Origin: a virus
IMG/VR virus record: IMGVR_UViG_3300042261_000868
Coordinates: 1-64,000 of that record
Reading direction: 5' to 3' (one strand)
Length of the DNA stretch: 64,000 bases
Position numbers and translations under genes: made by a program. Shown piece after piece: positions 1-64,000 of this stretch. The notes below the pieces were generated by a model. That model worked only from the letters and a program-made list of their open reading frames with translations. It made no database searches and had not been told where the DNA came from. Position 1 is the stretch's first letter. Each line of letters begins with the position of its first letter.

Positions 1-663
1 ACCAACTTCTCCCAAATATTCCCAATTCTAACAAAAACTGGAGTTGTTTGGAATTATATTGGTGGACCAAAGGAGTCTTTGCCTGGTCAGCAGTCTAATT
101 TAGCAAGACAAAAAGATTTATCTGGTAGGGACGCATACGGCAATGAAAGTGCTAGAGAATATCAGCCAGCAATACCCAATATCCCAGACGGTATTCAGAC
201 TCAAGTTTCAAAGACTGATCTTGGAAACTTGAGTGCTGAAGATAGGAAGGTCTTACAAAGTCAACAAAATCAACAGCCTCAAATGCCAGCTATGGCTCCA
301 AATATGACTCCACAACAAATGATGCAGATGATGCAGATGATGATGGCAACCATGATGCAGAACGGTGGTCAAATGCCAGCCGCCCCTAGTCCCGCTATCA
401 TGCAAGATACCAGAAGCATTCATGAACTTGGTGTCGAGGATCGTGCTATCATTGAAAGCAATGTGACTCCACTTTCAAAAGAAGAAAATGACCCAGAATT
501 ACAAAAGCAAATTCAAGAAATGAAAGAAAAAGGAAGTAAGGGAATGGATGTTAATGTGCTTGATGATGCTATAGATCCAGAAGAAATGGCTAGAATGGCT
601 AAGATGACACAATCCATTACTCCAACTAATCCAGAAAACGCACCACCGAGAAGGAAAAGATAA
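1..663 (+). CDS. Hypothetical protein, 5'-truncated, with Met/Gln-rich low-complexity segment
   Basis: Frame 1 is open from base 1, so the TTG at 79 is probably not the true start; contains QQMMQMMQMMMATMMQ; stop overlaps next start (TAATG). Confidence 0.7.
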   Translation, partial: TNFSQIFPILTKTGVVWNYIGGPKESLPGQQSNLARQKDLSGRDAYGNESAREYQPAIPNIPDGIQTQVSKTDLGNLSAEDRKVLQSQQNQQPQMPAMAPNMTPQQMMQMMQMMMATMMQNGGQMPAAPSPAIMQDTRSIHELGVEDRAIIESNVTPLSKEENDPELQKQIQEMKEKGSKGMDVNVLDDAIDPEEMARMAKMTQSITPTNPENAPPRRKR

Positions 664-1082
664 TGCGAAAGGGTATAGAAAAAAAGAAGAAAGATGGAAG
701 TCCGTTCTACAAGGTAATTGAAGACATTCGATTCAATAAAAACGGAAATCTACTTGATGATGACGAGAATCTAAAAGCTTTTACAAACTTTATGGCATTG
801 AGATTCTTGTCTATGGATAGGGATAATATTGAGCTAACAAATATGTTGAATCAATTCCAAGGAGTTTTGGATAAGAAATCAATGTATGATTTACTTGTTG
901 ATATGATACCCCCAAAGCAAGGGTTTATTAAGTATGTGTCTAATAAGAAAAAAGAACATGAGTATATTCCTTTTATCTGTGAATACTACCAATGCTCCCC
1001 CAAAGAGGCAGCAGAATATATAGACCTAAAAGGTGAGGAATGGGCAAAAGAAATCGCCAAGGAACACGGCGGGAAGATATAA
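663..1082 (+). CDS. gp62: T4 gp62-like clamp loader small subunit
   Basis: NFMALRFLS...TNMLN...LDKKSMYDLL...EYYQCSPKEA matches the gp62 pattern; lies directly before regA, as in T4-like phages. Confidence 0.8.
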   Translation: MRKGIEKKKKDGSPFYKVIEDIRFNKNGNLLDDDENLKAFTNFMALRFLSMDRDNIELTNMLNQFQGVLDKKSMYDLLVDMIPPKQGFIKYVSNKKKEHEYIPFICEYYQCSPKEAAEYIDLKGEEWAKEIAKEHGGKI

Positions 1083-1085
1083 ATA
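1078..1085 (+). promoter_or_regulatory. T4-type late promoter TATAAATA upstream of regA
   Basis: Exact TATAAATA about 55 bp before the regA start. Confidence 0.5.
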
Positions 1086-1138
1086 AAAGCTACTTATGTG
1101 GGGCTGAAACACAGTCCACTGACATGTGAAGGGACTTT

Positions 1139-1540
1139 ATGAGTGAAGAAAATTTTGATTTTGGCATAAGAGTTGAACTACTTGTTGATGAACCAATGGT
1201 ACACGAAAACCTTGAAAGAATAGGTATCGTTAATAAACAAGATAAAATAATTTATCCTAGTTGCTACCTAAGAAAACAACAAGCTAAAGATGGCTCTGCT
1301 GAGTATGTTATAGTCCACTTTAAGGAACTCTTTGCCCTCCAAGGCAAACCAAGTACCTTTAATAAACTTGACGCTATTCGTCGTAATACAATTGTTTATT
1401 GCTTACAGAAGTGGAATCTTGTCAAAGCAATAAATCCAGAAGATATCTCACAGATAACAAAGAAGAAGATTGATGTTATCAAACACTGTAATAAATCTCA
1501 ATATCAAATAATTCATAAATTTAGACATAATAGACAGTAA
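1139..1540 (+). CDS. regA: RegA translational repressor
   Basis: ENLERIGI...IYPSCYL...YVIVHFKELFALQGK...RRNTI...KWNL, the RegA signature. Confidence 0.9.
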   Translation: MSEENFDFGIRVELLVDEPMVHENLERIGIVNKQDKIIYPSCYLRKQQAKDGSAEYVIVHFKELFALQGKPSTFNKLDAIRRNTIVYCLQKWNLVKAINPEDISQITKKKIDVIKHCNKSQYQIIHKFRHNRQ

Positions 1541-1545
1541 ACTAC

Positions 1546-1573
1546 TTGAATTTTAATTTCAAGGACTTATAAT
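1546..1573 (+). promoter_or_regulatory. sigma70-type promoter (TTGAAT-16-TATAAT), likely leaderless primase mRNA
   Basis: TTGAAT 1546-1551, TATAAT 1568-1573; ATG at 1580 with no Shine-Dalgarno in between. Confidence 0.55.
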
Positions 1574-1579
1574 ACTCTT

Positions 1580-2656
1580 ATGAAGCTCCCTAGTTACATT
1601 GTTCAAAACTTATTCTATAGACTTGGTTTAGATGCCGAGCCAGTTAAGTCTTCAAGTATATTCGTTCACAAGGCTAAATGCCCTTTGTGTGCCGATCATG
1701 CTCAACGTCTATATCTAAGAGAGTATTCAAGCTTCTACAGTGTTAAGTGTCATAACTGTGGCTACAATGGAAACTTTGAGAGTTTTTTAAAAGAGAATTA
1801 TTCTAACGAATACGAAGAGTTAAGACCTTTTATTTTAGAATCAATTAAAGACGGATCTATTTTCGCAAAAAGAAAGTGCCTTGGTGTTAATCAGTTAACT
1901 CCATCTAATGTAGCCACCAGTGATCTTATTGATGTTCGTCTTAAAATGTATTTAAAAGAACATGCTTTCCAAATTAATAAGAAACAAGATTCAGTTAAGA
2001 AGGAAGAGCTTCGTAAAAGAATCCTTAAGTATCTTAAGGGTAGAAAGATACCAGAATCAATCTACAATGACTTCTATTGTATGCTTAAAGGTCCATTGAG
2101 GGGTTATATTGGTATTCCCTTCTTTGATAAGAACAAAGAGAACCTAGTCCACATTCAAGGTCGTTTATTCATCAAGATTGGAGAAGGCGATCATCCCAAA
2201 TATATGTTCCTTAAAGATAAGATAGACGGCATAGAGCTAGATAGTAAAGAAATATGGGGACTTTGGAGAACCAACCCTGCCAAGCCAGTTATTATCTGTG
2301 AAGGAACTTTGGATGCTTGTGCTTTTGAGCATGGTGTGGCTACTTGTGGTGCAACTATGGGTGATAACTATATTGAGATAATTAAGAAGCAATTCCCCAA
2401 CAGAATTTGGTGTATTGATAGTTTCTGGACCGATATAGAAGGTAGAAAGTTAACCATCAAATTACTTGAAATGGGCGAGAGATGCTTCATCTTACCTCAG
2501 TCTTCGTTTGTTAAAGATGCTAATGAATTACTTTGTAAGGTACTTGGCACAGAATATATAACAGACGAGATAATAGAAGAGTACACCTACACTGGTCGTT
2601 TCGGGTTAATCAAACTCCGCACGATGGAAGTTACTAGTTTATCCCAAAATATTTAA
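1580..2656 (+). CDS. gp61: T4 gp61-like DNA primase
   Basis: Zn finger CPLC...CHNC; IPFF...IQGR; KY; TOPRIM ICEGTLDA; KDANE. Confidence 0.85.
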   Translation: MKLPSYIVQNLFYRLGLDAEPVKSSSIFVHKAKCPLCADHAQRLYLREYSSFYSVKCHNCGYNGNFESFLKENYSNEYEELRPFILESIKDGSIFAKRKCLGVNQLTPSNVATSDLIDVRLKMYLKEHAFQINKKQDSVKKEELRKRILKYLKGRKIPESIYNDFYCMLKGPLRGYIGIPFFDKNKENLVHIQGRLFIKIGEGDHPKYMFLKDKIDGIELDSKEIWGLWRTNPAKPVIICEGTLDACAFEHGVATCGATMGDNYIEIIKKQFPNRIWCIDSFWTDIEGRKLTIKLLEMGERCFILPQSSFVKDANELLCKVLGTEYITDEIIEEYTYTGRFGLIKLRTMEVTSLSQNI

Positions 2657-2663
2657 CTCTTTT

Positions 2664-2672
2664 TGTTATAAT
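2664..2672 (+). promoter_or_regulatory. Extended -10 promoter (TGTTATAAT) for the gmd operon
   Basis: TGnTATAAT followed by GAGGGAG RBS and ATG at 2691. Confidence 0.5.
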
Positions 2673-2690
2673 TACTCTCTGAGGGAGTTT

Positions 2691-3758
2691 ATGTCAAAAA
2701 AAGCTTTTATAACAGGTGCCAACGGCCAAGACGGATCGTATCTCATTGAATTGCTTCTTGAAAAAGGTTACGAGGTACACGGTATCATAAGAAGGTCATC
2801 TGTTTTCAATACACAGAGAATTGAGCATCTTATGGAGAACCCAGAGATTTATAATAAGTCTCTCTTTATCCACTATGGGGATGTTACCGATCCAGTTAAT
2901 ATAAACCAATTAATCTCTTCTATTCAGCCAGATGAGGTCTATAATCTAGCCGCCCAAAGCCATGTTAAAGTGTCTTTTGAAGTCCCTTATTACACCGCAC
3001 AGACAGATGCCATAGGTACTTTAAATGTCCTAGAAGCCGTAAGGAACCATTGTTCCAAGGCAAGGGTCTATCAAGCCTCCACAAGTGAATTATATGGTGG
3101 AATGGGCTACAACATGCCAGCAACGGGCTATACCGAAGAATCCCCAATGCACCCCAGGTCGCCTTATGGGTGTGCTAAGTTGTATGGTTTATGGATTGTA
3201 AAAAACTATAGAGAAGCTTATGGGATGTTTGCTTGTAATGGCATTCTATTTAACCACGAAAGCCCCCGTAGAGGCGATACCTTTGTAACCAAGAAGATTA
3301 CTAATTGGATGTCTAAATTTAGGACTGAAACTCTTAAATCAAGTTGCTGGGAGTTGCCACCGCTTGAGCTTGGAAACCTTAATGCCAAAAGAGATTGGGG
3401 TCATGCCAAGGATTATGTTGAAGCAATGTGGCTAATGCTCCAGCAAGACAAACCAGTAGATTATGTAATAGCAACTAATGCAACATATTCCGTTAAGGAC
3501 TTTATAAACGAATGCTTTGAGCAACTCGCATGGAACAATCATATCTGTTGGGAAGGAGAAGGTCTTAATGAGAAACTTCTTTGGAATACAAACGGATGTC
3601 AAACAGATGGATTGCCTCTTGTTGTCGTAAACCCCAAATACTTTAGACCGTCTGAGGTTGAAGTGCTGCTTGGAGATGCTTCCAAGGCGCAGAAGGAACT
3701 TGGGTGGAAGCCCAAATATAATTTTAAGGAACTAGTAAGGGATATGTTAAATGGATAA
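2691..3758 (+). CDS. gmd: GDP-mannose 4,6-dehydratase
   Basis: GANGQDGSYL, NLAAQSHV, YQASTSELYG, PRSPYGCAK, FNHESPRRG, RDWGHAKDY. Confidence 0.97.
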   Translation: MSKKAFITGANGQDGSYLIELLLEKGYEVHGIIRRSSVFNTQRIEHLMENPEIYNKSLFIHYGDVTDPVNINQLISSIQPDEVYNLAAQSHVKVSFEVPYYTAQTDAIGTLNVLEAVRNHCSKARVYQASTSELYGGMGYNMPATGYTEESPMHPRSPYGCAKLYGLWIVKNYREAYGMFACNGILFNHESPRRGDTFVTKKITNWMSKFRTETLKSSCWELPPLELGNLNAKRDWGHAKDYVEAMWLMLQQDKPVDYVIATNATYSVKDFINECFEQLAWNNHICWEGEGLNEKLLWNTNGCQTDGLPLVVVNPKYFRPSEVEVLLGDASKAQKELGWKPKYNFKELVRDMLNG

Positions 3759-4680
3759 ACAAAATAATATAGTAGTTTTCGGTAGTAGTGGTCTTGTTGG
3801 ATCTGCTATTGCTAGAAATCTTGCAATAAAAGGATACAAAAACATCTACACCCCTTCGCGGAAAACGGTAAATCTATTAAATAAACCAGAAATTTGTGCA
3901 TACTTGAGTGAAAATGATGTGGGATATGTTTTTTTGGCGGCAGCTAAAGTTGGTGGGATTGCTGCCAACATGAAAGAACCAGCAAGTTTTGGACTTGAAA
4001 ATGGCTTAATAAACCTCAATGTAATTGATTGTTGCTATTTAACTAAAGTTAAAAAATTATTATTTTTAGGTTCAAGTTGTATATATCCAAAGAATTGCCC
4101 TCAACCAATGAAGGAGGAGTATCTCTTAGAAGGGAAATGTGAACCAACCAACGAGATGTATGCTTTATCAAAAATTTATGGCTTAAAACTATGCGAAGCA
4201 TATAATAAGCAATACGGTTGTAATTTTATATCTTGCCAACCAAGTAACATTTATGGCATAGGGGATCATTTTGATTCGGAAAACAGTCATGTTGTTAGTG
4301 CATTAATTTCAAAATTCCACAAAGCAAAAATAAACAATGACCCATTTATAACATTATGGGGAACTGGTTCTGCTATGAGAGAACTTCTTTATGTTGAAGA
4401 TTGTGCTGATGCTTGTATATCCTTAATGGAGAATTATAATAACCCACAGTTCATAAATATTGGTACTGGAATAGATATCAGTATAAGAGATTTAGCGAAT
4501 ATGATAAAGGGAATAGTCGGATACCAAGGCTTAATCCAATGGGATAGTTCAAAACCAGACGGCATGTATAGGAAAATATTAGATGTATCTAGGATACACG
4601 AATTTGGTTGGAAACATAAAACAAATCTTCAAGAAGGGTTACAAAAGACTTATGAATGGTACTTGGGAAACAAAAAATGA
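3751..4680 (+). CDS. fcl: GDP-L-fucose synthase / GDP-L-colitose synthase (Fcl/ColC epimerase-reductase)
   Basis: GSSGLVGSA, LAAAKVGGI, LGSSCIYP, EPTNEMYALSK, SHV, WDSSKPDG. Confidence 0.92.
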   Translation: MDKQNNIVVFGSSGLVGSAIARNLAIKGYKNIYTPSRKTVNLLNKPEICAYLSENDVGYVFLAAAKVGGIAANMKEPASFGLENGLINLNVIDCCYLTKVKKLLFLGSSCIYPKNCPQPMKEEYLLEGKCEPTNEMYALSKIYGLKLCEAYNKQYGCNFISCQPSNIYGIGDHFDSENSHVVSALISKFHKAKINNDPFITLWGTGSAMRELLYVEDCADACISLMENYNNPQFINIGTGIDISIRDLANMIKGIVGYQGLIQWDSSKPDGMYRKILDVSRIHEFGWKHKTNLQEGLQKTYEWYLGNKK

Positions 4681-5483
4681 TTAATGTGGTTGTGTGGTCA
4701 AAAAATAGAGCATGTCAATTGGACTTGACTTTAAGCAGTTATAAAAAATATTTTAGTGACTGGCAAAAATGCCAAGTTTCAATAATTTACACATACACCG
4801 ACAATAATTATAAAAAAGGTTACGAGTTATGTCAACAATATAATCCAGAATTTACTTGGATAAAAGAGACTGATTTTCGCCAAGACACTATTAAAGCAAT
4901 ATTCTCATCAAACCATAATTACCAAGCATTCATGGTTGATGATGATGTTTTTATTGATAAGTTCTCACTAGAAGACAAAGAATGTCAAGAATTTCTTACA
5001 AATCACTCAGTGTCGTGTTTATCTCCAAGATTGGCACCCTATGTTAACTATTGCTATACAGCAAACCAAAAACAACCACAACCAACATTTTTAATAGATA
5101 GAGATCACCTATGGGAATGGAGAGGTAAACCGTATGATTGGGGATATCCTTGGTCTGTTTCTGGGTTTCATATATTTAGAAAATCTGATTTAATTAACTT
5201 ACAAAAATTACAATTTAGGGGAGCCAATAGTTTTGAAGGTGGGTTTATATCCGCCTCCCCTTTTGTGGGCAGAGAATTGATGTCTTGCTATAAACAAGCA
5301 AAATGCATTTGTTCTACAAATAACAAAGTCCAAACAGAGAATGGAAACAGGCACGAAAACTCAGACCCGTTGGATATATTAAATTCAATTTTTTTAAATG
5401 GAAAACGGTTAGACCCAAATACCAACAATAAATATGTATTAAATATGTGCCACGGACCTTTAAAATATGAATGGAGAAAATAA
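4677..5483 (+). CDS. GT-A fold glycosyltransferase-like protein
   Basis: Start moved to ATG 4677 (ATGA overlap with fcl); VVWSKNRACQLD N-terminus; FMVDDDVF DxD motif; WGYPWS. Confidence 0.65.
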   Translation: MINVVVWSKNRACQLDLTLSSYKKYFSDWQKCQVSIIYTYTDNNYKKGYELCQQYNPEFTWIKETDFRQDTIKAIFSSNHNYQAFMVDDDVFIDKFSLEDKECQEFLTNHSVSCLSPRLAPYVNYCYTANQKQPQPTFLIDRDHLWEWRGKPYDWGYPWSVSGFHIFRKSDLINLQKLQFRGANSFEGGFISASPFVGRELMSCYKQAKCICSTNNKVQTENGNRHENSDPLDILNSIFLNGKRLDPNTNNKYVLNMCHGPLKYEWRK

Positions 5484-6649
5484 TGAAATATTCATTAGCA
5501 ACCGAAACTTGGAGCGATGAGGAAAAATTAGCTGCTAAAAAAGTAATTGATAGTGGTTTTTGTACTATGGGTAAAATAACATTAGAGTTTGAAAAAAAAT
5601 TCGCAGAAAAATTTGGGTCAAAATATGCAGTATTTTCAAACTCTGGTTCCTCCGCTAATCTTTTAGCAATAGCTGCTCTTTGTTTTAAAAAAGAGGAGGC
5701 TCTCAAACCAGGAGATGAAGTCATCGTTCCAGCAATTTCTTGGTCAACTACATACTATCCATTACAACAATATGGACTAAAATTAAAGTTTGTTGATGTA
5801 AATCTTTATGATTTTAATATGTCATTAGAGCAAGTTAAAAATTCAATAACATCTAAAACCAAAGCCATATTTGCAGTTAATTTATTGGGTATGCCTTGTG
5901 ACTTAGAGGAACTTAGAGAAATCTGTAAAGAAAAAAATATATACTTAATAGAAGATAATTGCGAAAGCATGGGAGCAACATATAACGGGAAACAATGCGG
6001 TACTTTTGGTGTAATTGGTACATTTTCGTCCTTTTTTTCGCATCATATGTGTACTATTGAGGGTGGAATAACTGTTACAGATGATGAAGAACTCTATCAA
6101 ATCATGATATCTTTAAGAGCACATGGATGGATTAGAAACTTACCAGATAAAAACCATATTTGCAACAAAACTGGAAACTTCATTGAAGATACCTTTAAGT
6201 TTGTATTGCCTGGTTACAACCTAAGACCTAATGAAGTATTTGCTGCAATAGGGTTGGAACAATTAAAGAAACTTGATAAGTTCATTCAATTTAGAAGAGA
6301 AAATTACGAATACCTTAAGAATAGAATTAATGAAATTTCAAATATTTGCTATAACTTCCAAATGTCAAATAATTCAGTTAAAAGCTCTTCTTGGTTTGGT
6401 TTTGGTTTCTTAACAAAAAACAGAAATAAACTTTCTGAATATTTGATAAAGAATAATATTGAGTGTCGCCCTATAGTTGCTGGTGACTTCACTAAGAATC
6501 CAGTAATAAAATACATGGACTATGAAATACCCTTTAGTTTAGAAAATGCTAAAGTTATAGATCAACATGGTATATTCATTGGAAATAATGGGGAAAATAT
6601 AAAATTGCAAATAGATCATTTCATCGAAGTCGTTAAGAGGTTTGAATGA
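5483..6649 (+). CDS. colD: GDP-4-keto-6-deoxy-D-mannose 3-dehydratase (ColD; DegT/DnrJ PLP fold)
   Basis: Start at 5483 (TAATG overlap); SGSSANLL, SWSTTYYPLQQYGL, EDNCESMGA, TFSSFFSHHMCTIEGG (His where aminotransferases have the Schiff-base Lys), RAHGW, FKFVLPGYNLRP, closely following E. coli ColD. Confidence 0.88.
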   Translation: MKYSLATETWSDEEKLAAKKVIDSGFCTMGKITLEFEKKFAEKFGSKYAVFSNSGSSANLLAIAALCFKKEEALKPGDEVIVPAISWSTTYYPLQQYGLKLKFVDVNLYDFNMSLEQVKNSITSKTKAIFAVNLLGMPCDLEELREICKEKNIYLIEDNCESMGATYNGKQCGTFGVIGTFSSFFSHHMCTIEGGITVTDDEELYQIMISLRAHGWIRNLPDKNHICNKTGNFIEDTFKFVLPGYNLRPNEVFAAIGLEQLKKLDKFIQFRRENYEYLKNRINEISNICYNFQMSNNSVKSSSWFGFGFLTKNRNKLSEYLIKNNIECRPIVAGDFTKNPVIKYMDYEIPFSLENAKVIDQHGIFIGNNGENIKLQIDHFIEVVKRFE

Positions 6650-7239
6650 AATTTGGTAAAACAATCCACGATTGGAATAATGCCAAAGGCGATTCAACAT
6701 TAAGACTACAGTATAATTTAACACCTAGCAGCACCGTTATAGATGTTGGTAGTTTTAAGGGGGAGTGGCTTAAGAATATAATTAATTTATATTCTTGTAA
6801 TATATTCGCGTATGAACCAACATTAGAAGGATTTGAAACAATAAAGAATCTACAAACCGAAAAAATCATAATTAAAAAATATGGTCTTTTCAATGAACGA
6901 AAAAAGATTAAAATTTCTAATAATGGAAATGCTAGTTCTATAGTAACGAGTAACGGAACAGAAGAGATTGAAGTATTAAATGTTATTGAAGAAATGCCAC
7001 TTTGGGGAAATGTAGATTTAATAAAAATAAATATTGAAGGGGCCGAATATGAACTCCTAGAGGCACTTATAGAAAATAGTAGTTTAGAAAAATTCAAGAA
7101 TCTTCAAATTCAATTTCATAAATTTGATTTCATAAGAGAGCCTTCCGAAAGAAGACAAAAAATCAGAGAAAGTCTATCAAAGACACATCATCTTACATAT
7201 GATTTTGAATTCATATGGGAGAATTGGGAAATTAATTAA
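6646..7239 (+). CDS. FkbM-family SAM methyltransferase
   Basis: VIDVGSFKG, AYEP, DLIKINIEGAEYELL, QIQFH. Confidence 0.85.
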   Translation: MKFGKTIHDWNNAKGDSTLRLQYNLTPSSTVIDVGSFKGEWLKNIINLYSCNIFAYEPTLEGFETIKNLQTEKIIIKKYGLFNERKKIKISNNGNASSIVTSNGTEEIEVLNVIEEMPLWGNVDLIKINIEGAEYELLEALIENSSLEKFKNLQIQFHKFDFIREPSERRQKIRESLSKTHHLTYDFEFIWENWEIN

Positions 7240-8089
7240 ATTCCTTCCAGATAAACTCCGCAAAGTTTACATTTGTATGTAAACGATCTATTGCGACATC
7301 TGTATTTAGTTTATATTTTTCAGAGTTATTATACACATCAACAATTAAATTAAAAAAATCACTCGCATTATACGGTGCTGTTATATGTGAATCTGCTCCA
7401 AACACATCTGAAATCTGTGTTGCTCCCCAATATATAGGAACACAACCACAAAGAACAGGATCTACAAATTTTTCGGTAATCCAGTATCTTTGTTTCATGT
7501 TCTCAATTACAATAGTATATTCATATGGTGAGAAAACTATACTTTTATCATCTACTGGTCCCTTAATTCTGCCTAAACTATCATTATATAAATGACATCC
7601 TCGCCCATATATATGTATGTCAAGGTTAGTTGCCAATATTTTCCTTATAATATTATGTCTCATTTGATGGCCTTCTAAGAACCCCTTATCAGATGCGATA
7701 ATACTCATTTTAAATTTTTTAGCACATTTGTAAGAATCTTTATTTTGTTTTAAAGGTAAATTCGGTAAAAAGGTATACCATTCTGGAGTAAATGGATATG
7801 CCATATAATTTTTGTCATATACATAATATTTCTTACAATTTAAGTTTATCCATTCAAGATGCTTTCTCATATCTATTAATTGATAAACTTCTTGGTGGAA
7901 ACCAATGACATTTTCTTTAGGAACTTTTAATTTAGGAAAGTTACCATGATTTAAGATAACCGCATGGGTATAATCATCGGTATCAACTATCTCCATATTT
8001 TTATATTTAGTTAAACCAAATCCCCAAGATTTAAAAGCATTCTTTGCTCCAGTTGAGTCACAGTAATCAGAAAATATTCGCACCTTCAT
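7232..8089 (-). CDS. GT10 (alpha-1,3/4-fucosyltransferase-like) glycosyltransferase
   Basis: YEYTIVIEN...YWITEKFVDPVLCGCVPIYWGA is the GT10 alpha-1,3-FucT motif. Confidence 0.82.
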   Translation of the reverse strand: MKVRIFSDYCDSTGAKNAFKSWGFGLTKYKNMEIVDTDDYTHAVILNHGNFPKLKVPKENVIGFHQEVYQLIDMRKHLEWINLNCKKYYVYDKNYMAYPFTPEWYTFLPNLPLKQNKDSYKCAKKFKMSIIASDKGFLEGHQMRHNIIRKILATNLDIHIYGRGCHLYNDSLGRIKGPVDDKSIVFSPYEYTIVIENMKQRYWITEKFVDPVLCGCVPIYWGATQISDVFGADSHITAPYNASDFFNLIVDVYNNSEKYKLNTDVAIDRLHTNVNFAEFIWKEFN

Positions 8090-8090
8090 A

Positions 8091-9188
8091 CTATGGGTTC
8101 CTTAACCAAGAAAAACCTTTGATATATTGTCTAAGTTCCAATTCGGACATTCTTTTTATTTTTTCAAACTCAGTTACATTAATTTGATATAAAGGATTTG
8201 AATAATAGCTATTTTGAGTTATCATATGATCCATATGATATAAATGCCCATCAATACTACCTACATTATAGTTTAATTTTTTAATTCTAGATAATCTTTC
8301 TTGATCTTCTGGACCCCAAGAAACCATATTTTCATTTTCCATCCCCGCTGCAATAAATTTTTCTTTATTCATAAAGAAACAGCCACCAGGCGGAATCCCT
8401 TGGTGTGTGATTTTTGTCATCGCATCAATCATATCCAAATCTAATGATTTGTAAAGTAATAGTAAAGAATCTTTTTCAATGTGTTTTAGTGGCTTGTTAA
8501 ATGGATAGCAGAAATCTAATTCTTTACTTCTTATTTTATTAGCAGCTTCAACATATTTTAACGGTGGCAAAAGAACATCACTATCATAGCTAACAACAAT
8601 GTCCGTTTTAACTGTTTTAGTCATAGTGTTCAAAAGTCTCGTTTTGTAAAAAAAGGATGTTTTATTTTCTAAAAACAATAAACGACAAAAACTTGACCAC
8701 TCTTGTTTCCAGAACTGTTTAATTTTCATCTCTTTATCACTCTCACAAATAATCACATTTGTATCAAAATACTTATACAAGTAATCTAGAAGAATAGTTA
8801 AGTTTTTCTTTCTATCTTCTGACTCTATGGATAATGGTATAGTGAATGTTACATCTCTCAAGTCAATTTTACTCATATGTTTCTCGCTTTTATCGTATTT
8901 AATCATTTCGTATACAATCTCATTTTCTTGGTTAATATTGGGGAATTCTTTAGATTCTTGCACAATATTAGAATTAAAATCATATTCTTCTATTTCAGTT
9001 ATAACCTCTGGTTTAGCCAATATGATGTCGGGTTCTTTTATTGGTTTGTTTATTTTTAAAAGACCACTATAACTACTTAGGATATCAGAACCTTCAATAA
9101 ATTGGTTTGGTTTAATCGTAACCTTTTTACCGTCTAACAGTATTACAATATCTTTTTTCGTAACATTTTTATATCTACTAATTCTCAT
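8091..9188 (-). CDS. GT2/GT7C-like glycosyltransferase with ~105-aa N-terminal extension
   Basis: Start 9188 (TAATG overlap); DVTFTIP, YDSDVLL, GGCFF, GMENENMVSWGPEDQE, LYHMDH. Confidence 0.82.
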   Translation of the reverse strand: MRISRYKNVTKKDIVILLDGKKVTIKPNQFIEGSDILSSYSGLLKINKPIKEPDIILAKPEVITEIEEYDFNSNIVQESKEFPNINQENEIVYEMIKYDKSEKHMSKIDLRDVTFTIPLSIESEDRKKNLTILLDYLYKYFDTNVIICESDKEMKIKQFWKQEWSSFCRLLFLENKTSFFYKTRLLNTMTKTVKTDIVVSYDSDVLLPPLKYVEAANKIRSKELDFCYPFNKPLKHIEKDSLLLLYKSLDLDMIDAMTKITHQGIPPGGCFFMNKEKFIAAGMENENMVSWGPEDQERLSRIKKLNYNVGSIDGHLYHMDHMITQNSYYSNPLYQINVTEFEKIKRMSELELRQYIKGFSWLRNP

Positions 9189-9970
9189 TACATAATCCCA
9201 GCCATCCAGCGCCAACTCTTTATATATGCTTCTAATTCCGTTTTAGACATATTTTTTACCTTAATCCATTCCTGTTCATTTTTCTGATAATAAGGGTGTG
9301 AACCATTAGAACTATTCAAACTAGACCCATGATGTAAATGTATTAAACCACCCGAGCATCTTCCAATCTTTAACCCAAGCTTTGTCGCTCTCTCATATCT
9401 CTCATTATCTTCATAACCCCATGAAACGAAATTCTCGTTCTCAAGACCCACCTTAAAGAATTTGTCCTTTGACCAGAAAACAGCCCCACCAACTGAATCT
9501 GCGGCTGGACGAAGGTTTCTACACATTGATGAATCAATAAAAGTAATAGAGTTTGTTTCTTTTACTCTATCAATGAAAGTTGGATGTAAGTCAAGGAAAT
9601 TACCGTCATAAGGATAAACAACATCTTTTTCACCAGATCGAATACTTTCTACTGCTTTAATGTAATTATCAATCGGTAGTAACACATCACAATCATAATT
9701 AACTATAATTGGGGTTGTTGTTTGCTTAGCCATATAATTTAACATCATGGTTCTATGGAAAAGTAGACTCTCTGTTTTCATAAAAATATACTTACAAGTA
9801 ATACCTTCAACATGTTGTTTAACTTTCTGTTCTCTATCCATTTCGCTAATCATAATATTTGTATTGAAATTCTTTCTTAGATAATCAATGCAAATCTTTA
9901 GGTTTCTAACTCTATCTGGTTGGTCTATTTTTACTGGAATAGTAAAAGTGACATCTGTTAAATCATGCAT
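9188..9970 (-). CDS. GT2/GT7C-like glycosyltransferase (paralog of 8091-9188)
   Basis: Start ATG 9970 (MHDLTDVTFTIP); YDCDVLL, GGAVF, ENENFVSWGYEDNE, LIHLHH. Confidence 0.82.
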   Translation of the reverse strand: MHDLTDVTFTIPVKIDQPDRVRNLKICIDYLRKNFNTNIMISEMDREQKVKQHVEGITCKYIFMKTESLLFHRTMMLNYMAKQTTTPIIVNYDCDVLLPIDNYIKAVESIRSGEKDVVYPYDGNFLDLHPTFIDRVKETNSITFIDSSMCRNLRPAADSVGGAVFWSKDKFFKVGLENENFVSWGYEDNERYERATKLGLKIGRCSGGLIHLHHGSSLNSSNGSHPYYQKNEQEWIKVKNMSKTELEAYIKSWRWMAGIM

Positions 9971-10691
9971 AGGTATACTCCACTGTGTTGAAAGGAACAT
10001 GGATTTTATTTATGGGTGCATGAAATATTTTTGCATTGTAATCTATATACTTTTGTTTATCTGATTGATTAATACAAGATTCCGAATGAATCCAATCAAT
10101 ATAATCCGAAGTTTCCATAACATGGACATGATAATTAGGATACATTTTTGCAAATGCACATCTTCTGGTGTAATCTGCATGTTCATAACCATACATCTTA
10201 TATCTTAGATCAAATCCACCCACGGCTTCAATGCATTTCTTTGACATAACCATAAGAACACCATTAACATACGCCCCTGTTATACCTAATTGGATACCCT
10301 CTGGATACTGAAGAATCTTTTGTATGTGTTTCCTATAATCGGAGACTATGTAATTGAAATGCTGCATATTAGTAACTCGTATTGCTTTTATGTAAGCATC
10401 TATCCAACCCTCTTTTTTATAAGTAATATCATCTTCGCTTATGAAAACATAATCACAGTCACTTAAATGTTTTATTAGTCTATTTTTATTAACTGGAATT
10501 CCACCATTAGGGCCGTATATGAGTCCAAAATTATCTTTAATCCATCCATAACCACTTAGATTTGTGTCATCTACACTACATATAGTCTTAATGTCATATT
10601 TTTGTCTATCTATAGTATTTAAAATGTCCTTGCAAACTTGAGTAGCCAATTCTGGTCTATTATACGAGCAAACACCTATGCCTATTTTCAT
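9963..10691 (-). CDS. GT2-family glycosyltransferase
   Basis: IGVCSYNRP, VDD, NGGIPVNKN, FISEDD, VGGFD...YGYEHADY. Confidence 0.82.
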   Translation of the reverse strand: MKIGIGVCSYNRPELATQVCKDILNTIDRQKYDIKTICSVDDTNLSGYGWIKDNFGLIYGPNGGIPVNKNRLIKHLSDCDYVFISEDDITYKKEGWIDAYIKAIRVTNMQHFNYIVSDYRKHIQKILQYPEGIQLGITGAYVNGVLMVMSKKCIEAVGGFDLRYKMYGYEHADYTRRCAFAKMYPNYHVHVMETSDYIDWIHSESCINQSDKQKYIDYNAKIFHAPINKIHVPFNTVEYTYA

Positions 10692-10712
10692 AATAACCCC
10701 TTATACCATAAT

Positions 10713-10721
10713 ATTATATCA
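10713..10721 (-). promoter_or_regulatory. Extended -10 promoter (TGATATAAT) for the minus-strand GT operon
   Basis: Plus strand reads attatatca, about 22 bp upstream of the ATG at 10691. Confidence 0.45.
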
Positions 10722-10726
10722 TTTCC

Positions 10727-10734
10727 TATAAATA
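10727..10734 (+). promoter_or_regulatory. T4-type late promoter TATAAATA
   Basis: Exact match upstream of the transglycosylase gene, though in very AT-rich DNA. Confidence 0.45.
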
Positions 10735-10797
10735 TTTTTTTTAAAAATAATATTTACTTTTAAAAAAAAATCAGTACAATGGTTGCCTGGAGAATTT

Positions 10798-11439
10798 ATG
10801 CTTAAAAATCTCACTATGATAGCTTTAATGTTATGCTCAAGTCTCATTTTCGCTTCTTGGGCTAAACCAGAGAAGCAACCAGAGGTATTTCACCCTATTC
10901 AAGACACCCCATACTCTGAAATTCGGTTTCTCAGGGATGCATATATCTTTAGGGTAAAAAACAAATTGCCTATTCCAGATTTTTATTACGATAAACTTAA
11001 TATTGATAATCCAAACACACCAAGTTGGGCCAAAAAACCCGCACAGGAACCTCTTGTTCCAGAAAGAGTCTCTCCTATCCCTGAGTGGATACTTATTGGT
11101 ATCCTTATGCGAGAAACAAGGTCTTATTATGATACAGATGGAAATATTGTTTTTATAGATAGAGCAATTGGTTCATCTGGAGAAAGAGGTCCATTTCAGT
11201 TAACCCCAATTGCATTTAAACAAATAAAGAAAAAAGGAGAAACCCACAAAAGAGTTATGTGGGATATGGTATATGCCCAAGATTTAACCGAAAGATACTT
11301 AATGTGGCTTTATAATGGTCCAGCAAAAAAGAATTGGGATATTGCAATCCGTATGTATAACGGCGGTCCATCTAGATATAGACTCCGCGCCACTTTAAAG
11401 TATTTAAAGGATGTTAAAAGGGTAGGTAATAAAAATTAA
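10798..11439 (+). CDS. Lytic transglycosylase (SLT/lysozyme-like) with N-terminal signal peptide
   Basis: GGAG RBS then ATG 10798; hydrophobic leader MLKNLTMIALMLCSSLIFASWA; GILMRETRS (catalytic E), GERGPFQL, AIRMYNGGP. Confidence 0.72.
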   Translation: MLKNLTMIALMLCSSLIFASWAKPEKQPEVFHPIQDTPYSEIRFLRDAYIFRVKNKLPIPDFYYDKLNIDNPNTPSWAKKPAQEPLVPERVSPIPEWILIGILMRETRSYYDTDGNIVFIDRAIGSSGERGPFQLTPIAFKQIKKKGETHKRVMWDMVYAQDLTERYLMWLYNGPAKKNWDIAIRMYNGGPSRYRLRATLKYLKDVKRVGNKN

Positions 11440-11449
11440 GTTCCTCCGT

Positions 11450-11457
11450 TATAAATA
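11450..11457 (+). promoter_or_regulatory. T4-type late promoter TATAAATA
   Basis: Exact match, followed by AAGGAG RBS and ATG 11484. Confidence 0.7.
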
Positions 11458-11483
11458 CATTTATAAGGTCAAGGAGAAATATT

Positions 11484-12140
11484 ATGTCTTATAACGATGA
11501 CGCAAAAATGAAGCTTCTTAAAGAGGCATGGCAGAAGATGGAAGAAGGCGATATTACATATAACGCCAAGAAAACCCCTGCCCCAGAAGGTCTTAAGGGA
11601 ACTAAGGCAACTGGAACCGCTGTTCCACAAGGTCCTGGTGCAAGAGCAACCGTTGCAAAAGCAACCTCTGGAGCTGAGAATCTCGCAGAAGGTGAAGAGG
11701 AAGATACTGGCGCTCCCGCTGGTGCTGCTGATATTGGTGCTGGCGATGCTGGTGCCGTTGATGCTGATGCTGCAATGGATGGCATTGACACCGATCCAGC
11801 AATGGGCGACCCAGCAGCCGCAGTTGGCTCCCCATGGGACCAGCTTGTTGCCGCAGTTGAACAGATGAAAGCCGCTCTTGAGGCAATTGCTGCCGAAGAG
11901 TCGGGCGAAGCCGAACATATGGGTGACGAAGATTTAGGCGCAGAAGGTGATGTTGATATGGACGGTGAAGAACCACCTATCGCAGAAGTCGCTGCTGGCT
12001 ACCTTGAAGAAGCCAAGAAAGTCATGGAGAAGAAAGCCAAGGCTGTCAAGACTGTCAAGGAAGAGAAGAAAGAAGGAGCCAAGACTGCTCCAAAAGCTTT
12101 CGGTGGAAAGCAAGCTCCTCCATTCGTCAAGAAGAAATAA
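11484..12140 (+). CDS. Acidic Ala/Gly-rich late protein with basic C-terminal tail (candidate head core/internal protein)
   Basis: Late promoter, strong RBS and own terminator; D/E/A/G-rich middle, Lys-rich end; LKE and LEE possible prohead-protease sites. Confidence 0.6.
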   Translation: MSYNDDAKMKLLKEAWQKMEEGDITYNAKKTPAPEGLKGTKATGTAVPQGPGARATVAKATSGAENLAEGEEEDTGAPAGAADIGAGDAGAVDADAAMDGIDTDPAMGDPAAAVGSPWDQLVAAVEQMKAALEAIAAEESGEAEHMGDEDLGAEGDVDMDGEEPPIAEVAAGYLEEAKKVMEKKAKAVKTVKEEKKEGAKTAPKAFGGKQAPPFVKKK

Positions 12141-12165
12141 TTAAGTAATCCCGTTATAGGATAAG

Positions 12166-12199
12166 TAAAGGTGTGGCATTTGTCACACCTTTATTTTTT
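12166..12199 (+). terminator. Intrinsic terminator
   Basis: taaaggtgtggca-tt-tgtcacaccttta followed by a T-tract. Confidence 0.8.
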
Positions 12200-12206
12200 G
12201 GTATTT

Positions 12207-12231
12207 TGGTATAATACTTAAAGTATAAATA
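12207..12231 (+). promoter_or_regulatory. Tandem promoters: extended -10 (TGGTATAAT) and late TATAAATA
   Basis: TGGTATAAT 12207-12215 and TATAAATA 12224-12231 before ATG 12252. Confidence 0.6.
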
Positions 12232-12251
12232 AGGTATCAAGGGACAACATT

Positions 12252-15200
12252 ATGATGATATTAGAAAGTGGATCTGTTGCAAAAGACAGAATTTTACAAG
12301 ACGATATAGTTAATGCTTTTAATACTGTATTAGAGATAGTTTCCTTTCTAAAAACAAACGGTTTAATAAAAGAAGACCCTCAATTCAATCTTGGTTCAAC
12401 TAAGATTGCCTATAGAATTTTCCAAAAGAAACTCAATAAGGTTATTGATGATATTGATAATGAAGACCTTAATAAAGCAGAATTAAAGAGACTTGAGGAT
12501 GGTTTTGGTGACTTAGACATTGATATTGTTTTGGTAGACGGAGTAACTCTTGATGATGTTGAGACAAAAATAACAGAGAAGTTTGGAGATAAGATTTGGA
12601 AAGTAGCGCCGAAGGGAGAAAGAGCACCAGGACAACTTCATTACGGCTTCAAAATAGGAAATAAAGTTCACCAAGTTGACTTTGTGGAACTTAAGGGTGA
12701 AGAGGATAGAAAAGTCAGAGAGTATTTCAGTGGTAGTAGTGCCACGGATGAAGCCCATGGTATCAAAGGACTCTTCAACAAAGAGATGCATTATGCTCTT
12801 TCCAATATGGTTGAACCAAACGCTATTATCAATACCTTTGCTAAAAAAGAAGGAAAACCATTCAACGATAAAGCCAAGGAATATGATATCCTTGAGAAAA
12901 AGGAACTCGCGTTTTTTACTCAAGAAATCAAAGACGAGAAAATCAGCAAAAATTATGTTGTGCAAGTTGAAGGTAAAAAATATCCAGTAGTCGCATCGAC
13001 CAAAGGCAAACTCAAGCTAGGTGGGGAAATCACCGATGAAGAAAACATTGATGTGACCCCTTCTATGGAAATAGAAGCTGCTAAAGCTTCTTTCGTGATC
13101 ATAACCAGAAGAAAAGTGAGTTTAATTGAGTCTAAATTACAAGAGAAATATGGTATCACCTTTCGTCTCTATCTCTACCGCCAGAAATTCAAAGAATCTG
13201 AAGGAAAAGTTAAAACATCTCTTGAAGCGGCACCTAAGAAGGTAGTTCTTGATTATATTCCGCTTTCAGAACCAGATAGTGTCATTAAGGTACTTTTAGG
13301 TGACAAAGCAACCACCAATGAACTTTTCAGCGCCGTAGAGACTGCTAAGTATATTGGCAAGAACTTCGCTGACGATGAGAAACTTGAGTTTTGGGATATG
13401 TTCGTTGAGCAGGCTATCGAGAAGAGAAATAAACCCCGTGTGGACAGAAAAACAAGACAACCAGTTTTAAACCCAGACACGGGAAAACCAGAAATAGTCG
13501 GACAAGTTGATGAAAAGAAATACGATGCCTCTATGAGACTCTTGGGTAAATTTATTGGAATGGATAAGATTCTTGGTGATGATTTTTATGTACTTCCAAA
13601 ATCAGACACTTCTGAAGTTGATGGGGTTATTAAAGAAACTTATAACTCTCTTGTCTTTAATGAAGCAGAATCTATTCGTACTGGCATTGGTCGCTTTGAT
13701 GGAACGGGTAAAGTTTCTGGTGATGATTTCCTCAAAGCACTCAAGGCACTTTACCCATATGTTAAGGAAGACGGTTCCCTACATCCAAACGAAGCACCAA
13801 ATATTGATATCGTAGAGAAGGTTGACTCTTCTTTTTGTCACTTCGGAGTAAATAAAGAAGGTAAATTCTTCCTTGCCTCAAGCAATAGTGGAGAAGTAAC
13901 CGAAGAAAACTTTGAACACAAATTTAAGAATAACCCAGACTTCCTTGAATCTTTCAGATTCCTCAAGGACCACAAGTTACTTCATGTTGTTTTAAAGAAC
14001 ATTTCCAAGGAAATTGGTAAACCCGTTAAGTTTGAAGCGGAGATATTACCTATTCTTACTTATACACCAGACGAAGCGGGTAATGTTACCTTCGTTGGTA
14101 CGAAGTATTCAAAGGAGAAACTTGGTGAAAAAGGTGCCTTTGTGGTGTTCAAAGCACAAGTGTATGAAGGCGATGAATGGATCAGAATCCCATCAAGACA
14201 TCAAAAGAAAATGATTTCCGATGTTGTTGATGCTGATAGTAAGGAATGGAGAATTCTTTCTAATGATGTTCATATGAAAGTTAACCAAGATGTGAATTTT
14301 GGTGTAGACTTTAATCAACTTGACAAGTACCTTGGCACCGATAGTGGCTTTAAGAATCTTCAAGACCTCATGGATGCTAAAATGACTCCAGAGAAGCGTA
14401 GAGTTAAGGAGATATTGAGTGACATAAGAGCAAAGATGCAAGTTGCTCTTGATGGTCTTTCAAATTCATTAACTTCTAATATAGGTAATGATTTTATTGA
14501 GGGAGTCGTTCTTCGCATTAAAGATGAGGACGGACAAGTAATGGAAATCAAGGGAACTTCCGAGAAGTTCTCCAAGAATAAGGAAACACTTTGGAAGCAC
14601 CGCGACCAACTTGAGGAACTTTATGATAATTTCAAGAATTCTATAAAGACTAATGTATTACACCTCAAGCTTACTACAGATCGATCCATTAACCAAACAT
14701 TCCTTGATACTCTTCAAGAATTTGACGCAAGGGGAACTTCTAAGGAAGAAGTTACTGAAAAATTCATGGTAGCAGTTATCAATAAGTTAATTGATAAAAA
14801 TGCCGATTTCTCAAATGTCAAGAAGGACGCTGTTAAAATCGTAAGAGAATATAAAGGTTCTTTAAATGGTCTTAAGCAAGACTTTAAAGCAAATGCAGAA
14901 TCGTTTGATGTTAACTCTGCTAGAAAAACCAAAGAAGCATTTAGTATCTATGGGGATAAATTTGAAACACTCTTTAATATATTATTAACTGAGAGTGACA
15001 ATGACCTCAAATATGTTTTAGATTGCTTCAATGCTATCTATGAGGGTAAAGCAAAGAACCTTTTGGGTACTTTAGAACCAGAAACCGATATACAAACCAA
15101 GAAATGCGCCCTTTGGGTGGGTCGTGCTCAACCTTGGCACAAAGGTCATGATGCAATGGTTAAAATTGGACTCAATAAGGCAGAAGTTGTTTTCGTGGTT

Positions 15201-17045
15201 ATCGTTAAGGGCACAGAGTCGGGTCAAAACCAAGATAAGAATCCAATGAGTGCAGAAACCCAAAAGGAACTTATAAGGTCACTTTATCCAAATGGGGAAG
15301 TTATTGTTTGTGATAACCACCCAACTAAAGCAAGTTTACCTTTCATAATGGTAGAGTTAGACAAGCAAGGATTGGAAGCGGTTGCTTGGTTAGTTGGCGA
15401 AGATAGAAAAGAAGCCTACAAAGGTGAAATAACAAGATTCAATTTTAGTCAGTGGAGTCAAGGACATAAGTATGTTCCAGTTAGACCAAACATCGAATTT
15501 GTTATAACCCCTCGCCTCGCTAGTGCAACTGATGCGAGAGAGATGGCAAAACAAGTCCCTTTTGAGGAGTGGGTGAAAAACTTTGCTCCAGAAGGTTTAT
15601 CTAATGCTGGTAGAAACGCATATAAGAAGGCATATGCAGAGATTCGCGGTCCAGTTGAAGAGGAAACCCGTAATCAAATACTAGAAAACTTTAAAAAAGA
15701 AAAAGACAGCAAAAAAAAAGTTAAGTCAGTAGAACCCTCAATTGAGGACACCCCAGACGATGAACAACCAGATTCACTTGAGAAACCAGAAGTTACTGTT
15801 AAACCAGAAGAAAAAGAATTATATTTTACTAACAAGGAAACTTTGGCGATTGAATTGAGAAGTCTTTTAAACATTTTTGATAATAAAAAAACAGGCATTC
15901 CAGAAGAAACAATAAAAACAGAATTGTCAAAATTTAATGACCCAAATTTTGCCCCATCTTTTTCCCCAGAATTAAAAGAAGCAATAAAATTAATTCTTGA
16001 ATCAATTGAAATACCCATCATTGAAGAAAACCCAGATAAAGAGTTACCAGAAGTTTCGTTAGAGGAAAAAAGATTCTTAGAACAATATTTTGCTGAAATA
16101 ATCGCACCATTAGCACTTAAATATCCTAACCTAATAACTAATAAGGACAGATATGATGAAATAAGCACTACTGTCGGATATGATTGGATCAGCACAAAGG
16201 CAATTAAGTATCCCAAAGATGTATCAAATAATTTATATGATTCTATTTTGATTGGTGACTTTAATCATATGTTAATTTCATCAAAGAATAGTTCAAGTGG
16301 CGCTGCGGCTAGTATTAATACCCTTTACAAATCATTTAATGAACTAGATAAAGAAAATTTAAACCCAGAATATGTAGAAGAACACGCCATAGAAAATAAA
16401 GAAACGAAACATTCGGCTTTAGAAATTATTAATGAATTATTAAATAAACCAAAAACAGAGATTCCATTAAAAGAGTCTACACTTACTGAAAAAAGATTAA
16501 TTACTAGTCAAACTCTATGGGCATATAGTGCATTAGTTCTCGCTAAGTTTACTATAGGCGGATTTACCGACCAAACAAAAAATGACATAGAACATATTTT
16601 AGATTTTGTTCGTAAAACTGTTGGAAACAATAAAATAAACGATTACGAAATCGGAAGAAAAAAACTCTGGGATATTTTGAAAGTTTTGCCAGAGAAGCAA
16701 CTTGTTATGAAAATTAGAGAAAGTCTAAATAGAAAAGATGATGGTATTGGATATGTCTACGGTGTAATTAGTGTAATATCATATTATGCCGCCAATAAAC
16801 TTTCCGAGTCTACATTAGCTAAACCAATCTCTAATTTATTAAGGGAGTTATTAACGAAGTCAAGCATTATGCAGATGAATGCAACGTATGAAAATAATGT
16901 TTTAAAATTTAAGTTAATTCACCCATTGACAATTAAAGAAGGTTTGATAAAATTAGACGGTGGACACAATTATTTCCGTGCCAGTTCTAAATCTGGACAC
17001 AGATCAAGTCCTTCTGGCGGTATTGCTTTTAAATTACCAAATTGA
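12252..17045 (+). CDS. Multidomain protein: Pol-beta-type NTase + ATP-grasp RNA/DNA ligase-like NTase + HxGH (NMNAT/cytidylyltransferase-like) NTase + possible PD-(D/E)XK domain
   Basis: LGS...GDLDID...QVDF (aa ~47-145); EKVDS, FEAEIL, FVVF, IEGVVLR, EIKG (aa ~520-770); GRAQPWHKGH, KNPMS, VGEDR, SATDAR (aa ~955-1100); EIIAP...NNLYDS...ISSK (aa ~1280-1345). Confidence 0.75.
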   Translation: MMILESGSVAKDRILQDDIVNAFNTVLEIVSFLKTNGLIKEDPQFNLGSTKIAYRIFQKKLNKVIDDIDNEDLNKAELKRLEDGFGDLDIDIVLVDGVTLDDVETKITEKFGDKIWKVAPKGERAPGQLHYGFKIGNKVHQVDFVELKGEEDRKVREYFSGSSATDEAHGIKGLFNKEMHYALSNMVEPNAIINTFAKKEGKPFNDKAKEYDILEKKELAFFTQEIKDEKISKNYVVQVEGKKYPVVASTKGKLKLGGEITDEENIDVTPSMEIEAAKASFVIITRRKVSLIESKLQEKYGITFRLYLYRQKFKESEGKVKTSLEAAPKKVVLDYIPLSEPDSVIKVLLGDKATTNELFSAVETAKYIGKNFADDEKLEFWDMFVEQAIEKRNKPRVDRKTRQPVLNPDTGKPEIVGQVDEKKYDASMRLLGKFIGMDKILGDDFYVLPKSDTSEVDGVIKETYNSLVFNEAESIRTGIGRFDGTGKVSGDDFLKALKALYPYVKEDGSLHPNEAPNIDIVEKVDSSFCHFGVNKEGKFFLASSNSGEVTEENFEHKFKNNPDFLESFRFLKDHKLLHVVLKNISKEIGKPVKFEAEILPILTYTPDEAGNVTFVGTKYSKEKLGEKGAFVVFKAQVYEGDEWIRIPSRHQKKMISDVVDADSKEWRILSNDVHMKVNQDVNFGVDFNQLDKYLGTDSGFKNLQDLMDAKMTPEKRRVKEILSDIRAKMQVALDGLSNSLTSNIGNDFIEGVVLRIKDEDGQVMEIKGTSEKFSKNKETLWKHRDQLEELYDNFKNSIKTNVLHLKLTTDRSINQTFLDTLQEFDARGTSKEEVTEKFMVAVINKLIDKNADFSNVKKDAVKIVREYKGSLNGLKQDFKANAESFDVNSARKTKEAFSIYGDKFETLFNILLTESDNDLKYVLDCFNAIYEGKAKNLLGTLEPETDIQTKKCALWVGRAQPWHKGHDAMVKIGLNKAEVVFVVIVKGTESGQNQDKNPMSAETQKELIRSLYPNGEVIVCDNHPTKASLPFIMVELDKQGLEAVAWLVGEDRKEAYKGEITRFNFSQWSQGHKYVPVRPNIEFVITPRLASATDAREMAKQVPFEEWVKNFAPEGLSNAGRNAYKKAYAEIRGPVEEETRNQILENFKKEKDSKKKVKSVEPSIEDTPDDEQPDSLEKPEVTVKPEEKELYFTNKETLAIELRSLLNIFDNKKTGIPEETIKTELSKFNDPNFAPSFSPELKEAIKLILESIEIPIIEENPDKELPEVSLEEKRFLEQYFAEIIAPLALKYPNLITNKDRYDEISTTVGYDWISTKAIKYPKDVSNNLYDSILIGDFNHMLISSKNSSSGAAASINTLYKSFNELDKENLNPEYVEEHAIENKETKHSALEIINELLNKPKTEIPLKESTLTEKRLITSQTLWAYSALVLAKFTIGGFTDQTKNDIEHILDFVRKTVGNNKINDYEIGRKKLWDILKVLPEKQLVMKIRESLNRKDDGIGYVYGVISVISYYAANKLSESTLAKPISNLLRELLTKSSIMQMNATYENNVLKFKLIHPLTIKEGLIKLDGGHNYFRASSKSGHRSSPSGGIAFKLPN

Positions 17046-17052
17046 GGTTAAT

Positions 17053-17211
17053 ATGAAAATTAGAAGATATAGAAATGGTGTTTTGGTTTCGGAAGAGGTT
17101 TCTAACACACCCGCACCAACACCCACACCAACAGAGTCACCACAAAAACAAAAGACTCAAATCCCAACTGCACCTAAGAAGGATTGCGGTTGCGGAAAAA
17201 AGAAACCGTAA
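17053..17211 (+). CDS. Small Pro/Thr-rich protein ending in a CGCGKK motif
   Basis: GAGG RBS then ATG 17053; MKIRRYRNG...PAPTPTPT...DCGCGKKKP. Confidence 0.6.
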   Translation: MKIRRYRNGVLVSEEVSNTPAPTPTPTESPQKQKTQIPTAPKKDCGCGKKKP

Positions 17212-17346
17212 TTTTTGGCAATTGATTTTTCAGACTGAGTTGATAAAATTAACTCAGAAAGAAATTATTTATAGCAATTGATCCTAGCACTCACTTGTAA
17301 AAATTTAATAAAAATTCAATAAATACACTAACCGAATTAGGAGGTA

Positions 17347-19716
17347 ATGATGTCCATTAAAGTTTTAAGAGAATATACGAGATATGCCAAGTATGCGAAG
17401 TACAACAAAGAAGCAAAAAGAAGAGAAACATGGGAAGAACAAGTAAACCGTGTTTTTGGAATGCACGAAGAAAAATTTAAAGATAAAATTTCTACTTTTA
17501 AAGAAGAGTTTGATTTTGCAAAAGAAATGGTAAATAAAAAGCTTATCTTAGGTTCACAAAGAGCTTTACAGTTTGGTGGAATTGCCATTCTTAGTAAAGA
17601 AGCCAGAATGTATAACTGCACGGTTAGTTACTGTGACCGCCCTAGATTCTTTCAAGAGGCAATGTGGTTATTACTTTGTGGTTGTGGTGTTGGGTTCAGT
17701 GTGCAAACACATCATATTGCAAAGTTGCCAAAATTAGCTCCATTAACTGGAAAAACAGTTACATTTAAAGTACCTGATACCATTGAGGGTTGGAGTGATG
17801 CTATTGGTATCTTAATAAACTCCTATTTCGGAAAAGAAGGTATTTTCGAGGACTACAGAAGCAAGAGAGTGGAGTTTGATTTTTCTGAGATTCGTCCAGC
17901 GGGTGCTCCTCTCTCATGGGGTGGTAAAGCCCCAGGTCCAGATGGACTCAAGAGTTCGCTTGAAAAGATACGTTCAGTTCTAGAAACCGCTTTAAATAAT
18001 AAACAAGAATATCTAAGACCAATTGATGCCTACGATGTTATTATGCATGCATCTGATGCCGTTCTTTCTGGTGGTATCCGCCGTAGTGCAACTATTTGTC
18101 TTTTCAGTGTTGATGACACCGAAATGATTAATGCTAAAACTGGTGATTGGTTTATTAAGAACCCACAGCGCGGTCGCTCAAATAACTCTGCCATTTTAAT
18201 TAGAAATAAGACATCTAGAGAACAGTTTGGTACTCTTATGAAAAGTGTTAAAGAGTTTGGTGAACCAGGGTTCGTATGGGTCGATGATACTGAGGCACTC
18301 TATAATCCTTGTGTTGAAATCGGAATGAGAGCCTATGATGAACAAGGTAATACTGGTTGGCAATTCTGCAACCTTTGTGAAATTAATATGAAGAAATGTA
18401 AGACAGAGAAAGACTTCCTCCTTGCTTGCAAGGGTGCCGCTATCCTTGGAACACTTCAAGCCGCATATGATAACTTCCCATATTTGGGAGAAGTAACCAA
18501 CCGTATCGTTAAGAGAGAAGCCCTTTTGGGTGTCTCAATGACAGGTATGATGGATAGCCCAGAAATCGCATTTGATCCAGAGATTCAAAAGAAGGGGGCT
18601 AAAGAGGTACTTCGTGTCAATGCTGAGTTTGCACCAAAGGTCGGCATAAATGTTTGTGCTAGAGCAACTTGTGTCAAACCCGCTGGATCTACTTCGTGCT
18701 TACTTGGTACTGCTTCTGGTATCCACCCACATCATGCTCGTCGCTACTTCCGTAGAGTCCAATCAAATGTTATGGAATATCCTTTGCAATACTTTGAAGC
18801 TCACAATCCTCGTGCCGTTGAAAAGTCAGTCTGGTCTAATACTGGTACTGACAAGGTTATTACCTTCCTTTGCGAAGTTCCAGAAGGGGCTAGAACGAAG
18901 AATCAACTTGTGGCTACCGAGTTACTTGAACATGTTAAGTTAACCCAGCAAAATTGGGTTGAGTATGGTACTCGTAAAGATGTTTGTGTTGCTCCTTGGT
19001 TAAGACACAATGTGTCAAATACCATTACAGTATTACCCGAGGAATGGGATGGGGTAGAAAATTTTATCTATGACAACCGTAAATGGTTTGCTGGTATCTC
19101 ATTGCTCCCTGCTTCTGGTGACTTAGATTATCCTCAAGCTCCTTTCTGCAAGGTTCTTGATTACAAGGAAATCGTAGCAGAGTATGGAGAAGGTGCTTTG
19201 TTTGCTTCTGGTTTGATTGTAGATGGTCAACGTGCTTTCAATGATAACTTATGGGCTGCTTGTGATTGTGCCTTGGGAATAGGCGAAAAACTCGAACTAC
19301 CGCCTAAGCCAGAGGAACCAGCAATGCCAGTTAAGAATGGATATACCGATAAAGTATTCGCTGAGAAACTTAAAGTTTATACCGAAGCATTGAACAAGTA
19401 CCTTGTTGATAAAGAGAACCACGAAATTATCTCTTTAAAGTTGGATTGGAACAGAAGGTTTACTCAATTTGCTGATAGGTATGTTGAAGGTAATAAACGT
19501 AAATGCAGTCACCTTCTCAAGTATGTATCCCTTTGGAAACAGTGGATTGATTTAAAGAGGGAATATGTAGATGTTGATTGGTCATTGGCTTTAGAAGAAG
19601 AACACGAAATTGATGTCTCCACCATTGGCGGGGAGGCATGTGCTGGTGGGAAATGCGACATAGGCGATCTAGGCAAGAAGATTGAAGAGACTAAACAAGT
19701 TAAAAGAGAAGCTTAA
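17347..19716 (+). CDS. nrdJ: Class II (adenosylcobalamin) ribonucleotide reductase, monomeric RTPR type
   Basis: RRETWEE, SQRALQFGG, YNC, GCGVGFSV, GGIRRSA, NPCVE, CNLCE, KPAGSTS, C-terminal ACAGGKC; no R2 gene adjacent. Confidence 0.88.
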   Translation: MMSIKVLREYTRYAKYAKYNKEAKRRETWEEQVNRVFGMHEEKFKDKISTFKEEFDFAKEMVNKKLILGSQRALQFGGIAILSKEARMYNCTVSYCDRPRFFQEAMWLLLCGCGVGFSVQTHHIAKLPKLAPLTGKTVTFKVPDTIEGWSDAIGILINSYFGKEGIFEDYRSKRVEFDFSEIRPAGAPLSWGGKAPGPDGLKSSLEKIRSVLETALNNKQEYLRPIDAYDVIMHASDAVLSGGIRRSATICLFSVDDTEMINAKTGDWFIKNPQRGRSNNSAILIRNKTSREQFGTLMKSVKEFGEPGFVWVDDTEALYNPCVEIGMRAYDEQGNTGWQFCNLCEINMKKCKTEKDFLLACKGAAILGTLQAAYDNFPYLGEVTNRIVKREALLGVSMTGMMDSPEIAFDPEIQKKGAKEVLRVNAEFAPKVGINVCARATCVKPAGSTSCLLGTASGIHPHHARRYFRRVQSNVMEYPLQYFEAHNPRAVEKSVWSNTGTDKVITFLCEVPEGARTKNQLVATELLEHVKLTQQNWVEYGTRKDVCVAPWLRHNVSNTITVLPEEWDGVENFIYDNRKWFAGISLLPASGDLDYPQAPFCKVLDYKEIVAEYGEGALFASGLIVDGQRAFNDNLWAACDCALGIGEKLELPPKPEEPAMPVKNGYTDKVFAEKLKVYTEALNKYLVDKENHEIISLKLDWNRRFTQFADRYVEGNKRKCSHLLKYVSLWKQWIDLKREYVDVDWSLALEEEHEIDVSTIGGEACAGGKCDIGDLGKKIEETKQVKREA

Positions 19717-19756
19717 AAAAAATAATTTGTGATAAAATACATAAAAGGAGTTTAAA

Positions 19757-20020
19757 ATGAATATTAATGATTTACAAAATGTGATTGCTCTTGCCCGTAA
19801 GGGTCTTTCAGTGGTTGCAGCAAATCTCTCATCCCAAGAGGGAGCTTCCGCATTCAATTCCATTGGAGAAGTTGAAAAATTCGTCAGTGGACTTATTGAG
19901 CAACAGAATAAACAAATGGAAGCCCAAAAGCAACTGGAAGCCCAAAAGCAACTGGAAGCCCAAAAGCAACTTGAAGCTCAGCCTAATGTTGAGGTAATTC
20001 AAGTTAATCAACAGCCCTAA
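19757..20020 (+). CDS. Small coiled-coil protein with EAQKQL repeats
   Basis: AAGGAG RBS; internal tandem repeat. Confidence 0.7.
   Translation: MNINDLQNVIALARKGLSVVAANLSSQEGASAFNSIGEVEKFVSGLIEQQNKQMEAQKQLEAQKQLEAQKQLEAQPNVEVIQVNQQP
19919..19980 (+). repeat. 18-bp tandem repeat, about 3.4 copies (gaagcccaaaagcaactg)
   Basis: Directly visible; encodes (EAQKQL)n. Confidence 0.95.
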
Positions 20021-20027
20021 TGTGATA

Positions 20028-20894
20028 ATGAGTAAGCCAATTTCATCTGAGACATCTATTAGCGATTTTTATAAAATAAAGATAACTGATAAATGCTCTG
20101 GTAAGTATAGATTAACCGATAAGGAAGCAACGAGGTTTGGCTACAGCCAAACCTTTTTGCAGAATTTGAAGGGTGTTATACTTATGCCCAATAGCCCAAA
20201 TAACGATGCTGCGGTTAATAATATGTTAGTCGGCAAATATGATACCGACTTGGTTTTCACACATCCAGGTCAAGGTGGGGCTTTTGGTGATTCGTTTGGA
20301 TGGATTTCTTTCATTTGTAGACTTTCAGAAGCATCTGGGAAAAGAATAAAAGTAGCTAGGTTACATTCAAAGGCAATTCTTCTAGGTAAAGAGTTATTAA
20401 ACACAACTGGTGTCTTTGAAGAGGTTAATACCGACAAGGTTTTCCGTTTACCAGGCGGAACCAAGGGAGGCTATAGAGAGGTTTATTCTACTTTATTCCT
20501 ACCAGCAAAGACACAATGGGTATTCAATGAAAGCAAAGTTGTTGCTGTTCAGTTTGGTAAAAGAGGATTAGCAGATAGAAGAATCCAAGATCCTAAAGAC
20601 GAGGAAAGAATCATCAAGGCACTTGAAGACAAAGGATATACTGTTAAGCAAATTGGTGGTCACTTATCAAACATTGAATGTATGGAATTGGCTGCCTCTT
20701 GTCAGTTTTTCGTGGGTACTTGTAGTGGTATGTCTCATCTTTGTCATTCGGTAGGAACTCCCGTACATATGCTAACTAACAACCGAAGTCTTGAGAGAGT
20801 TTCTGCTGGTCATGTAAAAAATGTCCGATCCCCATATCCAACCATATTCTGGCAAACCCCAAAGGATTTTATTGAATATGTCAAATCACTCTAA
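20028..20894 (+). CDS. GT9 (heptosyltransferase-like, GT-B) glycosyltransferase
   Basis: GAFGDS near the domain start; FFVGTCSGMSHLCHSVGTP resembles the GT9 DSGxxHLA motif. Confidence 0.65.
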   Translation: MSKPISSETSISDFYKIKITDKCSGKYRLTDKEATRFGYSQTFLQNLKGVILMPNSPNNDAAVNNMLVGKYDTDLVFTHPGQGGAFGDSFGWISFICRLSEASGKRIKVARLHSKAILLGKELLNTTGVFEEVNTDKVFRLPGGTKGGYREVYSTLFLPAKTQWVFNESKVVAVQFGKRGLADRRIQDPKDEERIIKALEDKGYTVKQIGGHLSNIECMELAASCQFFVGTCSGMSHLCHSVGTPVHMLTNNRSLERVSAGHVKNVRSPYPTIFWQTPKDFIEYVKSL

Positions 20895-21723
20895 CACAGA
20901 CGCAATTAGTTTAGTGGTTTTTTGTGTTGACAAGAAAAATCCCAATGCTCAATATGCATATCTTAAATCACTTGAAGACAGTATTGATGTTGTTTCACGA
21001 AGCCTAAAATCACAAATAGATATTCATCAACTTTTTAAGATACCAAATTTAGTTATATTAACCAATTTTGATTTTACATATAAAGGTATAACTGCTATAA
21101 ACATGCCACATGCGGTTTGTGAAAAAAACTTCTTTGGTAACAAATATACCCTTCCGTTCCAATACATCAAAGAAAAAAACATAAATCAAGATATATGGTT
21201 ACATGATTTTGATTGTTTCCCTCAATCAAATTTTCCATTTCCTCAAATAACAAAAGAACAAATTGGGGGTGTATTAACCAAACCCAATTACATTAACAGC
21301 GGAAGTCTTTTTATTAAAAAAGAAGACTTAGATTTCTTTACTTATTTTAAGCAAATATATGACATCACACCTTATCATAAAATGGACGAATATCTCCTAA
21401 ATGATCTCATATATAGAAAACAAATCATAATTGATAAATACTGCAACAAACACTTAACAGATATATTTAAAAGATTTAATAAGGGAATTTGTAGCTTGAA
21501 TAGTACCTATAATTATTCAAATTCTATGGCTAAAAGAGTTAGAAAACTCGATTTCACACCTCTAGCAATACACTTCCATCCAGAGAAACCAGAACAACAT
21601 CGATGCTTTGAAGGAAAAAATATAATTAAAGAAGAGTTAAACAAAATATTCCTTGAGCATTGTCCGATTGAATACCGTAATAGGAACTTAGAGCTTTATA
21701 ATAAATGGAGACATCCGAAATGA
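20878..21723 (+). CDS. GT-A nucleotide-diphospho-sugar transferase-like protein
   Basis: WLHDFDCF DxD motif, INSGSLF, DEY, LNSTYNY, AIHFHP. Confidence 0.6.
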   Translation: MSNHSNTDAISLVVFCVDKKNPNAQYAYLKSLEDSIDVVSRSLKSQIDIHQLFKIPNLVILTNFDFTYKGITAINMPHAVCEKNFFGNKYTLPFQYIKEKNINQDIWLHDFDCFPQSNFPFPQITKEQIGGVLTKPNYINSGSLFIKKEDLDFFTYFKQIYDITPYHKMDEYLLNDLIYRKQIIIDKYCNKHLTDIFKRFNKGICSLNSTYNYSNSMAKRVRKLDFTPLAIHFHPEKPEQHRCFEGKNIIKEELNKIFLEHCPIEYRNRNLELYNKWRHPK

Positions 21724-22469
21724 TTAAAAGAAAACCACCAACCCAAGTACCAGAATCATCAGAACCAATGGATTATGGTTTCCTTAAGAACACCGAATTA
21801 ACTGATTTCTTTAAGCAGAATCTACATAAAATTACATCAACCAAATATCTTGAAGATATTATTAAATTTAAAGTAGGGTTTGACCTTAGTAGAAAAGTAG
21901 TTAAGTTTTCCCCCGAATTGAAAACGGGTGGATTATGTGCTAACCAAGTTCCAAACGAGATTGCTGGCTTTCTTTTCCATATCCTCACTAACCACTACAG
22001 GATTGATCGTTATATGGAAGTTGGAGTCAACATGGGCGGAACCTTTTATTTAATTGATTCCTTCCTAAGAGCAATAAACCCAAACTATGCTGGTGCGGTT
22101 GCTGTTGATAAAAAGAATGTTCTATTGGATTCTGATAATTACTTTAAAAAATATCCAACCACCAAGATACTTATTGGTGATTCAAAAAGAATGATTATCC
22201 CAGAAAAATTTGACTTGATTTTTATAGATGGCGACCACACCTATCTTGGTGCTAAGGCTGACTATTTAAATTTCAAATCTTGTTCAGATTTTATGGCATT
22301 TCACGATGTTGAAATACTCCATAGATCAACTAATGTTAAGAAGTTATGGGAAGAGATTAAGAAAGAGTATCCTAACAATACCATGGAGTTCTTTAATAAA
22401 TCCTCCGAATTTCAAACAACTTTAGGCATAGGAGTCTTAATAAAGACCAAACCTAAAGTAATGGCTTGA
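21720..22469 (+). CDS. Class I SAM methyltransferase (Methyltransf_24-like)
   Basis: Start 21720 (ATGA overlap); MEVGVNMGGT, DLIFIDGDHTY, AFHDV, VKKLWEE, GIGV. Confidence 0.82.
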   Translation: MIKRKPPTQVPESSEPMDYGFLKNTELTDFFKQNLHKITSTKYLEDIIKFKVGFDLSRKVVKFSPELKTGGLCANQVPNEIAGFLFHILTNHYRIDRYMEVGVNMGGTFYLIDSFLRAINPNYAGAVAVDKKNVLLDSDNYFKKYPTTKILIGDSKRMIIPEKFDLIFIDGDHTYLGAKADYLNFKSCSDFMAFHDVEILHRSTNVKKLWEEIKKEYPNNTMEFFNKSSEFQTTLGIGVLIKTKPKVMA

Positions 22470-22492
22470 CATTTAAGAATAATAAATATAAT
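22466..22492 (+). promoter_or_regulatory. sigma70-like promoter (TTGACA...TATAAT) upstream of the HNH gene
   Basis: Perfect hexamers at 22466-22471 and 22487-22492, but a short 15-bp spacer. Confidence 0.45.
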
Positions 22493-22522
22493 AGTGCCAC
22501 ACCCATAACAAAAGGGGGATAT

Positions 22523-23092
22523 GTGCGTTGCATGGTTCTAAATCAAGATTACCAACTGTTGAATATTGCCGAGTGGAATAAGGCTCTCAACCTTATTCTT
22601 GAAGGCAAGGTCACTGTTCTAGAGAAGTACGACACGAAGATTAACTCAGCAACACAAAGCTGGGAAATGCCAGCCGTTGTATGCTTGAATTACTTCGTTC
22701 ATGCTAAAAAGAAGAACAAAGTCTTTAATGCCCCAACAAAGAGGAACATCTTCATCAGAGATGAATACACATGTCAATACTGTGGTATCAAAGTTAGCTT
22801 GACCACTGGTACACTTGATCACGTTATGCCTCTTTCTCGTGGTGGTCCAAACACGGTTGGCAACATTGTTTGTGCATGTAAGAAGTGTAACAACAACAAG
22901 GCTGACATGACTGCTAAGGAGTTTGAGAACTGGCAAGACAAGCACACAGGCGACCATGGCTATCCTCTCAAGAACCTACCTCGCTCTCTCAATGAGGATG
23001 AGAAACTTAAGTGTATCTTGAAGTCTTACAAGAGTAAGGAAAGACTCACTTGGTTGAAATGTTTGAAGGAGCATGGTATTGAACTATGGTAA
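22523..23092 (+). CDS. HNH endonuclease (McrA-like)
   Basis: AGGGGG RBS then GTG 22523; VLNQDY, RDEYTCQYCG, TLDHVMPLSRGG, NIVCACKKCNNNK. Confidence 0.9.
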   Translation: MRCMVLNQDYQLLNIAEWNKALNLILEGKVTVLEKYDTKINSATQSWEMPAVVCLNYFVHAKKKNKVFNAPTKRNIFIRDEYTCQYCGIKVSLTTGTLDHVMPLSRGGPNTVGNIVCACKKCNNNKADMTAKEFENWQDKHTGDHGYPLKNLPRSLNEDEKLKCILKSYKSKERLTWLKCLKEHGIELW

Positions 23093-23346
23093 AATATCAT
23101 AAGGTGAAACTCGTACCCTTGAACGAGAGAGCTACCAAGATAGTTAACTACTATCAAAATAGCCTTCTCATTCAAGAGTATGATGTTTTAGGAAAACCAT
23201 TATCTATTGCCCCTAACGGAAAACAAGGCATATATTGTGTCTCTCCAGATTTTTCTTGGAGGGGTTGGTTTGTTTTGGATGATGATGTTCGATTTAGCCT
23301 TGAACAAAACCAACTTGATGATATAATTGCTAAAGTGAAGGGATAA
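23086..23346 (+). CDS. Hypothetical protein
   Basis: Tightly packed ORF in an operon. Confidence 0.6.
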   Translation: MVKYHKVKLVPLNERATKIVNYYQNSLLIQEYDVLGKPLSIAPNGKQGIYCVSPDFSWRGWFVLDDDVRFSLEQNQLDDIIAKVKG

Positions 23347-23347
23347 A

Positions 23348-23599
23348 ATGAATAAAAAATTAAGAGGTTTTTTACGCCTTAAAAAAGGCATAGTTCAAAA
23401 CTTACATCCCGATTTAAAAATATTAGATGAAACCAATATTCCATTTGAGGGTTGGTTTCATCTAGATCAGAAATTTTTCTATATAAATTATGGATACGAC
23501 AATCTTGAGAAAGGGGTAATAACCCAAACCGTAAAATTTATCGTACAAGTTATAAAAGAATATGAACAAGATTATAAAGAACTTAAAACAGGAGTTTAA
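23348..23599 (+). CDS. Hypothetical protein
   Basis: Tightly packed ORF with AAGGGA RBS. Confidence 0.6.
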   Translation: MNKKLRGFLRLKKGIVQNLHPDLKILDETNIPFEGWFHLDQKFFYINYGYDNLEKGVITQTVKFIVQVIKEYEQDYKELKTGV

Positions 23600-23601
23600 C
23601 A

Positions 23602-23859
23602 ATGATTCTATATTGTGATGATGAAAAAGAAATTTATATAGGTGTTTGTGGGATTGATACTGATGAGTCAAAAATAATCAAAAAAGTATCAAAAATTTTA
23701 GGAATTGATTTTGAAAAATCAGCGGTTGTTCCAGATGAAATTGAACCTCATATGATTCTTGATTTTGAAATGGATACAATTGTGGTTCAATATAATGACT
23801 ATAATGAGGATTTTGCTGAACTCTCTGAGAAGGGTATTGCAATTTATATTATCCCATGA
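23602..23859 (+). CDS. Acidic hypothetical protein
   Basis: AGGAG RBS; ATGA overlap with the next gene. Confidence 0.65.
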   Translation: MILYCDDEKEIYIGVCGIDTDESKIIKKVSKILGIDFEKSAVVPDEIEPHMILDFEMDTIVVQYNDYNEDFAELSEKGIAIYIIP

Positions 23860-24650
23860 CTGTTGTAAAACCAGAGGAAAAGGATAAAGACCTATGGATT
23901 AGTCATAGCTCCATGGAGTCTATGGAACAATGTCTTCTAAAATGGTACTTGCGATATATTGAGAAGAATAAGCCAGTTGTAGATAGTTTTGATGCCCTTC
24001 TAGGAGACATAACCCACAAGACCATCCAAGCTTATGAAGGGGTTAACTCAAAGTCGCTTAATGAAACTTTTAAGAAAGCACTTGCAGAAGCTAACCCCAA
24101 ATCGGAGTTTTTAGATCAATATAAACCAAGACTCGCCAAGGCACTTAGAAACTTCGCCAAGTTTTGGAATGACCGCCTTAAGAATGTTGGATTAACCAAA
24201 AACGAAAAGGAAAGAAAATTCTTCCTTCCCGCTCCAGTTGAGGGATTCAAAATAATCGGTATTATGGATATCTACTTTAAAAGAAACGATATCATTACCC
24301 TTTTAGATTGGAAGACCAGTAAGAAAGTTTCGGATCATACCGAACAGCTTGCTTTTTATTTCTTAATCCTTAAGTTGACCAATGAAATCCCTGAAGATGT
24401 AAATACTTTCGATGCTGAAATTGTCTATCTTTCATTAGTAGATGACAAAGATGATTATGTCACTGTCAAGTACCATCTTGATGAAAAAGACCTTGATGCA
24501 GCCTGTTATAGACTTGAATCTTATATTAGGCGAATCCAACAAAAAGGTGTTTTAAAAGAGAATTACCCAAAGAAACCTGGACCTCTCTGCCCTTGGTGCG
24601 ATTACTATAAAGCTGGTATTTGCAACGGAAAAGAAGACTTGCAATCTTGA
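23856..24650 (+). CDS. PD-(D/E)XK nuclease, Cas4/AddB-like with probable Fe-S cluster
   Basis: ISHSS...QC..KW, G...H, E...GIMD...LDWKT, QLAFY, C-terminal CPWC...C. Confidence 0.85.
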   Translation: MTVVKPEEKDKDLWISHSSMESMEQCLLKWYLRYIEKNKPVVDSFDALLGDITHKTIQAYEGVNSKSLNETFKKALAEANPKSEFLDQYKPRLAKALRNFAKFWNDRLKNVGLTKNEKERKFFLPAPVEGFKIIGIMDIYFKRNDIITLLDWKTSKKVSDHTEQLAFYFLILKLTNEIPEDVNTFDAEIVYLSLVDDKDDYVTVKYHLDEKDLDAACYRLESYIRRIQQKGVLKENYPKKPGPLCPWCDYYKAGICNGKEDLQS

Positions 24651-24666
24651 ATTTTTGGGTTATAAT
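24639..24666 (+). promoter_or_regulatory. sigma70-type promoter (TTGCAA-16-TATAAT) for ligA
   Basis: TTGCAA 24639-24644, TATAAT 24661-24666, then AAGGA RBS. Confidence 0.55.
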
Positions 24667-24683
24667 TCCGCAAAGGATTCTAT

Positions 24684-26618
24684 ATGTCCCCAGCCATTCA
24701 AAGACTTATTAAGCAACTCCAAGATGCCGATAGTGCCTACTATAATGATGGTAGTTCAACCTTAACCGATAAGGAATATGATCGCCTCAAGGATCTTTTA
24801 AGAAACCTTGATCCCGATAATGCTTATCTTAAAGAAGTTGCTCACGAAAACCTAACTGTAACTGAATGGGAGAAGGTTAAACACAAGTATCCTCTAGGTA
24901 GCTTAAATAAGTGTAACGAGGAAGATGAGCTTCGTAAATGGTTGGGGGACACACTAGTTGTCGGTCAAGAGAAACTTGATGGTCTTTCCATCGCCTTAAC
25001 TTATCTTAACGGAAATATCTCAAGTGCTGTAACCCGTGGTGATGGCGAAGTTGGTGATAATATCCTTCAAAATGTTGTGAAGATGAAAGGTGTCCCGAGG
25101 CAAATTAAGTTTCAAAAGCCACTTGTGGTCCGTGCTGAAATTCTTTTAAAGCATTCCGAATGGTTTAAGATGCCAGTTGAGGATCGTGGTAAGAATCCTA
25201 GAAATACTGCTGCTGGTGCTGCTAAGGAACTTAATGGTTCCAAGTGCAAGTATTTGAGTGTGGTTGCTTATAGCATTCTCAATAGCGAAAGCGATAGTGA
25301 AATTGTTGACCTTGAGCTACTAGAGAAACTTGGGTTTGAGGTTGTCCCATATTTCATTCCAGTGAATATATATGCTTTAGTTACTCAGTATCATGTGTAT
25401 AATGTAACTTCTCGTAATAAGCTTGATTATGACATTGATGGTCTTGTTATTAAATCAATTGAAAAGGATTCTTCTGATGATTGGAAGTATCCCAAGTCCC
25501 AAATTGCTTGGAAGTTTCCTCACCAGACCACTGAAACCATTTTACGGGATGTTGTTTGGCAAGTTAGTGGCGACCGTGTAACTCCAGTTGCGGTATTTGA
25601 TCCCGTTGACTTGGCTGGTGTTACTATCAGTAGAGCAAGCCTCCATAACATGGAATACATCAAGCGACTTAATGTTCGCATTGGTGATAAGATTGAGATA
25701 ACTCGCCGTAACGATGTCATTCCTCAAGTTGAGAGAGTCCTTATCTCTAATGGCGGTAATGAAATCACCGCTCCAGAGAAATGCCCAATGTGTGGTAAAC
25801 ATGTCGCCTTTGATAAGAACATTAATGAAGATGATATGGCTTGGTTAGTATGCACCAACACTGATTGTCCAGCCAAGGTTCTCAAGAATATCATCAAGTG
25901 GCTTGAAGTCCACGATACTAAAGGTGTTGCTGAGAAGATGGTTGAGACACTTTTCAATCACAGTGTTTTCTATTCTCTTCCTGACTTCCTTCAATTGGCA
26001 GGAATCGATTCGGTAAAGGAGAAGAATATCCTTTCTATTGAAGGTATGGGCGAGGCGAAACTCCAGATCCTTCAAGAGCAAATTAAAAAGACAATAAACT
26101 GTGACCTTATAAGTTTCTTTGGGGGGCTTAATGTGTCTGGGTTTGGTCGCAGGATGTGGGAGAGGATTATTAAGTACCTCCAAATTGAGAAAGACACGGT
26201 TACTGTAAACGATGTAATTGATTTTATTTCTCTCCCATATATGAAGGGGTTGGGTCATATTGAAGGTTTTGCTGAGACAAATACCAAGGAGCTTCAAAGC
26301 TACATTAAGACTCACACAACCTATATCAATGAAATGATTAATATTGTTAAGCCCCAAGACTATAGCAAGCCATCCTTGACCTCAGAAAACCTCAAAGGCA
26401 AGTCTTTCTGCTTTACGGGGGAGTTAACCGCTATGCCCCGTAAAGAGGCCCAAGATGCCGTTCTACGCAATGGTGGAGAGATTAAGTCATCTGTAACCAA
26501 GGGTCTTACTTATCTTGTCACCAATGATCCCAACTCTGGCTCAACCAAAAATAAAAAGGCACAAGCTTTGGGGACCACAATAATTGGCGAAGTTGAGTTT
26601 TTAAAGTTAATTAAATAA
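24684..26618 (+). CDS. ligA: NAD-dependent DNA ligase
   Basis: AYY...D.EYD domain Ia, EKLDG, TRGDGEVG, NPRN, DGLVIK, AWKF, RASLHN, Zn finger CPMC...C...C, C-terminal BRCT (CFTG...SVTK). Confidence 0.95.
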   Translation: MSPAIQRLIKQLQDADSAYYNDGSSTLTDKEYDRLKDLLRNLDPDNAYLKEVAHENLTVTEWEKVKHKYPLGSLNKCNEEDELRKWLGDTLVVGQEKLDGLSIALTYLNGNISSAVTRGDGEVGDNILQNVVKMKGVPRQIKFQKPLVVRAEILLKHSEWFKMPVEDRGKNPRNTAAGAAKELNGSKCKYLSVVAYSILNSESDSEIVDLELLEKLGFEVVPYFIPVNIYALVTQYHVYNVTSRNKLDYDIDGLVIKSIEKDSSDDWKYPKSQIAWKFPHQTTETILRDVVWQVSGDRVTPVAVFDPVDLAGVTISRASLHNMEYIKRLNVRIGDKIEITRRNDVIPQVERVLISNGGNEITAPEKCPMCGKHVAFDKNINEDDMAWLVCTNTDCPAKVLKNIIKWLEVHDTKGVAEKMVETLFNHSVFYSLPDFLQLAGIDSVKEKNILSIEGMGEAKLQILQEQIKKTINCDLISFFGGLNVSGFGRRMWERIIKYLQIEKDTVTVNDVIDFISLPYMKGLGHIEGFAETNTKELQSYIKTHTTYINEMINIVKPQDYSKPSLTSENLKGKSFCFTGELTAMPRKEAQDAVLRNGGEIKSSVTKGLTYLVTNDPNSGSTKNKKAQALGTTIIGEVEFLKLIK

Positions 26619-26627
26619 TCTTGGTTA

Positions 26628-26655
26628 TTGAATTGTCAAGAGAATCTTCTATAAT
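26628..26655 (+). promoter_or_regulatory. sigma70-type promoter (TTGAAT-16-TATAAT)
   Basis: Followed by AAGGAGG RBS and ATG 26681. Confidence 0.6.
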
Positions 26656-26680
26656 ACACACATAGAAAAGGAGGAACAGT

Positions 26681-26872
26681 ATGAAAAATACCCGTTTCGT
26701 TGTTTATGGTCGTGACACTGGAGGTATGTACCTTGCACTCCGCAAGACTCGCAAGAGTGTTACCCAACCAAAGTATACTTGGTGCAAAGATCGCTCTCGT
26801 GCCGTTAGGCTTACCGCCGAAGCTGCCCGTAAGGTCGCTGCCCGTTACTATGGTTTAGTTAAGTCAATCTGA
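26681..26872 (+). CDS. Small basic protein in a stand-alone transcription unit
   Basis: Perfect AAGGAGG RBS, own promoter and terminator; Arg/Lys-rich. Confidence 0.75.
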   Translation: MKNTRFVVYGRDTGGMYLALRKTRKSVTQPKYTWCKDRSRAVRLTAEAARKVAARYYGLVKSI

Positions 26873-26893
26873 TTACTTTCGGAAACTTAAACC

Positions 26894-26927
26894 AAAAAAA
26901 GCCACCCCTAAAAAGGGTGGCTTTTTT
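26894..26927 (+). terminator. Bidirectional intrinsic terminator
   Basis: aaaaaaa-gccaccc-ctaaaaa-gggtggc-tttttt. Confidence 0.9.
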
Positions 26928-26954
26928 GTTATAATCATATATGGAGAATTTTTT

Positions 26955-27401
26955 ATGAGTTCATTATCAATACCAATGGCTGAAGTTTTAGAGTTAATTA
27001 AATCAGATAAAACACTAAGAGCCGCTATTTTAGAAAAAGATGATGCAATCATTGATGATCTTTATAAGTTTATAGGCACACCAAATTGCCCATCTTGTAT
27101 TGCTAAAGTGCAAGATTTTGTAAATCAAAATATTGATTTTATAAATACATTAGTAAAGAGCATTCAGAAACCAATCCCCAGCCCAGAGAAAGTAACACCA
27201 CCTAAAGTCACCGAATCTCACCCCGCTGTCCCCACACCAATGAAGGTAGCTGGTGAAGTATATGAGATAGATGCTGACCCAAACCAATATAAAGAGCTAA
27301 TTGAGTTATCTCAATCTCAAAGGTGGTTATATAGAGGATTAACGGTAGTTGAGAAAATTAACGATGAGGGTAAAAAGGTTTGGATGATAATGTTCTATTA
27401 A
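26955..27401 (+). CDS. Hypothetical protein with CPSC motif and Pro-rich linker
   Basis: TGTTATAAT promoter at 26927-26935 and GGAG RBS. Confidence 0.65.
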   Translation: MSSLSIPMAEVLELIKSDKTLRAAILEKDDAIIDDLYKFIGTPNCPSCIAKVQDFVNQNIDFINTLVKSIQKPIPSPEKVTPPKVTESHPAVPTPMKVAGEVYEIDADPNQYKELIELSQSQRWLYRGLTVVEKINDEGKKVWMIMFY

Positions 27402-27411
27402 AGGAATATAA

Positions 27412-29199
27412 ATGGATGTAGATTATTCAAATTTTGAAAAAGAAGATTTTTCAATCAATGGGTTTTATAGAGCATTCGTTGAGGATAATGTAGATCCACT
27501 TAGCGTTGGGAGACTCAGAGTTCGTATTTTGGGCATCCATTCAATGGATATACTAGAAGCCCCTACGGAAAATTTACCTTGGGCTGAACCAGTTATACCT
27601 ATAGCTTATAGTGGGGGTGCTAATCTCCAGAATATTGATGTTAAGCCAGGTGTCTCCGCTGTTCCTCAAAGCAAATATGTACCAGCCCCAGTAGTCGCCC
27701 CATTAGCACAGCAAATTCCAACAACACCAACCGATAGTGTCAATAAAGCCACAACCGAATTTGTTACTATTCCAATACACCAAGATGCAAATCTTTGTAA
27801 TAGTGGAACTGGTGGGCACTTTGCTGTTCCAGCCAAAGGCTCTCTTGTTTGGGTTTTCTTTGATGGTGGGTGTCACTTAAGACCACATTATTTTGCTATG
27901 GCTACTCAAGCCAGAGATTGGAAAGCACAAAAACTTAAGATGCAAGGGGACATAGTTGACAGAGAGAATATAATTACTACATTATTTTCAACACTTTCAG
28001 CCGCCTCTGATGTAGCACCCCATAAATTTACTGGAACAGCAACCCCAAGCTCAGAAGTAAAAACCGCACTCCAAGCACCTACTTATACCCCAACTGGTAA
28101 TACCTTTGATCTCAATAATAGAACCGAAAATTTAACTTCGTGGACAACACCAGGCGGTACGACTATCCTCGTAAACCATACTTGGGGGAAAGAACAGCTT
28201 TATATAATACACAAAGGTTATTCTCAATTTATTGACGAAAAAGGTCAAGTTACAAAAGTTGTTGGTCATACTGCCCCAACACCAGTAAATACAACAACCG
28301 CATTAAACCCAACAAATGCCAGTGGTCTTGCTAATGATGAAACGGAAATAAATGCTGGTTTAAAGAATCTTTATATCATTGGTGACTATAATATGCTTAC
28401 TGTTGGCAATTGTGTTATTCAATGTAATAGTAATGTTCAAATAAACGCAATGTCAAATGTTGGAGTGGTTGCTCGCCAAGGTAATGTAAATGTACTTGCG
28501 GAATTAGGTTCAATAAACTTGGAAGCTAGTAAAGCTTCAATAAACTTAAAAGCACTTGATATTCAATTTGAAGCAGACAATAATATAACATTTAAATCAA
28601 AAAACTCAATAGATATGAATGCTGTTGCTGATGTTCAGATGAAAAGCAACGGTAAAATACTTTTAGAATCTACAAATATTGAAAGTAAAGCCACTGGTGC
28701 TTTTTCTGTAGATGCAACCAGTTCAGTTAATTTGAAAGCTGCTGGTATATCTACATATTCTTCCGATGGTGGACTAACCATTACCTCTTCAAAAACATCA
28801 GTTAATGGTGATACCTTAGTGTTGATTAATTCCGCTTTAGTTGAAATAAAAGGTACTGGTGGGGTCAATATAGAGGGAACAACCACGAATATTAAAGGTG
28901 CTACCGTTAATGTAAATGGGGATGGTGTGGTTAGTATTCTTGGTGCAACTACAAATGTTTACGGTACTGGTGCTGCTATGATTGGTGGCACTATTGCTAC
29001 TATGGGTGGGGCTATAACCAATATAACGGGAATATTAACTTTGGGGATAGGTTCTGTTATTGCTGGACCTCCCGCTACACCCGTGTCTAATACTTTTACA
29101 AAACCAGAAATTCCTCCAGTAAACCCTTATGTAGAATCCCCATTCGTCCCTGCCGCTGCGGATATACCAATAGTCGCAACACCATCTCAAATTGTATAA
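27412..29199 (+). CDS. gp5: gp5/VgrG-like baseplate hub/central spike (OB fold + beta-helix, no lysozyme domain)
   Basis: RAFVEDNVDPL..GRLRVRILGIH, LPWA, P.KGSLVWVFFDGG...P; long 8-residue-periodic beta-helix C-terminus. Confidence 0.85.
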   Translation: MDVDYSNFEKEDFSINGFYRAFVEDNVDPLSVGRLRVRILGIHSMDILEAPTENLPWAEPVIPIAYSGGANLQNIDVKPGVSAVPQSKYVPAPVVAPLAQQIPTTPTDSVNKATTEFVTIPIHQDANLCNSGTGGHFAVPAKGSLVWVFFDGGCHLRPHYFAMATQARDWKAQKLKMQGDIVDRENIITTLFSTLSAASDVAPHKFTGTATPSSEVKTALQAPTYTPTGNTFDLNNRTENLTSWTTPGGTTILVNHTWGKEQLYIIHKGYSQFIDEKGQVTKVVGHTAPTPVNTTTALNPTNASGLANDETEINAGLKNLYIIGDYNMLTVGNCVIQCNSNVQINAMSNVGVVARQGNVNVLAELGSINLEASKASINLKALDIQFEADNNITFKSKNSIDMNAVADVQMKSNGKILLESTNIESKATGAFSVDATSSVNLKAAGISTYSSDGGLTITSSKTSVNGDTLVLINSALVEIKGTGGVNIEGTTTNIKGATVNVNGDGVVSILGATTNVYGTGAAMIGGTIATMGGAITNITGILTLGIGSVIAGPPATPVSNTFTKPEIPPVNPYVESPFVPAAADIPIVATPSQIV

Positions 29200-29202
29200 A
29201 TA
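29195..29202 (+). promoter_or_regulatory. T4-type late promoter TATAAATA
   Basis: Exact match just upstream of gp25. Confidence 0.65.
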
Positions 29203-29218
29203 ATAAAAAGAGACTAAA

Positions 29219-29623
29219 ATGGCAAATACAAGTAACAACGAAAAGATTTTTGCTTCTGATTTAGCATTTAAGCCAACTGTATCAAACACAGGGGACTTAT
29301 CTGTGGTTACTAATAGAGCAGCTATTAATCAATCTCTTTTTAACATAATTAAAACCAGAAAAGGTTCCCGTGTTGGGAATCCAGAATTTGGGGCTGGTGT
29401 GGAGACTTTTCTTTTTGAACCACTAACTCAAGATACAGCAGAAGCGATGGGTAAAGCTATCGTGAGTCAAATTACACTTTGGGAACCAAGAATAAATATA
29501 TTATCTACTGAGATGAAAGTTTATGATGCTCCACAAGCAGGATATGAATTAAGTATAAGATATATAATACTCCAGACATTCACCGAAGGGGATTATTCTT
29601 TGTTCTTAACTAAGCAAATTTAA
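29219..29623 (+). CDS. gp25: gp25-like baseplate wedge subunit
   Basis: AINQSLFNIIKTRKGSR...PEFGAG...LFEP...WEPRI. Confidence 0.9.
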   Translation: MANTSNNEKIFASDLAFKPTVSNTGDLSVVTNRAAINQSLFNIIKTRKGSRVGNPEFGAGVETFLFEPLTQDTAEAMGKAIVSQITLWEPRINILSTEMKVYDAPQAGYELSIRYIILQTFTEGDYSLFLTKQI

Positions 29624-29632
29624 AGGTTTAAA

Positions 29633-32600
29633 ATGAAAAAAACAATAGACTATACAAAAATAGAATTTTCAGATTTAAGAGCAGAATTAATCTCTTACTT
29701 AAAAGAAACGAACACTTTTAAGGATATTGATATTGAAGGTTCTAATATAAAGACATTCGTTGATATATTTGCTTACATTGGTCAATTATTTGGGTTTTAT
29801 ACATATGCATCAGCTAACGAACTTTTCCTTCCTACTGTCAAAAAATATAGTAATTTAATAAAAATAGCAGAACTTTTAAAATATGAACCAAGAGGAATAA
29901 CATCAGCCAAGTTAGATGTTGTTGGTTCATTAAATCCAGATTATGTTATTAGTAAAGATGGACAACAAATTGAGATTCCAGCATATTCAATTTTCCCAGC
30001 TTCTCGTCAAACCGAATTAGGTAAAAACTTTCAATTTACCAATGTAGAACCAGTAAATTATATTATTAGAAGTTATGGTGTTAAAGCTGTTGAACAAAGT
30101 GATATTTACTATGCTGGTTACAAGTTACCTTTAACTGCCCCAGCCGCTTTCTTCACTAACTCGAATGCTGTTCAATTGCTCCCAACCGCTTTTACATTAC
30201 CTCTTTCTAAAAATAAACAATTAAGAATACTTGAGAGAAACGATGTAACCAATTATCGTTCACCAGATATCTCAAACTACCCAGCATCTAATGGAACATC
30301 AAGTCAAGGGCAGCCATTTGAGAAAACAATCAATGCTATTGACTATGCAACCCCAATAACACCTAACACCATATGCTATTTGGTATTTAATTACTCTCAA
30401 AGTAACTCAGAACCATATCTTTCATTAACAATTGATTCAAACATATTTAACACAAAAGAGGACGATGTTATATGTTCGTTGCAGCTAGTACCAACCGATA
30501 ATACAAACACATATTATACCCTTCAAACAATTGATGTATTAACACACAATCGCTTCTATGTTGGCACCTTGGGATTATATAATCTTGAGAGTGTGAATCT
30601 AGAGTTCCAAACAATGCAAAATCGTCCAAAGTCTCTTGAAAAAATCATTATGCATATTAATAAGGATGGGACAAACCCAGAATTAGGTGTTCTAATTAAC
30701 GGGAATACCTATACCTTTAGTTCTGGTACAATTGAATCACAGAAACTAAAACCAAATTCTTTTGACTTATCAGTTACCGAATATAATGTAAATCTTTGTC
30801 TTGATTCACCCGACTCACCAGAAATAAATTATGGTGCAAGACTCGAAATAACAACAAACTCTCCAATAGACTCACAAGCAACCATAGCAAAAATATACAC
30901 CCAAAGACAAGATACACTAACAGCCACCCCAACAATTACAAATACCAACGGTGGTAGATTCGGTGACATAGCTGTAGTCAGTGTCATTGAACCAGAAACC
31001 TCTAATCAAAAGAACGGAATAGTTACTTTCTCATCTGGACAAGACAACTCAAAAGTTGTTTTTAATAAACCATTTAGTACAAATAACTATCATATTTCTT
31101 TAGGTTCCACACAAAATATCAGAAAATGGTATGCAAACCAAAACATAAATGGGTTCACTCTTTATATTGAACCAGATTCCAACTTTAGTGGAGATATATC
31201 TTGGGTAGCCACCGAAACGATCCCAAATAATCTCACCGAAATAAAAGTGTTTTTTGATAAACCACTTCCAAAAGTATTGGAAAACAACACATTAACCAGT
31301 AACTATATGGTTTCATTAACACCTAGCGAAAACATTGAGATTTGGTACGAAAACCTAACTCAAGATGGGTTCACTATAAAAACAAGTCGCAATTATGCTG
31401 GTAGAGTTTCTTGGAGTGCTTATAATTATTTTGACAATGAATTTACACCAGTAGAAAACATAAGTCAATCTCTCCGTCAAACTGGTAAAGTTGTCTTGAG
31501 AGCAGTTAGTACATATAATATAGTTCTTGAGACGCCAATAAGTGACGAGAACTATTCCATACAATTAACTACAGATAAAGATGTTAAAGTTTGGTACACA
31601 GACAAATTATCACAAGGTTTCACTATTAATGTTGAAGAAAGTGCCTCCTCAAGTGATACTACAGTTAACTGGACTGTAGAAAGTTCAGAAACAGATTATC
31701 TATATCAAGCACATGGAGAAGTTCAATTCGCTGGTCAAACCACCCTCCACAACTATATACCTGGCTATACTTTCACAAACATACCAGAATCATTCCAAAT
31801 CAACAACCTTTACGAAGGCACCCCTAAAATATCACATATTAACTCAAACCTTGTTATTGACACGGTTGGTAATGCTCTTCAATTATCATTAGATCCACAT
31901 AGAATTTATGAGGATGATGTAAAATTCATAATCGGTAATACTGTCATATCATCAAACACCATTAGAGTATTCGTCAAAAATAGCGAAGGTAAGTGGGACG
32001 AGTGGGAAAGAGCGGGGTTTGTATTCAATAAGACATTAAATGTCGGGGAGAAAATCTTTAAGATATCCATAAATTCTGATAGTAAACTTAGTATTGAATT
32101 TGGTAACGGGTCAAACTGGGGAACCAGTATTAAGGATACCGAGTTAATTGTATTTGGATTAGAGTCTGTGGGTAAAGAAGGAAACATCACAAAAGGCACC
32201 CTTTCATCAAATGTTATACTTTCCCAATATATCTTAGGTAATGATATTACATCGGTTGATTTTGAGCAAAACCTAATAAACTTAATCGGTTTAAAACAAA
32301 AACTCTATTTCTCTGGCAACTCTGTTGAAACATCAATTATAGACTCAGAAAATACAAAACTTGAATTTACTGATATTACGGTTGAACAAAACAAAAATGC
32401 CTTCGGCGGAAATGAAATTGAATCAACTGAAGAGTTACGTCAAAACGCAAATAACTTTTTCGTATCTCAAAGTAGACTTGTATCACTAGATGATTATAAT
32501 AGATACATATCATCTGCATTCACTGATTATCTTTTAAAGACCAAGGTTTTGTCTTTCAAAGAAGCAAAGGAATTTGGTTTAATTCCATCAACCGAGCCAG

Positions 32601-33211
32601 CAAATTATTGGTTTAACTATATCTTTGTAATTGGTTTAAATAAAGACGGATCAAACATCATAAGTAAGATTCTTAAAGACTTCTTAATTGATTCCCTTGA
32701 TAAATCAACATTTAAAATGGTTGGCGTTGACCACGAAATTATCAATGCAAATTGGGTGCCTATAGATATCGCTATTCGCTATAAGAAGTCTAAAGGCGGA
32801 AGCTACCAGAACATTGAAACACAAATGAAGAATAACCTTGAGCAATATTTTTCTGACTACTCAATACACGAACTTGGTGAAACTATTTACCACTCCACTA
32901 TCAGTTCACTAATCAAAGTAGATAATGTTGAAACTTTTGAAGTTATGCTTAACAAAAACCCAGATAATAAACTACAAGCAAACGACTACAATGTTAACTT
33001 CTCAACATCAGATGCCGATGTAAATATTGCTAGAAGAAATAGATTGATGGAATTAGTTGCTAAAGATCCAAGTTTAGTTAAAATCTATCAACCTTTATTT
33101 GACACCCTAAATGTAGATGGTACGAGAGAATGGAATTACAGTCTTGATGTAACTCTCGAACAATTTGAATATCCAAAGCTTGGAAGTGTTATAATCGAGA
33201 AACAAGGATAA
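29633..33211 (+). CDS. gp6: gp6-like baseplate wedge protein, expanded by internal repeats
   Basis: N-terminal DYT..EF...L...FKDIDIEGSN...ANELFL; IEFGNG; GGNEIES.EELR...QSRLVSLDDY. Confidence 0.85.
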   Translation: MKKTIDYTKIEFSDLRAELISYLKETNTFKDIDIEGSNIKTFVDIFAYIGQLFGFYTYASANELFLPTVKKYSNLIKIAELLKYEPRGITSAKLDVVGSLNPDYVISKDGQQIEIPAYSIFPASRQTELGKNFQFTNVEPVNYIIRSYGVKAVEQSDIYYAGYKLPLTAPAAFFTNSNAVQLLPTAFTLPLSKNKQLRILERNDVTNYRSPDISNYPASNGTSSQGQPFEKTINAIDYATPITPNTICYLVFNYSQSNSEPYLSLTIDSNIFNTKEDDVICSLQLVPTDNTNTYYTLQTIDVLTHNRFYVGTLGLYNLESVNLEFQTMQNRPKSLEKIIMHINKDGTNPELGVLINGNTYTFSSGTIESQKLKPNSFDLSVTEYNVNLCLDSPDSPEINYGARLEITTNSPIDSQATIAKIYTQRQDTLTATPTITNTNGGRFGDIAVVSVIEPETSNQKNGIVTFSSGQDNSKVVFNKPFSTNNYHISLGSTQNIRKWYANQNINGFTLYIEPDSNFSGDISWVATETIPNNLTEIKVFFDKPLPKVLENNTLTSNYMVSLTPSENIEIWYENLTQDGFTIKTSRNYAGRVSWSAYNYFDNEFTPVENISQSLRQTGKVVLRAVSTYNIVLETPISDENYSIQLTTDKDVKVWYTDKLSQGFTINVEESASSSDTTVNWTVESSETDYLYQAHGEVQFAGQTTLHNYIPGYTFTNIPESFQINNLYEGTPKISHINSNLVIDTVGNALQLSLDPHRIYEDDVKFIIGNTVISSNTIRVFVKNSEGKWDEWERAGFVFNKTLNVGEKIFKISINSDSKLSIEFGNGSNWGTSIKDTELIVFGLESVGKEGNITKGTLSSNVILSQYILGNDITSVDFEQNLINLIGLKQKLYFSGNSVETSIIDSENTKLEFTDITVEQNKNAFGGNEIESTEELRQNANNFFVSQSRLVSLDDYNRYISSAFTDYLLKTKVLSFKEAKEFGLIPSTEPANYWFNYIFVIGLNKDGSNIISKILKDFLIDSLDKSTFKMVGVDHEIINANWVPIDIAIRYKKSKGGSYQNIETQMKNNLEQYFSDYSIHELGETIYHSTISSLIKVDNVETFEVMLNKNPDNKLQANDYNVNFSTSDADVNIARRNRLMELVAKDPSLVKIYQPLFDTLNVDGTREWNYSLDVTLEQFEYPKLGSVIIEKQG

Positions 33212-33218
33212 ATTTTAA

Positions 33219-36200
33219 ATGGCATTTAACGCAGATTTTACTATTGATAATGATGGTATCCACGCCAACGAAAAGATTTATTTTAAAAACACATCAACAA
33301 GTGGGTTTTTGATAGACAGTGATTTCTTGGAGATTGATGGGGATGTTACAAAAGCAGATTTAGACCTATCTAATTATATAGTAAGTAGTATTAGTAAATT
33401 ACAATGGTCATTCACTGATGGTAACTTTTTTAATACTGACGATGTTATCCATAGATTTAAAGAATCTAAAACTGAGAGAGTCACTCTAAAGATTTGGTCA
33501 GAGGCTTTCGTTTATCAAGGAACCACCTTTTACTTCACACATAACATAACTAAAGATGTAGATGTTCAGTCTAGATTCTATAAGTTTATAAAGGATCATT
33601 ATCCAATCTACGACGACATTACATCAAACGAACTTGATGATTTAATGAAGTCGGCTGGTAAGTTTTTTGATAGAATGCATACCGATATTGGTGGATTAAC
33701 TTCTCTAATAGATATTCATAGAATAGACCCAGAGTATCTTGAATATTGGGCACTTACTTTAGGACACACAGAGTATGCAAAGAAGGTTGGATATCAACTT
33801 AAAACAAATGATTTTGACAACTATGATATCTTTGATAAAATTAAATATAATACAGCAACGAGTAAAGAGATAGATACATTAAGAAACTTTTTACTCTTTA
33901 GTGCTGATTTGTTTAGAAATAAGGGAACCCCCGATAATATTATTAAGTTCCTTAAGTTCTTTGGTGTTGATGCTAAAATCAAAGACCTATGGACACAATC
34001 TTGGACAGCTATTCTCAGACCATCTATCGTTGAAACATTTAGTGGTTATACAGACTTTGACGATAACCAATTAAAATTAAAATGGGATAACATAAAGGTT
34101 GCCGATTTTGATAACTCAAAGAGTCACTTCATAAAGAACTTTAGTTCTATAATTCTTGATAGTTACCATATCGTTGAGGAGATTGAGAATCCTTATGATG
34201 AAGTAGCAACTGTTGCTGTGTCTGGTGATAAACTTGGTTGGAAGGAATTTGAATTAACCACTAATTACGGTTTAACTGCCTCTCCATCTATAATCTCGCA
34301 TATCTTTAAAATAAACGGAAGCCCAGTATTAGACTCAGAAACCGATGACTTCACTCTTTATACAGATGTGGTTCCAAACAACCCAACCAGATTTGACTCA
34401 GAGAAGTATTCGGTATTACAAATTGATCCAACAGTAATAGCTGACGGAGATAGATTTAGCATACTTTACGATTTACCATACGATGGTAAGAAAGACTGTA
34501 TCGTTACCACAACAACTGAAAAGGTTAAAGATTTTGACTTAAAGGTTTCTTTTAGGACAAAACAAGAGAACACAAGGACCAATCTCTACAGGGCACCAGA
34601 CAATGAAATATTCGTTTCATTTAGAGGAACAAAGAGTTCAATAGACAACAATTCAGATTATAATAACTTCTATAAATTCTCTATTAACACAGATAGATCA
34701 ACATTCTCCCTTTCAAAAATCATCTTAAGCGAAAGCATAAACGACTACTTGACTCAACACATTAGTCTTAGTTATAATAACGACGAAGTTTATGAGCCAA
34801 TTATAATCTATCCAGAAACATCTTCTATCTCAGCCAGTGAGGTATTTGTATTTGATCGTGAAAAAGAATATGAGCTTCTTTTAATGGTCAATGGTTCTTC
34901 ACTTTCAAGTTATGTTAGAGAAAAGAGAAACGAAAATGAAGTTAAAGCTGATATAAGCAACTTCAAAGGAAACAATAACATTTATGGTGTTACAGAAATT
35001 GAATGGACACCGCTCATTGAGAACTTCTCTTTTGATGTTCTTCCAAAAAAAGTAAAGACGGTTGATGCTTATGGTAACGAGATGTATGCCGAGACATACA
35101 AAGTAATTAACGAGGCTGGATATTATGGATTTGGTGTTAAAGACGGTATAGTTGAATATACCAGAATTGAACTAAATAACCTTGACCCAGATACTCGTTT
35201 ATATAACGAAGTTGAAAAGGAATTGGAATTAAAACCAAAACATCTTGAAAGAATACCATCCTATGAAACCAGAATGGATAACTACGAGAATACAAAAAAG
35301 GACTTCTTAAAGGTTGTTTCAGAAGACTTTAAGACAAACTCCACATATGATGTATCAAAAGAGGAATCCAAATCCCTTGATATCTTATTCGTAGACAAGG
35401 CATCTGTTCCTCAAACATTAGGAACAAGACTTACTGTTAACTTCAACCAAAATTGGATTAATAGCAATTTCACAAGTGACGAAGATTTAATTAATAAAAT
35501 AATTATTCCAATTGGTAGCCAAAGAAACTGGTTTATACCAGAACAAAGAGTCTTAAGTAGTTCAAACTACGAAAGTTACAACACAACAAGTGGAGCACCT
35601 GGCTTCTTCTCTGCTGATTTCTCCCCAATGCTTGGTGAATATTCCCTTGAGCCACTTGATAGTTTCTCGTCAGTGTCAAGAGCAAACATTGATACATATA
35701 CACTCAACTTTAATAGCAGACTACAGCAATATATTGATTATAGGTCCGATGGGTTTACCCTTGATGGTGTTTGGGAAGAGGTATATCCTTATTCAAATGT
35801 TTTTGAGTCTATTTCCAAAGATATTGTTTTAGATGACTCGTCCATATATGTGAATAAAATGTTCGTACCTATTACGGTTGACATTGCAGAGGGTACAAGA
35901 ATATTGGGAGTCAAGTTCAAGAACTGCGATAACATAAAGTCCCTCATAAGCAGATATGGTACAGAGTTCAATAAAGAAGTCCAATTGTGGGGTAGCTTTA
36001 CCTTCCATGTGCCTTGCAATACTACTCTTTATAAGCCATCTTCTTACCCATTAGAAGAATCCAATAAGTTCCCTGGTCACTATATGATGACCATTTTCGT
36101 ACCGCTTGGTATATTAAACGAAGCTGTTTTGAATTATAGTTTAGGTAGAGAGTTCACCCAACAGAGCGATAACTATCCTTCTGTGATTGATTTAAATGGT

Positions 36201-38576
36201 ATTTTTGCTAAACTTGTCCCAGAGAAGCTAACTGTATCATCTAGTAGTGCTACCGTAATTGTACCAAACCCCTATGAGAGTGCAGAAAAGGGTCTTATGG
36301 TGAAATATTTCGTTTCTGGAAAGATGGACTTATTAACCAAAATAACAAAACCAATTTCTTCCTCAAGCGAAAAAAGAAATTATGTCTTCACCCTAGACCA
36401 ACAACCAAGAGAGTTCCTTGACAGTCTTTCATCATCTGAAAGTGATTTCAACTGGTGGGCACCAACCGAAGTTTGGAGAAGAAGAGACTTTGAGATTCAG
36501 CAAGTAGATTTAGAAGAGGACATCGCTTCTGGTATTAATTTCGCTGATAAGTCAATGGATGAAAACAACAACTCTAAGTTGTTCTTTGGTAAAGAAATCC
36601 CAACCAGTAACCCAAATGTTAAGAGTTTAAGCATCAAGTTAACCGATGGTGTTATAACCCCAGGTACTATGTATTATGCCAGAGTGAAGCTTAACATTAC
36701 TTATTCTGGTGTGAGTTCCCAAAATCTAGATAGTTTGACAGAATCAGAAAAGAACAACATTAAGATTAACGGACAGAAATACACAGATGATCTAAAACTT
36801 GCTGCTGTTAAAGTATGCAAAGAAATGATAGTTCCTATTGCTTGGTATGGGCAAGACGAGTTAACGATATCAAACCCAAACTATGATAAGTGTTCAACCA
36901 ATCCAGCAGTTTCCGCTACCTTTGTATTAAGCGATACCCTTGAATATGCTAACTTCATTGAGAGAAGTTTCAAAGGAAACGAAACCATTACTTTTGCTCC
37001 TATGGGTCTAATGACAGAGGCGATCAATCAGAAACCAATTTCCAACATTAATATCCTTTTAAACAACGAAGATTTGGCTAAATTTGTTTCTGAATCCGAA
37101 TGGAATCACAATAGTTGGAATAAGTTCTTTATTGAACATTTGGAAATTTCGGAAATTATTGAAGAGGTTCAACCAGAAAATTTCAAGTTATTTGATAAGT
37201 ATATAATCCTTGCTCAAAGTAAAATAAACATTGGTGCTAACCTTGAGTTCTCTTATAACTCAGCAGAACTTGATTGGGATGTTTTAAAGAACTTCAGTTA
37301 CTTTATAAACAACCATGTTAACGAGGATTTGATTTTTGACATACCATACGACTTAATAGACATCAACGATTGGAATAAGAATATTAAAGAGGTACTCTTA
37401 AACAGATATGTCATTGATAATTCCCTCTACACCATTGGTGATAGCACAATCACGGTTGGAACCAGTGACTTGTTAGAAAACCTCGTTGGGGGTATTCTAA
37501 CTGCCAGATATAACTTTGATTTTTACTTTGATAAAGAAAGAAAATACAAAACAGTTGAAGATGACTTCAATATAACCCGCCAAATTAAATGGATTCCATA
37601 TGAGTCTAACTCAACCGAGATTTATGAGAACATGAAGAGAATACCATCTGATAACTTACTTCTTGGATTACCAGCAAATAATAGCACAAGTAGCCATGAC
37701 ATTATTGTTAAAGACAATGTTTATGCCTTCAGATCACTTAATAAGAACTCATTGTATCCATTTGAAGGAAGACAGAGTGGAACGAGAGTTAATAATCGTT
37801 CAGTTAACATAACTCAAAACGAACCAAATGCTCGTCGTATCTTTATGATAGATAACGATAATTTCATATTTGACATACAAGCAGATGTGTATTTTGATGC
37901 AAAACTTAATGACATTAAAAACTATAGAGGTAAGAAGTTTGAAATGATTCTCAAAGCAAGCGAAACATTTGATACAGATTTAGGAAAAAATATCCTCAAT
38001 AACTACTACTTTGCTGGTATTGGTTCATATGACTTTGATGTTGCTATGGGTGTTTCGCAATATAACAAAGATACAAAAAAGAATGAAAGTTCCTTCGTAG
38101 CTGGTTTTGGTGACTATAACACTAAAAACATCAAATCAAATGTCTGGTATAGGCTAAGATGTATCGTTACTAACGATTACATTAGAGTTCTTTTTAACGA
38201 AAAAGATGAATCAGAGAGACTTGTTATGAACTACTTTATTAACAAAGATTACCAGACAGATACCGCAAGGTATTTGTCGGGAGACTTTGAAGAATTAGTT
38301 TATAATGTTACTGGTCTTGATAAACTCAACATTGTATATCCAGAGAAGGCAGGAGAAAACACCAATAATAAGTTCGTTAGAAGATATATTAATAATGAGC
38401 TTATTCCAACAGTTAGACCAACTGGCTCGCTTTGTGGGTTTAGAATTTATAATGAATATACCTATATGACGAATGTTCAATATAAGTATCTTTCTGAGGA
38501 TGGTTATCAAGTCGGTAATGCATTTGATGTTAGTAACTTAAGTGATATGATTTCGGACATAAATAAGAAATATTGA
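33219..38576 (+). CDS. gp7/P2 gpI-like giant baseplate wedge protein with PKD-like N-terminus and ConA-like domains
   Basis: ADFT...FKNTS...WSFTDG PKD-like start; IDPEYLEYWALTLG and FRNKGT...FLKFFG tail-I motif; WYRLRCIV beta-sandwich; follows gp6. Confidence 0.65.
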   Translation: MAFNADFTIDNDGIHANEKIYFKNTSTSGFLIDSDFLEIDGDVTKADLDLSNYIVSSISKLQWSFTDGNFFNTDDVIHRFKESKTERVTLKIWSEAFVYQGTTFYFTHNITKDVDVQSRFYKFIKDHYPIYDDITSNELDDLMKSAGKFFDRMHTDIGGLTSLIDIHRIDPEYLEYWALTLGHTEYAKKVGYQLKTNDFDNYDIFDKIKYNTATSKEIDTLRNFLLFSADLFRNKGTPDNIIKFLKFFGVDAKIKDLWTQSWTAILRPSIVETFSGYTDFDDNQLKLKWDNIKVADFDNSKSHFIKNFSSIILDSYHIVEEIENPYDEVATVAVSGDKLGWKEFELTTNYGLTASPSIISHIFKINGSPVLDSETDDFTLYTDVVPNNPTRFDSEKYSVLQIDPTVIADGDRFSILYDLPYDGKKDCIVTTTTEKVKDFDLKVSFRTKQENTRTNLYRAPDNEIFVSFRGTKSSIDNNSDYNNFYKFSINTDRSTFSLSKIILSESINDYLTQHISLSYNNDEVYEPIIIYPETSSISASEVFVFDREKEYELLLMVNGSSLSSYVREKRNENEVKADISNFKGNNNIYGVTEIEWTPLIENFSFDVLPKKVKTVDAYGNEMYAETYKVINEAGYYGFGVKDGIVEYTRIELNNLDPDTRLYNEVEKELELKPKHLERIPSYETRMDNYENTKKDFLKVVSEDFKTNSTYDVSKEESKSLDILFVDKASVPQTLGTRLTVNFNQNWINSNFTSDEDLINKIIIPIGSQRNWFIPEQRVLSSSNYESYNTTSGAPGFFSADFSPMLGEYSLEPLDSFSSVSRANIDTYTLNFNSRLQQYIDYRSDGFTLDGVWEEVYPYSNVFESISKDIVLDDSSIYVNKMFVPITVDIAEGTRILGVKFKNCDNIKSLISRYGTEFNKEVQLWGSFTFHVPCNTTLYKPSSYPLEESNKFPGHYMMTIFVPLGILNEAVLNYSLGREFTQQSDNYPSVIDLNGIFAKLVPEKLTVSSSSATVIVPNPYESAEKGLMVKYFVSGKMDLLTKITKPISSSSEKRNYVFTLDQQPREFLDSLSSSESDFNWWAPTEVWRRRDFEIQQVDLEEDIASGINFADKSMDENNNSKLFFGKEIPTSNPNVKSLSIKLTDGVITPGTMYYARVKLNITYSGVSSQNLDSLTESEKNNIKINGQKYTDDLKLAAVKVCKEMIVPIAWYGQDELTISNPNYDKCSTNPAVSATFVLSDTLEYANFIERSFKGNETITFAPMGLMTEAINQKPISNINILLNNEDLAKFVSESEWNHNSWNKFFIEHLEISEIIEEVQPENFKLFDKYIILAQSKINIGANLEFSYNSAELDWDVLKNFSYFINNHVNEDLIFDIPYDLIDINDWNKNIKEVLLNRYVIDNSLYTIGDSTITVGTSDLLENLVGGILTARYNFDFYFDKERKYKTVEDDFNITRQIKWIPYESNSTEIYENMKRIPSDNLLLGLPANNSTSSHDIIVKDNVYAFRSLNKNSLYPFEGRQSGTRVNNRSVNITQNEPNARRIFMIDNDNFIFDIQADVYFDAKLNDIKNYRGKKFEMILKASETFDTDLGKNILNNYYFAGIGSYDFDVAMGVSQYNKDTKKNESSFVAGFGDYNTKNIKSNVWYRLRCIVTNDYIRVLFNEKDESERLVMNYFINKDYQTDTARYLSGDFEELVYNVTGLDKLNIVYPEKAGENTNNKFVRRYINNELIPTVRPTGSLCGFRIYNEYTYMTNVQYKYLSEDGYQVGNAFDVSNLSDMISDINKKY

Positions 38577-38583
38577 GGGATAC

Positions 38584-39060
38584 ATGTCATCCAGTTCCAT
38601 AAGCGATTCTAGTCTTTTTGATGAGTTTCCAGAATTAACCTATTTTGGTAAGACTCTTAATGGGACGAATGTTCTTGTATACAACAATTCATTGTTCTAC
38701 AAGAAGCAAGGACAGAATATCATCAAGTATTGTGATAATGTTCGTAAAGTAGAGGTTCATAATAATCAAATAATCCTTCTTTATAACCAAAATAATTGGA
38801 CCGAATCTTTAGATTTGGTTGTTTTAAAAGAAAATTTTTCAGATACTAAAAAAGTATTCGTAAAAGATAAAGCTTTTGATGTGGACGATATTAATAATTA
38901 TTTAAAATACAGCAACCGAACTATTAAGGACTTCTATGTTACTGGGGGTGAATTATTCGTTGTATTCCAAAATCTAGTTGGAGATGTTAGTTCGTCTAGT
39001 ATATCTCTCAGTTCCTTCTCAAGCGATTCAGATTCAGAGAGTAGCTCCAGTTCATTGTAA
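38584..39060 (+). CDS. Hypothetical structural-module protein with Ser-rich termini
   Basis: GAGGGA RBS; begins MSSSSISDSS, ends SSSSISLSSFSSDSDSESSSSSL. Confidence 0.65.
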   Translation: MSSSSISDSSLFDEFPELTYFGKTLNGTNVLVYNNSLFYKKQGQNIIKYCDNVRKVEVHNNQIILLYNQNNWTESLDLVVLKENFSDTKKVFVKDKAFDVDDINNYLKYSNRTIKDFYVTGGELFVVFQNLVGDVSSSSISLSSFSSDSDSESSSSSL

Positions 39061-39087
39061 ATCTTGAAAATTATATCTTATTAAAAG

Positions 39088-39095
39088 TATAAATA
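39088..39095 (+). promoter_or_regulatory. T4-type late promoter TATAAATA
   Basis: Exact match 24 bp before ATG 39119. Confidence 0.7.
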
Positions 39096-39118
39096 GGGTA
39101 TAATGAGACAAGATATTT

Positions 39119-42100
39119 ATGATAACTTATAGACCATCAATTGGTAATAATGAAACAAAAGTAGGCGTCACAAGTGACGGCAAATTCTTCGGTAAATCTA
39201 CTGGAGGCAAGGTTCTTTTGAACCTCAGAACAAACGATGAGCCAAAGTCCACCTACTATAAAAACAACTACACCGATTTATCAAATGACTCTTCTTGGTT
39301 TTTTAAATCAATAACCGACACTGATTTCTTGGGTGGATCAATAACCTATAGAGCAATCTATATTGGTGCCAACGAGAGATATGAAGAAAACGAAATCCTA
39401 GGCACTATTTCAACTTCGGTAACTAATGACGATGGTGATCCTTTATTAGTAAATTCGGTCACTACAAGCCTCTGGGTGGAGGGTTTCTACACCGAGCTAA
39501 CTAGTGATGGATCTTTAAGCCTTCAAGACGAGAATGACAGATATGACCAATTGGTTGCCGCTGGTGCCACATGGTCTAATAGTATTACATATACCAATAC
39601 CCTTTTGCCTGGTCAATTTATTAAGGTTTGGGTTAAGACTGTTGTAACCGATAATGCTAGTATAACAGATATAAACGATTTCAACTATTTGATTACCGTA
39701 GGTGACTTGACCTTTACTGTTAGAAAAACTCCAAGTCGCTTATCGTATAGTAGGTTATTCAAAGCCAAACTCAATGCCGAAACAATAACCCTTAAAGAAG
39801 CAATGTCAGCCGAATTTGGCACTACTAACTACGATGGTGTCTTTAAGGTAATTAAAAAAGATGACTTTGTAAATCTCTTTTATATAACAAATTGCGAACA
39901 GGGTGATTTAGAAGACTATGATTCAAGTGTCAATGAATTAAGATTATTGGTTACAAAAACTGGCGATAATCTTGGTGAATATAAGTATATTGATGTTCCG
40001 TTAACCCCTCTCTTTAACAATTCAGAGATTTTAACTGATACCAATTACCAACAGTATCTTAAGGTAATGACTTGCGATCTTCCAATTACCATTCAAGCAA
40101 CCGATTCTAATGGTGGAGTTACGACCAATGAACATGACGATATTAGCTTATCCGTTTCAACATCTGGTGATGGGGTGTATGTAACCAACATAGCCGAGAA
40201 ATTGCCAGGCAGAAAGTTCATTGTAGATGTCTTCGTTTCTAGAAAAGAAGATATAAACTATGCCCATGTATTTTATGCTGAATTGCATACTGATTACACC
40301 ACACGAGACATTCTTAACTATCAGCATATCTTTTACAAGTGGGTCTTTAAAGTCGCTACGATTGATTTAAACCATATTAACAATAAACTATTTGACAGAG
40401 TAGAATATGGCTATTCAAATAAACATACTTCATTCATAACGGAGTGGTATGATGTGGTAATAAAGAGTTACTTTTATCCTACAAATATAATATTACAAGA
40501 TGATTTGTTTACTGCGGTTGGGTTTGAAACAGAGGATTGCTACTTTAAAAACTATAAAGGTAAACTCCTCTTCATTTGGGAAAAAGATTTAATTTTAAGA
40601 GACTTTAAGGTTCAAGAAAGTCACTTCCCAAGAAACGATTATAGTGACTTTAGAACTATAGAGAATCTTACTCAAAAGCCAACCCTTTTGAAATTTGGTA
40701 ATTTAGCACAAGTAGCACCAACAACAGATATTGAACGTGCTTTTATATCTGGTAGTTATAATTATATTAATATGGGTCCACCTCATATTAAATCAGTAAA
40801 TCACGGTGCTTCTTCCGTGTTCTATGATTTGGACAACTCAAAGATAAACGAATATAACACGACTTGGGCATTCAATATTAGTAGCGAGAACATCGCCGCT
40901 TCTGGAAGTAATGTCTCTCTTATGGTCTATGATTTGTTTGACCCTCGCTCAATGCATGCGGTATATGCCAGTGATTATACAAACATATCTGGCGGAGCAA
41001 TCGTTGCTGTTTCTGGAAGTAACTTTATAGATGAAAATATCTCTATTTTCTCAATTAATTGCCAAGATGATATAACAGAAAAGGCACTTGAAGTTACTTA
41101 TAATTTCAATACAGATGCTTGGGTAATCAACAGAAAAGATGCTGATTGTATTCCAATTACAGAGAGTATTAGTGGAGCAAGTCTTCCTTTATTAACTCCA
41201 GATCAACAGTCAGTCATAACTGTAGAATTATTCACACATGAGGTAAGTGGTGGAACAACAACTGAGTTCTTCCCAGGTGGATTTAGAATCAATAATGGTT
41301 GCATTAAAAGAACCATTATCAACTATCGTGTCTATGTAAACGGTAAGCTTTTGACCATTGGTGATACGTGTTCATTAAATAATGTTAATATCTACCAAAT
41401 AACACATAACCCTAACGGTGACTTTACTGGTAGTATTAGCTATTGGGACATTAGAGAACCAGTAGAAGATTTAGATACTTATGTCTCTGCTCTTCATAGG
41501 ATTCATTTAAACATTGTTTGGGGACTTCTAGATATTGAGAAGCCAGTTAAGACCTCTGACCCACGTTTCAACAACTTCAATGCTAGAAGAAAAGTCACCT
41601 TACAACACTTAACACCGTTTAAAGACACGATGATAGTTCCTTTGGTTCTTTATGGCAACTCATATAGTGCTACTACCTATAATAACCAGACTCTAAACAC
41701 AGAAGTAACCAGAAGTATCTTTGATTTCAATAAATTGAGTTTAAACAAGAAGTCATTTGGGTTCTTTATTGAGAAGACCTTTGTTCCAGTTGAGTTTAAT
41801 GTGCAGCCATATGATTTTGACAATGATATTCTTGTTATTTGGTTAAGACTTGAGAATTGGCAAGGCGAGGCTATTCAAATGTTCTATTCTGATGCTATTT
41901 TAAATGTCAACGACCCACAAAACATCGTAAAAGACTATTATGGGTTCTGGAGAATGGATGACTTTATTAAAGAAAGCATCAACCGTTTCACCGACCAAAG
42001 GCTATTTAATGCTGGTGAAACTGTGCTAATGACCAAGAAAGATGAAAATGTTTATTTAACTTTAATAAATAACATAGTAAGGTTTGGTGACTCTAAGTAT

Positions 42101-42283
42101 TATAAGAGTAACTACTTTGATGTTGAATTTGATGATTTGGCTGTTACAAAAGACGAGATGCCTAAAATCCAAGAGTTCATCTCAGATAATGTTAAATTAT
42201 TCAAACCTGGGTTTATGGAAATAAGAGATGTAAAGAGTCTCTATGATTACAAGTTAGAGACAAACAATACAGGGGAGAATTAA
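39119..42283 (+). CDS. Large virion protein with LamG-like and DUF2341-like domains
   Basis: YVNGKL...FTGSISYW; RRKVTL...VPLVL...FDF...VIWLR...MFY...GFWRMDD; late promoter. Confidence 0.55.
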   Translation: MITYRPSIGNNETKVGVTSDGKFFGKSTGGKVLLNLRTNDEPKSTYYKNNYTDLSNDSSWFFKSITDTDFLGGSITYRAIYIGANERYEENEILGTISTSVTNDDGDPLLVNSVTTSLWVEGFYTELTSDGSLSLQDENDRYDQLVAAGATWSNSITYTNTLLPGQFIKVWVKTVVTDNASITDINDFNYLITVGDLTFTVRKTPSRLSYSRLFKAKLNAETITLKEAMSAEFGTTNYDGVFKVIKKDDFVNLFYITNCEQGDLEDYDSSVNELRLLVTKTGDNLGEYKYIDVPLTPLFNNSEILTDTNYQQYLKVMTCDLPITIQATDSNGGVTTNEHDDISLSVSTSGDGVYVTNIAEKLPGRKFIVDVFVSRKEDINYAHVFYAELHTDYTTRDILNYQHIFYKWVFKVATIDLNHINNKLFDRVEYGYSNKHTSFITEWYDVVIKSYFYPTNIILQDDLFTAVGFETEDCYFKNYKGKLLFIWEKDLILRDFKVQESHFPRNDYSDFRTIENLTQKPTLLKFGNLAQVAPTTDIERAFISGSYNYINMGPPHIKSVNHGASSVFYDLDNSKINEYNTTWAFNISSENIAASGSNVSLMVYDLFDPRSMHAVYASDYTNISGGAIVAVSGSNFIDENISIFSINCQDDITEKALEVTYNFNTDAWVINRKDADCIPITESISGASLPLLTPDQQSVITVELFTHEVSGGTTTEFFPGGFRINNGCIKRTIINYRVYVNGKLLTIGDTCSLNNVNIYQITHNPNGDFTGSISYWDIREPVEDLDTYVSALHRIHLNIVWGLLDIEKPVKTSDPRFNNFNARRKVTLQHLTPFKDTMIVPLVLYGNSYSATTYNNQTLNTEVTRSIFDFNKLSLNKKSFGFFIEKTFVPVEFNVQPYDFDNDILVIWLRLENWQGEAIQMFYSDAILNVNDPQNIVKDYYGFWRMDDFIKESINRFTDQRLFNAGETVLMTKKDENVYLTLINNIVRFGDSKYYKSNYFDVEFDDLAVTKDEMPKIQEFISDNVKLFKPGFMEIRDVKSLYDYKLETNNTGEN

Positions 42284-42284
42284 T

Positions 42285-43082
42285 ATGTCAAGTGTCTTAG
42301 TTGATAACCAGAAGTTATCGGGTGGCCTCCTTGCCAATGCTGGAAACAATACCAATGCTTGGTATACAAGATTAAGTAACGATGAGTTCCAAGTTAACGG
42401 TGCCTTTAATCCACTTGAAGGTGTCTTTGATTGGGTTTTAACCAAAACAACAAACACTCATTATGTGAAATCCGATATAATTCGCTTTAAATCGCCCCGT
42501 CAGATCGTTCAAGTTACCTTTAAGTCAACATTTGCGGACGAAAACTACTATGTTTTCTTTACCTCTAATTCAAATGTTAACCTTTACTGGTCAAACAAGA
42601 AGAGAACTGGGTTCGTTATTAATTCAAGTGCCCCGTTTGAATCAGAAGTTACATGGTTAGCCATCCACAAGTCCTTTGCTCAACTAACTGGGGTTAATAA
42701 CCCAGGCACCATATACTCTGGAACTCGCTCCTTGGTCTATGACACCATTGACTGTAGTGAATTGGTTCCTAATTGCGGAGACAATGATCTCTGTATTGAC
42801 CAAGAGCTTGATATAACCAAAGATTGCCATGCTAATCTCCAAGGCTGGTATGAAAATGAATATATTATTAAACCAACAGCATATTCCGATAACCCAAACA
42901 TCCCAATGAACTTTGATGATGGGCTGTTTTCTGTCCTCACAACAACTAATGTTAATATAAATACATATTGGCTTGAAAAAGCTAATGATAGGGCGAAAAT
43001 TGGCACAAGTTTCCCCATTAAGTGTATAATAGATTATCTTTTTATAAAGAATGGTTACGATTGGTGGGATGAGTTGCCTTAA
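42285..43082 (+). CDS. Virion protein with two H-lectin/gp53-like beta modules
   Basis: VTFKSTFADENYYVFFT...TGFVI...VTWLAI, plus a degenerate second copy. Confidence 0.55.
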   Translation: MSSVLVDNQKLSGGLLANAGNNTNAWYTRLSNDEFQVNGAFNPLEGVFDWVLTKTTNTHYVKSDIIRFKSPRQIVQVTFKSTFADENYYVFFTSNSNVNLYWSNKKRTGFVINSSAPFESEVTWLAIHKSFAQLTGVNNPGTIYSGTRSLVYDTIDCSELVPNCGDNDLCIDQELDITKDCHANLQGWYENEYIIKPTAYSDNPNIPMNFDDGLFSVLTTTNVNINTYWLEKANDRAKIGTSFPIKCIIDYLFIKNGYDWWDELP

Positions 43083-43097
43083 GGAGCTATAAAGCAA

Positions 43098-44423
43098 ATG
43101 AATGACTTTAATAAAAATATTGACCTTTTAAATCCTACGTTATTTGTCAATGACACTAACTACAATGCTCCTTTAAAGCAACTTCTTGAAAACGACGAAT
43201 ACATTCTAAAGTTTTTAAATGGAAACAGAATAGTTTTAAAAAGCTTCTTAGGCAACTTACTTGACTACAACTCAACTGGAGAAAAGATTCTTTCTAACGG
43301 TGGGAGATTTAATACCTACAAGAAGTGTAACACCTGGAAGGCTTTAAAGAGTTTTGCAATTAATAACGATGAAGACATAACCTTTGACGAAGCAAATGAG
43401 ATGTTGGTTTATAAGGGATATTGCGATACGGCAACTTGTCTACCCGACTACAATGTAAACAGAGAGACTTGGATTGAGAGAGAAATCTATATCCCAGAGA
43501 TGCTTAGAGGTCAACAGTTGTTGTTAGCCATAAAGGCTGCCAGCTTTGAGACTGATTCAAATTGGGATTTAGCAACAGCAGAAGCAATTTCCACCGCTTC
43601 TATTTCTGGTGGGTTTGAAACATTAGCAGTTGAGATCCTCAACGGTGAACAAACAGTTAGGGAATTTAAAGTTGTTGGGCCATGGGACAATCATGCTGAT
43701 TATGAACACCCATCAGCCGCCCCAGAAATGTTAACTGCCTCTGTTTCTTTTAGAGTTAAGCCATCCACTAAGTCAATTAAGATAAAAATCTTTAGAACAG
43801 CCAATGTTGGATACCTACACATCAATAAAATTTTCTTGGGTGCTGTTACATTACCTTACGACAACTCAATAGAATCATATGATTTAGATGGTATTGACAT
43901 TAACAACTTCTATGACTTTGATAATGATGTTGCAAAAGTAACCGCAACAACAGTAGTTGGACATAAAGTTGCTCGCTTAACCGATACTCCAAAGCAAAAC
44001 GACTTACTTTTAATGTATCATATGTATGAGGAAATAAGGAAAAATTGGTCTTACAGAGCTATTCTTACGGGCACACCAGATTCTACATTGCCAGAACACG
44101 GTGTTATAAATTTGGATACAGCTAACAGGGTTTATACCATAACCCATCATCCAATTGAAATTGGCGAATCGCACCCATTAGTAACCCTAGTGGCACCAAC
44201 AAGTGGTTCAACTCTTTATGTCCAATCTGTCTTTGATGTTCAAGCAAGTGACTTTAAGGTTGTTTTATCTGACTTCCCAGATAATAATAGCTATAAATTA
44301 AATTGGTTTATCCCAACAATTGAAACTGCCGATATAATAGATCAATGGACCGTTTCAGCCCCAGTTTCCGCTGCTGCCGCAACAATATACCCAGATATTT
44401 TTGATTACGAGAATGAATTTTAA
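43098..44423 (+). CDS. Virion/baseplate-associated protein
   Basis: NAPLKQLLENDEY (fibre-anchor-like), jelly-roll-like middle, C-terminal beta module. Confidence 0.55.
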   Translation: MNDFNKNIDLLNPTLFVNDTNYNAPLKQLLENDEYILKFLNGNRIVLKSFLGNLLDYNSTGEKILSNGGRFNTYKKCNTWKALKSFAINNDEDITFDEANEMLVYKGYCDTATCLPDYNVNRETWIEREIYIPEMLRGQQLLLAIKAASFETDSNWDLATAEAISTASISGGFETLAVEILNGEQTVREFKVVGPWDNHADYEHPSAAPEMLTASVSFRVKPSTKSIKIKIFRTANVGYLHINKIFLGAVTLPYDNSIESYDLDGIDINNFYDFDNDVAKVTATTVVGHKVARLTDTPKQNDLLLMYHMYEEIRKNWSYRAILTGTPDSTLPEHGVINLDTANRVYTITHHPIEIGESHPLVTLVAPTSGSTLYVQSVFDVQASDFKVVLSDFPDNNSYKLNWFIPTIETADIIDQWTVSAPVSAAAATIYPDIFDYENEF

Positions 44424-44432
44424 GGTTAAACA

Positions 44433-47400
44433 ATGGAAGTAAATGATACCAAAAAGGCTCTATTAACAAAAGAGCTTAGACTTCAAACAGATAAACTTTT
44501 AGCTGAAGTATCAACTCAAAGTACATCTGGGTCTGAGGTAACAAATATAGACTCATTTAAGTTCTCCGATGAATGGACGAATAATAAAAATGTATTCTCC
44601 AATGCGACGGTTGAAAAAATTAAAAGCACAACTATTGCTGATTTGGTTAATATTCCCGAAGGGCTTGTATACAACAATGTCAATGATACTCTAACTTTCG
44701 TTGATGAAAGCCTTTCGAAATATTTTGGTTCATCTTGCAAAATTGAAGGATCAAACCAAATTACTCTTAATGAGTTAGTTTCAGATATTGAGATTTTTGA
44801 TACCCTTGACAAGATAAACAACTTCGGTGATGTGTATGATTTCCAATTTAGACAGCTTGATTTTAGTACGAATAAGTATTCAAATGTCAAACCTTTCGTT
44901 ACCTTTGAGAAAATACTAGGATACTTCTCTATTGATAAGTTACTTAATGATGAATTAATAAGAAAGAACAGCCAAACGGCACTTAACGAAGAATATGCAA
45001 ATACCGATAGGTCATCGGAGTTCCCACCATATAGTGGCTTCTTAATCAATTCAGAGTATTTGAACAATGGTTGGGTAAGTATTGACCAGATTATCCGTTC
45101 AGCATATAACGACGATTATGCATACGACACGGAGGCTTCACTTGCTATAAGAACAACAAAGATTAAAGAAGCAAAAAGAGCTTTAATCGTGTTAACATTA
45201 AGCTATGTTTGTGATATCTTTAATCTCAACTCTTTCAATAAGCTTTCTGATTTTGGCGTGAGAATAATTGATAGAACAACTGGTAAGGAATTATCTGTCA
45301 CAAACACAAAAAACGAGTTAATTGAGAAAATCGCAACCACAATTGTTGCTACATACAGCGGACAGTTAGAAGAACCAACTAATGGTGAACAAATAAATGT
45401 CGCATCAAATTTAAATCAAACTAAAACCAAATGCAATAAAATCAAAACAAACAAATGCAACGGAACATTGTTTACAACAAGTGATAAGCAAAACACAAAT
45501 ACAGAAGAAAACGGATTTATTCACGAAATTGATGCTCAAGTAAGATTAAATCCTTTTAGAGAATTGTTACTAGCTAAACCAGATATTTTAAATACAATTG
45601 ATCCTATTCACTGGACTTCTGGTGTAGATAATCTCACACAAACTGGAGAGCTTTATGATATCATTAAAGAGTTTGGTGGAAACACATATAAGAGCGGTAA
45701 ATTAAATCAAGATAGAGCATTTGCATATGGGTCTGGTGAATTTACTAATGGTATTGCTATTGGTGGATATTTTCATGACTCAAATAATATTGGTATAACC
45801 AACTCAACCGAATCTTGGAACGGAATTGCTTGGACAAATAGAGAAAATTGTCCATTAGATGCTGCCTGTGGATTAACTGGCGGAAACCAAGACCTCGCAG
45901 TTATGTCATATGGTCTTAGTAGTTCTTGGACAAACGAAGATAAAACCTTTGATAACTTTTTTAAACCATCAATAAACACATTAACCACACAATCAGCTAT
46001 TTTCCAAAACAATACTTGGAAGATAATTTCTGAAATTTCACCAGTATTACCAAGACATAGTGTAGCTGGAAAAATAAATATAAAGTATGACGAGTCTGTT
46101 CCAGGTGAAAACATAGAACAGATTTATGACAAAACTATCTTTCCTATGTGTAATGTGGCAATTTCACAAGCCAAGCAATTTGCTTCTCAAAAATTTGACT
46201 TCTCAACTGAAGCTAGTAGTTTAAGTGGTGCTGTTGAAACTCCAAACACAAGCCCTAGAGTCTGGTTTGATATTTGGCAATGCAACGGTGTTGCATTTGG
46301 CGGCTCTAATTCAGAACACCAACCAATGAATACAATAACAGATAAAAGCGAATTATCCACTGGCATAACTGATGAATTTGAATCTATCAATTGGACACAC
46401 ATTAACAAAAACACTATCAATCCAGAAGATTCGGAATTAGTGGTTGAAACCCAAACCTTCGGCTGTTGGTTCGTTGATCCAACTAGAAAATATCCTATAA
46501 AGGCTCTTGGTGTTTCGTATGTCGGAACCAATGACAGTGGTTTAGCAACTGGCGGAAAAACATCAAATTCTCTTAGCAATGAGACAAGAGATAATGTTAA
46601 AGTTAATATGAAAACATATTACTTTGATGTTGAGAAATACAACCAGAACAATTTGTCAGTTATTCCATACTGCTATGAGAATAACGGTATCTCTTGGATT
46701 CGTAGAGACGATTTACCAGAAGCCGTATATTATCATGCTGGGGTTGGTGACAACGAATATGCTTTGTTCTTTGGTGGACTACATGGATCACTCGAAACAC
46801 CACAAGTTTACACATCCTTCAAGAATTGTCAAGATTGGGAAACACTTATTAATCTATATGGTGGTGCATTTGCAAGAAACGGTGCCTTCTCGTTAAATGG
46901 AAATCTTCGTTACTCTTCTTTCTCAAATATCTACGACGGTAATTCGGTTGGTGCGGAAAACAGTTATGGTAACTCCTACTTCAAGAATAGAAACAATCAA
47001 ACCACCGATACATCTACTGTTATATATTCCTCTGAATATTTAAATTCAGAAAACCAAACATTACAAGACATATATCCAAATATAACAGATTTCCTCTCAG
47101 TACAAGACCCTGAGTTTACATTCCCAAATAAGCAGATACATACAAATGTTTATAAAAAATTAATCTATACATACAACAAATTATATTTTAAGGCAACCCA
47201 TTATTCCATCGTTTATGATCTTGTTTTTGACCAAAAGATCGTATCAGATTATGAAAAAATAACAGTTAATATGATTGATGGTACAATAACCGTTTTAGCA
47301 ACTGAAGACAATGAAGAAGCAGTCAAGCAATACTTTGGTACTTTGAATAACATATTACTAACTAGTGAAGATTATATAGTTATCTCGTCTGTATTCAAAA

Positions 47401-50400
47401 GCGGAACTAATAAGTTAATATCCCTTAGAGAAGATTCTCCAGCTAATAAAACATCAGTTTTAGATATTTGGGAAGAAAAATTAACAGATGCCAATATTGG
47501 TACATTGGGGGAATTCACATATTATATTGCAAACCACCCACAAAAATTCATTGAAACTTATACACCAAGTGGTTTAATACCATACGGTGTTGCGGCATCT
47601 CCAGAAAACTATCTAAGTAATTTAGGTGCAATTTATGCTGGACATCCATCCGATGGCGGGTTGTGGTTGTGTTCTAGACCAACCATTGGTGAAGTTCTAT
47701 ATGATCCAAAAAACTTCTTAAACGAAAACTGTCCAAAGAATGAATTAATCCAACACGGATTTAATGCTGTCAGTGGCTCCGAAAAATATACTTATTTCGT
47801 CTCTCCTGCATTATTTGAAACATACACTAACACGATTAACGGTAATAAAACACAATATCCAAATTATATATATACTGGGCTTTATCAGTATCTTGAAAAA
47901 GAAAATGACGAATATACTATTAATGAAACTTGGAAAAGCAATATCCAAAGAAATCCAGCTTTACTTGTCAACATAAAAAAGAAAGTAACCAGAGACGGAT
48001 ATAGCCCAACAGAAAAACGCGAGTTAATTAAGTTCCCATACTATGGAACTGATTGCTCTGGTTCATTTGTGTTTTATAATACAGAAAAATACAATTCATT
48101 TAATCAGGTGTTTTCGGAATTCATTTCAGATCAATTTATTTCCCCAGAAATTATACTTGATAGAGACTTAATACATATTCATATGTATGATAACGACTCA
48201 ACTGGATATCTTGGTTATGGTGATAAGAAGTCAAGTAGTATAAGAGATAAGGCTGGACTTTGGCCTTGGGTTGATTTGTTAGGCGCGGACGCATCAAATG
48301 ATTGTGTTGTTGGTGAATACACATATCGCTGGGATCTTAGTGGTAATCTTTATTTTGCCTTAGTTGAAGAAGTTAATACCCTCACTGACGAAATTGTTGG
48401 TGCATATAAGCAGGAGAAAATTAAGATAACCAAATATCTTTCAAATGGCAAGAAGGCATTTGATTACACCATAGATTATAGAGAAAATCTTGATATCACT
48501 AAGATGACCAAAATAAGCAAGAACGATATGGTTTATGCGGGAGAAGGCACAAAAACATTCCAAGACCACCTTGCGGAAAAAAATAACGAGTATGGTATCT
48601 TCAACATCTTCGGTAATTCAATAAAACGTCAAATAATTAAAAACAATCTTTACAATAGCTTACATGTTTATGGGAATAAACAGAATTACGAAAATACCGA
48701 CAGAACTGTTATTTCTTACAATTGGGACGAAGTTTGCAAAGACGAATTTAATGAGAGCAGTATTAGTGGATATCCTTTCAAGTACACCAATATTTGTGAA
48801 CTTATAAAAGAGAATGATTTGTATAACAATCCAAAAAGATATCAGTTTTACCTCGAATCTTATTCTTTTGGTGACGGTTCATTTAGTATTACTCCAGCAA
48901 CCGAATGGTACACTCCAATATATCACCAAGAAAACACTAAGGTAAAAACAATAATACCTCCACAAATTCTAACAGAAAATCTCTGTGGAATACGCGAGAA
49001 CCTCATAAAGCTCCGTTACAATCTATTTTCCCTTGTCGCACACAATGGTCTATTCTTTGGTGATATTCGTGTAATGGGCGAAGACCTAGATCGTTGCTAT
49101 ATGCCAAGCAATTGCTCAACAATTGCTTGTGGTGATGCTCCAACTTTCGTATTTGATTATGATGCAACAAAGGGACAACCAGAATATTATATGGATAAGC
49201 TAACAAATCCAAATAATCTTGAATGGCGTGACACTGGTATCGCAACTGATTTTACTTCTAATATGTTTGCAAGATTCAGAAGAGATGTGTTAGCGGATAA
49301 TAGACTTGATACAGAATTCTTAGTATCAAATGGATTGAATGTATATCCTCTAACATACAAAGACTCTAATAATAAATACTGGAGTCCTCTTGATATTGCC
49401 ACAAATAGTGCTATAACTAATAAAACACTTGATGCTAAAGCAAATGCGGTAATTTTCTGTGGTGGTGTTTTTGATGTGATGTACGACAAAAACTTCTATG
49501 AAACCATTTACTTCCTTGAAGAAATGGCTAAATTAGCACAAAATGAGCATGTTTGGGTTATATTCTTAACTATTCCACCAAGAGCAATGATGCAATATGA
49601 TGTTGCCATTGAGAGACATGTTTGGTATAATAATTTAGTCGGCGGCGGAAGATTAGATGATCCAGCGGGACAGGTTAGAATGAGTATTAAAGAACAACCA
49701 ATCACTGGTGACACTTGGAATGTTCCAATGGGATTTGGACCATATAGTGGCTTAGTTGATCCGTTCATTGGCAAGACAAAACTTGAAAAACTTGTTGCTA
49801 TAAACGAATGGATGAAATCTAAACTCACTTCATATGACCACGATGTTTTGGATCTTTATGATTTCTTTGCAGATAAGACTACCCCAGCAATAAATCAACA
49901 GAAGTATGTTTTCAACCCAGCAGATAACACAATAAGCCCAACGGGTGAAGAGATTTATGGTTTTATTAACCCAGAATACACCAATGGAAGATTCTCAAAT
50001 GATGCACAGAATCAATTCAATGGGTTAATCTCTTATGTTGGTAATGAAGCAATGATTAACTTTATCTATGAATCTGTTGACTTAACACCAAGATTTAATG
50101 CAAAAATAATGGACTTTGATGGAAACATAATTGATCCAAAGCAAATCTTTGACTATGAATACCCACATTTATCCAGAAACCAAAGAGATGTTTATTATGA
50201 CTTACACAAAGTTGGAGTTGAAAATACTTTCCATGAAACCCCAGGCGATTATGATCCGTCCATTGATATTGAATCAGTTAGATTGAAGCCAGGCGAAAAT
50301 GGAAGCTTTAGTAACTTAATCCACAAAGTATGCTATGAAACCCTTTACTTTGATTTGCTATGCTGCTTATTAAAGCAAGATACTTGTTATGCCTCTTGTT

Positions 50401-51914
50401 ACGAAACAATTTGTGATATATTGGGAGATAATAAGGACGATCCAAAGTACAAATGGAAGCAACACAATCACGAAGAATGGACCACCCCAATCCTTGAATC
50501 ACCATTTGCTGGACCATTCAGCACCGACGAATTCAATGTTTGGTTAGCTTCTGGTAATACCAAAGGCAACCGTTGGGGTACTAATATTTGGGCATCAGAT
50601 GAGGGTGGAGTCATAACGGTTCATCACAAGAAGCAAAGAATCGGTATTAATGACCCACAAGCTGGTTATGCCGTTGAAGACGGTGTTTGGAAGCAAATTG
50701 AAAAATCCGCAAATCGCGGACATCTATACTATGCTACAATTACCACAGAAGTTAAGATTTCACATATTGAAGTATCAGAACTTGAGAAACCAACTGCTTG
50801 TAGAGTCTTCTATGACGAGTTTATCTTTGATTTAGATGCTTATTCCGAACAAGGAATAGATACGTTAGTTAAAGACATAATTAGTGTATCTTATCCTAGC
50901 TACAGTGGTACTGAATTAGTCCCACATGCACAAGAATACAACACTAAGTATGAGATTCTAGGGCTTGAATGCGACGAGAATGTAAATGCATACCAGCCAG
51001 CGGAAAGCCAACTAAATCCATATGTCGGTGGAGATTCCCTTTGTAACTCAGAGTCGTTCTCATACACTGAATGGGTAACAAGCTTCTTACAAGAGATGAA
51101 GAACAATGTTGGCTTAAGAAAAATTGTTGACCAAAAGGAAAACAAATACTTCTTTAAGTATGACATTAACAGACCTTTCGGAAGTACCACCTATAAGGAT
51201 TCCGATTCCATTGAGTTAACCAATGATATTAAGATCGTTGAAACTGAGTGGAGACGTTATCAAGATGGTGTTGGATTGGGTGGTGATGTCCCAATTCTCA
51301 ATGTCAGTAGTGACAATAAGTTGGTTTGTAACGATTTGAACTCTTGGTTCATCGGCCAAACCGCATTTGGTACACCAGACAGAGCAGTTGTGTTTGGTGG
51401 ATTTGAATTCCCAGCAGACGGTAAGGTTAATGTAAGTACCCTCTGGTGGGAGAATCTTACAACAGACCTTACATTTAAATGGAATAAGTTTGCTATAAGC
51501 CCAGAAGATACCTTTAATAAAAATTATTCTAATAGAATTCTATCTTCAGTTTTTACAAATAAAGAGCCAACTACAGCCAAATCCTCATTAGGGGCTGTAA
51601 TATTTGACTTAACTAACAACATTCTTGTTGAAAGACATGGCACAGCTATATTTGATAAGCAGAATTCAGTCCAGGTAACTGTTGAGTTGCCAGAAATTTT
51701 GGTCAATAAAGATAAATACAGTATAACATTGACACCTAGTGATAACATCAACTGCTGGTGGGAAAATAAGACTCCAAGCAGCTTTACAATTAAAATAGAT
51801 GCAGAGGAATGGTCTGGGTCGGTTGAGTGGTTTGTTACCTTAAACGACAAAGTTACTAGTGAAGATGTAGATAAGGACTCAAATAAGGCTTTCAATAGCT
51901 ACGAGGAACTCTAA
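44433..51914 (+). CDS. 2493-aa virion protein with Kelch-like repeats, degenerate SGNH domain and C-terminal beta module
   Basis: GIAIGG/GVAFGG/GLATGG/ALFFGG/AVVFGG Kelch-like blades with TESWNGIAW; TGIATDFTSNMFARFRRDVL. Confidence 0.6.
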   Translation: MEVNDTKKALLTKELRLQTDKLLAEVSTQSTSGSEVTNIDSFKFSDEWTNNKNVFSNATVEKIKSTTIADLVNIPEGLVYNNVNDTLTFVDESLSKYFGSSCKIEGSNQITLNELVSDIEIFDTLDKINNFGDVYDFQFRQLDFSTNKYSNVKPFVTFEKILGYFSIDKLLNDELIRKNSQTALNEEYANTDRSSEFPPYSGFLINSEYLNNGWVSIDQIIRSAYNDDYAYDTEASLAIRTTKIKEAKRALIVLTLSYVCDIFNLNSFNKLSDFGVRIIDRTTGKELSVTNTKNELIEKIATTIVATYSGQLEEPTNGEQINVASNLNQTKTKCNKIKTNKCNGTLFTTSDKQNTNTEENGFIHEIDAQVRLNPFRELLLAKPDILNTIDPIHWTSGVDNLTQTGELYDIIKEFGGNTYKSGKLNQDRAFAYGSGEFTNGIAIGGYFHDSNNIGITNSTESWNGIAWTNRENCPLDAACGLTGGNQDLAVMSYGLSSSWTNEDKTFDNFFKPSINTLTTQSAIFQNNTWKIISEISPVLPRHSVAGKINIKYDESVPGENIEQIYDKTIFPMCNVAISQAKQFASQKFDFSTEASSLSGAVETPNTSPRVWFDIWQCNGVAFGGSNSEHQPMNTITDKSELSTGITDEFESINWTHINKNTINPEDSELVVETQTFGCWFVDPTRKYPIKALGVSYVGTNDSGLATGGKTSNSLSNETRDNVKVNMKTYYFDVEKYNQNNLSVIPYCYENNGISWIRRDDLPEAVYYHAGVGDNEYALFFGGLHGSLETPQVYTSFKNCQDWETLINLYGGAFARNGAFSLNGNLRYSSFSNIYDGNSVGAENSYGNSYFKNRNNQTTDTSTVIYSSEYLNSENQTLQDIYPNITDFLSVQDPEFTFPNKQIHTNVYKKLIYTYNKLYFKATHYSIVYDLVFDQKIVSDYEKITVNMIDGTITVLATEDNEEAVKQYFGTLNNILLTSEDYIVISSVFKSGTNKLISLREDSPANKTSVLDIWEEKLTDANIGTLGEFTYYIANHPQKFIETYTPSGLIPYGVAASPENYLSNLGAIYAGHPSDGGLWLCSRPTIGEVLYDPKNFLNENCPKNELIQHGFNAVSGSEKYTYFVSPALFETYTNTINGNKTQYPNYIYTGLYQYLEKENDEYTINETWKSNIQRNPALLVNIKKKVTRDGYSPTEKRELIKFPYYGTDCSGSFVFYNTEKYNSFNQVFSEFISDQFISPEIILDRDLIHIHMYDNDSTGYLGYGDKKSSSIRDKAGLWPWVDLLGADASNDCVVGEYTYRWDLSGNLYFALVEEVNTLTDEIVGAYKQEKIKITKYLSNGKKAFDYTIDYRENLDITKMTKISKNDMVYAGEGTKTFQDHLAEKNNEYGIFNIFGNSIKRQIIKNNLYNSLHVYGNKQNYENTDRTVISYNWDEVCKDEFNESSISGYPFKYTNICELIKENDLYNNPKRYQFYLESYSFGDGSFSITPATEWYTPIYHQENTKVKTIIPPQILTENLCGIRENLIKLRYNLFSLVAHNGLFFGDIRVMGEDLDRCYMPSNCSTIACGDAPTFVFDYDATKGQPEYYMDKLTNPNNLEWRDTGIATDFTSNMFARFRRDVLADNRLDTEFLVSNGLNVYPLTYKDSNNKYWSPLDIATNSAITNKTLDAKANAVIFCGGVFDVMYDKNFYETIYFLEEMAKLAQNEHVWVIFLTIPPRAMMQYDVAIERHVWYNNLVGGGRLDDPAGQVRMSIKEQPITGDTWNVPMGFGPYSGLVDPFIGKTKLEKLVAINEWMKSKLTSYDHDVLDLYDFFADKTTPAINQQKYVFNPADNTISPTGEEIYGFINPEYTNGRFSNDAQNQFNGLISYVGNEAMINFIYESVDLTPRFNAKIMDFDGNIIDPKQIFDYEYPHLSRNQRDVYYDLHKVGVENTFHETPGDYDPSIDIESVRLKPGENGSFSNLIHKVCYETLYFDLLCCLLKQDTCYASCYETICDILGDNKDDPKYKWKQHNHEEWTTPILESPFAGPFSTDEFNVWLASGNTKGNRWGTNIWASDEGGVITVHHKKQRIGINDPQAGYAVEDGVWKQIEKSANRGHLYYATITTEVKISHIEVSELEKPTACRVFYDEFIFDLDAYSEQGIDTLVKDIISVSYPSYSGTELVPHAQEYNTKYEILGLECDENVNAYQPAESQLNPYVGGDSLCNSESFSYTEWVTSFLQEMKNNVGLRKIVDQKENKYFFKYDINRPFGSTTYKDSDSIELTNDIKIVETEWRRYQDGVGLGGDVPILNVSSDNKLVCNDLNSWFIGQTAFGTPDRAVVFGGFEFPADGKVNVSTLWWENLTTDLTFKWNKFAISPEDTFNKNYSNRILSSVFTNKEPTTAKSSLGAVIFDLTNNILVERHGTAIFDKQNSVQVTVELPEILVNKDKYSITLTPSDNINCWWENKTPSSFTIKIDAEEWSGSVEWFVTLNDKVTSEDVDKDSNKAFNSYEEL

Positions 51915-51915
51915 T

Positions 51916-53190
51916 ATGACTGAAGAAGCAAAGAAATTTACATCAGACGGTGTGGTATTAAGAGGTCCAGCATCTTTTGGCTCTAATGGCTACTTAACCG
52001 ATGTTGAGATGGGCATTTTTATAAACGAAAAAGGTGATTTGATTTTTAGAGACAATTATGTTAAAAATGTACTTAAAAAAGATGCCATATCCCTTAGAGA
52101 ACTTTATAATAAAAACAAAGGTGTATTTTCAGAAGTATCAGATGGAGTTGAAAAACTCTTTTTTAAAGATTCCACCGTTAGTAGAGCCTATTCCTTAGAA
52201 GAAATTGTTAACCTCTGTCAGAGTGCTAGAAAGAGCCTCATCACTGGTCCTCTTTGGTGGGTTGGTAGAACAGAAATTGATCATACTGAATGTGCAAACA
52301 TTACTATTGAAACCGAAAAGGATAATCCAGATGCTCCACACCTTCTATGGAGCTTGGATAGATACTTGTCGGAAGTTACCAATACGAAACCTTGTGATTC
52401 TCCAAGCCCAATGACTTTCTATGAGAAAACCATAGACCCAAAAACTGGCGAATGGATTTGGTGGGATGTTCAGAACCTTGAGATAGTTGTTCCTCCAGTT
52501 TCAGATCCATATAAACTTGCGACAATCATTGCTAAGTTAAGTTACCAAACATATAACTCAGAAGAACCAGTTATTTTCAGACTATATGATGCAACTATTG
52601 GTAAGGAATTAACCAGAACCGCCGTAATCCAAGCAAACAAGGGTAAATTGCTAACCCCAGTTACTATGACTTATTTTGGAAATATATACGACCAAAATAG
52701 CCTTATAAATTCAACAACAAACTGTTCTACTGATGATTGTAGTTGCACCACGGTTGATTGCTTTGACGGTGATGGTAACTGCTTCGTTCCTAATGTTAAA
52801 TATGTGAACAGCACATATATGACCCAATCACACATTATTAAGGTTCAATTCCATGTTACTAATTATCAACCTAACCATTGGGAAAGAGTGATGGGTGCGG
52901 CATATGGGACGGAATCGGTTACTAAATCAAGTATTGAAGCAGTAATGTTTGATATCAACCCAAGTTCCCGTATTAGCAGAAAACAAGGAACAGCAGAAAT
53001 AGCAAATTCAGACACCTTTAAAGTTACTCTTGACAGCAATTTTGCCACTTCATCATATTCCATTCAATTAACCCCAAATAAAAATGTAAAAGTTTGGGTC
53101 ATTGACAAGTCTGAAAGTGGATTCACTATTAAATGCTCCAAAAAAATAACTTGTTCAGTTGATTGGACTGCGATACTTTTAAATAAATAG
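51916..53190 (+). CDS. Virion protein, short paralog of the 2493-aa protein
   Basis: Shares the N-terminal motif, the R..D.T.GKEL domain and the C-terminal module. Confidence 0.55.
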   Translation: MTEEAKKFTSDGVVLRGPASFGSNGYLTDVEMGIFINEKGDLIFRDNYVKNVLKKDAISLRELYNKNKGVFSEVSDGVEKLFFKDSTVSRAYSLEEIVNLCQSARKSLITGPLWWVGRTEIDHTECANITIETEKDNPDAPHLLWSLDRYLSEVTNTKPCDSPSPMTFYEKTIDPKTGEWIWWDVQNLEIVVPPVSDPYKLATIIAKLSYQTYNSEEPVIFRLYDATIGKELTRTAVIQANKGKLLTPVTMTYFGNIYDQNSLINSTTNCSTDDCSCTTVDCFDGDGNCFVPNVKYVNSTYMTQSHIIKVQFHVTNYQPNHWERVMGAAYGTESVTKSSIEAVMFDINPSSRISRKQGTAEIANSDTFKVTLDSNFATSSYSIQLTPNKNVKVWVIDKSESGFTIKCSKKITCSVDWTAILLNK

Positions 53191-53207
53191 ATAAATAAGG
53201 ATACATT

Positions 53208-55766
53208 ATGGCTGGCACACCCTTTTTAGCATCAGAAATAAATATTGGCGACTTAGCAAACAAAATAAGTATTGCTAGTGATGGGAGTATGACATTCACC
53301 GATCCATATGTCCCTACTATAAAATTAAAGGATTTATCGATCATTAATGAAAGAAGTGCTAGAATAAGTGGAGATGCTATTCTCCAAGATCAAATTTCCG
53401 ACTTAGCAAGTATAACTGGTGACTATACATTACTCACCACTACTGAAAGCATCTCTGGTGACTTACAATCTCAAATTGACTCAAACTCTATTTCAATTAA
53501 TAACTTAGCAAGTATAACTGGTAACTATACATTACTCACCACTACTGAAAGCATCTCTGGTGACTTACAATCTCAAATTGACTCAAACTCTATTTCAATT
53601 AATAACTTAGCAAGTATAACTGGTAACTATACATTACTCACCACTACTGAAAGTATCTCTGGTGACTTACAATCTCAAATTGACTCAAAGCAACCTCATA
53701 TAACTCTTGTTGCTGGAAGTAATATAAGTATCGTAGAGTCACCTATAGATACTTGGACAATTGGTTCCAATGGTAGCATTGCGGCAACTACTAATGCTAC
53801 GAATACCACAAGGTATCCTTTGTTTGCGAGTAGCATAAGTGGTGATGTATCTCTCTACACGGATGGTGACTTAACATATAATCCTTCAACAAACTTATGG
53901 ACAGTTAAGGCAATATCTTCACCGAAGTCGGTAGATTCAAGTCAAGGGTTTGGACTTGATGCTCTAAAAAATAATACGGGGGCAAATAATACTGCTGTTG
54001 GTTATCAAGGACTCTTTACTAACATCACTGGAGGTGGCAACGTTGCCATAGGATACCAAGCGGGGTATTACGAAACTGGAAGCAACAAACTCCACATTGC
54101 CAATAACTCTAGCAGTTCCCTGGTCTACGGTGACTTCGATGCAGGTACTCTTGCGATCAACCTCGCATCGTCTAGGCAGGCCCTTTTCAGTCTACAGGGA
54201 TCAACATATGCTGACCTGAATCTCGGTGGCGGCGCTGGTGCGCTGGGGCAACTCACGCTCCATAGCGATGGGGCACCGACCACCGCAGATCGTGCCAGAA
54301 TCAGATTCACCACGAGCAGCGTAGGCGATGATTGGGCTATTCAGCGCGTGGGGGCGGGTTCCCCGAATCTCGGGAAGCGCATATCCTTCTGCTATGGAAA
54401 TCTGTCCGGTGCACCGCTCGAAGTGATGGGTCTGTACCAGGACGGCGGCGTGCAGATCGGCGGCACCTACGGCACCAGCCCAGGTGCCGGTAATCTTTCA
54501 ATTAACAGTAATTCAGCGGCATTACCATCATTAACAGTAAAAGGTGCAACTGGTCAGACTGCCGACCTCCAGCAATGGCAGGACAGCTCTGGAAACTCGC
54601 TAGTCGCGGTCCACAGTGAAGGGTTCAGCGTCCGCACTCGTCCTGGTGGCGCCAACCAGCGAATCTACATCCGCCCGATTGCTGGGAATGAAACGGGCGA
54701 GATGGAGATTGCCGCCGACAGCGTGATGTCCCTCAAAGCTGCTAGTTTCTACCAGTACTACATCGGCGGCAGTAGTTATCGAGTCGATCTGTACAATAGT
54801 CGATTCCGCTTCAAGGACAACCTCACGTTTGGCGAAGCGGCAGCCGGATTGTCTGCCAATGTGCAGTTCGAGGTTGCGACTCAGATCCGCAGCAACAATG
54901 CGGCGGCGATCCCCTTGTACGTTCGCGGATTCACCGGGCAGACCGCCAACCTGCAAGAGTGGCAGAACAGCGCCGGGCAAATCCTGGCCTTCGTAGCGAG
55001 TAACGGAGCGGTCTCGCTCAACCCCCTCCAGGCCGCAATAACCCCGCTCACAGTCAATATGGGTTCCACCAGAACTGCCATATTCAGTCTGAACTCGTCG
55101 ACGTATGCCGACTTGAATCTTGGTGGTGGCGCTGGGGCATTGGGTCAGCTAACGCTTCATTCGGACGGCCTCCCTACCACCGTAAATCAAGCCAGGATCA
55201 GATTCACCACGAACACCGGGTCCGACAGCTGGTTGATTCAGCGTGTCGGGCAGGGCAGTCCCAACCTCAACAAGCGTCTCGCCTTCCAGTACGGGACCAT
55301 CGGTGGAACGCTTCTTGAACCCCTCGGCCTGTACCAGGACGGTGGCGTTCAGGTCGGTGGCACCTTCAGCACTAGTCCAGGTTCCGGCAATCTCGCAATC
55401 AACAGTAATTCAGCGGCACTACCATCATTGACAGTAAAAGGTGCGGCTGCCCAGACGGCCAACCTCCAAGAGTGGCGGAATTCAACGAATAGTATATTAA
55501 CATCTATAGCATCTGATGGTAACATATCTTTAATAAAAGGAGTTCCTTATAGTTGGCCTTCCAGCAACTCAATAGGAACTTTAACAAATAATGGATCTGG
55601 TGGATTATCGTGGCAACAACCAAGTTCATCATTTATAAACCTAGATTCTGTTCCAACCCCAACAACTAGTGGCTCATTTGGTCAAATGGGTGTAATTAGT
55701 GGCTACATGTATATATGGACTGGAATAAATACTGTCGTTAGACAAGTAGTAGAAACTTCATGGTAA
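53208..55766 (+). CDS. Tail fibre / receptor-binding protein
   Basis: Coiled-coil repeats, YadA-like NTAVGYQ/NVAIGYQ motifs, duplicated beta modules, QTAxLQxW linkers. Confidence 0.75.
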   Translation: MAGTPFLASEINIGDLANKISIASDGSMTFTDPYVPTIKLKDLSIINERSARISGDAILQDQISDLASITGDYTLLTTTESISGDLQSQIDSNSISINNLASITGNYTLLTTTESISGDLQSQIDSNSISINNLASITGNYTLLTTTESISGDLQSQIDSKQPHITLVAGSNISIVESPIDTWTIGSNGSIAATTNATNTTRYPLFASSISGDVSLYTDGDLTYNPSTNLWTVKAISSPKSVDSSQGFGLDALKNNTGANNTAVGYQGLFTNITGGGNVAIGYQAGYYETGSNKLHIANNSSSSLVYGDFDAGTLAINLASSRQALFSLQGSTYADLNLGGGAGALGQLTLHSDGAPTTADRARIRFTTSSVGDDWAIQRVGAGSPNLGKRISFCYGNLSGAPLEVMGLYQDGGVQIGGTYGTSPGAGNLSINSNSAALPSLTVKGATGQTADLQQWQDSSGNSLVAVHSEGFSVRTRPGGANQRIYIRPIAGNETGEMEIAADSVMSLKAASFYQYYIGGSSYRVDLYNSRFRFKDNLTFGEAAAGLSANVQFEVATQIRSNNAAAIPLYVRGFTGQTANLQEWQNSAGQILAFVASNGAVSLNPLQAAITPLTVNMGSTRTAIFSLNSSTYADLNLGGGAGALGQLTLHSDGLPTTVNQARIRFTTNTGSDSWLIQRVGQGSPNLNKRLAFQYGTIGGTLLEPLGLYQDGGVQVGGTFSTSPGSGNLAINSNSAALPSLTVKGAAAQTANLQEWRNSTNSILTSIASDGNISLIKGVPYSWPSSNSIGTLTNNGSGGLSWQQPSSSFINLDSVPTPTTSGSFGQMGVISGYMYIWTGINTVVRQVVETSW
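53401..53688 (+). repeat. 102-bp tandem repeat (about 2.8 copies) in the fibre shaft
   Basis: acttagcaagtataactggt... at 53401, 53503 and 53605; 34-aa unit LASITGNYTLLTTTESISGDLQSQIDSNSISINN. Confidence 0.95.
54504..55444 (+). repeat. 44-bp direct repeat pair (54504-54547 and 55401-55444) ending duplicated fibre modules
   Basis: aacagtaattcagcggca(t/c)taccatcatt(a/g)acagtaaaaggtgc, 2 mismatches. Confidence 0.9.
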
Positions 55767-55787
55767 TCAAATAATAAGGAGAAAAAT

Positions 55788-56159
55788 ATGCCAACAAATT
55801 ATAAACAATCAGATGTAGTAGGTACTTTCTGGAAACGTGCCAATTCTGTTAGTATACAAAATACACTAAACGGTACACCAAGTATCACTTATCACGAGTT
55901 TGATGCAATTCAAATCGCAGATAAAATAATAGAAAACTCTGTTAGTAGTGTTTCGCAAACAATGATTGACGAAAATGTGACATTTCCTTTAGTCAATTCA
56001 GAGAATTGGTCAGAACCTATGATCCAATCATATAAAGATGCAATGGTCGCTGCTATTCAATCTGGTGAAGTTCCTATTTGGGTAATTTATCAATTACTCA
56101 ATAGCCATTATGCACATCTAGCAACAACAAGAGATTTAGCCCCAGAGAATAATCAATAA
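55788..56159 (+). CDS. Probable tail fibre assembly/chaperone-like protein
   Basis: AAGGAG RBS; small gene directly after the fibre; function inferred from position only. Confidence 0.4.
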   Translation: MPTNYKQSDVVGTFWKRANSVSIQNTLNGTPSITYHEFDAIQIADKIIENSVSSVSQTMIDENVTFPLVNSENWSEPMIQSYKDAMVAAIQSGEVPIWVIYQLLNSHYAHLATTRDLAPENNQ

Positions 56160-56173
56160 ATATATTATATGAT

Positions 56174-56425
56174 ATGAGTCATATCCAAATAGTAAATACT
56201 AATGATGGGATTGGTAAGTCCCTAGAAGAAAATTTAGGTATATCAACTGTTGCTACCTCCACCGAATCTTTATCTTTTGAACCAACTGATATAAGAGGCG
56301 GGATAGCAATAAAATCAGATTCCTTACCCACCGATCCAACCCCAGGTACTATTTCTATAGATTCAAACGATGGAAATACTCTTAAGTGGTGGAACGGAAC
56401 AATCTGGAAGTCCGCTGGGCAGTAA
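56174..56425 (+). CDS. Small fibre-associated protein
   Basis: PTDPTPGTI...TLKWWNGTIW resembles fibre/adhesin motifs. Confidence 0.5.
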   Translation: MSHIQIVNTNDGIGKSLEENLGISTVATSTESLSFEPTDIRGGIAIKSDSLPTDPTPGTISIDSNDGNTLKWWNGTIWKSAGQ

Positions 56426-56524
56426 GTTATTAATAACCCCAATATAATATACAAGATTTCAATATAATAATTAATAAACCATTATTATTTTTAATAAACT
56501 TAAAGAGATGACATATAAGGAAAA

Positions 56525-56532
56525 TATAAATA
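56525..56532 (+). promoter_or_regulatory. T4-type late promoter TATAAATA
   Basis: Exact match 17 bp before ATG 56549. Confidence 0.7.
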
Positions 56533-56548
56533 GATAAGAGCATGAATT

Positions 56549-59500
56549 ATGCAGTTTCCATATAAAATTTATCAAGTAAGAAATCCATCTGTTCCAGCAT
56601 ATGTCTATATGGGTAAGGCCACCATCGCTGGATATTATGGTGCAAAATCATCTAATTTCCCCCACCAAGTCCGTAAGGACTGTCAAGATATTTTTCTTTT
56701 TGCTACTATAGTTGGTGGTAAGAATATTAAAATAACAGCAGCAACCGAAACCGACCCATATATGTATATTGATACAAGATGGACTAATTTTGTATCATCT
56801 GCCGATACTTCAGCATCTTATAGTTTTCTTAAAGAAGCAACAACCGATTCTAATTTTACCTTAAAAGCATCTTTCCGCTCCCTTAATAGCGATGGATCAT
56901 TGTTAATAAAATCTGGAGCAAATTCCAAATTTTTCTGGAATGGTGTTGAAAATGTAGTTGATCCAGACTTACCTTCAAATTTAACATGTCAAACCGATGA
57001 TGTCACAGAAGAAGACGGTCAGATAATAATTAAAAGATATGACTATACTCTAGTTGATAACCCAATCACCAAGCCATATTGGGATAAGAAATCAGTATCG
57101 TTGATTGATACTAAACTAGTGGATCAAGATAACTATAAAGTCTTAATGCAATTAAAGTCAATTGTTGGTAGTGAATGTATCAAAGTTGAAGATACCGATA
57201 GAGGAACAATTAGAATAAGTTATAACAAAGAATTGTGTCCATGTGGCTGCTTCGACTTTGACACCAGTGTTTCGTCTAGTTCAAGCTCTATCGAGGTCTG
57301 TGCTGGTTTAAGCTCCTTCTGCGATTCTTCGTCCTCCTTGTCCAGTAGTTCAAGTTCCTCCAGCTCCTCAAGTTCCTCCAGCTCCTCAAGTTCCTCCAGC
57401 TCCTCAAGTTCCTCAAGTTCCTCCAGCTCCTCAAGTTCCTCCAGCTCCTCAAGTTCCTCAAGCAGTACCAGTGAATCCAGCACTTCTTCATCAAGTACCT
57501 CAAGCAACTCTAGCTCCAGTTCTTCTTTTGATGAGCGATGTGAGCCGTTTGTTTATGCTTCTACTCCAGTTGTGGATTCGTTATTTGGGCAGAGTATTGC
57601 AGTATCCGAAGACGGTGAATGGGTAGCGGTTGGAGCACCAGGCGAAAAGGCTGTTTATATTTTCCAAACCCCAGTAAGTCTCCCAACTGGTTTACCTGGA
57701 TATACACAAATCGCAAAGATAACAAGTACAGACAAAGACTTTGGCTGGAGTGTTGACTTCTCATCTGATGCCGAATGGTTAGTTGTTGGTGCCCCAGGAT
57801 ACAACAATGATCAAGGCCGTATACATATCTTCTCAGAAACCGCCATTGGTGGTTGGGCATTGGCATCGGTCCCAACATATACCATTTCTGGTACAGGTAC
57901 ACTTCAAAGGGGATTAACGCTAAACCTTATTGGTCATAGATTCGGCCAGAGTGTGTGTATTAACAACGGTGCTACGGTTGGTGCTGCTAGTGTATTAGTC
58001 GGTTGCCCATACTTCACCGAAAATCCAAATGTATATGGCATAAATGCTGGTTCAGCATTTAGTTACAAGTATTCTGGTGGTCCTTGGGTTGAAGAAAGAA
58101 TCATACCATTTGATGCAGAACAACAAGATAAATTTGGTTGGGATGTTGCATTAACATCAGACGGCCTTTCAGCAGTAATAGGTAGCTATGAAGATGCTGA
58201 CAATGGCATTCAAAGTGGCTCTGCTTATGTTTATAGTTATTCTGGGTCTTGGACTTTGAATACAAAATTATTAGCATCTGATGGTCAAGAAGGCGACAGA
58301 TATGGAAGTGCAGTAGCTATTGCCGATAATAGCGGCACACTTCACGTTGCTATCGGTTCACCTCAACATAATAGCGACTTGGGTGCTGTTTATATGTATA
58401 ACAATGCCTCTGGTTGGCAAGAGCAGAAGATGACATCAATAAACCCAATTTCAAATGAGAGATTTGGTTTTGATGTTTCTCTTAATAGTTGTGGAAGTAT
58501 GGCTGCTATTTCTTCTGTTCCTAGAAATTATTCATATGAGCCATTCTCTGGGTTTGCTAAGTTATTAACAAGAGACACATTAACTCATTGGACAATAGAT
58601 GAAGAGCTTATGTTCTCTGGTCAAACCATTAACGATGGTTATGCTTTTGCAGTTGACTTATCCGAAACTGGAAGTCATGTTGGTATTGCTGCACCTTACT
58701 ACGATTCAAAAACTGGTTATATTAGATTAATCAGTCTTGAATCGGACTGTTATAATTGGATAGTTCCTTGTGTCGGAGAGGAGAGATCAAGTTCATCATC
58801 AAGTTCTTCTTCAAATTTATCATCAAATTCTTCTTCAAGTTCATCATCAAGTTCTTCTTCAAGTTCATCATCAAGTTCTTCTTCAAGTTCATCATCAAGT
58901 TCTTCTTCAAGTTCATCATCAAGTTCTTCCACAAGTAGCTCAAGTTCCTCTTATTATGAAACATATGGGTCGCAAGGTATTAATATTGGAACTGGAAGTC
59001 CACCAGGAAGTTCCACTTGTTCTGGTGGTATATGGACTATAGTTGGTGGCGGTGGTGGTACTATTGGTGGTGTTTCTAATTTCCCCGTTGAAAATTCATA
59101 TATGCATTATAGATATATGGAAGTTTCTGGTGATTTCTACTTGGGGGCACGTATTACCTCTTTTTCAGCAGATGGAATAAATAGGATGGGTGGAATAATA
59201 TTCCGCGAAACCCTAGAACCCGATTCGAGAGAAATGGCTTTTGTATTGTCAGATATCCCAGGAGGAGTATATAATAAAATACATACTTCTCATCGTGGCA
59301 ATATTGATAATATCTATTATTGGTCAGATGGACAATACGCTCCTGATTTGTCCACAACACCACCTAATATATGGTTGGGAATAGAGAGATATGGAGATGA
59401 GTTCTTTACTTATTATTCTATAGATGGAACAAACTGGCATGGGTGGGTATTTGCTAACATACCAATGAATTCTAATTATTTTGTTGGATTGGCTGCATCT

Positions 59501-59584
59501 AATTTAGATGGAAATGTATCAATTACCTTCTCTGATGTTTATCCACAAATAGGAAACAGTATTGATGTTCCTCCCAACCCATAA
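56549..59584 (+). CDS. Virion adhesin-like protein: N-domain, poly-Ser, FG-GAP beta-propeller, poly-Ser, ConA/DUF1349-like domain
   Basis: FGQSIAVS...VGAPG, FGWSVD...VGAPG, FGWDVAL...IGS, YGSAVAI...IGSP repeats; C-terminal GDF..ARI...GGIIFRE...WLGIERYGD.F...YSIDGTNW...VGLA. Confidence 0.75.
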   Translation: MQFPYKIYQVRNPSVPAYVYMGKATIAGYYGAKSSNFPHQVRKDCQDIFLFATIVGGKNIKITAATETDPYMYIDTRWTNFVSSADTSASYSFLKEATTDSNFTLKASFRSLNSDGSLLIKSGANSKFFWNGVENVVDPDLPSNLTCQTDDVTEEDGQIIIKRYDYTLVDNPITKPYWDKKSVSLIDTKLVDQDNYKVLMQLKSIVGSECIKVEDTDRGTIRISYNKELCPCGCFDFDTSVSSSSSSIEVCAGLSSFCDSSSSLSSSSSSSSSSSSSSSSSSSSSSSSSSSSSSSSSSSSSSSSSSTSESSTSSSSTSSNSSSSSSFDERCEPFVYASTPVVDSLFGQSIAVSEDGEWVAVGAPGEKAVYIFQTPVSLPTGLPGYTQIAKITSTDKDFGWSVDFSSDAEWLVVGAPGYNNDQGRIHIFSETAIGGWALASVPTYTISGTGTLQRGLTLNLIGHRFGQSVCINNGATVGAASVLVGCPYFTENPNVYGINAGSAFSYKYSGGPWVEERIIPFDAEQQDKFGWDVALTSDGLSAVIGSYEDADNGIQSGSAYVYSYSGSWTLNTKLLASDGQEGDRYGSAVAIADNSGTLHVAIGSPQHNSDLGAVYMYNNASGWQEQKMTSINPISNERFGFDVSLNSCGSMAAISSVPRNYSYEPFSGFAKLLTRDTLTHWTIDEELMFSGQTINDGYAFAVDLSETGSHVGIAAPYYDSKTGYIRLISLESDCYNWIVPCVGEERSSSSSSSSSNLSSNSSSSSSSSSSSSSSSSSSSSSSSSSSSSSSSSSSTSSSSSSYYETYGSQGINIGTGSPPGSSTCSGGIWTIVGGGGGTIGGVSNFPVENSYMHYRYMEVSGDFYLGARITSFSADGINRMGGIIFRETLEPDSREMAFVLSDIPGGVYNKIHTSHRGNIDNIYYWSDGQYAPDLSTTPPNIWLGIERYGDEFFTYYSIDGTNWHGWVFANIPMNSNYFVGLAASNLDGNVSITFSDVYPQIGNSIDVPPNP
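57353..57460 (+). repeat. 18-bp tandem repeat (agttcctccagctcctca) encoding poly-Ser
   Basis: Five full units plus two 9-bp half units. Confidence 0.95.
58790..58930 (+). repeat. 24-bp tandem repeat (agttcatcatcaagttcttcttca) encoding poly-Ser
   Basis: About six units, the second degenerate. Confidence 0.95.
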
Positions 59585-59586
59585 AG

Positions 59587-59625
59587 GGATTGGGCTTCTA
59601 AAGTAAAACTTTAGAAGCCCAATCC
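59587..59625. repeat. Perfect 18-bp inverted repeat
   Basis: ggattgggcttctaaagt-aaa-actttagaagcccaatcc. Confidence 0.9.
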
Positions 59626-59676
59626 GACATTCATCCCATCGGCTAAACCCATCGGCTAAAGCCAATGGGTTTTCTG
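59626..59676 (-). mobile_element. Possible orphan IS200/IS605-family end hairpin
   Basis: Minus strand reads agaaaacccattggc-ttta-gccgatggg(...)atgaatg, with a 13-bp tandem duplication; no transposase in the window. Confidence 0.4.
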
Positions 59677-59689
59677 GTGGGACAATGAT

Positions 59690-59719
59690 AAAAAAGGAGG
59701 CTTTTATGCCTCCTTTTTT
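59690..59719. terminator. Bidirectional intrinsic terminator between convergent blocks
   Basis: aaaaaa-ggaggc-ttttat-gcctcc-tttttt. Confidence 0.9.
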
Positions 59720-59720
59720 G

Positions 59721-60446
59721 TTAAATATTCTTTTTCGCTTTATCAAATAAAAGTCGCTTTAATGTATTCATCTGTGACATTAGATTAGATTTAGTTTTCT
59801 CATCAGTTGCTTTAGAGATTTCATATTCTAATTTTTTATAAATGGTTTCTACCATACCCTCTTGTTTATTGTTAAGACTATACTTACAGTCTTTAACAAG
59901 AGTCCCAGCAATAGAACACCAATCAGTGACTTCCTCAATACGATACTTCGTATTTTTCTCCATTAACTTCATTTCAAAAGCGATGCTTTCGCGTTTAATT
60001 TGAAGTCTTTTTAAATCAAACTTCATTAACATTGGATCACCCATTTCTTTAGGAACTTCATTTGATTCAATAAGAGCGTGGAGTGCGCCTATTTTATAAT
60101 CTAATTCTTCTATGTCAACTTTAATAGACTCAATTTTATAAACATTCCTAACGAGTTCATTAAAGTGGACCTCTGCCTCTGCCTTACATTGCCAAAATTT
60201 AGCATCGGCTGTGGGGAATTGACCATCTGAAAGCACAGATGCCAATTTAACAATCATTGGTCTATATTGTGGGGTGTCCACAAAAGATGATATAGCAAAA
60301 TCCTTAGCAGCATTGAGTGCCTTAATATCCTCTGGGGATATTAAGGTTTGCTCAACGAAAACCTTAAGGATATTTTTAGTCTCTTCGGCTACTTGGGTAC
60401 TTGCTTCAAGTTTCTTAAGTGGAACTATGCTCTGATTATCTGTCAT
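59721..60446 (-). CDS. Hypothetical coiled-coil protein
   Basis: Heptad-rich 241-aa ORF; ATGA overlap with clpP. Confidence 0.65.
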   Translation of the reverse strand: MTDNQSIVPLKKLEASTQVAEETKNILKVFVEQTLISPEDIKALNAAKDFAISSFVDTPQYRPMIVKLASVLSDGQFPTADAKFWQCKAEAEVHFNELVRNVYKIESIKVDIEELDYKIGALHALIESNEVPKEMGDPMLMKFDLKRLQIKRESIAFEMKLMEKNTKYRIEEVTDWCSIAGTLVKDCKYSLNNKQEGMVETIYKKLEYEISKATDEKTKSNLMSQMNTLKRLLFDKAKKNI

Positions 60447-61078
60447 TTTTTTCCTTTTTTATGTTTCTTATTTTTATTTGGGATAACCTCATCTGCAATA
60501 TTAAACTTCAAGGCTTCTTGGGCTGTTAACCAGATGTCGTGTTCAGCAAGTAATTCTTTTTCAATCTCTTTCTTTCTAAGACCCGTGCAGTTCATATAAT
60601 GAGCAAGCATACGATCATATGTGCTTTTGAATTCTTTATTAACAGAGATAAGGTTATTATGACCACCAGCGGCACCCCAACTATAAAGATGACTCATGAT
60701 GGATGTTTTTTCGGTAACAACTCTTTTTCCAGGTTCACCATTCATAAAAATCATTAAAGCGGCACTTGCGATTTGCCCTAAACCAGTTGTGTAAACTGGA
60801 GTAGTAATATAATCCATAACATCACAAATTTGCCAAGCAGCATTAATAGAACCACCGCCACTATTAATAATCATTGTAATTGGGTGGAAGTTATTAGTCA
60901 TATTGTTTATTTTGTCTAATGCGACCATTTGTTGTGTTGCCGCAACTGCTGTTTGAAGGGTAATTTCACCGACAATGTAAACGATATAATCAAGTGGATT
61001 TATTCTAATGACTGATTCTTCGTGCTCATCATCCTGATCTTGCTCGTTAACTACTTCTTCGTTTGGTTTTTTAATCAT
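60443..61078 (-). CDS. clpP: ClpP-like serine protease (S14)
   Basis: INSGGGS, GLGQIASAA (Ser), GEPGKR, IMSH (His), HDIWLTAQEA..F.IAD (Asp). Confidence 0.88.
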   Translation of the reverse strand: MIKKPNEEVVNEQDQDDEHEESVIRINPLDYIVYIVGEITLQTAVAATQQMVALDKINNMTNNFHPITMIINSGGGSINAAWQICDVMDYITTPVYTTGLGQIASAALMIFMNGEPGKRVVTEKTSIMSHLYSWGAAGGHNNLISVNKEFKSTYDRMLAHYMNCTGLRKKEIEKELLAEHDIWLTAQEALKFNIADEVIPNKNKKHKKGKK

Positions 61079-61087
61079 TGAAGCCTT

Positions 61088-61324
61088 TCATTGTTTTGGG
61101 GGTGCTTGTCCGATATTCTCGTTTGGAGTCATAACTGTTGATATATCTATCATTAAAGATAATTCTTTATAGTTTTTTCCTTTTCTTTCTAGAAAGTGCG
61201 AACCGCCTCGAATTGCGAGCGACCCACACGAACACTTCTCATATTTATTTGCATCTTTGGAGATAAGAATATCTCCACAATCCAAACATTTTGCTTTATT
61301 TAACTTTACCATTCCTAAGCTCAT
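61088..61324 (-). CDS. Small zinc-finger protein
   Basis: NKAKCLDCGDILIS...CSCGSLAIRGG. Confidence 0.75.
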   Translation of the reverse strand: MSLGMVKLNKAKCLDCGDILISKDANKYEKCSCGSLAIRGGSHFLERKGKNYKELSLMIDISTVMTPNENIGQAPPKQ

Positions 61325-61938
61325 AATATTTTCTCCATGTGCATTATACTGAATACTTGTTCTTTAAGGCGATCTATCCATCCGTCGCGGTCTTCGTTAA
61401 TTACAATGTAATCCCAAACTTCAGGCTTTTCAATATCTGGTAACTCACCATCAGCCCCGTCATTTTTAAATACTCCACCAGGGCGATGAATTAAAATCTT
61501 TAATAATCTTGGTGTGGGTTCATCCTTTATATATTTCTTTTTATAAAATTCAAAAGAGCGAGTAAAACAAGCACTTTCATTTGGGAATCTATAATCAGAT
61601 ACGATACCAATTTTTGCATCTGAAAGGAGTAATTCTTGATAAACACTATTGGCCCACACATCAGACCAGATCGCTCTTGCTGCACAACCCTCTTTAATAA
61701 GAACATCTCTGACACTTAAACCACCTAGATGCTCTGGCTTAGACATTTTATAGTTATTATCGTCCATCTTATAAAAGTCTAAATTATACCTTTCAGCGAC
61801 TTGCTGTTTCAATAGTTTTGCAAAATAACTCCTACAATATGGAATTTTTTTATCTTTAAAAGTCTCTTCAAGGATATTACAACAAGTATCTTTACCGTGC
61901 TGTTGACGGTGGCCGAACAAAAGAATATGGGACAACAT
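61321..61938 (-). CDS. Deoxynucleoside monophosphate kinase (T4 gp1-like)
   Basis: P-loop GHRQQHGKDT, FAKLLK, RDVL...G, VSDYRFPNE. Confidence 0.85.
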   Translation of the reverse strand: MLSHILLFGHRQQHGKDTCCNILEETFKDKKIPYCRSYFAKLLKQQVAERYNLDFYKMDDNNYKMSKPEHLGGLSVRDVLIKEGCAARAIWSDVWANSVYQELLLSDAKIGIVSDYRFPNESACFTRSFEFYKKKYIKDEPTPRLLKILIHRPGGVFKNDGADGELPDIEKPEVWDYIVINEDRDGWIDRLKEQVFSIMHMEKIL

Positions 61939-61989
61939 AAACGACTCCTTCGCTATTATTACACTTATTATAAGTGCAAGATAATAGTT

Positions 61990-62181
61990 TCAATCACTGT
62001 TTTTTGATTTACGGAAGAAGCCATCGCCCAAATTTTCATTTTGCTCGCTTTTTTGTTCAAGCATCACAGAGCTAATACCTTCACGAAGGCATTTTGGACA
62101 AATGATATTCTGATTACAACTTCCAGCTTTTACTGAAATAGTTACACTCTGACATGTTGGACATCTAAACATTATTTCCAT
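61990..62181 (-). CDS. Small zinc-ribbon protein
   Basis: CPTC...CPKC. Confidence 0.7.
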   Translation of the reverse strand: MEIMFRCPTCQSVTISVKAGSCNQNIICPKCLREGISSVMLEQKSEQNENLGDGFFRKSKNSD

Positions 62182-62182
62182 A

Positions 62183-62560
62183 TTATTTCCTTAAACCAAA
62201 CCTCTGATATAGTAATTGATCTTGAGTTAACTTTGGTTTGTTTAAATAGCTCAAGTTAGAATTAGATTGCTGCTCTTGGAATCGTGCCATCTGAATTCGC
62301 TGTTGTGGGCGTAAGTGTTGTATGTTTGGAGGAGGTGGTGCTTGACGTTTGATACCAAGCATTTCTGGACTAATATCAGCGGGTAAACCATTTTCTTGAA
62401 TAATACCCATTGCTATTTGCTTCCTAATAGCTTGTTTAGTTTCTTCTTGCTCTTTAATGGTGTGATTAAGATTAGCTCTTACGACAAACCATTTTGTTTG
62501 CTTAGGATCGTATGGCAATTCTTCTGGGTTGTCAAAATCTGTTTCTGAGCTAATATACAT
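62183..62560 (-). CDS. Hypothetical Gln/Pro-rich late protein
   Basis: AGGAG RBS and late promoter directly upstream. Confidence 0.65.
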   Translation of the reverse strand: MYISSETDFDNPEELPYDPKQTKWFVVRANLNHTIKEQEETKQAIRKQIAMGIIQENGLPADISPEMLGIKRQAPPPPNIQHLRPQQRIQMARFQEQQSNSNLSYLNKPKLTQDQLLYQRFGLRK

Positions 62561-62569
62561 AACATCTCC

Positions 62570-62577
62570 TATTTATA
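62570..62577 (-). promoter_or_regulatory. T4-type late promoter TATAAATA (minus strand)
   Basis: Plus strand reads tatttata, 10 bp upstream of ATG 62560. Confidence 0.6.
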
Positions 62578-62581
62578 AGAG

Positions 62582-63577
62582 TCAGAGTACCAAGTATCCA
62601 TGTGTTGTAACATTCATGCAATACTTATAGACGGTTTCATACTCTTTAAGTAATTGCACTATTTTAACAGTTTTCTCTAATTTATCTCCATTAACTTCAT
62701 AGAGACTTAAAATTTTAAGTTGCTTGTGGGCATGGAGAAGATAATTATAGAAGTTAATAACCCCATGCACAGTTCGAGCCAATAAACGATTATTAAATGC
62801 CATAGCAACTTGTGGGTGCTTAACAATGTTCTCTGGGAGTGTCTTATGGGAAACTTCTGTCCAAATTTTTCCAATGTTGTTGCAAGTATCCCTAATATCA
62901 GCGGAAACCGATCTAGCGGGATTGTTCTGTTTTTGGAGTGCTATGTTTTCCCTCTGCATCTGAATGATGTTCTCCATTAAATCGTCAGGAATAAAAAACT
63001 CTGGCTCATCACAACCGATTAGATAAAGATAGTCCCTTGATTTATCATTAGCTTTTATGCTGGCAACATATTGAATCGTCTGTGGTTTGTTTGTCCAATT
63101 ATTGCAGATAAGAGCATATCTCTTAAACTCTTCCTCATCGGAGCCGCTATTGCACTTATTGATAATTGTTTGTTTGCTTCCTTTCATCTGAAAGCAACCA
63201 AAAAAGGTAGATGTGCTGGACTCTGAACGTCTCCCAAACAACTGATCCAAGGTTTTAATTTTACGGTTCTTAAGATATTTCGTGGAGTTACCTCCAAAGA
63301 AATCTGGAGTGTTGATTCGCTCATGCTGGCTAGTAAACCCAACATTCCAGATGGTAGAAAGCCCAATGTGGTCAAATGGATTACCTTGCTCCTTTTCCAA
63401 TTCAGACAATTCAAAAAACATATTCAAGTATGACTTAGCAGAAATTGAAGCAGTTGGAGTATTGGTACTATCTGTACCCGATGCTGGGTCAAGGCTAATA
63501 ATAGTCCCACCCATAATTGCGGTACGGAGATTGTTTATTTTAAAAGTCTCTTCAATTTTCTTGATGGGATCACTCAT
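62582..63577 (-). CDS. Hypothetical protein
   Basis: 331-aa ORF coupled to the upstream gene. Confidence 0.7.
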   Translation of the reverse strand: MSDPIKKIEETFKINNLRTAIMGGTIISLDPASGTDSTNTPTASISAKSYLNMFFELSELEKEQGNPFDHIGLSTIWNVGFTSQHERINTPDFFGGNSTKYLKNRKIKTLDQLFGRRSESSTSTFFGCFQMKGSKQTIINKCNSGSDEEEFKRYALICNNWTNKPQTIQYVASIKANDKSRDYLYLIGCDEPEFFIPDDLMENIIQMQRENIALQKQNNPARSVSADIRDTCNNIGKIWTEVSHKTLPENIVKHPQVAMAFNNRLLARTVHGVINFYNYLLHAHKQLKILSLYEVNGDKLEKTVKIVQLLKEYETVYKYCMNVTTHGYLVL

Positions 63578-64000
63578 ATGTCATCCATTCCTTAAGGTTT
63601 TTGGGTTCTGTTAGGACTCCTTTTTTAACAAGGTAATCGCATACCTTTATGTTAAACTCTACATCCATAAGTATTCTGTCTTTAATAATAGGATTGCCGT
63701 TGAATATAGCAGCACAAGAGTCAGATGGTACGATAGCATTGTTAAAGAACTTAAACATCCAATCCATGTCATTAATGGTCAATGTATCCTTACGATCATT
63801 GATCCAATTATTGATTGAATCAATGAGTTTTCCAAGGATATCAACACGTTCTGTCTTAACACCTTCAATCTTGGTAGTTAATGCTTCGGTAATCAACTGT
63901 TCATTATTATCATAGTCAAGCAAATGGTCAATAGTTATATTACAACCCCTCTTTGAGAATTCGGCCAACCATTCATCGGCAAATTGTTCACCCAAATAGG
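63570..64000 (-). CDS. Hypothetical protein, 5'-truncated by the window edge
   Basis: Frame stays open to the end of the window. Confidence 0.6.
   Translation of the reverse strand, partial: YLGEQFADEWLAEFSKRGCNITIDHLLDYDNNEQLITEALTTKIEGVKTERVDILGKLIDSINNWINDRKDTLTINDMDWMFKFFNNAIVPSDSCAAIFNGNPIIKDRILMDVEFNIKVCDYLVKKGVLTEPKNLKEWMTYE

Follow-up and report, generated by a model that had tools for sequence, protein, structure and literature searches.

Colitose and other 3,6-dideoxyhexoses are immunodominant sugars of O-antigens and serve as phage receptors; to our knowledge, they have been treated so far as purely bacterial products. The bacterial colitose operon gmd-colC-colD is found in Escherichia coli O55/O111, Salmonella O35 and Yersinia pseudotuberculosis VI. 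Virus-encoded GDP-fucose pathways are described in T4-like cyanophages (e.g. S-SCSM1, PMC9602691) and in the chlorovirus PBCV-1 (GMD/GMER); these sets adjoin soluble glycosyltransferases and a methyltransferase and likely serve a virus-directed glycan. They lack a ColD-clade enzyme, and therefore descriptions of them include no 3,6-dideoxy branch. Here we analyzed a window of 64,000 nucleotides from the 80.7-kb IMG/VR record of an uncultured freshwater T4-like phage, a contig that covers ~34% of the phage genome. It carries a cassette of ~8 kb between a primase gene and an SLT-like gene (Table 1), which shares with the cyanophages and PBCV-1 a GDP-fucose gene set next to soluble glycosyltransferases and a methyltransferase. 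As in the bacterial colitose operon, the genes run in the order dehydratase, reductase, ColD; Gmd and ColD are 54% and 52% identical to their O111 counterparts, and the catalytic Ser-His as well as the cofactor and GDP ligands of ColD are shared.

Table 1. Coordinates of the cassette genes and their neighbors in the window.
Feature	Position	Strand	Evidence or remark
RegA, T4-type translational regulator	1139..1540	+	PF01818 E 1.2e-18; left context, conserved cassette neighbor
gp61-type DNA primase	1580..2656	+	phrog_47 E 1e-42; left boundary of cassette
gmd, GDP-mannose 4,6-dehydratase	2691..3758	+	TIGR01472, PF16363
Fcl-type GDP-4-keto-6-deoxymannose 3,5-epimerase/4-reductase; presumed ColD partner	3751..4680	+	Fcl-clade placement
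Predicted soluble glycosyltransferase (GT-A/GT-D-like), DDD motif	4656..5483	+	Atlas structure match
colD, GDP-4-keto-6-deoxy-D-mannose 3-dehydratase (PMP/PLP, His-type)	5471..6649	+	PDB ColD match
FkbM-family methyltransferase	6646..7239	+	TIGR01444 44.6 bits vs cut-off 37.7; PF05050 E 1.2e-5
GT10-like alpha-1,3-fucosyltransferase homologue	7232..8089	-	PF00852 E 2.8e-8, 34.1 bits vs cut-off 23.9
GT-A glycosyltransferase, Glyco_transf_7C-like	8091..9215	-	PF02709 E 3.8e-5; no TM segment
GT-A glycosyltransferase, Glyco_transf_7C-like	9188..10000	-	PF02709 E 6e-8; no TM segment
GT-A glycosyltransferase, weak Glyco_transf_7C	9963..10691	-	PF02709 E 6.6e-4, below cut-off
SLT-like transglycosylase, N-terminal hydrophobic segment	10783..11439	+	phrog_21776 E 2.4e-6, PF01464 E 4e-4; right boundary

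Judged from a chain of start/stop overlaps, gmd, fcl, a glycosyltransferase gene, colD and fkbM form a translationally coupled operon. The gmd ATG is preceded by a GAGGGAG ribosome-binding site, and the gmd stop overlaps the start of the Fcl-like gene by 8 nt. The glycosyltransferase gene likely starts at 4677, in an ATGA overlap with the fcl stop, and colD probably starts at 5483 to encode 388 residues, with its ATG placed behind a GGAG and overlapping the stop of the preceding gene (TAATG); the colD stop and the fkbM start again share an ATGA. Within this operon gmd and colD lie 1.7 kb apart, a linkage kept in relatives. The whole plus-strand operon faces four minus-strand genes for soluble glycosyltransferases, one of them GT10-like. 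Gmd scores 480.2 bits against TIGR01472, above the equivalog cut-off of 415, and matches PF16363 with an E-value of 2.5e-133, which upholds its initial assignment. The cassette is under purifying selection, with dN/dS values of 0.07-0.14 for all of its genes relative to the related locus L002 (0.089 for colD and 0.07 for the glycosyltransferase gene of the operon).

We propose that Gmd would convert host GDP-mannose to GDP-4-keto-6-deoxy-D-mannose, which the Fcl-type short-chain enzyme would epimerize and reduce to GDP-L-fucose. From part of the same intermediate, ColD, using PMP and its catalytic His, would remove the C3 hydroxyl to give GDP-4-keto-3,6-dideoxy-D-mannose, and would be regenerated by glutamate with no need for an Fe-S cluster or an E3 reductase. 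The Fcl-type enzyme, a non-orthologous stand-in for ColC, would most likely turn this product into GDP-L-colitose. The predicted synthesis of GDP-fucose by the phage cassette is well supported, and that of GDP-colitose is likely; as a whole, we favor the reading in which Gmd, the Fcl-type enzyme and ColD supply a fucose/colitose glycan as the probable explanation of the locus.

Such a glycan would be built by five soluble glycosyltransferases. The 275-residue product of the gene between fcl and colD, which the earlier note had missed, has no match in Pfam or NCBIfam; however, its Atlas structure resembles clusters of glycosyltransferases from viruses and bacteria with TM-scores of 0.84-0.90, so that it is predicted to be a glycosyltransferase, and it has orthologues in L002, L007, L008 and L170. 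The GT10-like protein aligns with the Helicobacter pylori FucT (PDB 2nzw) with an E-value of 6e-5 over the motif ...ENxxxxxY(V/W)(T/I)TEK...IPIYWG and contains the C-terminal GDP-fucose-binding motif of GT10, making it a candidate fucosyl- or colitosyltransferase. Orthologues of the last minus-strand glycosyltransferase (9963..10691) are present in L002, L007 and L010. Together with the FkbM-family protein, a probable sugar O-methyltransferase, these enzymes may assemble a small, possibly O-methylated fucose/colitose glycan on an acceptor of phage or host origin, within the cytoplasm. It is quite possible that the cassette does not glycosylate phage proteins and instead remodels LPS or capsule on the host surface, serving superinfection exclusion or keeping progeny from adsorbing to debris. 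Gmd/Fcl/fucosyltransferase sets of T4-like cyanophages are usually interpreted in this way (PMC9602691). In addition, the plus-strand genes lie behind those for RegA and primase, which are of early/middle type, and no TATAAATA late motif precedes them. Against it, the 80.7-kb contig encodes no polytopic membrane protein, priming transferase, flippase or polymerase, and none of the nine cassette proteins has a TM segment; this counter-evidence is weak, as the phage could draw on host machinery and part of its genome is missing.

The step from the 3,6-dideoxy intermediate to colitose depends on the third enzyme. Among E. coli proteins, it is closer to K-12 Fcl (47% identity) than to O111 ColC (39%); it shares 55-59% identity with many named bacterial Fcl proteins and scores 412.5 bits against the Fcl model NF047922, under its equivalog cut-off of 500. 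In the tree it clusters with Fcl of E. coli K-12 and with proteins that NCBI names Fcl, outside the clade of ColD-adjacent reductases that includes O111 ColC (support 100/99), and the AU test rejects a joint clade with ColC (p 0.0135). Ten alignment columns tell Fcl and ColC apart; the third enzyme matches Fcl in eight of them and ColC in none. By alignment, Ser108, Cys110, Tyr137, Lys141 and His180 correspond to Ser107, Cys109, Tyr136, Lys140 and His179 of E. coli Fcl; this Ser/Tyr/Lys triad and Cys/His pair are common to Fcl and ColC and therefore do not discriminate between them. Phylogenetically, the third enzyme is thus a member of the Fcl clade and no orthologue of ColC. The complete colitose pathway claimed in the earlier note accordingly holds for gmd and colD, whereas its last step rests on a predicted substrate range; its hedge that one Fcl-type enzyme could yield colitose, fucose or both still stands as a prediction.

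These residues and this placement also agree with a rather unlikely alternative, in which Gmd and Fcl make GDP-fucose and the ColD product is finished by another enzyme, supplied by the host or, as a reductase, by the two-thirds of the phage genome that lie outside the contig, to give colitose or another 3,6-dideoxyhexose with no part for the Fcl-type protein in this branch. As the contig covers ~34% of the genome, the remainder could encode a further reductase or a system for lipid-linked export. In the relative L010 a second, divergent Fcl paralogue sits directly upstream of colD, which could indicate that a plain Fcl works poorly with ColD. Another large clade of viral ColDs has gmd and no Fcl or ColC gene nearby, so that some phages must use other finishing enzymes; moreover, we found no published evidence of an Fcl-type enzyme accepting GDP-4-keto-3,6-dideoxymannose. 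However, the subclade of the third enzyme (support 100/98) is linked to ColD, directly in L002, L007, L008, L010 and L170 and, for eight database pairs, by the identical length of the contigs that carry the two genes, and co-occurs with ColD on at least 13 contigs. The close relatives L002, L007, L008 and L170 each keep exactly one Fcl-type gene in a coupled operon with colD. Among five bacterial MAGs carrying gmd, colD and an Fcl-type gene, four show no other Fcl-family gene, so that the Fcl-type enzyme is the sole candidate partner of ColD there. We retain the Fcl-type enzyme as the putative colitose-forming reductase.

The DegT-like protein (PF01041, E-value 6e-79) contains the motif GTFSSFFSHHMCTIEGG, the first His of which aligns with His188 of E. 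coli O111 ColD and, in a HMMER search against PDB ColD chains, with the mutated residue (N/K) of the H188N and H188K entries 3b8x and 2r0t. Ser190-His191 aligns with Ser187-His188 of ColD and is invariant in 27 homologues; Gly59, Ser60, Asp162, Glu165, Ser186, Arg222, Asn250 and Arg333 are likewise invariant in our alignment. These eight correspond to Gly56, Ser57, Asp159, Glu162, Ser183, Arg219, Asn248 and Arg331 of E. coli ColD, which we take, after Cook & Holden, to be cofactor and GDP-sugar ligands. The match to ColD (PDB 2gms/3gr9) covers residues 5-389 with an E-value of 2e-127, compared to 1e-57 for E1 and 1e-35 for perosamine synthase; scores of this strength, like that of Gmd, rule out a chance resemblance. 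E1 (RfbH), the CDP-6-deoxy-4-hexulose 3-dehydrase of the abequose, tyvelose and paratose pathways, also uses PMP, replaces the Lys by His and deoxygenates C3; unlike ColD, it has a Cys-rich [2Fe-2S] loop (...CYCAPGCDNTC...) and needs the E3 reductase, and this loop is a gap in both the window protein and E. coli ColD. The role of the catalytic His is taken from a review, in which the lack of a [2Fe-2S] Cys motif is the criterion that separates ColD from E1 and SpnQ (PMC8987622). Hence the alignments confirm the product of 5471/5483-6649 as a genuine ColD 3-dehydratase, bearing out the earlier proposal that a His in place of the Schiff-base Lys, within motifs that track E. coli ColD, sets it apart from a perosamine synthase. 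An aminotransferase (e.g. GDP-perosamine synthase) or an E1-type Fe-S dehydratase is a highly improbable alternative: the protein belongs to the DegT/DnrJ/EryC1 family, and its top NCBIfam model is RfbH, at 279 bits far below the cut-off of 423 and on top because that library has no ColD model, but the His, the missing Cys-rich loop and a ColD match better by ~70 (E1) and ~90 (perosamine synthase) orders of magnitude effectively refute this identity.

The contig is viral, with T4-type RegA, gp61 primase and baseplate hub and wedge genes, and a T4-like freshwater myovirus is the best explanation of the carrier; a TATAAATA late motif lies at 10727, near the SLT-like gene. Primase orthologues stand upstream of gmd in L002, L008 and L010, the cassette uses the same genomic slot in all three, and L010 keeps the RegA-primase-gmd order of the window. 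The cassette was recovered in two independent lake studies. That it is bacterial DNA misassembled onto a phage contig is scarcely credible: its genes are of bacterial type and some host contamination exists in IMG/VR, but an 18-kb contig from one run spans 1919-13000 with zero differences, contigs from an independent lake metagenome bridge both the primase-gmd and the glycosyltransferase-SLT junctions, the RegA-primase-gmd arrangement recurs in three other viral contigs with ColD identities of 51-92%, and the GC content of the cassette matches that of the remaining phage DNA.

A scan of IMG/VR revealed 565 stretches encoding a ColD relative. Among 85 viral loci examined, all but one carry the His and most adjoin gmd; ~40 are 41-63% identical to the window ColD. 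Our literature search found no paper describing a phage colitose pathway, in line with the novelty claimed in the earlier note, which nevertheless overstated its rarity, as IMG/VR commonly shows ColD-type genes next to gmd. In a quick tree rooted with the DegT clade of Synechococcus phage ACG-2014f type, the phage ColD lineage falls outside a clade of all sampled bacterial ColDs supported at 99%.

More speculatively, and on balance improbably, this phage lineage may have its own colitose route, in which a deep-branching ColD is combined with an Fcl-derived enzyme that makes GDP-colitose as well as GDP-fucose and has arisen independently of ColC; in L010 this enzyme would have started to split by tandem duplication, and soluble glycosyltransferases would place a colitose-containing methylated glycan on virion proteins. 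If true, no viral glycan with a 3,6-dideoxyhexose would precede it, nor any autonomous synthesis of such a sugar by a phage. More generally, a phage making its own 3,6-dideoxyhexose would widen the glycan chemistry encoded by viruses, which so far includes fucose and rhamnose, and would add a new class of auxiliary metabolic genes, common in aquatic viral contigs and annotated only as "aminotransferase". The locus also lets one ask, in a natural setting, if ColC can be replaced by an ordinary Fcl-type fucose synthase, which is useful for the enzymatic synthesis of GDP-colitose. All the enzymes come from well-known families, and the locus would therefore extend existing knowledge rather than establish a new principle.

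Among cultured phages, ACG-2014f has a comparable arrangement, in which gp223-gp225 encode Gmd, an Fcl-type enzyme and a His-type DegT protein, annotated only generically (epimerase, epimerase, aminotransferase) and followed by a glycosyltransferase, a methyltransferase and another glycosyltransferase. Its Gmd and Fcl-type enzyme share 64% and 49% identity with Gmd and Fcl of E. coli, respectively, and the partner reductases of this type form a clade of their own. Similar to the window ColD, its DegT enzyme lacks the E1 Cys loop; it shares 35% identity with the window ColD, has a "GHH" motif and belongs to a separate deep clade, its function being predicted. Compared to the bacterial colitose operon, the window has an Fcl-clade instead of a ColC-clade reductase, lacks manB/manC, wzx and wzy, and carries a glycosyltransferase gene between the reductase gene and colD, all in the setting of a phage genome.

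The sugar genes lie on a linear IMG/VR contig of 80,664 bp (CheckV completeness ~34%), whose first 64 kb make up the window; the gene content assigns the contig to a distant T4-like myovirus. In addition to RegA (PF01818) and a gp61-type primase, the contig encodes a ribonucleotide reductase, an NAD-dependent ligase, a gp5-like hub and gp6-like wedge proteins. Similarity of the baseplate protein to cultured phages is remote, and limited to cyanophage and pelagiphage T4-likes. No deposited phage was matched in a megablast search with positions 1-12000, and no tRNA genes were found in this phage sequence. The cassette comprises nine genes over 8 kb, arranged in two convergent operons flanked by the primase and an SLT-like gene. 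Translational coupling links the plus-strand genes, as seen at their junctions: gmd overlaps the fcl reading frame by 8 nt, the end of fcl and the likely glycosyltransferase (GT) start are joined via ATGA, the GT end and the likely colD start via TAATG with GGAG upstream, and colD and fkbM via ATGA. A sigma-70 promoter scan returned sites at chance level, and no convincing terminator was found inside the cassette. No late-type motif TATAAATA was found ahead of the cassette, a weak hint that its expression may be early or middle; overall, TATAAATA is not enriched (11 observed vs 8.4 expected). T4 late-promoter-like TATAAATA sites lie 20-60 nt 5' of several neighbouring ORF starts, with a total count not above chance. 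The 1597-aa protein adjoining the cassette has a cytidylyltransferase-like phrog_395 match (residues 949-1140) alone and no Pfam hit. An HNH homing-type endonuclease sits amid replication genes, and a PD-(D/E)XK nuclease is also encoded.

Positions of the cassette, its neighbours and the late-promoter-like sites in the window
Feature	Position	Strand	Remark
RegA (PF01818)	1139-1540		
gp61-type primase	1580-2656		
gmd	2691-3758	+	
Fcl-like SDR	3751-4680	+	
275-aa protein	4656-5483	+	likely GT start at 4677
DegT-family gene (colD)	5471-6649	+	likely start 5483
FkbM methyltransferase	6646-7239	+	
GT10-like protein	8089-7232	-	
Three GT-A glycosyltransferases	10691-8091	-	
SLT-like gene	10783-11439		
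1597-aa protein	12252-17045		
HNH homing-type endonuclease	22466-23092		
PD-(D/E)XK nuclease	23856-24650		
TATAAATA	1078	+	ORF: RegA
TATAAATA	10727	+	ORF: SLT-like
TATAAATA	11450	+	ORF start 11484
TATAAATA	12224	+	ORF start 12252
TATAAATA	29195	+	ORF start 29219
TATAAATA	39088	+	ORF start 39119
TATAAATA	56525	+	ORF start 56549
TATAAATA	62570	-	ORF start 62560

The cassette is real phage DNA. It is present in freshwater and lake metagenomes from two independent studies, and one 18-kb contig covers positions 1919-13000 with zero differences. The RegA-primase-gmd arrangement recurs in other viral contigs, at ColD identities of 92%, 63% and 51%. Misassembly was rejected, as contigs from an independent study bridge both the primase-gmd and the GT-SLT junctions.

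The DegT-family protein contains GTFSSFFSHHMCTIEGG and matches E. coli O55 ColD, a solved structure, along its full length (E 2e-127), compared to 1e-57 for E1/RfbH and 1e-35 for perosamine synthases. In the alignment, the first His of GTFSSFFSHHMCTIEGG corresponds to E. coli O111 ColD His188 (52% overall identity between the two proteins) and to the position occupied by N or K in the H188N and H188K ColD mutant structures. The earlier note had placed a His at the Schiff-base Lys position and called the enzyme ColD rather than a perosamine synthase; the alignment, with a His188 equivalent and no catalytic Lys, and the E values agree with both statements, and the Gmd call likewise stands at 480 bits against an equivalog cut-off of 415. 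Ser190-His191 of the window ColD are invariant in 27 homologues, as are the residues aligned with ColD Gly56, Ser57, Asp159, Glu162, Ser183, Arg219, Asn248 and Arg331, which bind cofactor or GDP-sugar in the Holden-laboratory ColD structures. His in place of Lys is the hallmark of 3-dehydratases, and the four-Cys [2Fe-2S] motif occurs in E1 and SpnQ, not in ColD (PMC8987622). When E1 was represented by an ORF of near identity to PDB 3bcx, its Cys-rich insertion (CYCAPGCDNTC) aligned with a gap in both the window ColD and E. coli ColD. A perosamine synthase was rejected by its E value and the His for Lys, and E1 by its E value and the missing Cys-rich insertion. The window enzyme is predicted with high confidence to possess ColD activity.

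The three enzymes had been read as a complete GDP-L-colitose pathway, of which the Gmd and ColD parts stand and the ColC part does not. Against references from the E. coli O111 O-antigen cluster (ColC and ColD) and K-12 (Fcl), the third enzyme is 47% identical to Fcl versus 39% to ColC, and it shares 55-59% identity with many bacterial proteins named GDP-L-fucose synthase at NCBI. A ColD-profile search gave 80 bacterial loci, usually in the order gmd-colC-colD, whose colD-adjacent reductases share just 32-42% identity with the window protein. A 123-row tree unites these reductases and E. coli ColC in one clade and places the window protein on the Fcl side together with E. coli Fcl; in a careful 60-row tree, the ColC and window clades are supported at 100/99 and 100/98, respectively. 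The AU test rejected a joint clade of ColC and the window protein (p 0.0135, for a group defined after the first tree was seen). At 10 columns with distinct conserved Fcl and ColC residues, the window protein is Fcl-like in eight and ColC-like in none. Its catalytic Ser/Cys/Tyr/Lys/His set, common to Fcl and ColC, is complete. As it scores 412 bits, below the NCBIfam Fcl cut-off of 500, we regard it as a divergent Fcl. Identity, trees, AU test and discriminating columns reject ColC, and the third enzyme is classed by these comparisons as Fcl-type.

GDP-fucose synthesis by the phage enzymes is near certain. Viral members of the window Fcl subclade share a cassette with ColD in five further viral contigs (L002, L007, L008, L010 and L170), and eight more of the nearest database Fcl-type relatives appear paired with ColD, judging from equal-sized source contigs. 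ColD is the best-conserved cassette gene (92% amino-acid identity to L002, versus 71% for the primase), and dN/dS is 0.07-0.14 for every cassette gene. A conserved, selected ColD requires a downstream 4-reductase, for which the coupled Fcl-type gene is the sole candidate in view. Owing to this requirement and the ColD-linked Fcl subclade, colitose would be the likeliest product, and we consider GDP-colitose a moderately probable end product. In L010 (IMGVR_UViG_3300047552_000157), a tandem Fcl-type pair at 6138-8004 lies between gmd and colD, with the first copy at 6138-7085. The second copy (7072-8004) is long-branched in the phage Fcl clade, sits directly upstream of colD and fills the slot held by the 275-aa GT in the window. 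This copy may have been subfunctionalised towards a ColC-like enzyme; the paralogue hints that a specialised ColD partner can be advantageous, and counts against plain Fcl as the partner. In a minority of bacterial genomes, gmd-colD-fcl-type replaces gmd-colC-colD, and whole-genome search of five such MAGs, possibly incomplete, found this lone gene to be the only Fcl-family member in four. The arrangement is a non-canonical colitose-cluster type, apparently uncharacterised so far; its clusters occur in bacterial MAGs, mostly Bacillota (L103, L129, L151, L152 and L163). Compared to L002, gmd has 78% protein identity and synonymous sites past saturation (pS 0.86), whereas the adjoining colD has 92% identity and a pS of 0.40, a contrast suggestive of gmd having undergone mosaic replacement in the cassette.

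No Pfam family hits the 275-aa protein. Its Atlas model resembles glycosyltransferase clusters (TM 0.84-0.90), and its sequence has a DDD motif; it is a predicted glycosyltransferase. The GT10-like protein can be aligned to the motif that binds GDP-fucose in H. pylori alpha-1,3-fucosyltransferase and is the clear candidate for transferring fucose or the 3-deoxy analogue of fucose. No membrane segment is predicted in any of the nine cassette proteins, and no polytopic membrane protein is encoded in the 80.7-kb contig (~34% of the genome); therefore, no flippase, priming transferase or polymerase is seen in this part of the genome. This fits a scheme in which a short glycan would be assembled in the cytoplasm, on protein or on a host lipid-linked intermediate. 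Gmd/Fcl sets of cyanophages are usually read as tools of host-surface remodelling (PMC9602691); the third of the genome covered here is compatible with both this role and virion glycosylation.

The literature searched contained no paper in which a phage or virus is connected with the synthesis of colitose beyond incidental mentions, in line with the earlier note, which knew of no described phage colitose pathway. Tblastn found no ColD-clade protein in deposited phage genomes, the best match having 35% identity and the window's own record being possibly excluded. An IMG/VR profile scan returned 565 stretches that encode a ColD relative. Surveyed for His-type ColD, as had been proposed, 85 viral loci all carry the His except one, and most lie beside gmd. 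A metagenome scan gave mainly canonical bacterial gmd-colC-colD operons, with L170 as the sole additional close relative. Given the blank literature and the many IMG/VR loci, the viral capability is real, previously undescribed and not rare. Altogether, the original observation holds for ColD and Gmd and its interpretation in part, as the third enzyme is not ColC and His-type ColD is common.

On the ColD tree, the viral relatives fall into three groups. The window lineage, with Fcl-type partners, lies outside a 99%-supported clade of all sampled bacterial ColDs, a placement treated cautiously because the tree was built quickly and its outgroup branch is long. The second group (L009, L012-L049; 42-53% identity) is a larger viral clade beside gmd, with a Pelagibacteraceae single-cell contig (L114) as sister and no Fcl/ColC-type reductase within 8 kb. 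Neighbours in one member (L025:7983-10159) are GT8-like, GT29-like, several unknowns and a cytidylyltransferase/DUF5824 protein; as beside the window cassette, a cytidylyltransferase-domain protein is thus close to the colD-gmd pair. The third is a deep 'GHH' clade that includes the cultured cyanophage ACG-2014f. In this Synechococcus phage, gp223-gp225 (L169:4050-7167) encode Gmd, an Fcl-type protein and a His-type DegT enzyme, followed by GT, MT and GT, and carry no annotation beyond that of nucleotide-sugar epimerases and an aminotransferase. The DegT enzyme carries 'FGHH', is 35% identical to the window ColD, has ColD as its best PDB match (8e-51) and lacks the E1 Cys loop; 54 Synechococcus phage records match this type of His-enzyme. 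Two IMG/VR contigs labelled giant-virus MAG (L052 and L057) also encode His-type DegT enzymes (39% identity), accompanied in L052 by gmd and an Fcl-like gene; viruses of eukaryotes may thus have a similar branch.

Compared to the textbook gmd-colC-colD pathway, in which the reductase is ColC, the window cassette has an Fcl-type enzyme in its place. Assembly of its glycan on a protein acceptor would have a parallel in the chloroviruses, in which the glycan is likewise on protein.

What the first reader, a model, noticed from the sequence alone, without database searches (positions are those of the whole stretch)
12252..17045. 1597-aa late protein fusing three unrelated nucleotidyltransferase folds plus a possible nuclease
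Seen in order: Pol-beta-type NTase (LGS...GDLDID, QVD); ATP-grasp covalent NTase of the RNA/DNA ligase class (motif I variant EKVDS, then EAE, FVVF, EGVV, K); HxGH Rossmann NTase (GRAQPWHKGH, VGEDR, SATDAR); and, after an acidic linker, an E...D...SSK domain resembling PD-(D/E)XK. A late promoter precedes it. I/L/F-x-E sites lie at the N-terminus (MILE) and near domain borders (IKE/FNE around aa 460-471, ILE around aa 1145). Known: the T4 gp21 protease cleaves head-packaged proteins after L/I-x-E. Inference: a capsid-packaged polyprotein matured into enzymes injected with the DNA, perhaps for RNA/tRNA repair, NMPylation of host targets, or anti-defence nucleotide chemistry.
Basis: partly seen in the sequence, partly recalled or inferred. 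Interest (0 to 1): 0.8.

Follow-up and report, generated by a model that had tools for sequence, protein, structure and literature searches.

The report
Head-targeted phage nucleic-acid repair polyprotein
A 1597-residue late protein of an uncultured T4-like phage joins a polymerase-beta-type nucleotidyltransferase, an RNA-ligase-type enzyme, an NMNAT-like enzyme and an orphan domain. The short motifs at its start and domain borders match the signals T4 uses to load proteins into the capsid and cut them, so it is probably an injected repair or counter-defence kit.

Summary

- **aa 12-200 and ~340-390:** Pol-beta-superfamily NTase with the G-S / DxDxD / D set invariant.
- **aa 476-780:** RNA-ligase-type adenylyltransferase (pLDDT 94; Z 12 to Naegleria, REL1 and T4 Rnl2 ligases), with K523, E597, E750-G751 and K767 invariant, followed by a helical domain.
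- **aa 946-1140:** NadM/NadR-like HxGH NTase.
- **C-terminal domain:** an orphan with conserved E...D...SSK. The nuclease reading remains only a lead.

The protein belongs to a family found almost only in uncultured T4-like phages. Leaders and junctions carry [ILVM]-x-E, the gp21 prohead-protease site:
- 29/34 N-termini have it, and 5/34 start just after it.
- 33/36 N/ligase junctions have it.
- 26/32 stand-alone relatives of the C domain begin with a leader obeying the T4 capsid-targeting rule (positions 4, 7, 8, 10), against 0/316 background ORFs.

Two related records, the two most complete checked, encode gp21 homologues.

Capsid packaging and cleavage are therefore supported by comparison only (about 0.55). 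RNA-end repair in the RlaP-plus-ligase manner is the best functional guess. An earlier scan note on this genome flags a CCA enzyme with a similar leader.

The parts
12163..12196 (+). Terminator-like hairpin (15-bp stem plus T run) closing the upstream gene
   Evidence: sequence
12224..12231 (+). TATAAATA, a T4-type late-promoter-like box 21 nt upstream of the ATG
   Evidence: In the window, 8 of 11 copies lie 8-70 nt upstream of ORF starts on the same strand. In 7 of 7 syntenic related loci the box precedes the first family gene.
12252..17045 (+). ORF of 1597 aa (181 kDa), stop codon included
12252..12266 (+). Leader MMILE (aa 1-5), ending in I-L-E just before S-G-S; candidate propeptide and gp21-type site
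   Evidence: 29/34 N-domain homologues have a leader of variable length ending [LIVM]xE before [GAS]G, and 5/34 start at MGG. pLDDT is below 50 for aa 1-7.
12267..13628 (+). N module (aa 6-459): Pol-beta-superfamily NTase, with palm at aa ~12-200, a poorly predicted insert at aa ~230-335 and a helical lobe at aa ~340-392
   Evidence: Model pLDDT 70.9. Foldseek top hits are Pol lambda and Pol beta, E 3e-3, prob 1.0. Ranks 1-49 of the 50 listed VIA rows are Pol-beta-superfamily NTases, Z 8.1-5.2. G48, S49, G86, D87, D89, D91, Q141, D143, D166, K172 and G173 are invariant.
13629..13664 (+). Disordered N/M linker with I-K-E (aa 460-462) and F-N-E (aa 469-471); candidate cleavage sites
   Evidence: pLDDT is below 50 for aa 452-475. 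33 of 36 fused homologues have [LIVM]xE here, directly before R-x-G-I-G-R-F. Related phages split the gene exactly here.
13677..14591 (+). M module, adenylyltransferase domain of RNA-ligase type (aa 476-780): motif I K523, III E597, IIIa F614/Y619/F633, IV E750-G751, V K767
   Evidence: Model pLDDT 93.9. Foldseek: T4 Rnl2 E 4e-7, then REL1, Trl1, Rnl3, Rnl1 and NgrRnl. VIA: Z 12.1 to NgrRnl (194 aa, rmsd 3.4), 11.3 to REL1, 11.2 to Rnl2. Invariant residues.
14592..15086 (+). All-helical domain after the ligase core (aa 781-945)
   Evidence: DSSP of the model. It aligns in part with the C-terminal domains of T4 Rnl2 and Rnl1 (rows 16 and 19).
15087..15671 (+). H module (aa 946-1140): HxGH (HIGH) Rossmann NTase of NadM/NadR/archaeal-NMNAT type; H963-x-G965-H966 and S1091-x-T1093-x-x-R1096
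   Evidence: PHROG 395, E 2e-12. PF01467 E 1.3e-3 here, matched in 23/34 homologues with best E 2.7e-8. Family profile against PDB NMNATs 2qjt, 2qjo and 1f9a, E 2.6e-4 to 1e-2. Never split from M in any locus.
15678..15686 (+). I-L-E (aa 1143-1145) after the H module; candidate cleavage site
   Evidence: I-x-E is conserved in all five members of the closest subfamily, two of which end 7-9 residues later. Other subfamilies have [ILV]xE-[MI]S..GGGAV at the equivalent place in 39/43.
15687..15851 (+). Charged Lys/Glu/Asp/Pro-rich linker (aa 1146-1200)
   Evidence: sequence
15852..17042 (+). C module (aa 1201-1597): orphan domain with conserved E1282, P1286, D1330-S1331 and S1343-S1344-K1345; possible restriction-endonuclease-like fold
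   Evidence: HMMER over 1.84 billion representatives gave 6 hits. A profile search found a family of ~430-aa stand-alone phage proteins. Conserved residues. No Pfam, PHROG or PDB match. ESM-Atlas feature lead to R-HINP1I (0.90) and RE_HaeIII (0.88).

Best explanation
**What is shown.**
- The gene is a late-promoter-driven fusion of four modules.
- In related uncultured T4-like phages, adjacent genes encode these modules separately.
- The modules are a Pol-beta-superfamily nucleotidyltransferase, an RNA-ligase-type lysine adenylyltransferase that is always fused to an NMNAT-like HxGH nucleotidyltransferase, and an orphan C-terminal domain.
- All catalytic motifs of the three nucleotidyltransferases are intact.

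**What is inferred from comparison.**
- The protein is taken into the prohead.
- A gp21-type prohead protease cuts it after Glu in [ILVM]-x-E motifs: after E5, at E462 or E471, and probably at E1145.
- This would give pieces of about 53, 76 and 51 kDa, which leave the capsid with the DNA.

**What is inferred from the folds and from known systems.**
- In the newly infected cell the Pol-beta enzyme restores nucleotides at a damaged 3' end and the ligase seals the break. RlaP with Rnl-type ligases does this in tRNA/RNA repair.
- The HxGH domain makes or regenerates an adenylylated nucleotide, most simply NAD+ from NMN and ATP.
- The C domain may trim or cut nucleic acid.

The kit would let the phage answer tRNA-cleaving or NAD+-depleting defences before any phage gene is expressed.
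For: **Folds and motifs:** (ligase; Pol-beta NTase; HxGH).

**Modularity:**
- In L003, L004, L007, L009, L011, L014, L015 and L019 the N module and the M-H module are separate genes, divided by a TAA stop and 0-9 nt.
- A C-domain relative lies three genes downstream of M-H in L004.

**Cleavage and targeting signals:**
- 29/34 N-termini have a leader of 4-19 residues ending [LIVM]xE before [GAS]G. The other 5 start at MGG, so the Glu is dispensable for the enzyme.
- 33/36 fused members have [LIVM]xE-[GA] directly before RxGIGRF, in a linker with pLDDT below 50.
- Separately encoded M-H proteins of L011, L014 and L015 have their own leaders (MSFxxFY...[MVI]xE).
- 26/32 stand-alone C-domain relatives start M-x-x-F-x-x-[FY]-[LIV]-x-E, against 0/316 background ORFs. 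These are the positions 4 and 7 (targeting) and 8 and 10 (processing) defined for the T4 capsid-targeting sequence (PMC9026906).
- gp21 cuts after Glu in I/LxE (PMC12991175).

**T4-like head machinery in relatives:**
- gp21 homologues (PF03420, E 1.6e-32 and 2.6e-30) occur in the 92%- and 55%-complete related records.
- Those records also carry gp23-type capsid proteins. The one translated, from the 92%-complete record, has an [LIV]xE-rich propeptide.

**Late expression:**

**Same genome:** a CCA-adding enzyme has a late box and a CTS-like N-terminus.

**Precedent for the function:** RlaP Pol-beta NTases work with RNA ligases in repair (PMC7824862, PMC12776372).
Against: - No virion proteomics exists, and no cultured phage carries the N or M module.
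- The 80.6-kb record (34% complete) holds no gp21 or head genes.
- This protein's own leader is only MMILE and lacks the aromatic CTS positions.
- The residue three before E471 is Phe, not Ile or Leu, although I-K-E lies nine residues upstream.
- The MPREGIGRF subgroup of M-H proteins has no leader.
- The I-x-E after the H module is kept even in relatives that end 7-9 residues later, so it may be structural.
- TATAAATA also precedes non-virion genes such as regA and IF3.
- The neighbours are glycosyltransferases and ribonucleotide reductase, not head genes.
- Homologues are related to each other, so the counts are not independent events.
- No kinase or phosphatase end-healing domain was found, which weakens a classic tRNA-repair pathway.
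- The N module does not match RlaP (PF10127).
Confidence: 0.5

Rival explanations
1. The protein is an unprocessed, cytoplasmic late multi-enzyme. It stays whole in the infected cell and repairs RNA during late infection. The [ILVM]xE motifs are structural or linker features with no role in proteolysis or packaging.
For: The neighbours are metabolic genes. Late boxes also precede regA and IF3. The total count of [LI]xE sites is not above chance. M-H genes of one subgroup lack any leader. I-x-E after the H module is kept in proteins that end just after it.
Against: The motif is missing exactly where a protein starts at that point (MGG..., MPREGIGRF). It lies in low-confidence, length-variable segments. 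It recurs as a T4-CTS-like decapeptide on separately encoded modules (26/32 against 0/316). Related phages encode gp21.
Confidence: 0.25
2. The protein is a DNA (or RNA/DNA hybrid) gap-filling and nick-sealing kit for the phage genome. A minimal Pol X-like polymerase fills gaps, possibly with ribonucleotides. An Rnl2/Rnl5-like nick-sealing ligase closes them. The C domain is a nuclease that processes ends, analogous to bacterial LigD. The protein may or may not be packaged.
For: Foldseek ranks Pol lambda and Pol beta first. VIA aligns 149 of 176 residues of ASFV Pol X and 156-170 residues of TdT and Pol beta across both lobes (aa 3-365), against about 100 residues for the terminal uridylyltransferases. 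Giant-virus Pol X proteins appear in BFVD. The nearest ligases (NgrRnl, Rnl2, REL1) are duplex nick sealers (PMC4408790).
Against: Z scores of Pol X proteins and template-independent NTases are tied (8.1-6.7). No 8-kDa or HhH DNA-binding domain was found. The ligase has a helical rather than an OB C-domain, as in RNA ligases. The genome already encodes an NAD-dependent DNA ligase. The same genome carries tRNA-related functions, including a CCA enzyme.
Confidence: 0.2
3. The main role is nucleotide or NAD+ chemistry against defence systems. The HxGH domain rebuilds NAD+, and the Pol-beta and ligase-like domains NMPylate host proteins or signalling nucleotides rather than repairing nucleic acids.
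For: The HxGH domain is nearest to NadM/NadR NMNATs. Phage NAD+ salvage and counter-nucleotide systems are known (PMC7824862). The Pol-beta superfamily includes CD-NTases and MenT-type toxins, which are among the VIA matches.
Against: The ligase fold and its full motif set I-V point to polynucleotide ligation. No Nampt or other NMN-producing partner was seen in the loci. Only the first ~60 residues of the H domain align with NMNATs by sequence, so the substrate is open.
Confidence: 0.1

Closest known systems
T4 internal proteins IPI-III and Alt (capsid-targeting sequence, gp21 processing, ejection with the DNA)
   Same: The phage background is T4-like and the gene has a late promoter box. N-terminal leaders end in [IL]-x-E. 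Stand-alone relatives of the C module obey the 4/7/8/10 rule of the T4 capsid-targeting sequence. Like Alt, the cargo is enzymatic.
   Different: The cargo is three nucleotidyltransferases plus an orphan domain, not an ADP-ribosyltransferase or small basic proteins. Candidate cleavage sites also lie between modules, which would make it a polyprotein. Packaging has not been shown.
RlaP (PF10127) Pol-beta NTase with Rnl-type RNA ligases in phage and bacterial RNA repair
   Same: A Pol-beta-superfamily NTase is genetically coupled to an RNA-ligase-fold enzyme, either fused or as the adjacent gene. The predicted logic is to add missing 3' nucleotides and then seal.
   Different: The N module gives no PF10127 match, and its two lobes resemble minimal Pol X. 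The ligase matches no Pfam or PHROG ligase family. An HxGH NTase is always fused to it. No kinase or phosphatase healing domain was found.
Rnl2/REL1 and Rnl5 (Naegleria, Deinococcus) nick-sealing RNA ligases
   Same: The adenylyltransferase fold matches (Z 11-12). Motifs I, III, IIIa, IV and V are present with an invariant Lys. An all-helical domain follows the core, as in Rnl2 and Rnl1.
   Different: Sequence identity is about 10-14%. Motif I reads K-[VM]-D-S. A helical insert of about 100 residues lies between motifs IIIa and IV. The flanking domains differ.
NadM/NadR/archaeal NMN adenylyltransferases and the 'cytidylyltransferase' genes of T4-like cyanophages
   Same: The GRxQPxHxGH and SxTxxR motifs are shared. 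There are weak direct sequence matches.
   Different: The domain is fused to a ligase. Only the N-terminal part aligns with solved NMNATs, and the substrate is untested.
Polyvalent proteins of phages and conjugative elements (Iyer et al. 2017, PMC5512222)
   Same: Several unrelated enzymatic domains sit in one polypeptide that is predicted to enter the host with the DNA.
   Different: None of the hub domains (MuF, zincin-like peptidase, ArdC) was found. Targeting and cutting would rely on the T4-type leader and prohead protease.
Bacterial LigD (polymerase, ligase and phosphoesterase domains in one protein)
   Same: A polymerase-like NTase, a ligase and a possible end-processing domain are combined in one chain.
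   Different: The LigD polymerase is a primase-type fold and its ligase is a DNA ligase with an OB domain. There is no homology beyond the ligase superfamily.

Membership tests
Covalent nucleotidyltransferases (ATP-dependent RNA/DNA ligase and capping-enzyme superfamily) | Adenylyltransferase fold | tested here: met
   Model pLDDT 93.9. Foldseek E 4e-7 to T4 Rnl2. VIA Z 12.1 to NgrRnl over 194 aa at rmsd 3.4.
Covalent nucleotidyltransferases (ATP-dependent RNA/DNA ligase and capping-enzyme superfamily) | Motif I lysine (KxDG-type) and motifs III, IIIa, IV (EG) and V (K), in order | tested here: met
   E522-K523-x-D525-S526, E597, F614/Y619/F633, E750-G751 and K767-G768 are invariant in 49 sequences and fall on the expected strands. 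Motif I ends in Ser, not Gly.
Covalent nucleotidyltransferases (ATP-dependent RNA/DNA ligase and capping-enzyme superfamily) | Lysyl-AMP formation and strand joining | not testable with these tools
   Needs enzymology.
Named RNA ligase families (Rnl1, Rnl2, Rnl3, Rnl5; Pfam and PHROG ligase models) | Sequence-profile match to a curated ligase family | tested here: not met
   Pfam at E up to 1 and PHROGs at E up to 0.01 gave no ligase family for this protein; Pfam at E up to 0.01 gave none for 34 homologues. tblastn against 50,697 phage records found nothing for the ligase part.
Pol-beta nucleotidyltransferase superfamily | Palm fold with G-[GS], DxD and a third carboxylate | tested here: met
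   Ranks 1-49 of the 50 listed VIA rows are superfamily members (Z 8.1-5.2). Foldseek prob 1.0 to Pol lambda and Pol beta. G48-S49, D87, D89, D91 and D143 are invariant. The Z values are middling, so the motif set carries much of the weight.
Family X DNA polymerases | Palm plus C-terminal nucleotide/template-selecting lobe; HhH or 8-kDa DNA-binding domains | tested here: inconclusive
   Both lobes align with ASFV Pol X, TdT and Pol beta (149-170 aa, Z 6.7-8.1), but terminal uridylyltransferases score the same. No HhH or 8-kDa domain was detected.
RlaP (PF10127) | Match to the PF10127 profile | tested here: not met
   No PF10127 hit at E up to 1 for this protein, or at E up to 0.01 for 34 homologues.
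RlaP (PF10127) | Genomic coupling to an RNA ligase | tested here: met
   Fused to, or encoded directly upstream of, the ligase module in all 15 related loci and in the window.
HIGH (HxGH) Rossmann nucleotidyltransferases, NMNAT type | HxGH and ISxTxxR motifs; profile match | tested here: met
   H963-K-G-H966 and S1091-A-T-D-A-R1096. PHROG 395 E 2e-12. PF01467 is below its cut-off here (19.4 against 21 bits) but matches 23/34 homologues, best E 2.7e-8. PDB NMNATs E 2.6e-4.
HIGH (HxGH) Rossmann nucleotidyltransferases, NMNAT type | NMN (or NaMN) as substrate | not testable with these tools
   Only residues ~950-1010 align with solved NMNATs.
PD-(D/E)XK nucleases | Restriction-endonuclease-like fold with E / D / (D,E,Q,S)xK | tested here: inconclusive
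   E1282, D1330 and S1343-S-K1345 are conserved across distant relatives. There is no Pfam, PHROG or PDB match. The ESM-Atlas feature lead to R-HINP1I (0.90) and RE_HaeIII (0.88) is only a lead.
T4-type capsid-targeted, gp21-processed head proteins | N-terminal propeptide ending in [IL]-x-E | tested here: met
   M-M-I-L-E here. 29/34 homologues have such a leader and 5/34 start just after the site.
T4-type capsid-targeted, gp21-processed head proteins | CTS pattern (aromatic residues at positions 4 and 7, hydrophobic at 8, Glu at 10) | tested here: inconclusive
   Not present in this protein's five-residue leader. Present in 26/32 stand-alone relatives of its C module, and in similar form on split M-H and neighbouring genes.
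T4-type capsid-targeted, gp21-processed head proteins | A gp21-type prohead protease in the same phage | tested here: inconclusive
   Not found in the 80.6-kb record, which is 34% complete. Found in 2 of 5 related records, including the 92%-complete one.
T4-type capsid-targeted, gp21-processed head proteins | Presence in virions as cleaved products | not testable with these tools
   No cultured relative and no proteome.

The most novel reading that the evidence does not exclude
A clade of uncultured T4-like phages loads a nucleic-acid end-repair and nucleotide-chemistry toolkit into the capsid by T4-type targeting leaders. The toolkit comprises a Pol X-like NTase, an RNA ligase permanently fused to an NMNAT-like enzyme, a restriction-endonuclease-like domain and, in this genome, perhaps also a CCA-adding enzyme. 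The prohead protease releases the enzymes from a polyprotein, and they are injected with the DNA. tRNA-cleaving or NAD+-depleting abortive-infection systems would then be countered before any phage gene is expressed. This would be the first RNA-repair machinery delivered as virion cargo.
Probability: 0.35. Interest if true: 0.85.

Novelty: new variant of a known kind. Interest (0 to 1): 0.72.

Why it matters
Known T4 capsid cargo is limited to Alt, the small internal proteins and scaffold remnants. RNA-repair enzymes of phages are thought of as proteins made after infection. If this family is packaged and cut as the comparison suggests, several things follow.

- It widens the repertoire of injected phage enzymes to ligases and polymerase-like enzymes.
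- It offers a natural example of a prohead-protease-matured polyprotein in a T4-like phage.
- It gives a ready set of leaders and cleavage sites to test in the T4 packaging system.

Independently of packaging, it defines a new RNA-ligase-like family that is always joined to an NMNAT-like domain. That coupling has no described precedent in the material searched here, and it hints at a link between ligation and NAD+/adenylate supply.

Tried and rejected
Gene contexts came from IMG/VR loci instead.
- **tblastn of the whole protein and of the N piece** against 50,697 phage records gave no match, even at E up to 1 for the N piece. The M-H piece matched only through its HxGH part.
- **Pfam and PHROGs** gave no ligase, NTP_transf_2 or RlaP family for the protein or for 34 homologues.
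- **The family profile against PDB sequences** found only NMNATs, plus low-complexity noise such as SNF5 and huntingtin.
- **C domain:** Pfam, PHROGs, the PDB profile search and the first ESM-Atlas call gave nothing. P0072 was a spurious low-complexity hit.
- **The conserved downstream gene 'fam6'** was tested as a possible homologue of the C domain. It gave no BLAST hit, and no fam6 member appeared in the HMM search of the loci.
- **An H-domain HMM** did not detect the HIGH-like N-terminus of P0053, which rests on motifs and a weak BLAST hit only.
- **PF03420 (gp21)** was not found in the window's own record, which is uninformative at 34% completeness.
- **One scan of 185,579 species genomes** gave a single hit, a mis-binned phage contig, so no cellular operon context is available.
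- **Conserved neighbouring genes** (fam2, fam3, fam4, fam6, fam12, fam16) have no Pfam or PHROG annotation.
- **The raw count of [LI]xE sites** was rejected as evidence, because it is within shuffle expectation.
Full report
**1. The observation**

The window holds one uninterrupted ATG ORF at 12252-17045(+), encoding 1597 residues. The window is the first 64 kb of an 80.6-kb IMG/VR virus record that CheckV rates 34% complete.

The phage is T4-like:
- a RegA homologue (PF01818, E 1e-18);
- a gp5-type baseplate hub, a ribonucleotide reductase and an NAD-dependent DNA ligase;
- the T4 late-promoter box TATAAATA, of which 8 of 11 copies lie 8-70 nt upstream of ORF starts on the same strand.

One copy lies at 12224-12231, 21 nt before the ATG and just after a 15-bp terminator hairpin at 12163-12196. 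The gene is therefore probably its own late transcription unit.

**2. A conserved, phage-only family**

A word-seeded HMMER search found 53 relatives of 918-1612 aa, all from metagenomes, on contigs of up to 326 kb.

No cultured phage among 50,697 records carries the N or ligase parts. tblastn found no match for the whole protein or the N piece, and the M-H piece matched only through its HxGH part, to 'cytidylyltransferase' genes of cyanophages and jumbo phages.

Among one genome each of 185,579 prokaryote species there was a single hit. It is a contig binned as Candidatus Dojkabacteria that is itself a T4-like phage fragment.

**3. The folds**

- **Ligase module (aa 476-945).**
  - With a 49-sequence alignment the model has pLDDT 93.9.
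  - Foldseek ranks T4 Rnl2 first (E 4e-7), then REL1, fungal Trl1, archaeal Rnl3, T4 Rnl1 and the Naegleria ligase.
  - VIA-align gives Z 12.1 to the Naegleria ligase (194 aa, rmsd 3.4), 11.3 to REL1 and 11.2 to Rnl2 for residues 476-780.
  - Residues 781-945 form a helical domain.
  - E522-K523-x-D525, E597, F614, Y619, F633, E750-G751 and K767-G768 are invariant in 49 sequences and lie on the expected strands.
  - This is a complete ligase motif set I, III, IIIa, IV and V, yet no curated ligase family matches by sequence.
- **N module (aa 1-475).**
  - The model is of medium quality (pLDDT 70.9; aa 1-7, 280-333 and 452-475 are below 50).
  - Foldseek's best hits are Pol lambda and Pol beta (E 3e-3, prob 1.0).
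  - In the Foldseek-independent search, ranks 1-49 of the 50 listed chains are Pol-beta-superfamily enzymes, including TdT, TUT7, GLD-2, Pol beta, ASFV Pol X, cGAS-like enzymes and MenT (Z 8.1-5.2).
  - Pol X proteins align over both lobes (149-170 residues, aa 3-365). The uridylyltransferases align over the palm only.
  - G48-S49, D87, D89, D91 and D143 are invariant.
  - The Z values are middling, so the superfamily call rests on fold and motifs together. The subfamily stays open.
  - PF10127 (RlaP) does not match.
- **HxGH module (aa 946-1140).**
  - It matches PHROG 395 (E 2e-12).
  - PF01467 scores below its cut-off here but matches 23/34 homologues, best E 2.7e-8.
  - The family profile matches solved NadM and archaeal NMNATs at E 2.6e-4 to 1e-2.
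  - The HxGH and SxTxxR motifs are intact.
- **C module (aa 1201-1597).**
  - An exhaustive HMMER search returned only six proteins.
  - A profile search then found about 30 stand-alone phage proteins of ~430 aa.
  - E1282, P1286, D1330-S1331 and S1343-S-K1345 are conserved.
  - Pfam, PHROGs and PDB give nothing.
  - The ESM Atlas places a stand-alone member nearest to unnamed viral clusters. The nearest named clusters are R-HINP1I (0.90) and RE_HaeIII (0.88).

**4.

In 15 related loci the family shows repeated gene fission and fusion:
- In L003, L004, L007, L009, L011, L014, L015 and L019 the N module is its own gene of 354-501 aa. A TAA stop and 0-9 nt separate it from the M-H gene, in various frames, so these are true gene splits.
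- A different ~250-aa C-terminal module is fused in L002 and L006 and separate in L005, L008, L010 and L012.
- A relative of the window's C module lies three genes downstream of M-H in L004.
- M and H are never separated.
- In P0053 a HIGH-like domain (motif level only) precedes the N and M modules, so the domain order is permuted.

The modules can therefore work as separate polypeptides, and they belong together functionally.

**5. Leader and junction motifs**

This is the main new evidence.

- **N-terminus.** Of 34 proteins with an N module, 29 carry a leader of 4-19 residues that ends [LIVM]-x-E directly before [GAS]-G. Examples are MMILE|SG, MNNILLE|GG, MQKLKKTIVE|GG and ...DLLSE|GG. The other 5 begin at M-G-G. 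The Glu and the hydrophobic residue are present only when there is something to remove.
- **N/M junction.** 33 of 36 fused members have [LIVM]-x-E-[GA] immediately before the start of the ligase module (R-x-G-I-G-R-F), in a linker of variable length that is modelled with pLDDT below 50. The window's subfamily has [IL]-x-E (I-K-E 460-462) and [FYL]-x-E (F-N-E 469-471).
- **Split forms.** M-H proteins that are encoded separately start either exactly at this point (MPREGIGRF) or with their own leader (MSFYDYFKMNE|KK, MSFNEFYDSTISE|KK). Several split N proteins end in ...G-E.
- **Ranking.** Among about 2350 alignment columns, the most conserved [LIVM]xE positions fall into two groups. Four lie inside the domains, two of them at ligase motifs I and V. 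Three lie at borders: near aa 7, near aa 469, and just after the H module (39/43, as [ILV]xE-[MI]S..GGGAV).
- **Stand-alone C-domain relatives.** 26 of 32 begin M-x-x-F-x-x-[FY]-[LIV]-x-E (for example MKTFKLFLTE|G), against 0 of 316 background ORFs from the same loci. For the T4 capsid-targeting sequence, residues 4 and 7 drive targeting and residues 8 and 10 drive processing (PMC9026906). gp21 cuts after Glu in I/LxE (PMC12991175).
- **Neighbouring genes.** The conserved neighbours fam6 and fam4 carry similar leaders.

**6. The protease and late expression**

The window's own record has no PF03420 match, which says little at 34% completeness. Of five related records, the two most complete (92% and 55%) encode gp21 homologues (E 1.6e-32 and 2.6e-30) and gp23-type capsid proteins. 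I translated the capsid protein of the 92%-complete record. Its first ~60 residues hold seven [LIV]xE sites and end in L-K-E|S.

In the seven loci syntenic with the window, TATAAATA precedes the first family gene.

In the window's genome, a class II CCA-adding enzyme (PF01743, E 3e-20) also has a late box and the N-terminus MDNFQSFFKVLDE|S. This confirms part of an earlier, unchecked note of this scan.

**7. Interpretation**

- **Shown:** the ORF, the three folds with intact catalytic motifs, the family, the gene splits, and the conserved motifs at borders.
- **Inferred with moderate confidence (about 0.55):** the protein is targeted to the prohead and cut by the prohead protease into pieces of about 53, 76 and 51 kDa, which are ejected with the DNA.
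- **Inferred with less confidence:** the N module and the ligase repair broken RNA ends in the manner proposed and partly shown for RlaP with RNA ligases (PMC7824862, PMC12776372). The H module supplies NAD+ or another adenylylated nucleotide. The C module processes nucleic acid.

The Pol X-like two-lobed shape of N and the nick-sealing relatives of the ligase keep a rival open: DNA or hybrid gap repair.

**8. Weaknesses**

- There is no proteome and no cultured relative.
- This protein's leader is only five residues.
- The residue three before E471 is Phe.
- One subgroup of M-H genes has no leader.
- The I-x-E after H persists in relatives that end 7-9 residues later.
- Late boxes also precede regA and an IF3 homologue.
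- The neighbours are glycosyltransferases and nucleotide-metabolism genes.
- The homologues are related to each other, so the counts overstate independent support.
- No end-healing kinase or phosphatase was found.

**9. Novelty**

Capsid-targeted, gp21-processed cargo and RNA-ligase/Pol-beta NTase repair pairs are each known. Polyvalent injected proteins have also been proposed (PMC5512222). Three things are new:
- their combination;
- a ligase-like family always fused to an NMNAT-like domain;
- conserved candidate protease sites between modules.

I rate it a new variant of known kinds, of good interest and readily testable.

Noticed in passing
L018:8884-9444 (-), i.e. 76883-77443 of the window's genome record, beyond the window: A 186-aa homologue of translation initiation factor IF3 (PF05198 E 2e-26, PF00707 E 2e-16) sits behind a TATAAATA box in this phage.
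   Followed up: partly
L018:9525-11219 (-), i.e. 77524-79218 of the genome record: A 564-aa class II CCA-adding/poly(A) polymerase family protein (PF01743 E 3e-20) has a late box and the N-terminus MDNFQSFFKVLDE|S, which resembles a capsid-targeting leader. There is also a weak M78-type peptidase hit at the C-terminus (E 0.009).
   Followed up: partly
window 11484-12140 (+): The gene directly upstream encodes a 218-aa acidic (pI 4.5) Ala/Gly/Asp/Glu-rich protein with its own TATAAATA box (11450) and the leader MSYNDDAKMKLLKE|A. It has no Pfam or PHROG match and could be a scaffold, core or internal head protein.
   Followed up: partly
L003:10605-11876, L004:13764-15050, L007:13770-15053, L011:5899-7170, L015:13214-14518: A conserved unannotated gene of 423-434 aa follows the M-H gene. 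Its products start with CTS-like leaders (MSFSSFCVLNE|A, MGFKDFFKEFELNE|A) followed by G-E-T-M-E-G-I-F-A. There is no Pfam or PHROG match.
   Followed up: partly
L002:8590-8871, L005:8538-8813, L006:8581-8862, L008:8520-8813, L012:5418-5669: Small genes of ~90 aa lie just upstream of the family gene in a second group of loci. All have a leader ending F-L-L-G-E.
   Followed up: no
alignment A1, just after the HxGH module (equivalent to about aa 1145-1165 of the window protein): A short motif [ILV]-x-E-[MI]-S-x-x-G-G-G-A-V is conserved in 39 of 43 homologues, whatever follows it (tails of 15 to 575 residues). Its meaning is unexplained; it could be a cleavage site, a docking motif or a hinge.
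   Followed up: partly
protein P0053 (948 aa, metagenomic): The module order is permuted: a HIGH-like domain (GRFQPPS...SGTQIR; motif level only) comes first, then L-N-E|G-G, then the Pol-beta and ligase modules.
   Followed up: partly
L019 (JANWZV010000006.1, labelled Candidatus Dojkabacteria MAG): This 41-kb contig carries the split family genes with a late box and a clamp-loader-like neighbour. It looks like a T4-like phage contig binned into a bacterial MAG.
   Followed up: partly
L004:9989-9997, L007:9989-9997, L009:9989-9997: The N and M-H genes are separated by TAA plus one codon, in the same frame. The split looks like a simple nonsense event in a formerly fused gene.
   Followed up: no
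window 1139-1540 (+): A RegA-type translational repressor homologue (PF01818 E 1e-18) lies behind a TATAAATA box. It is another marker of T4-like ancestry.
   Followed up: no
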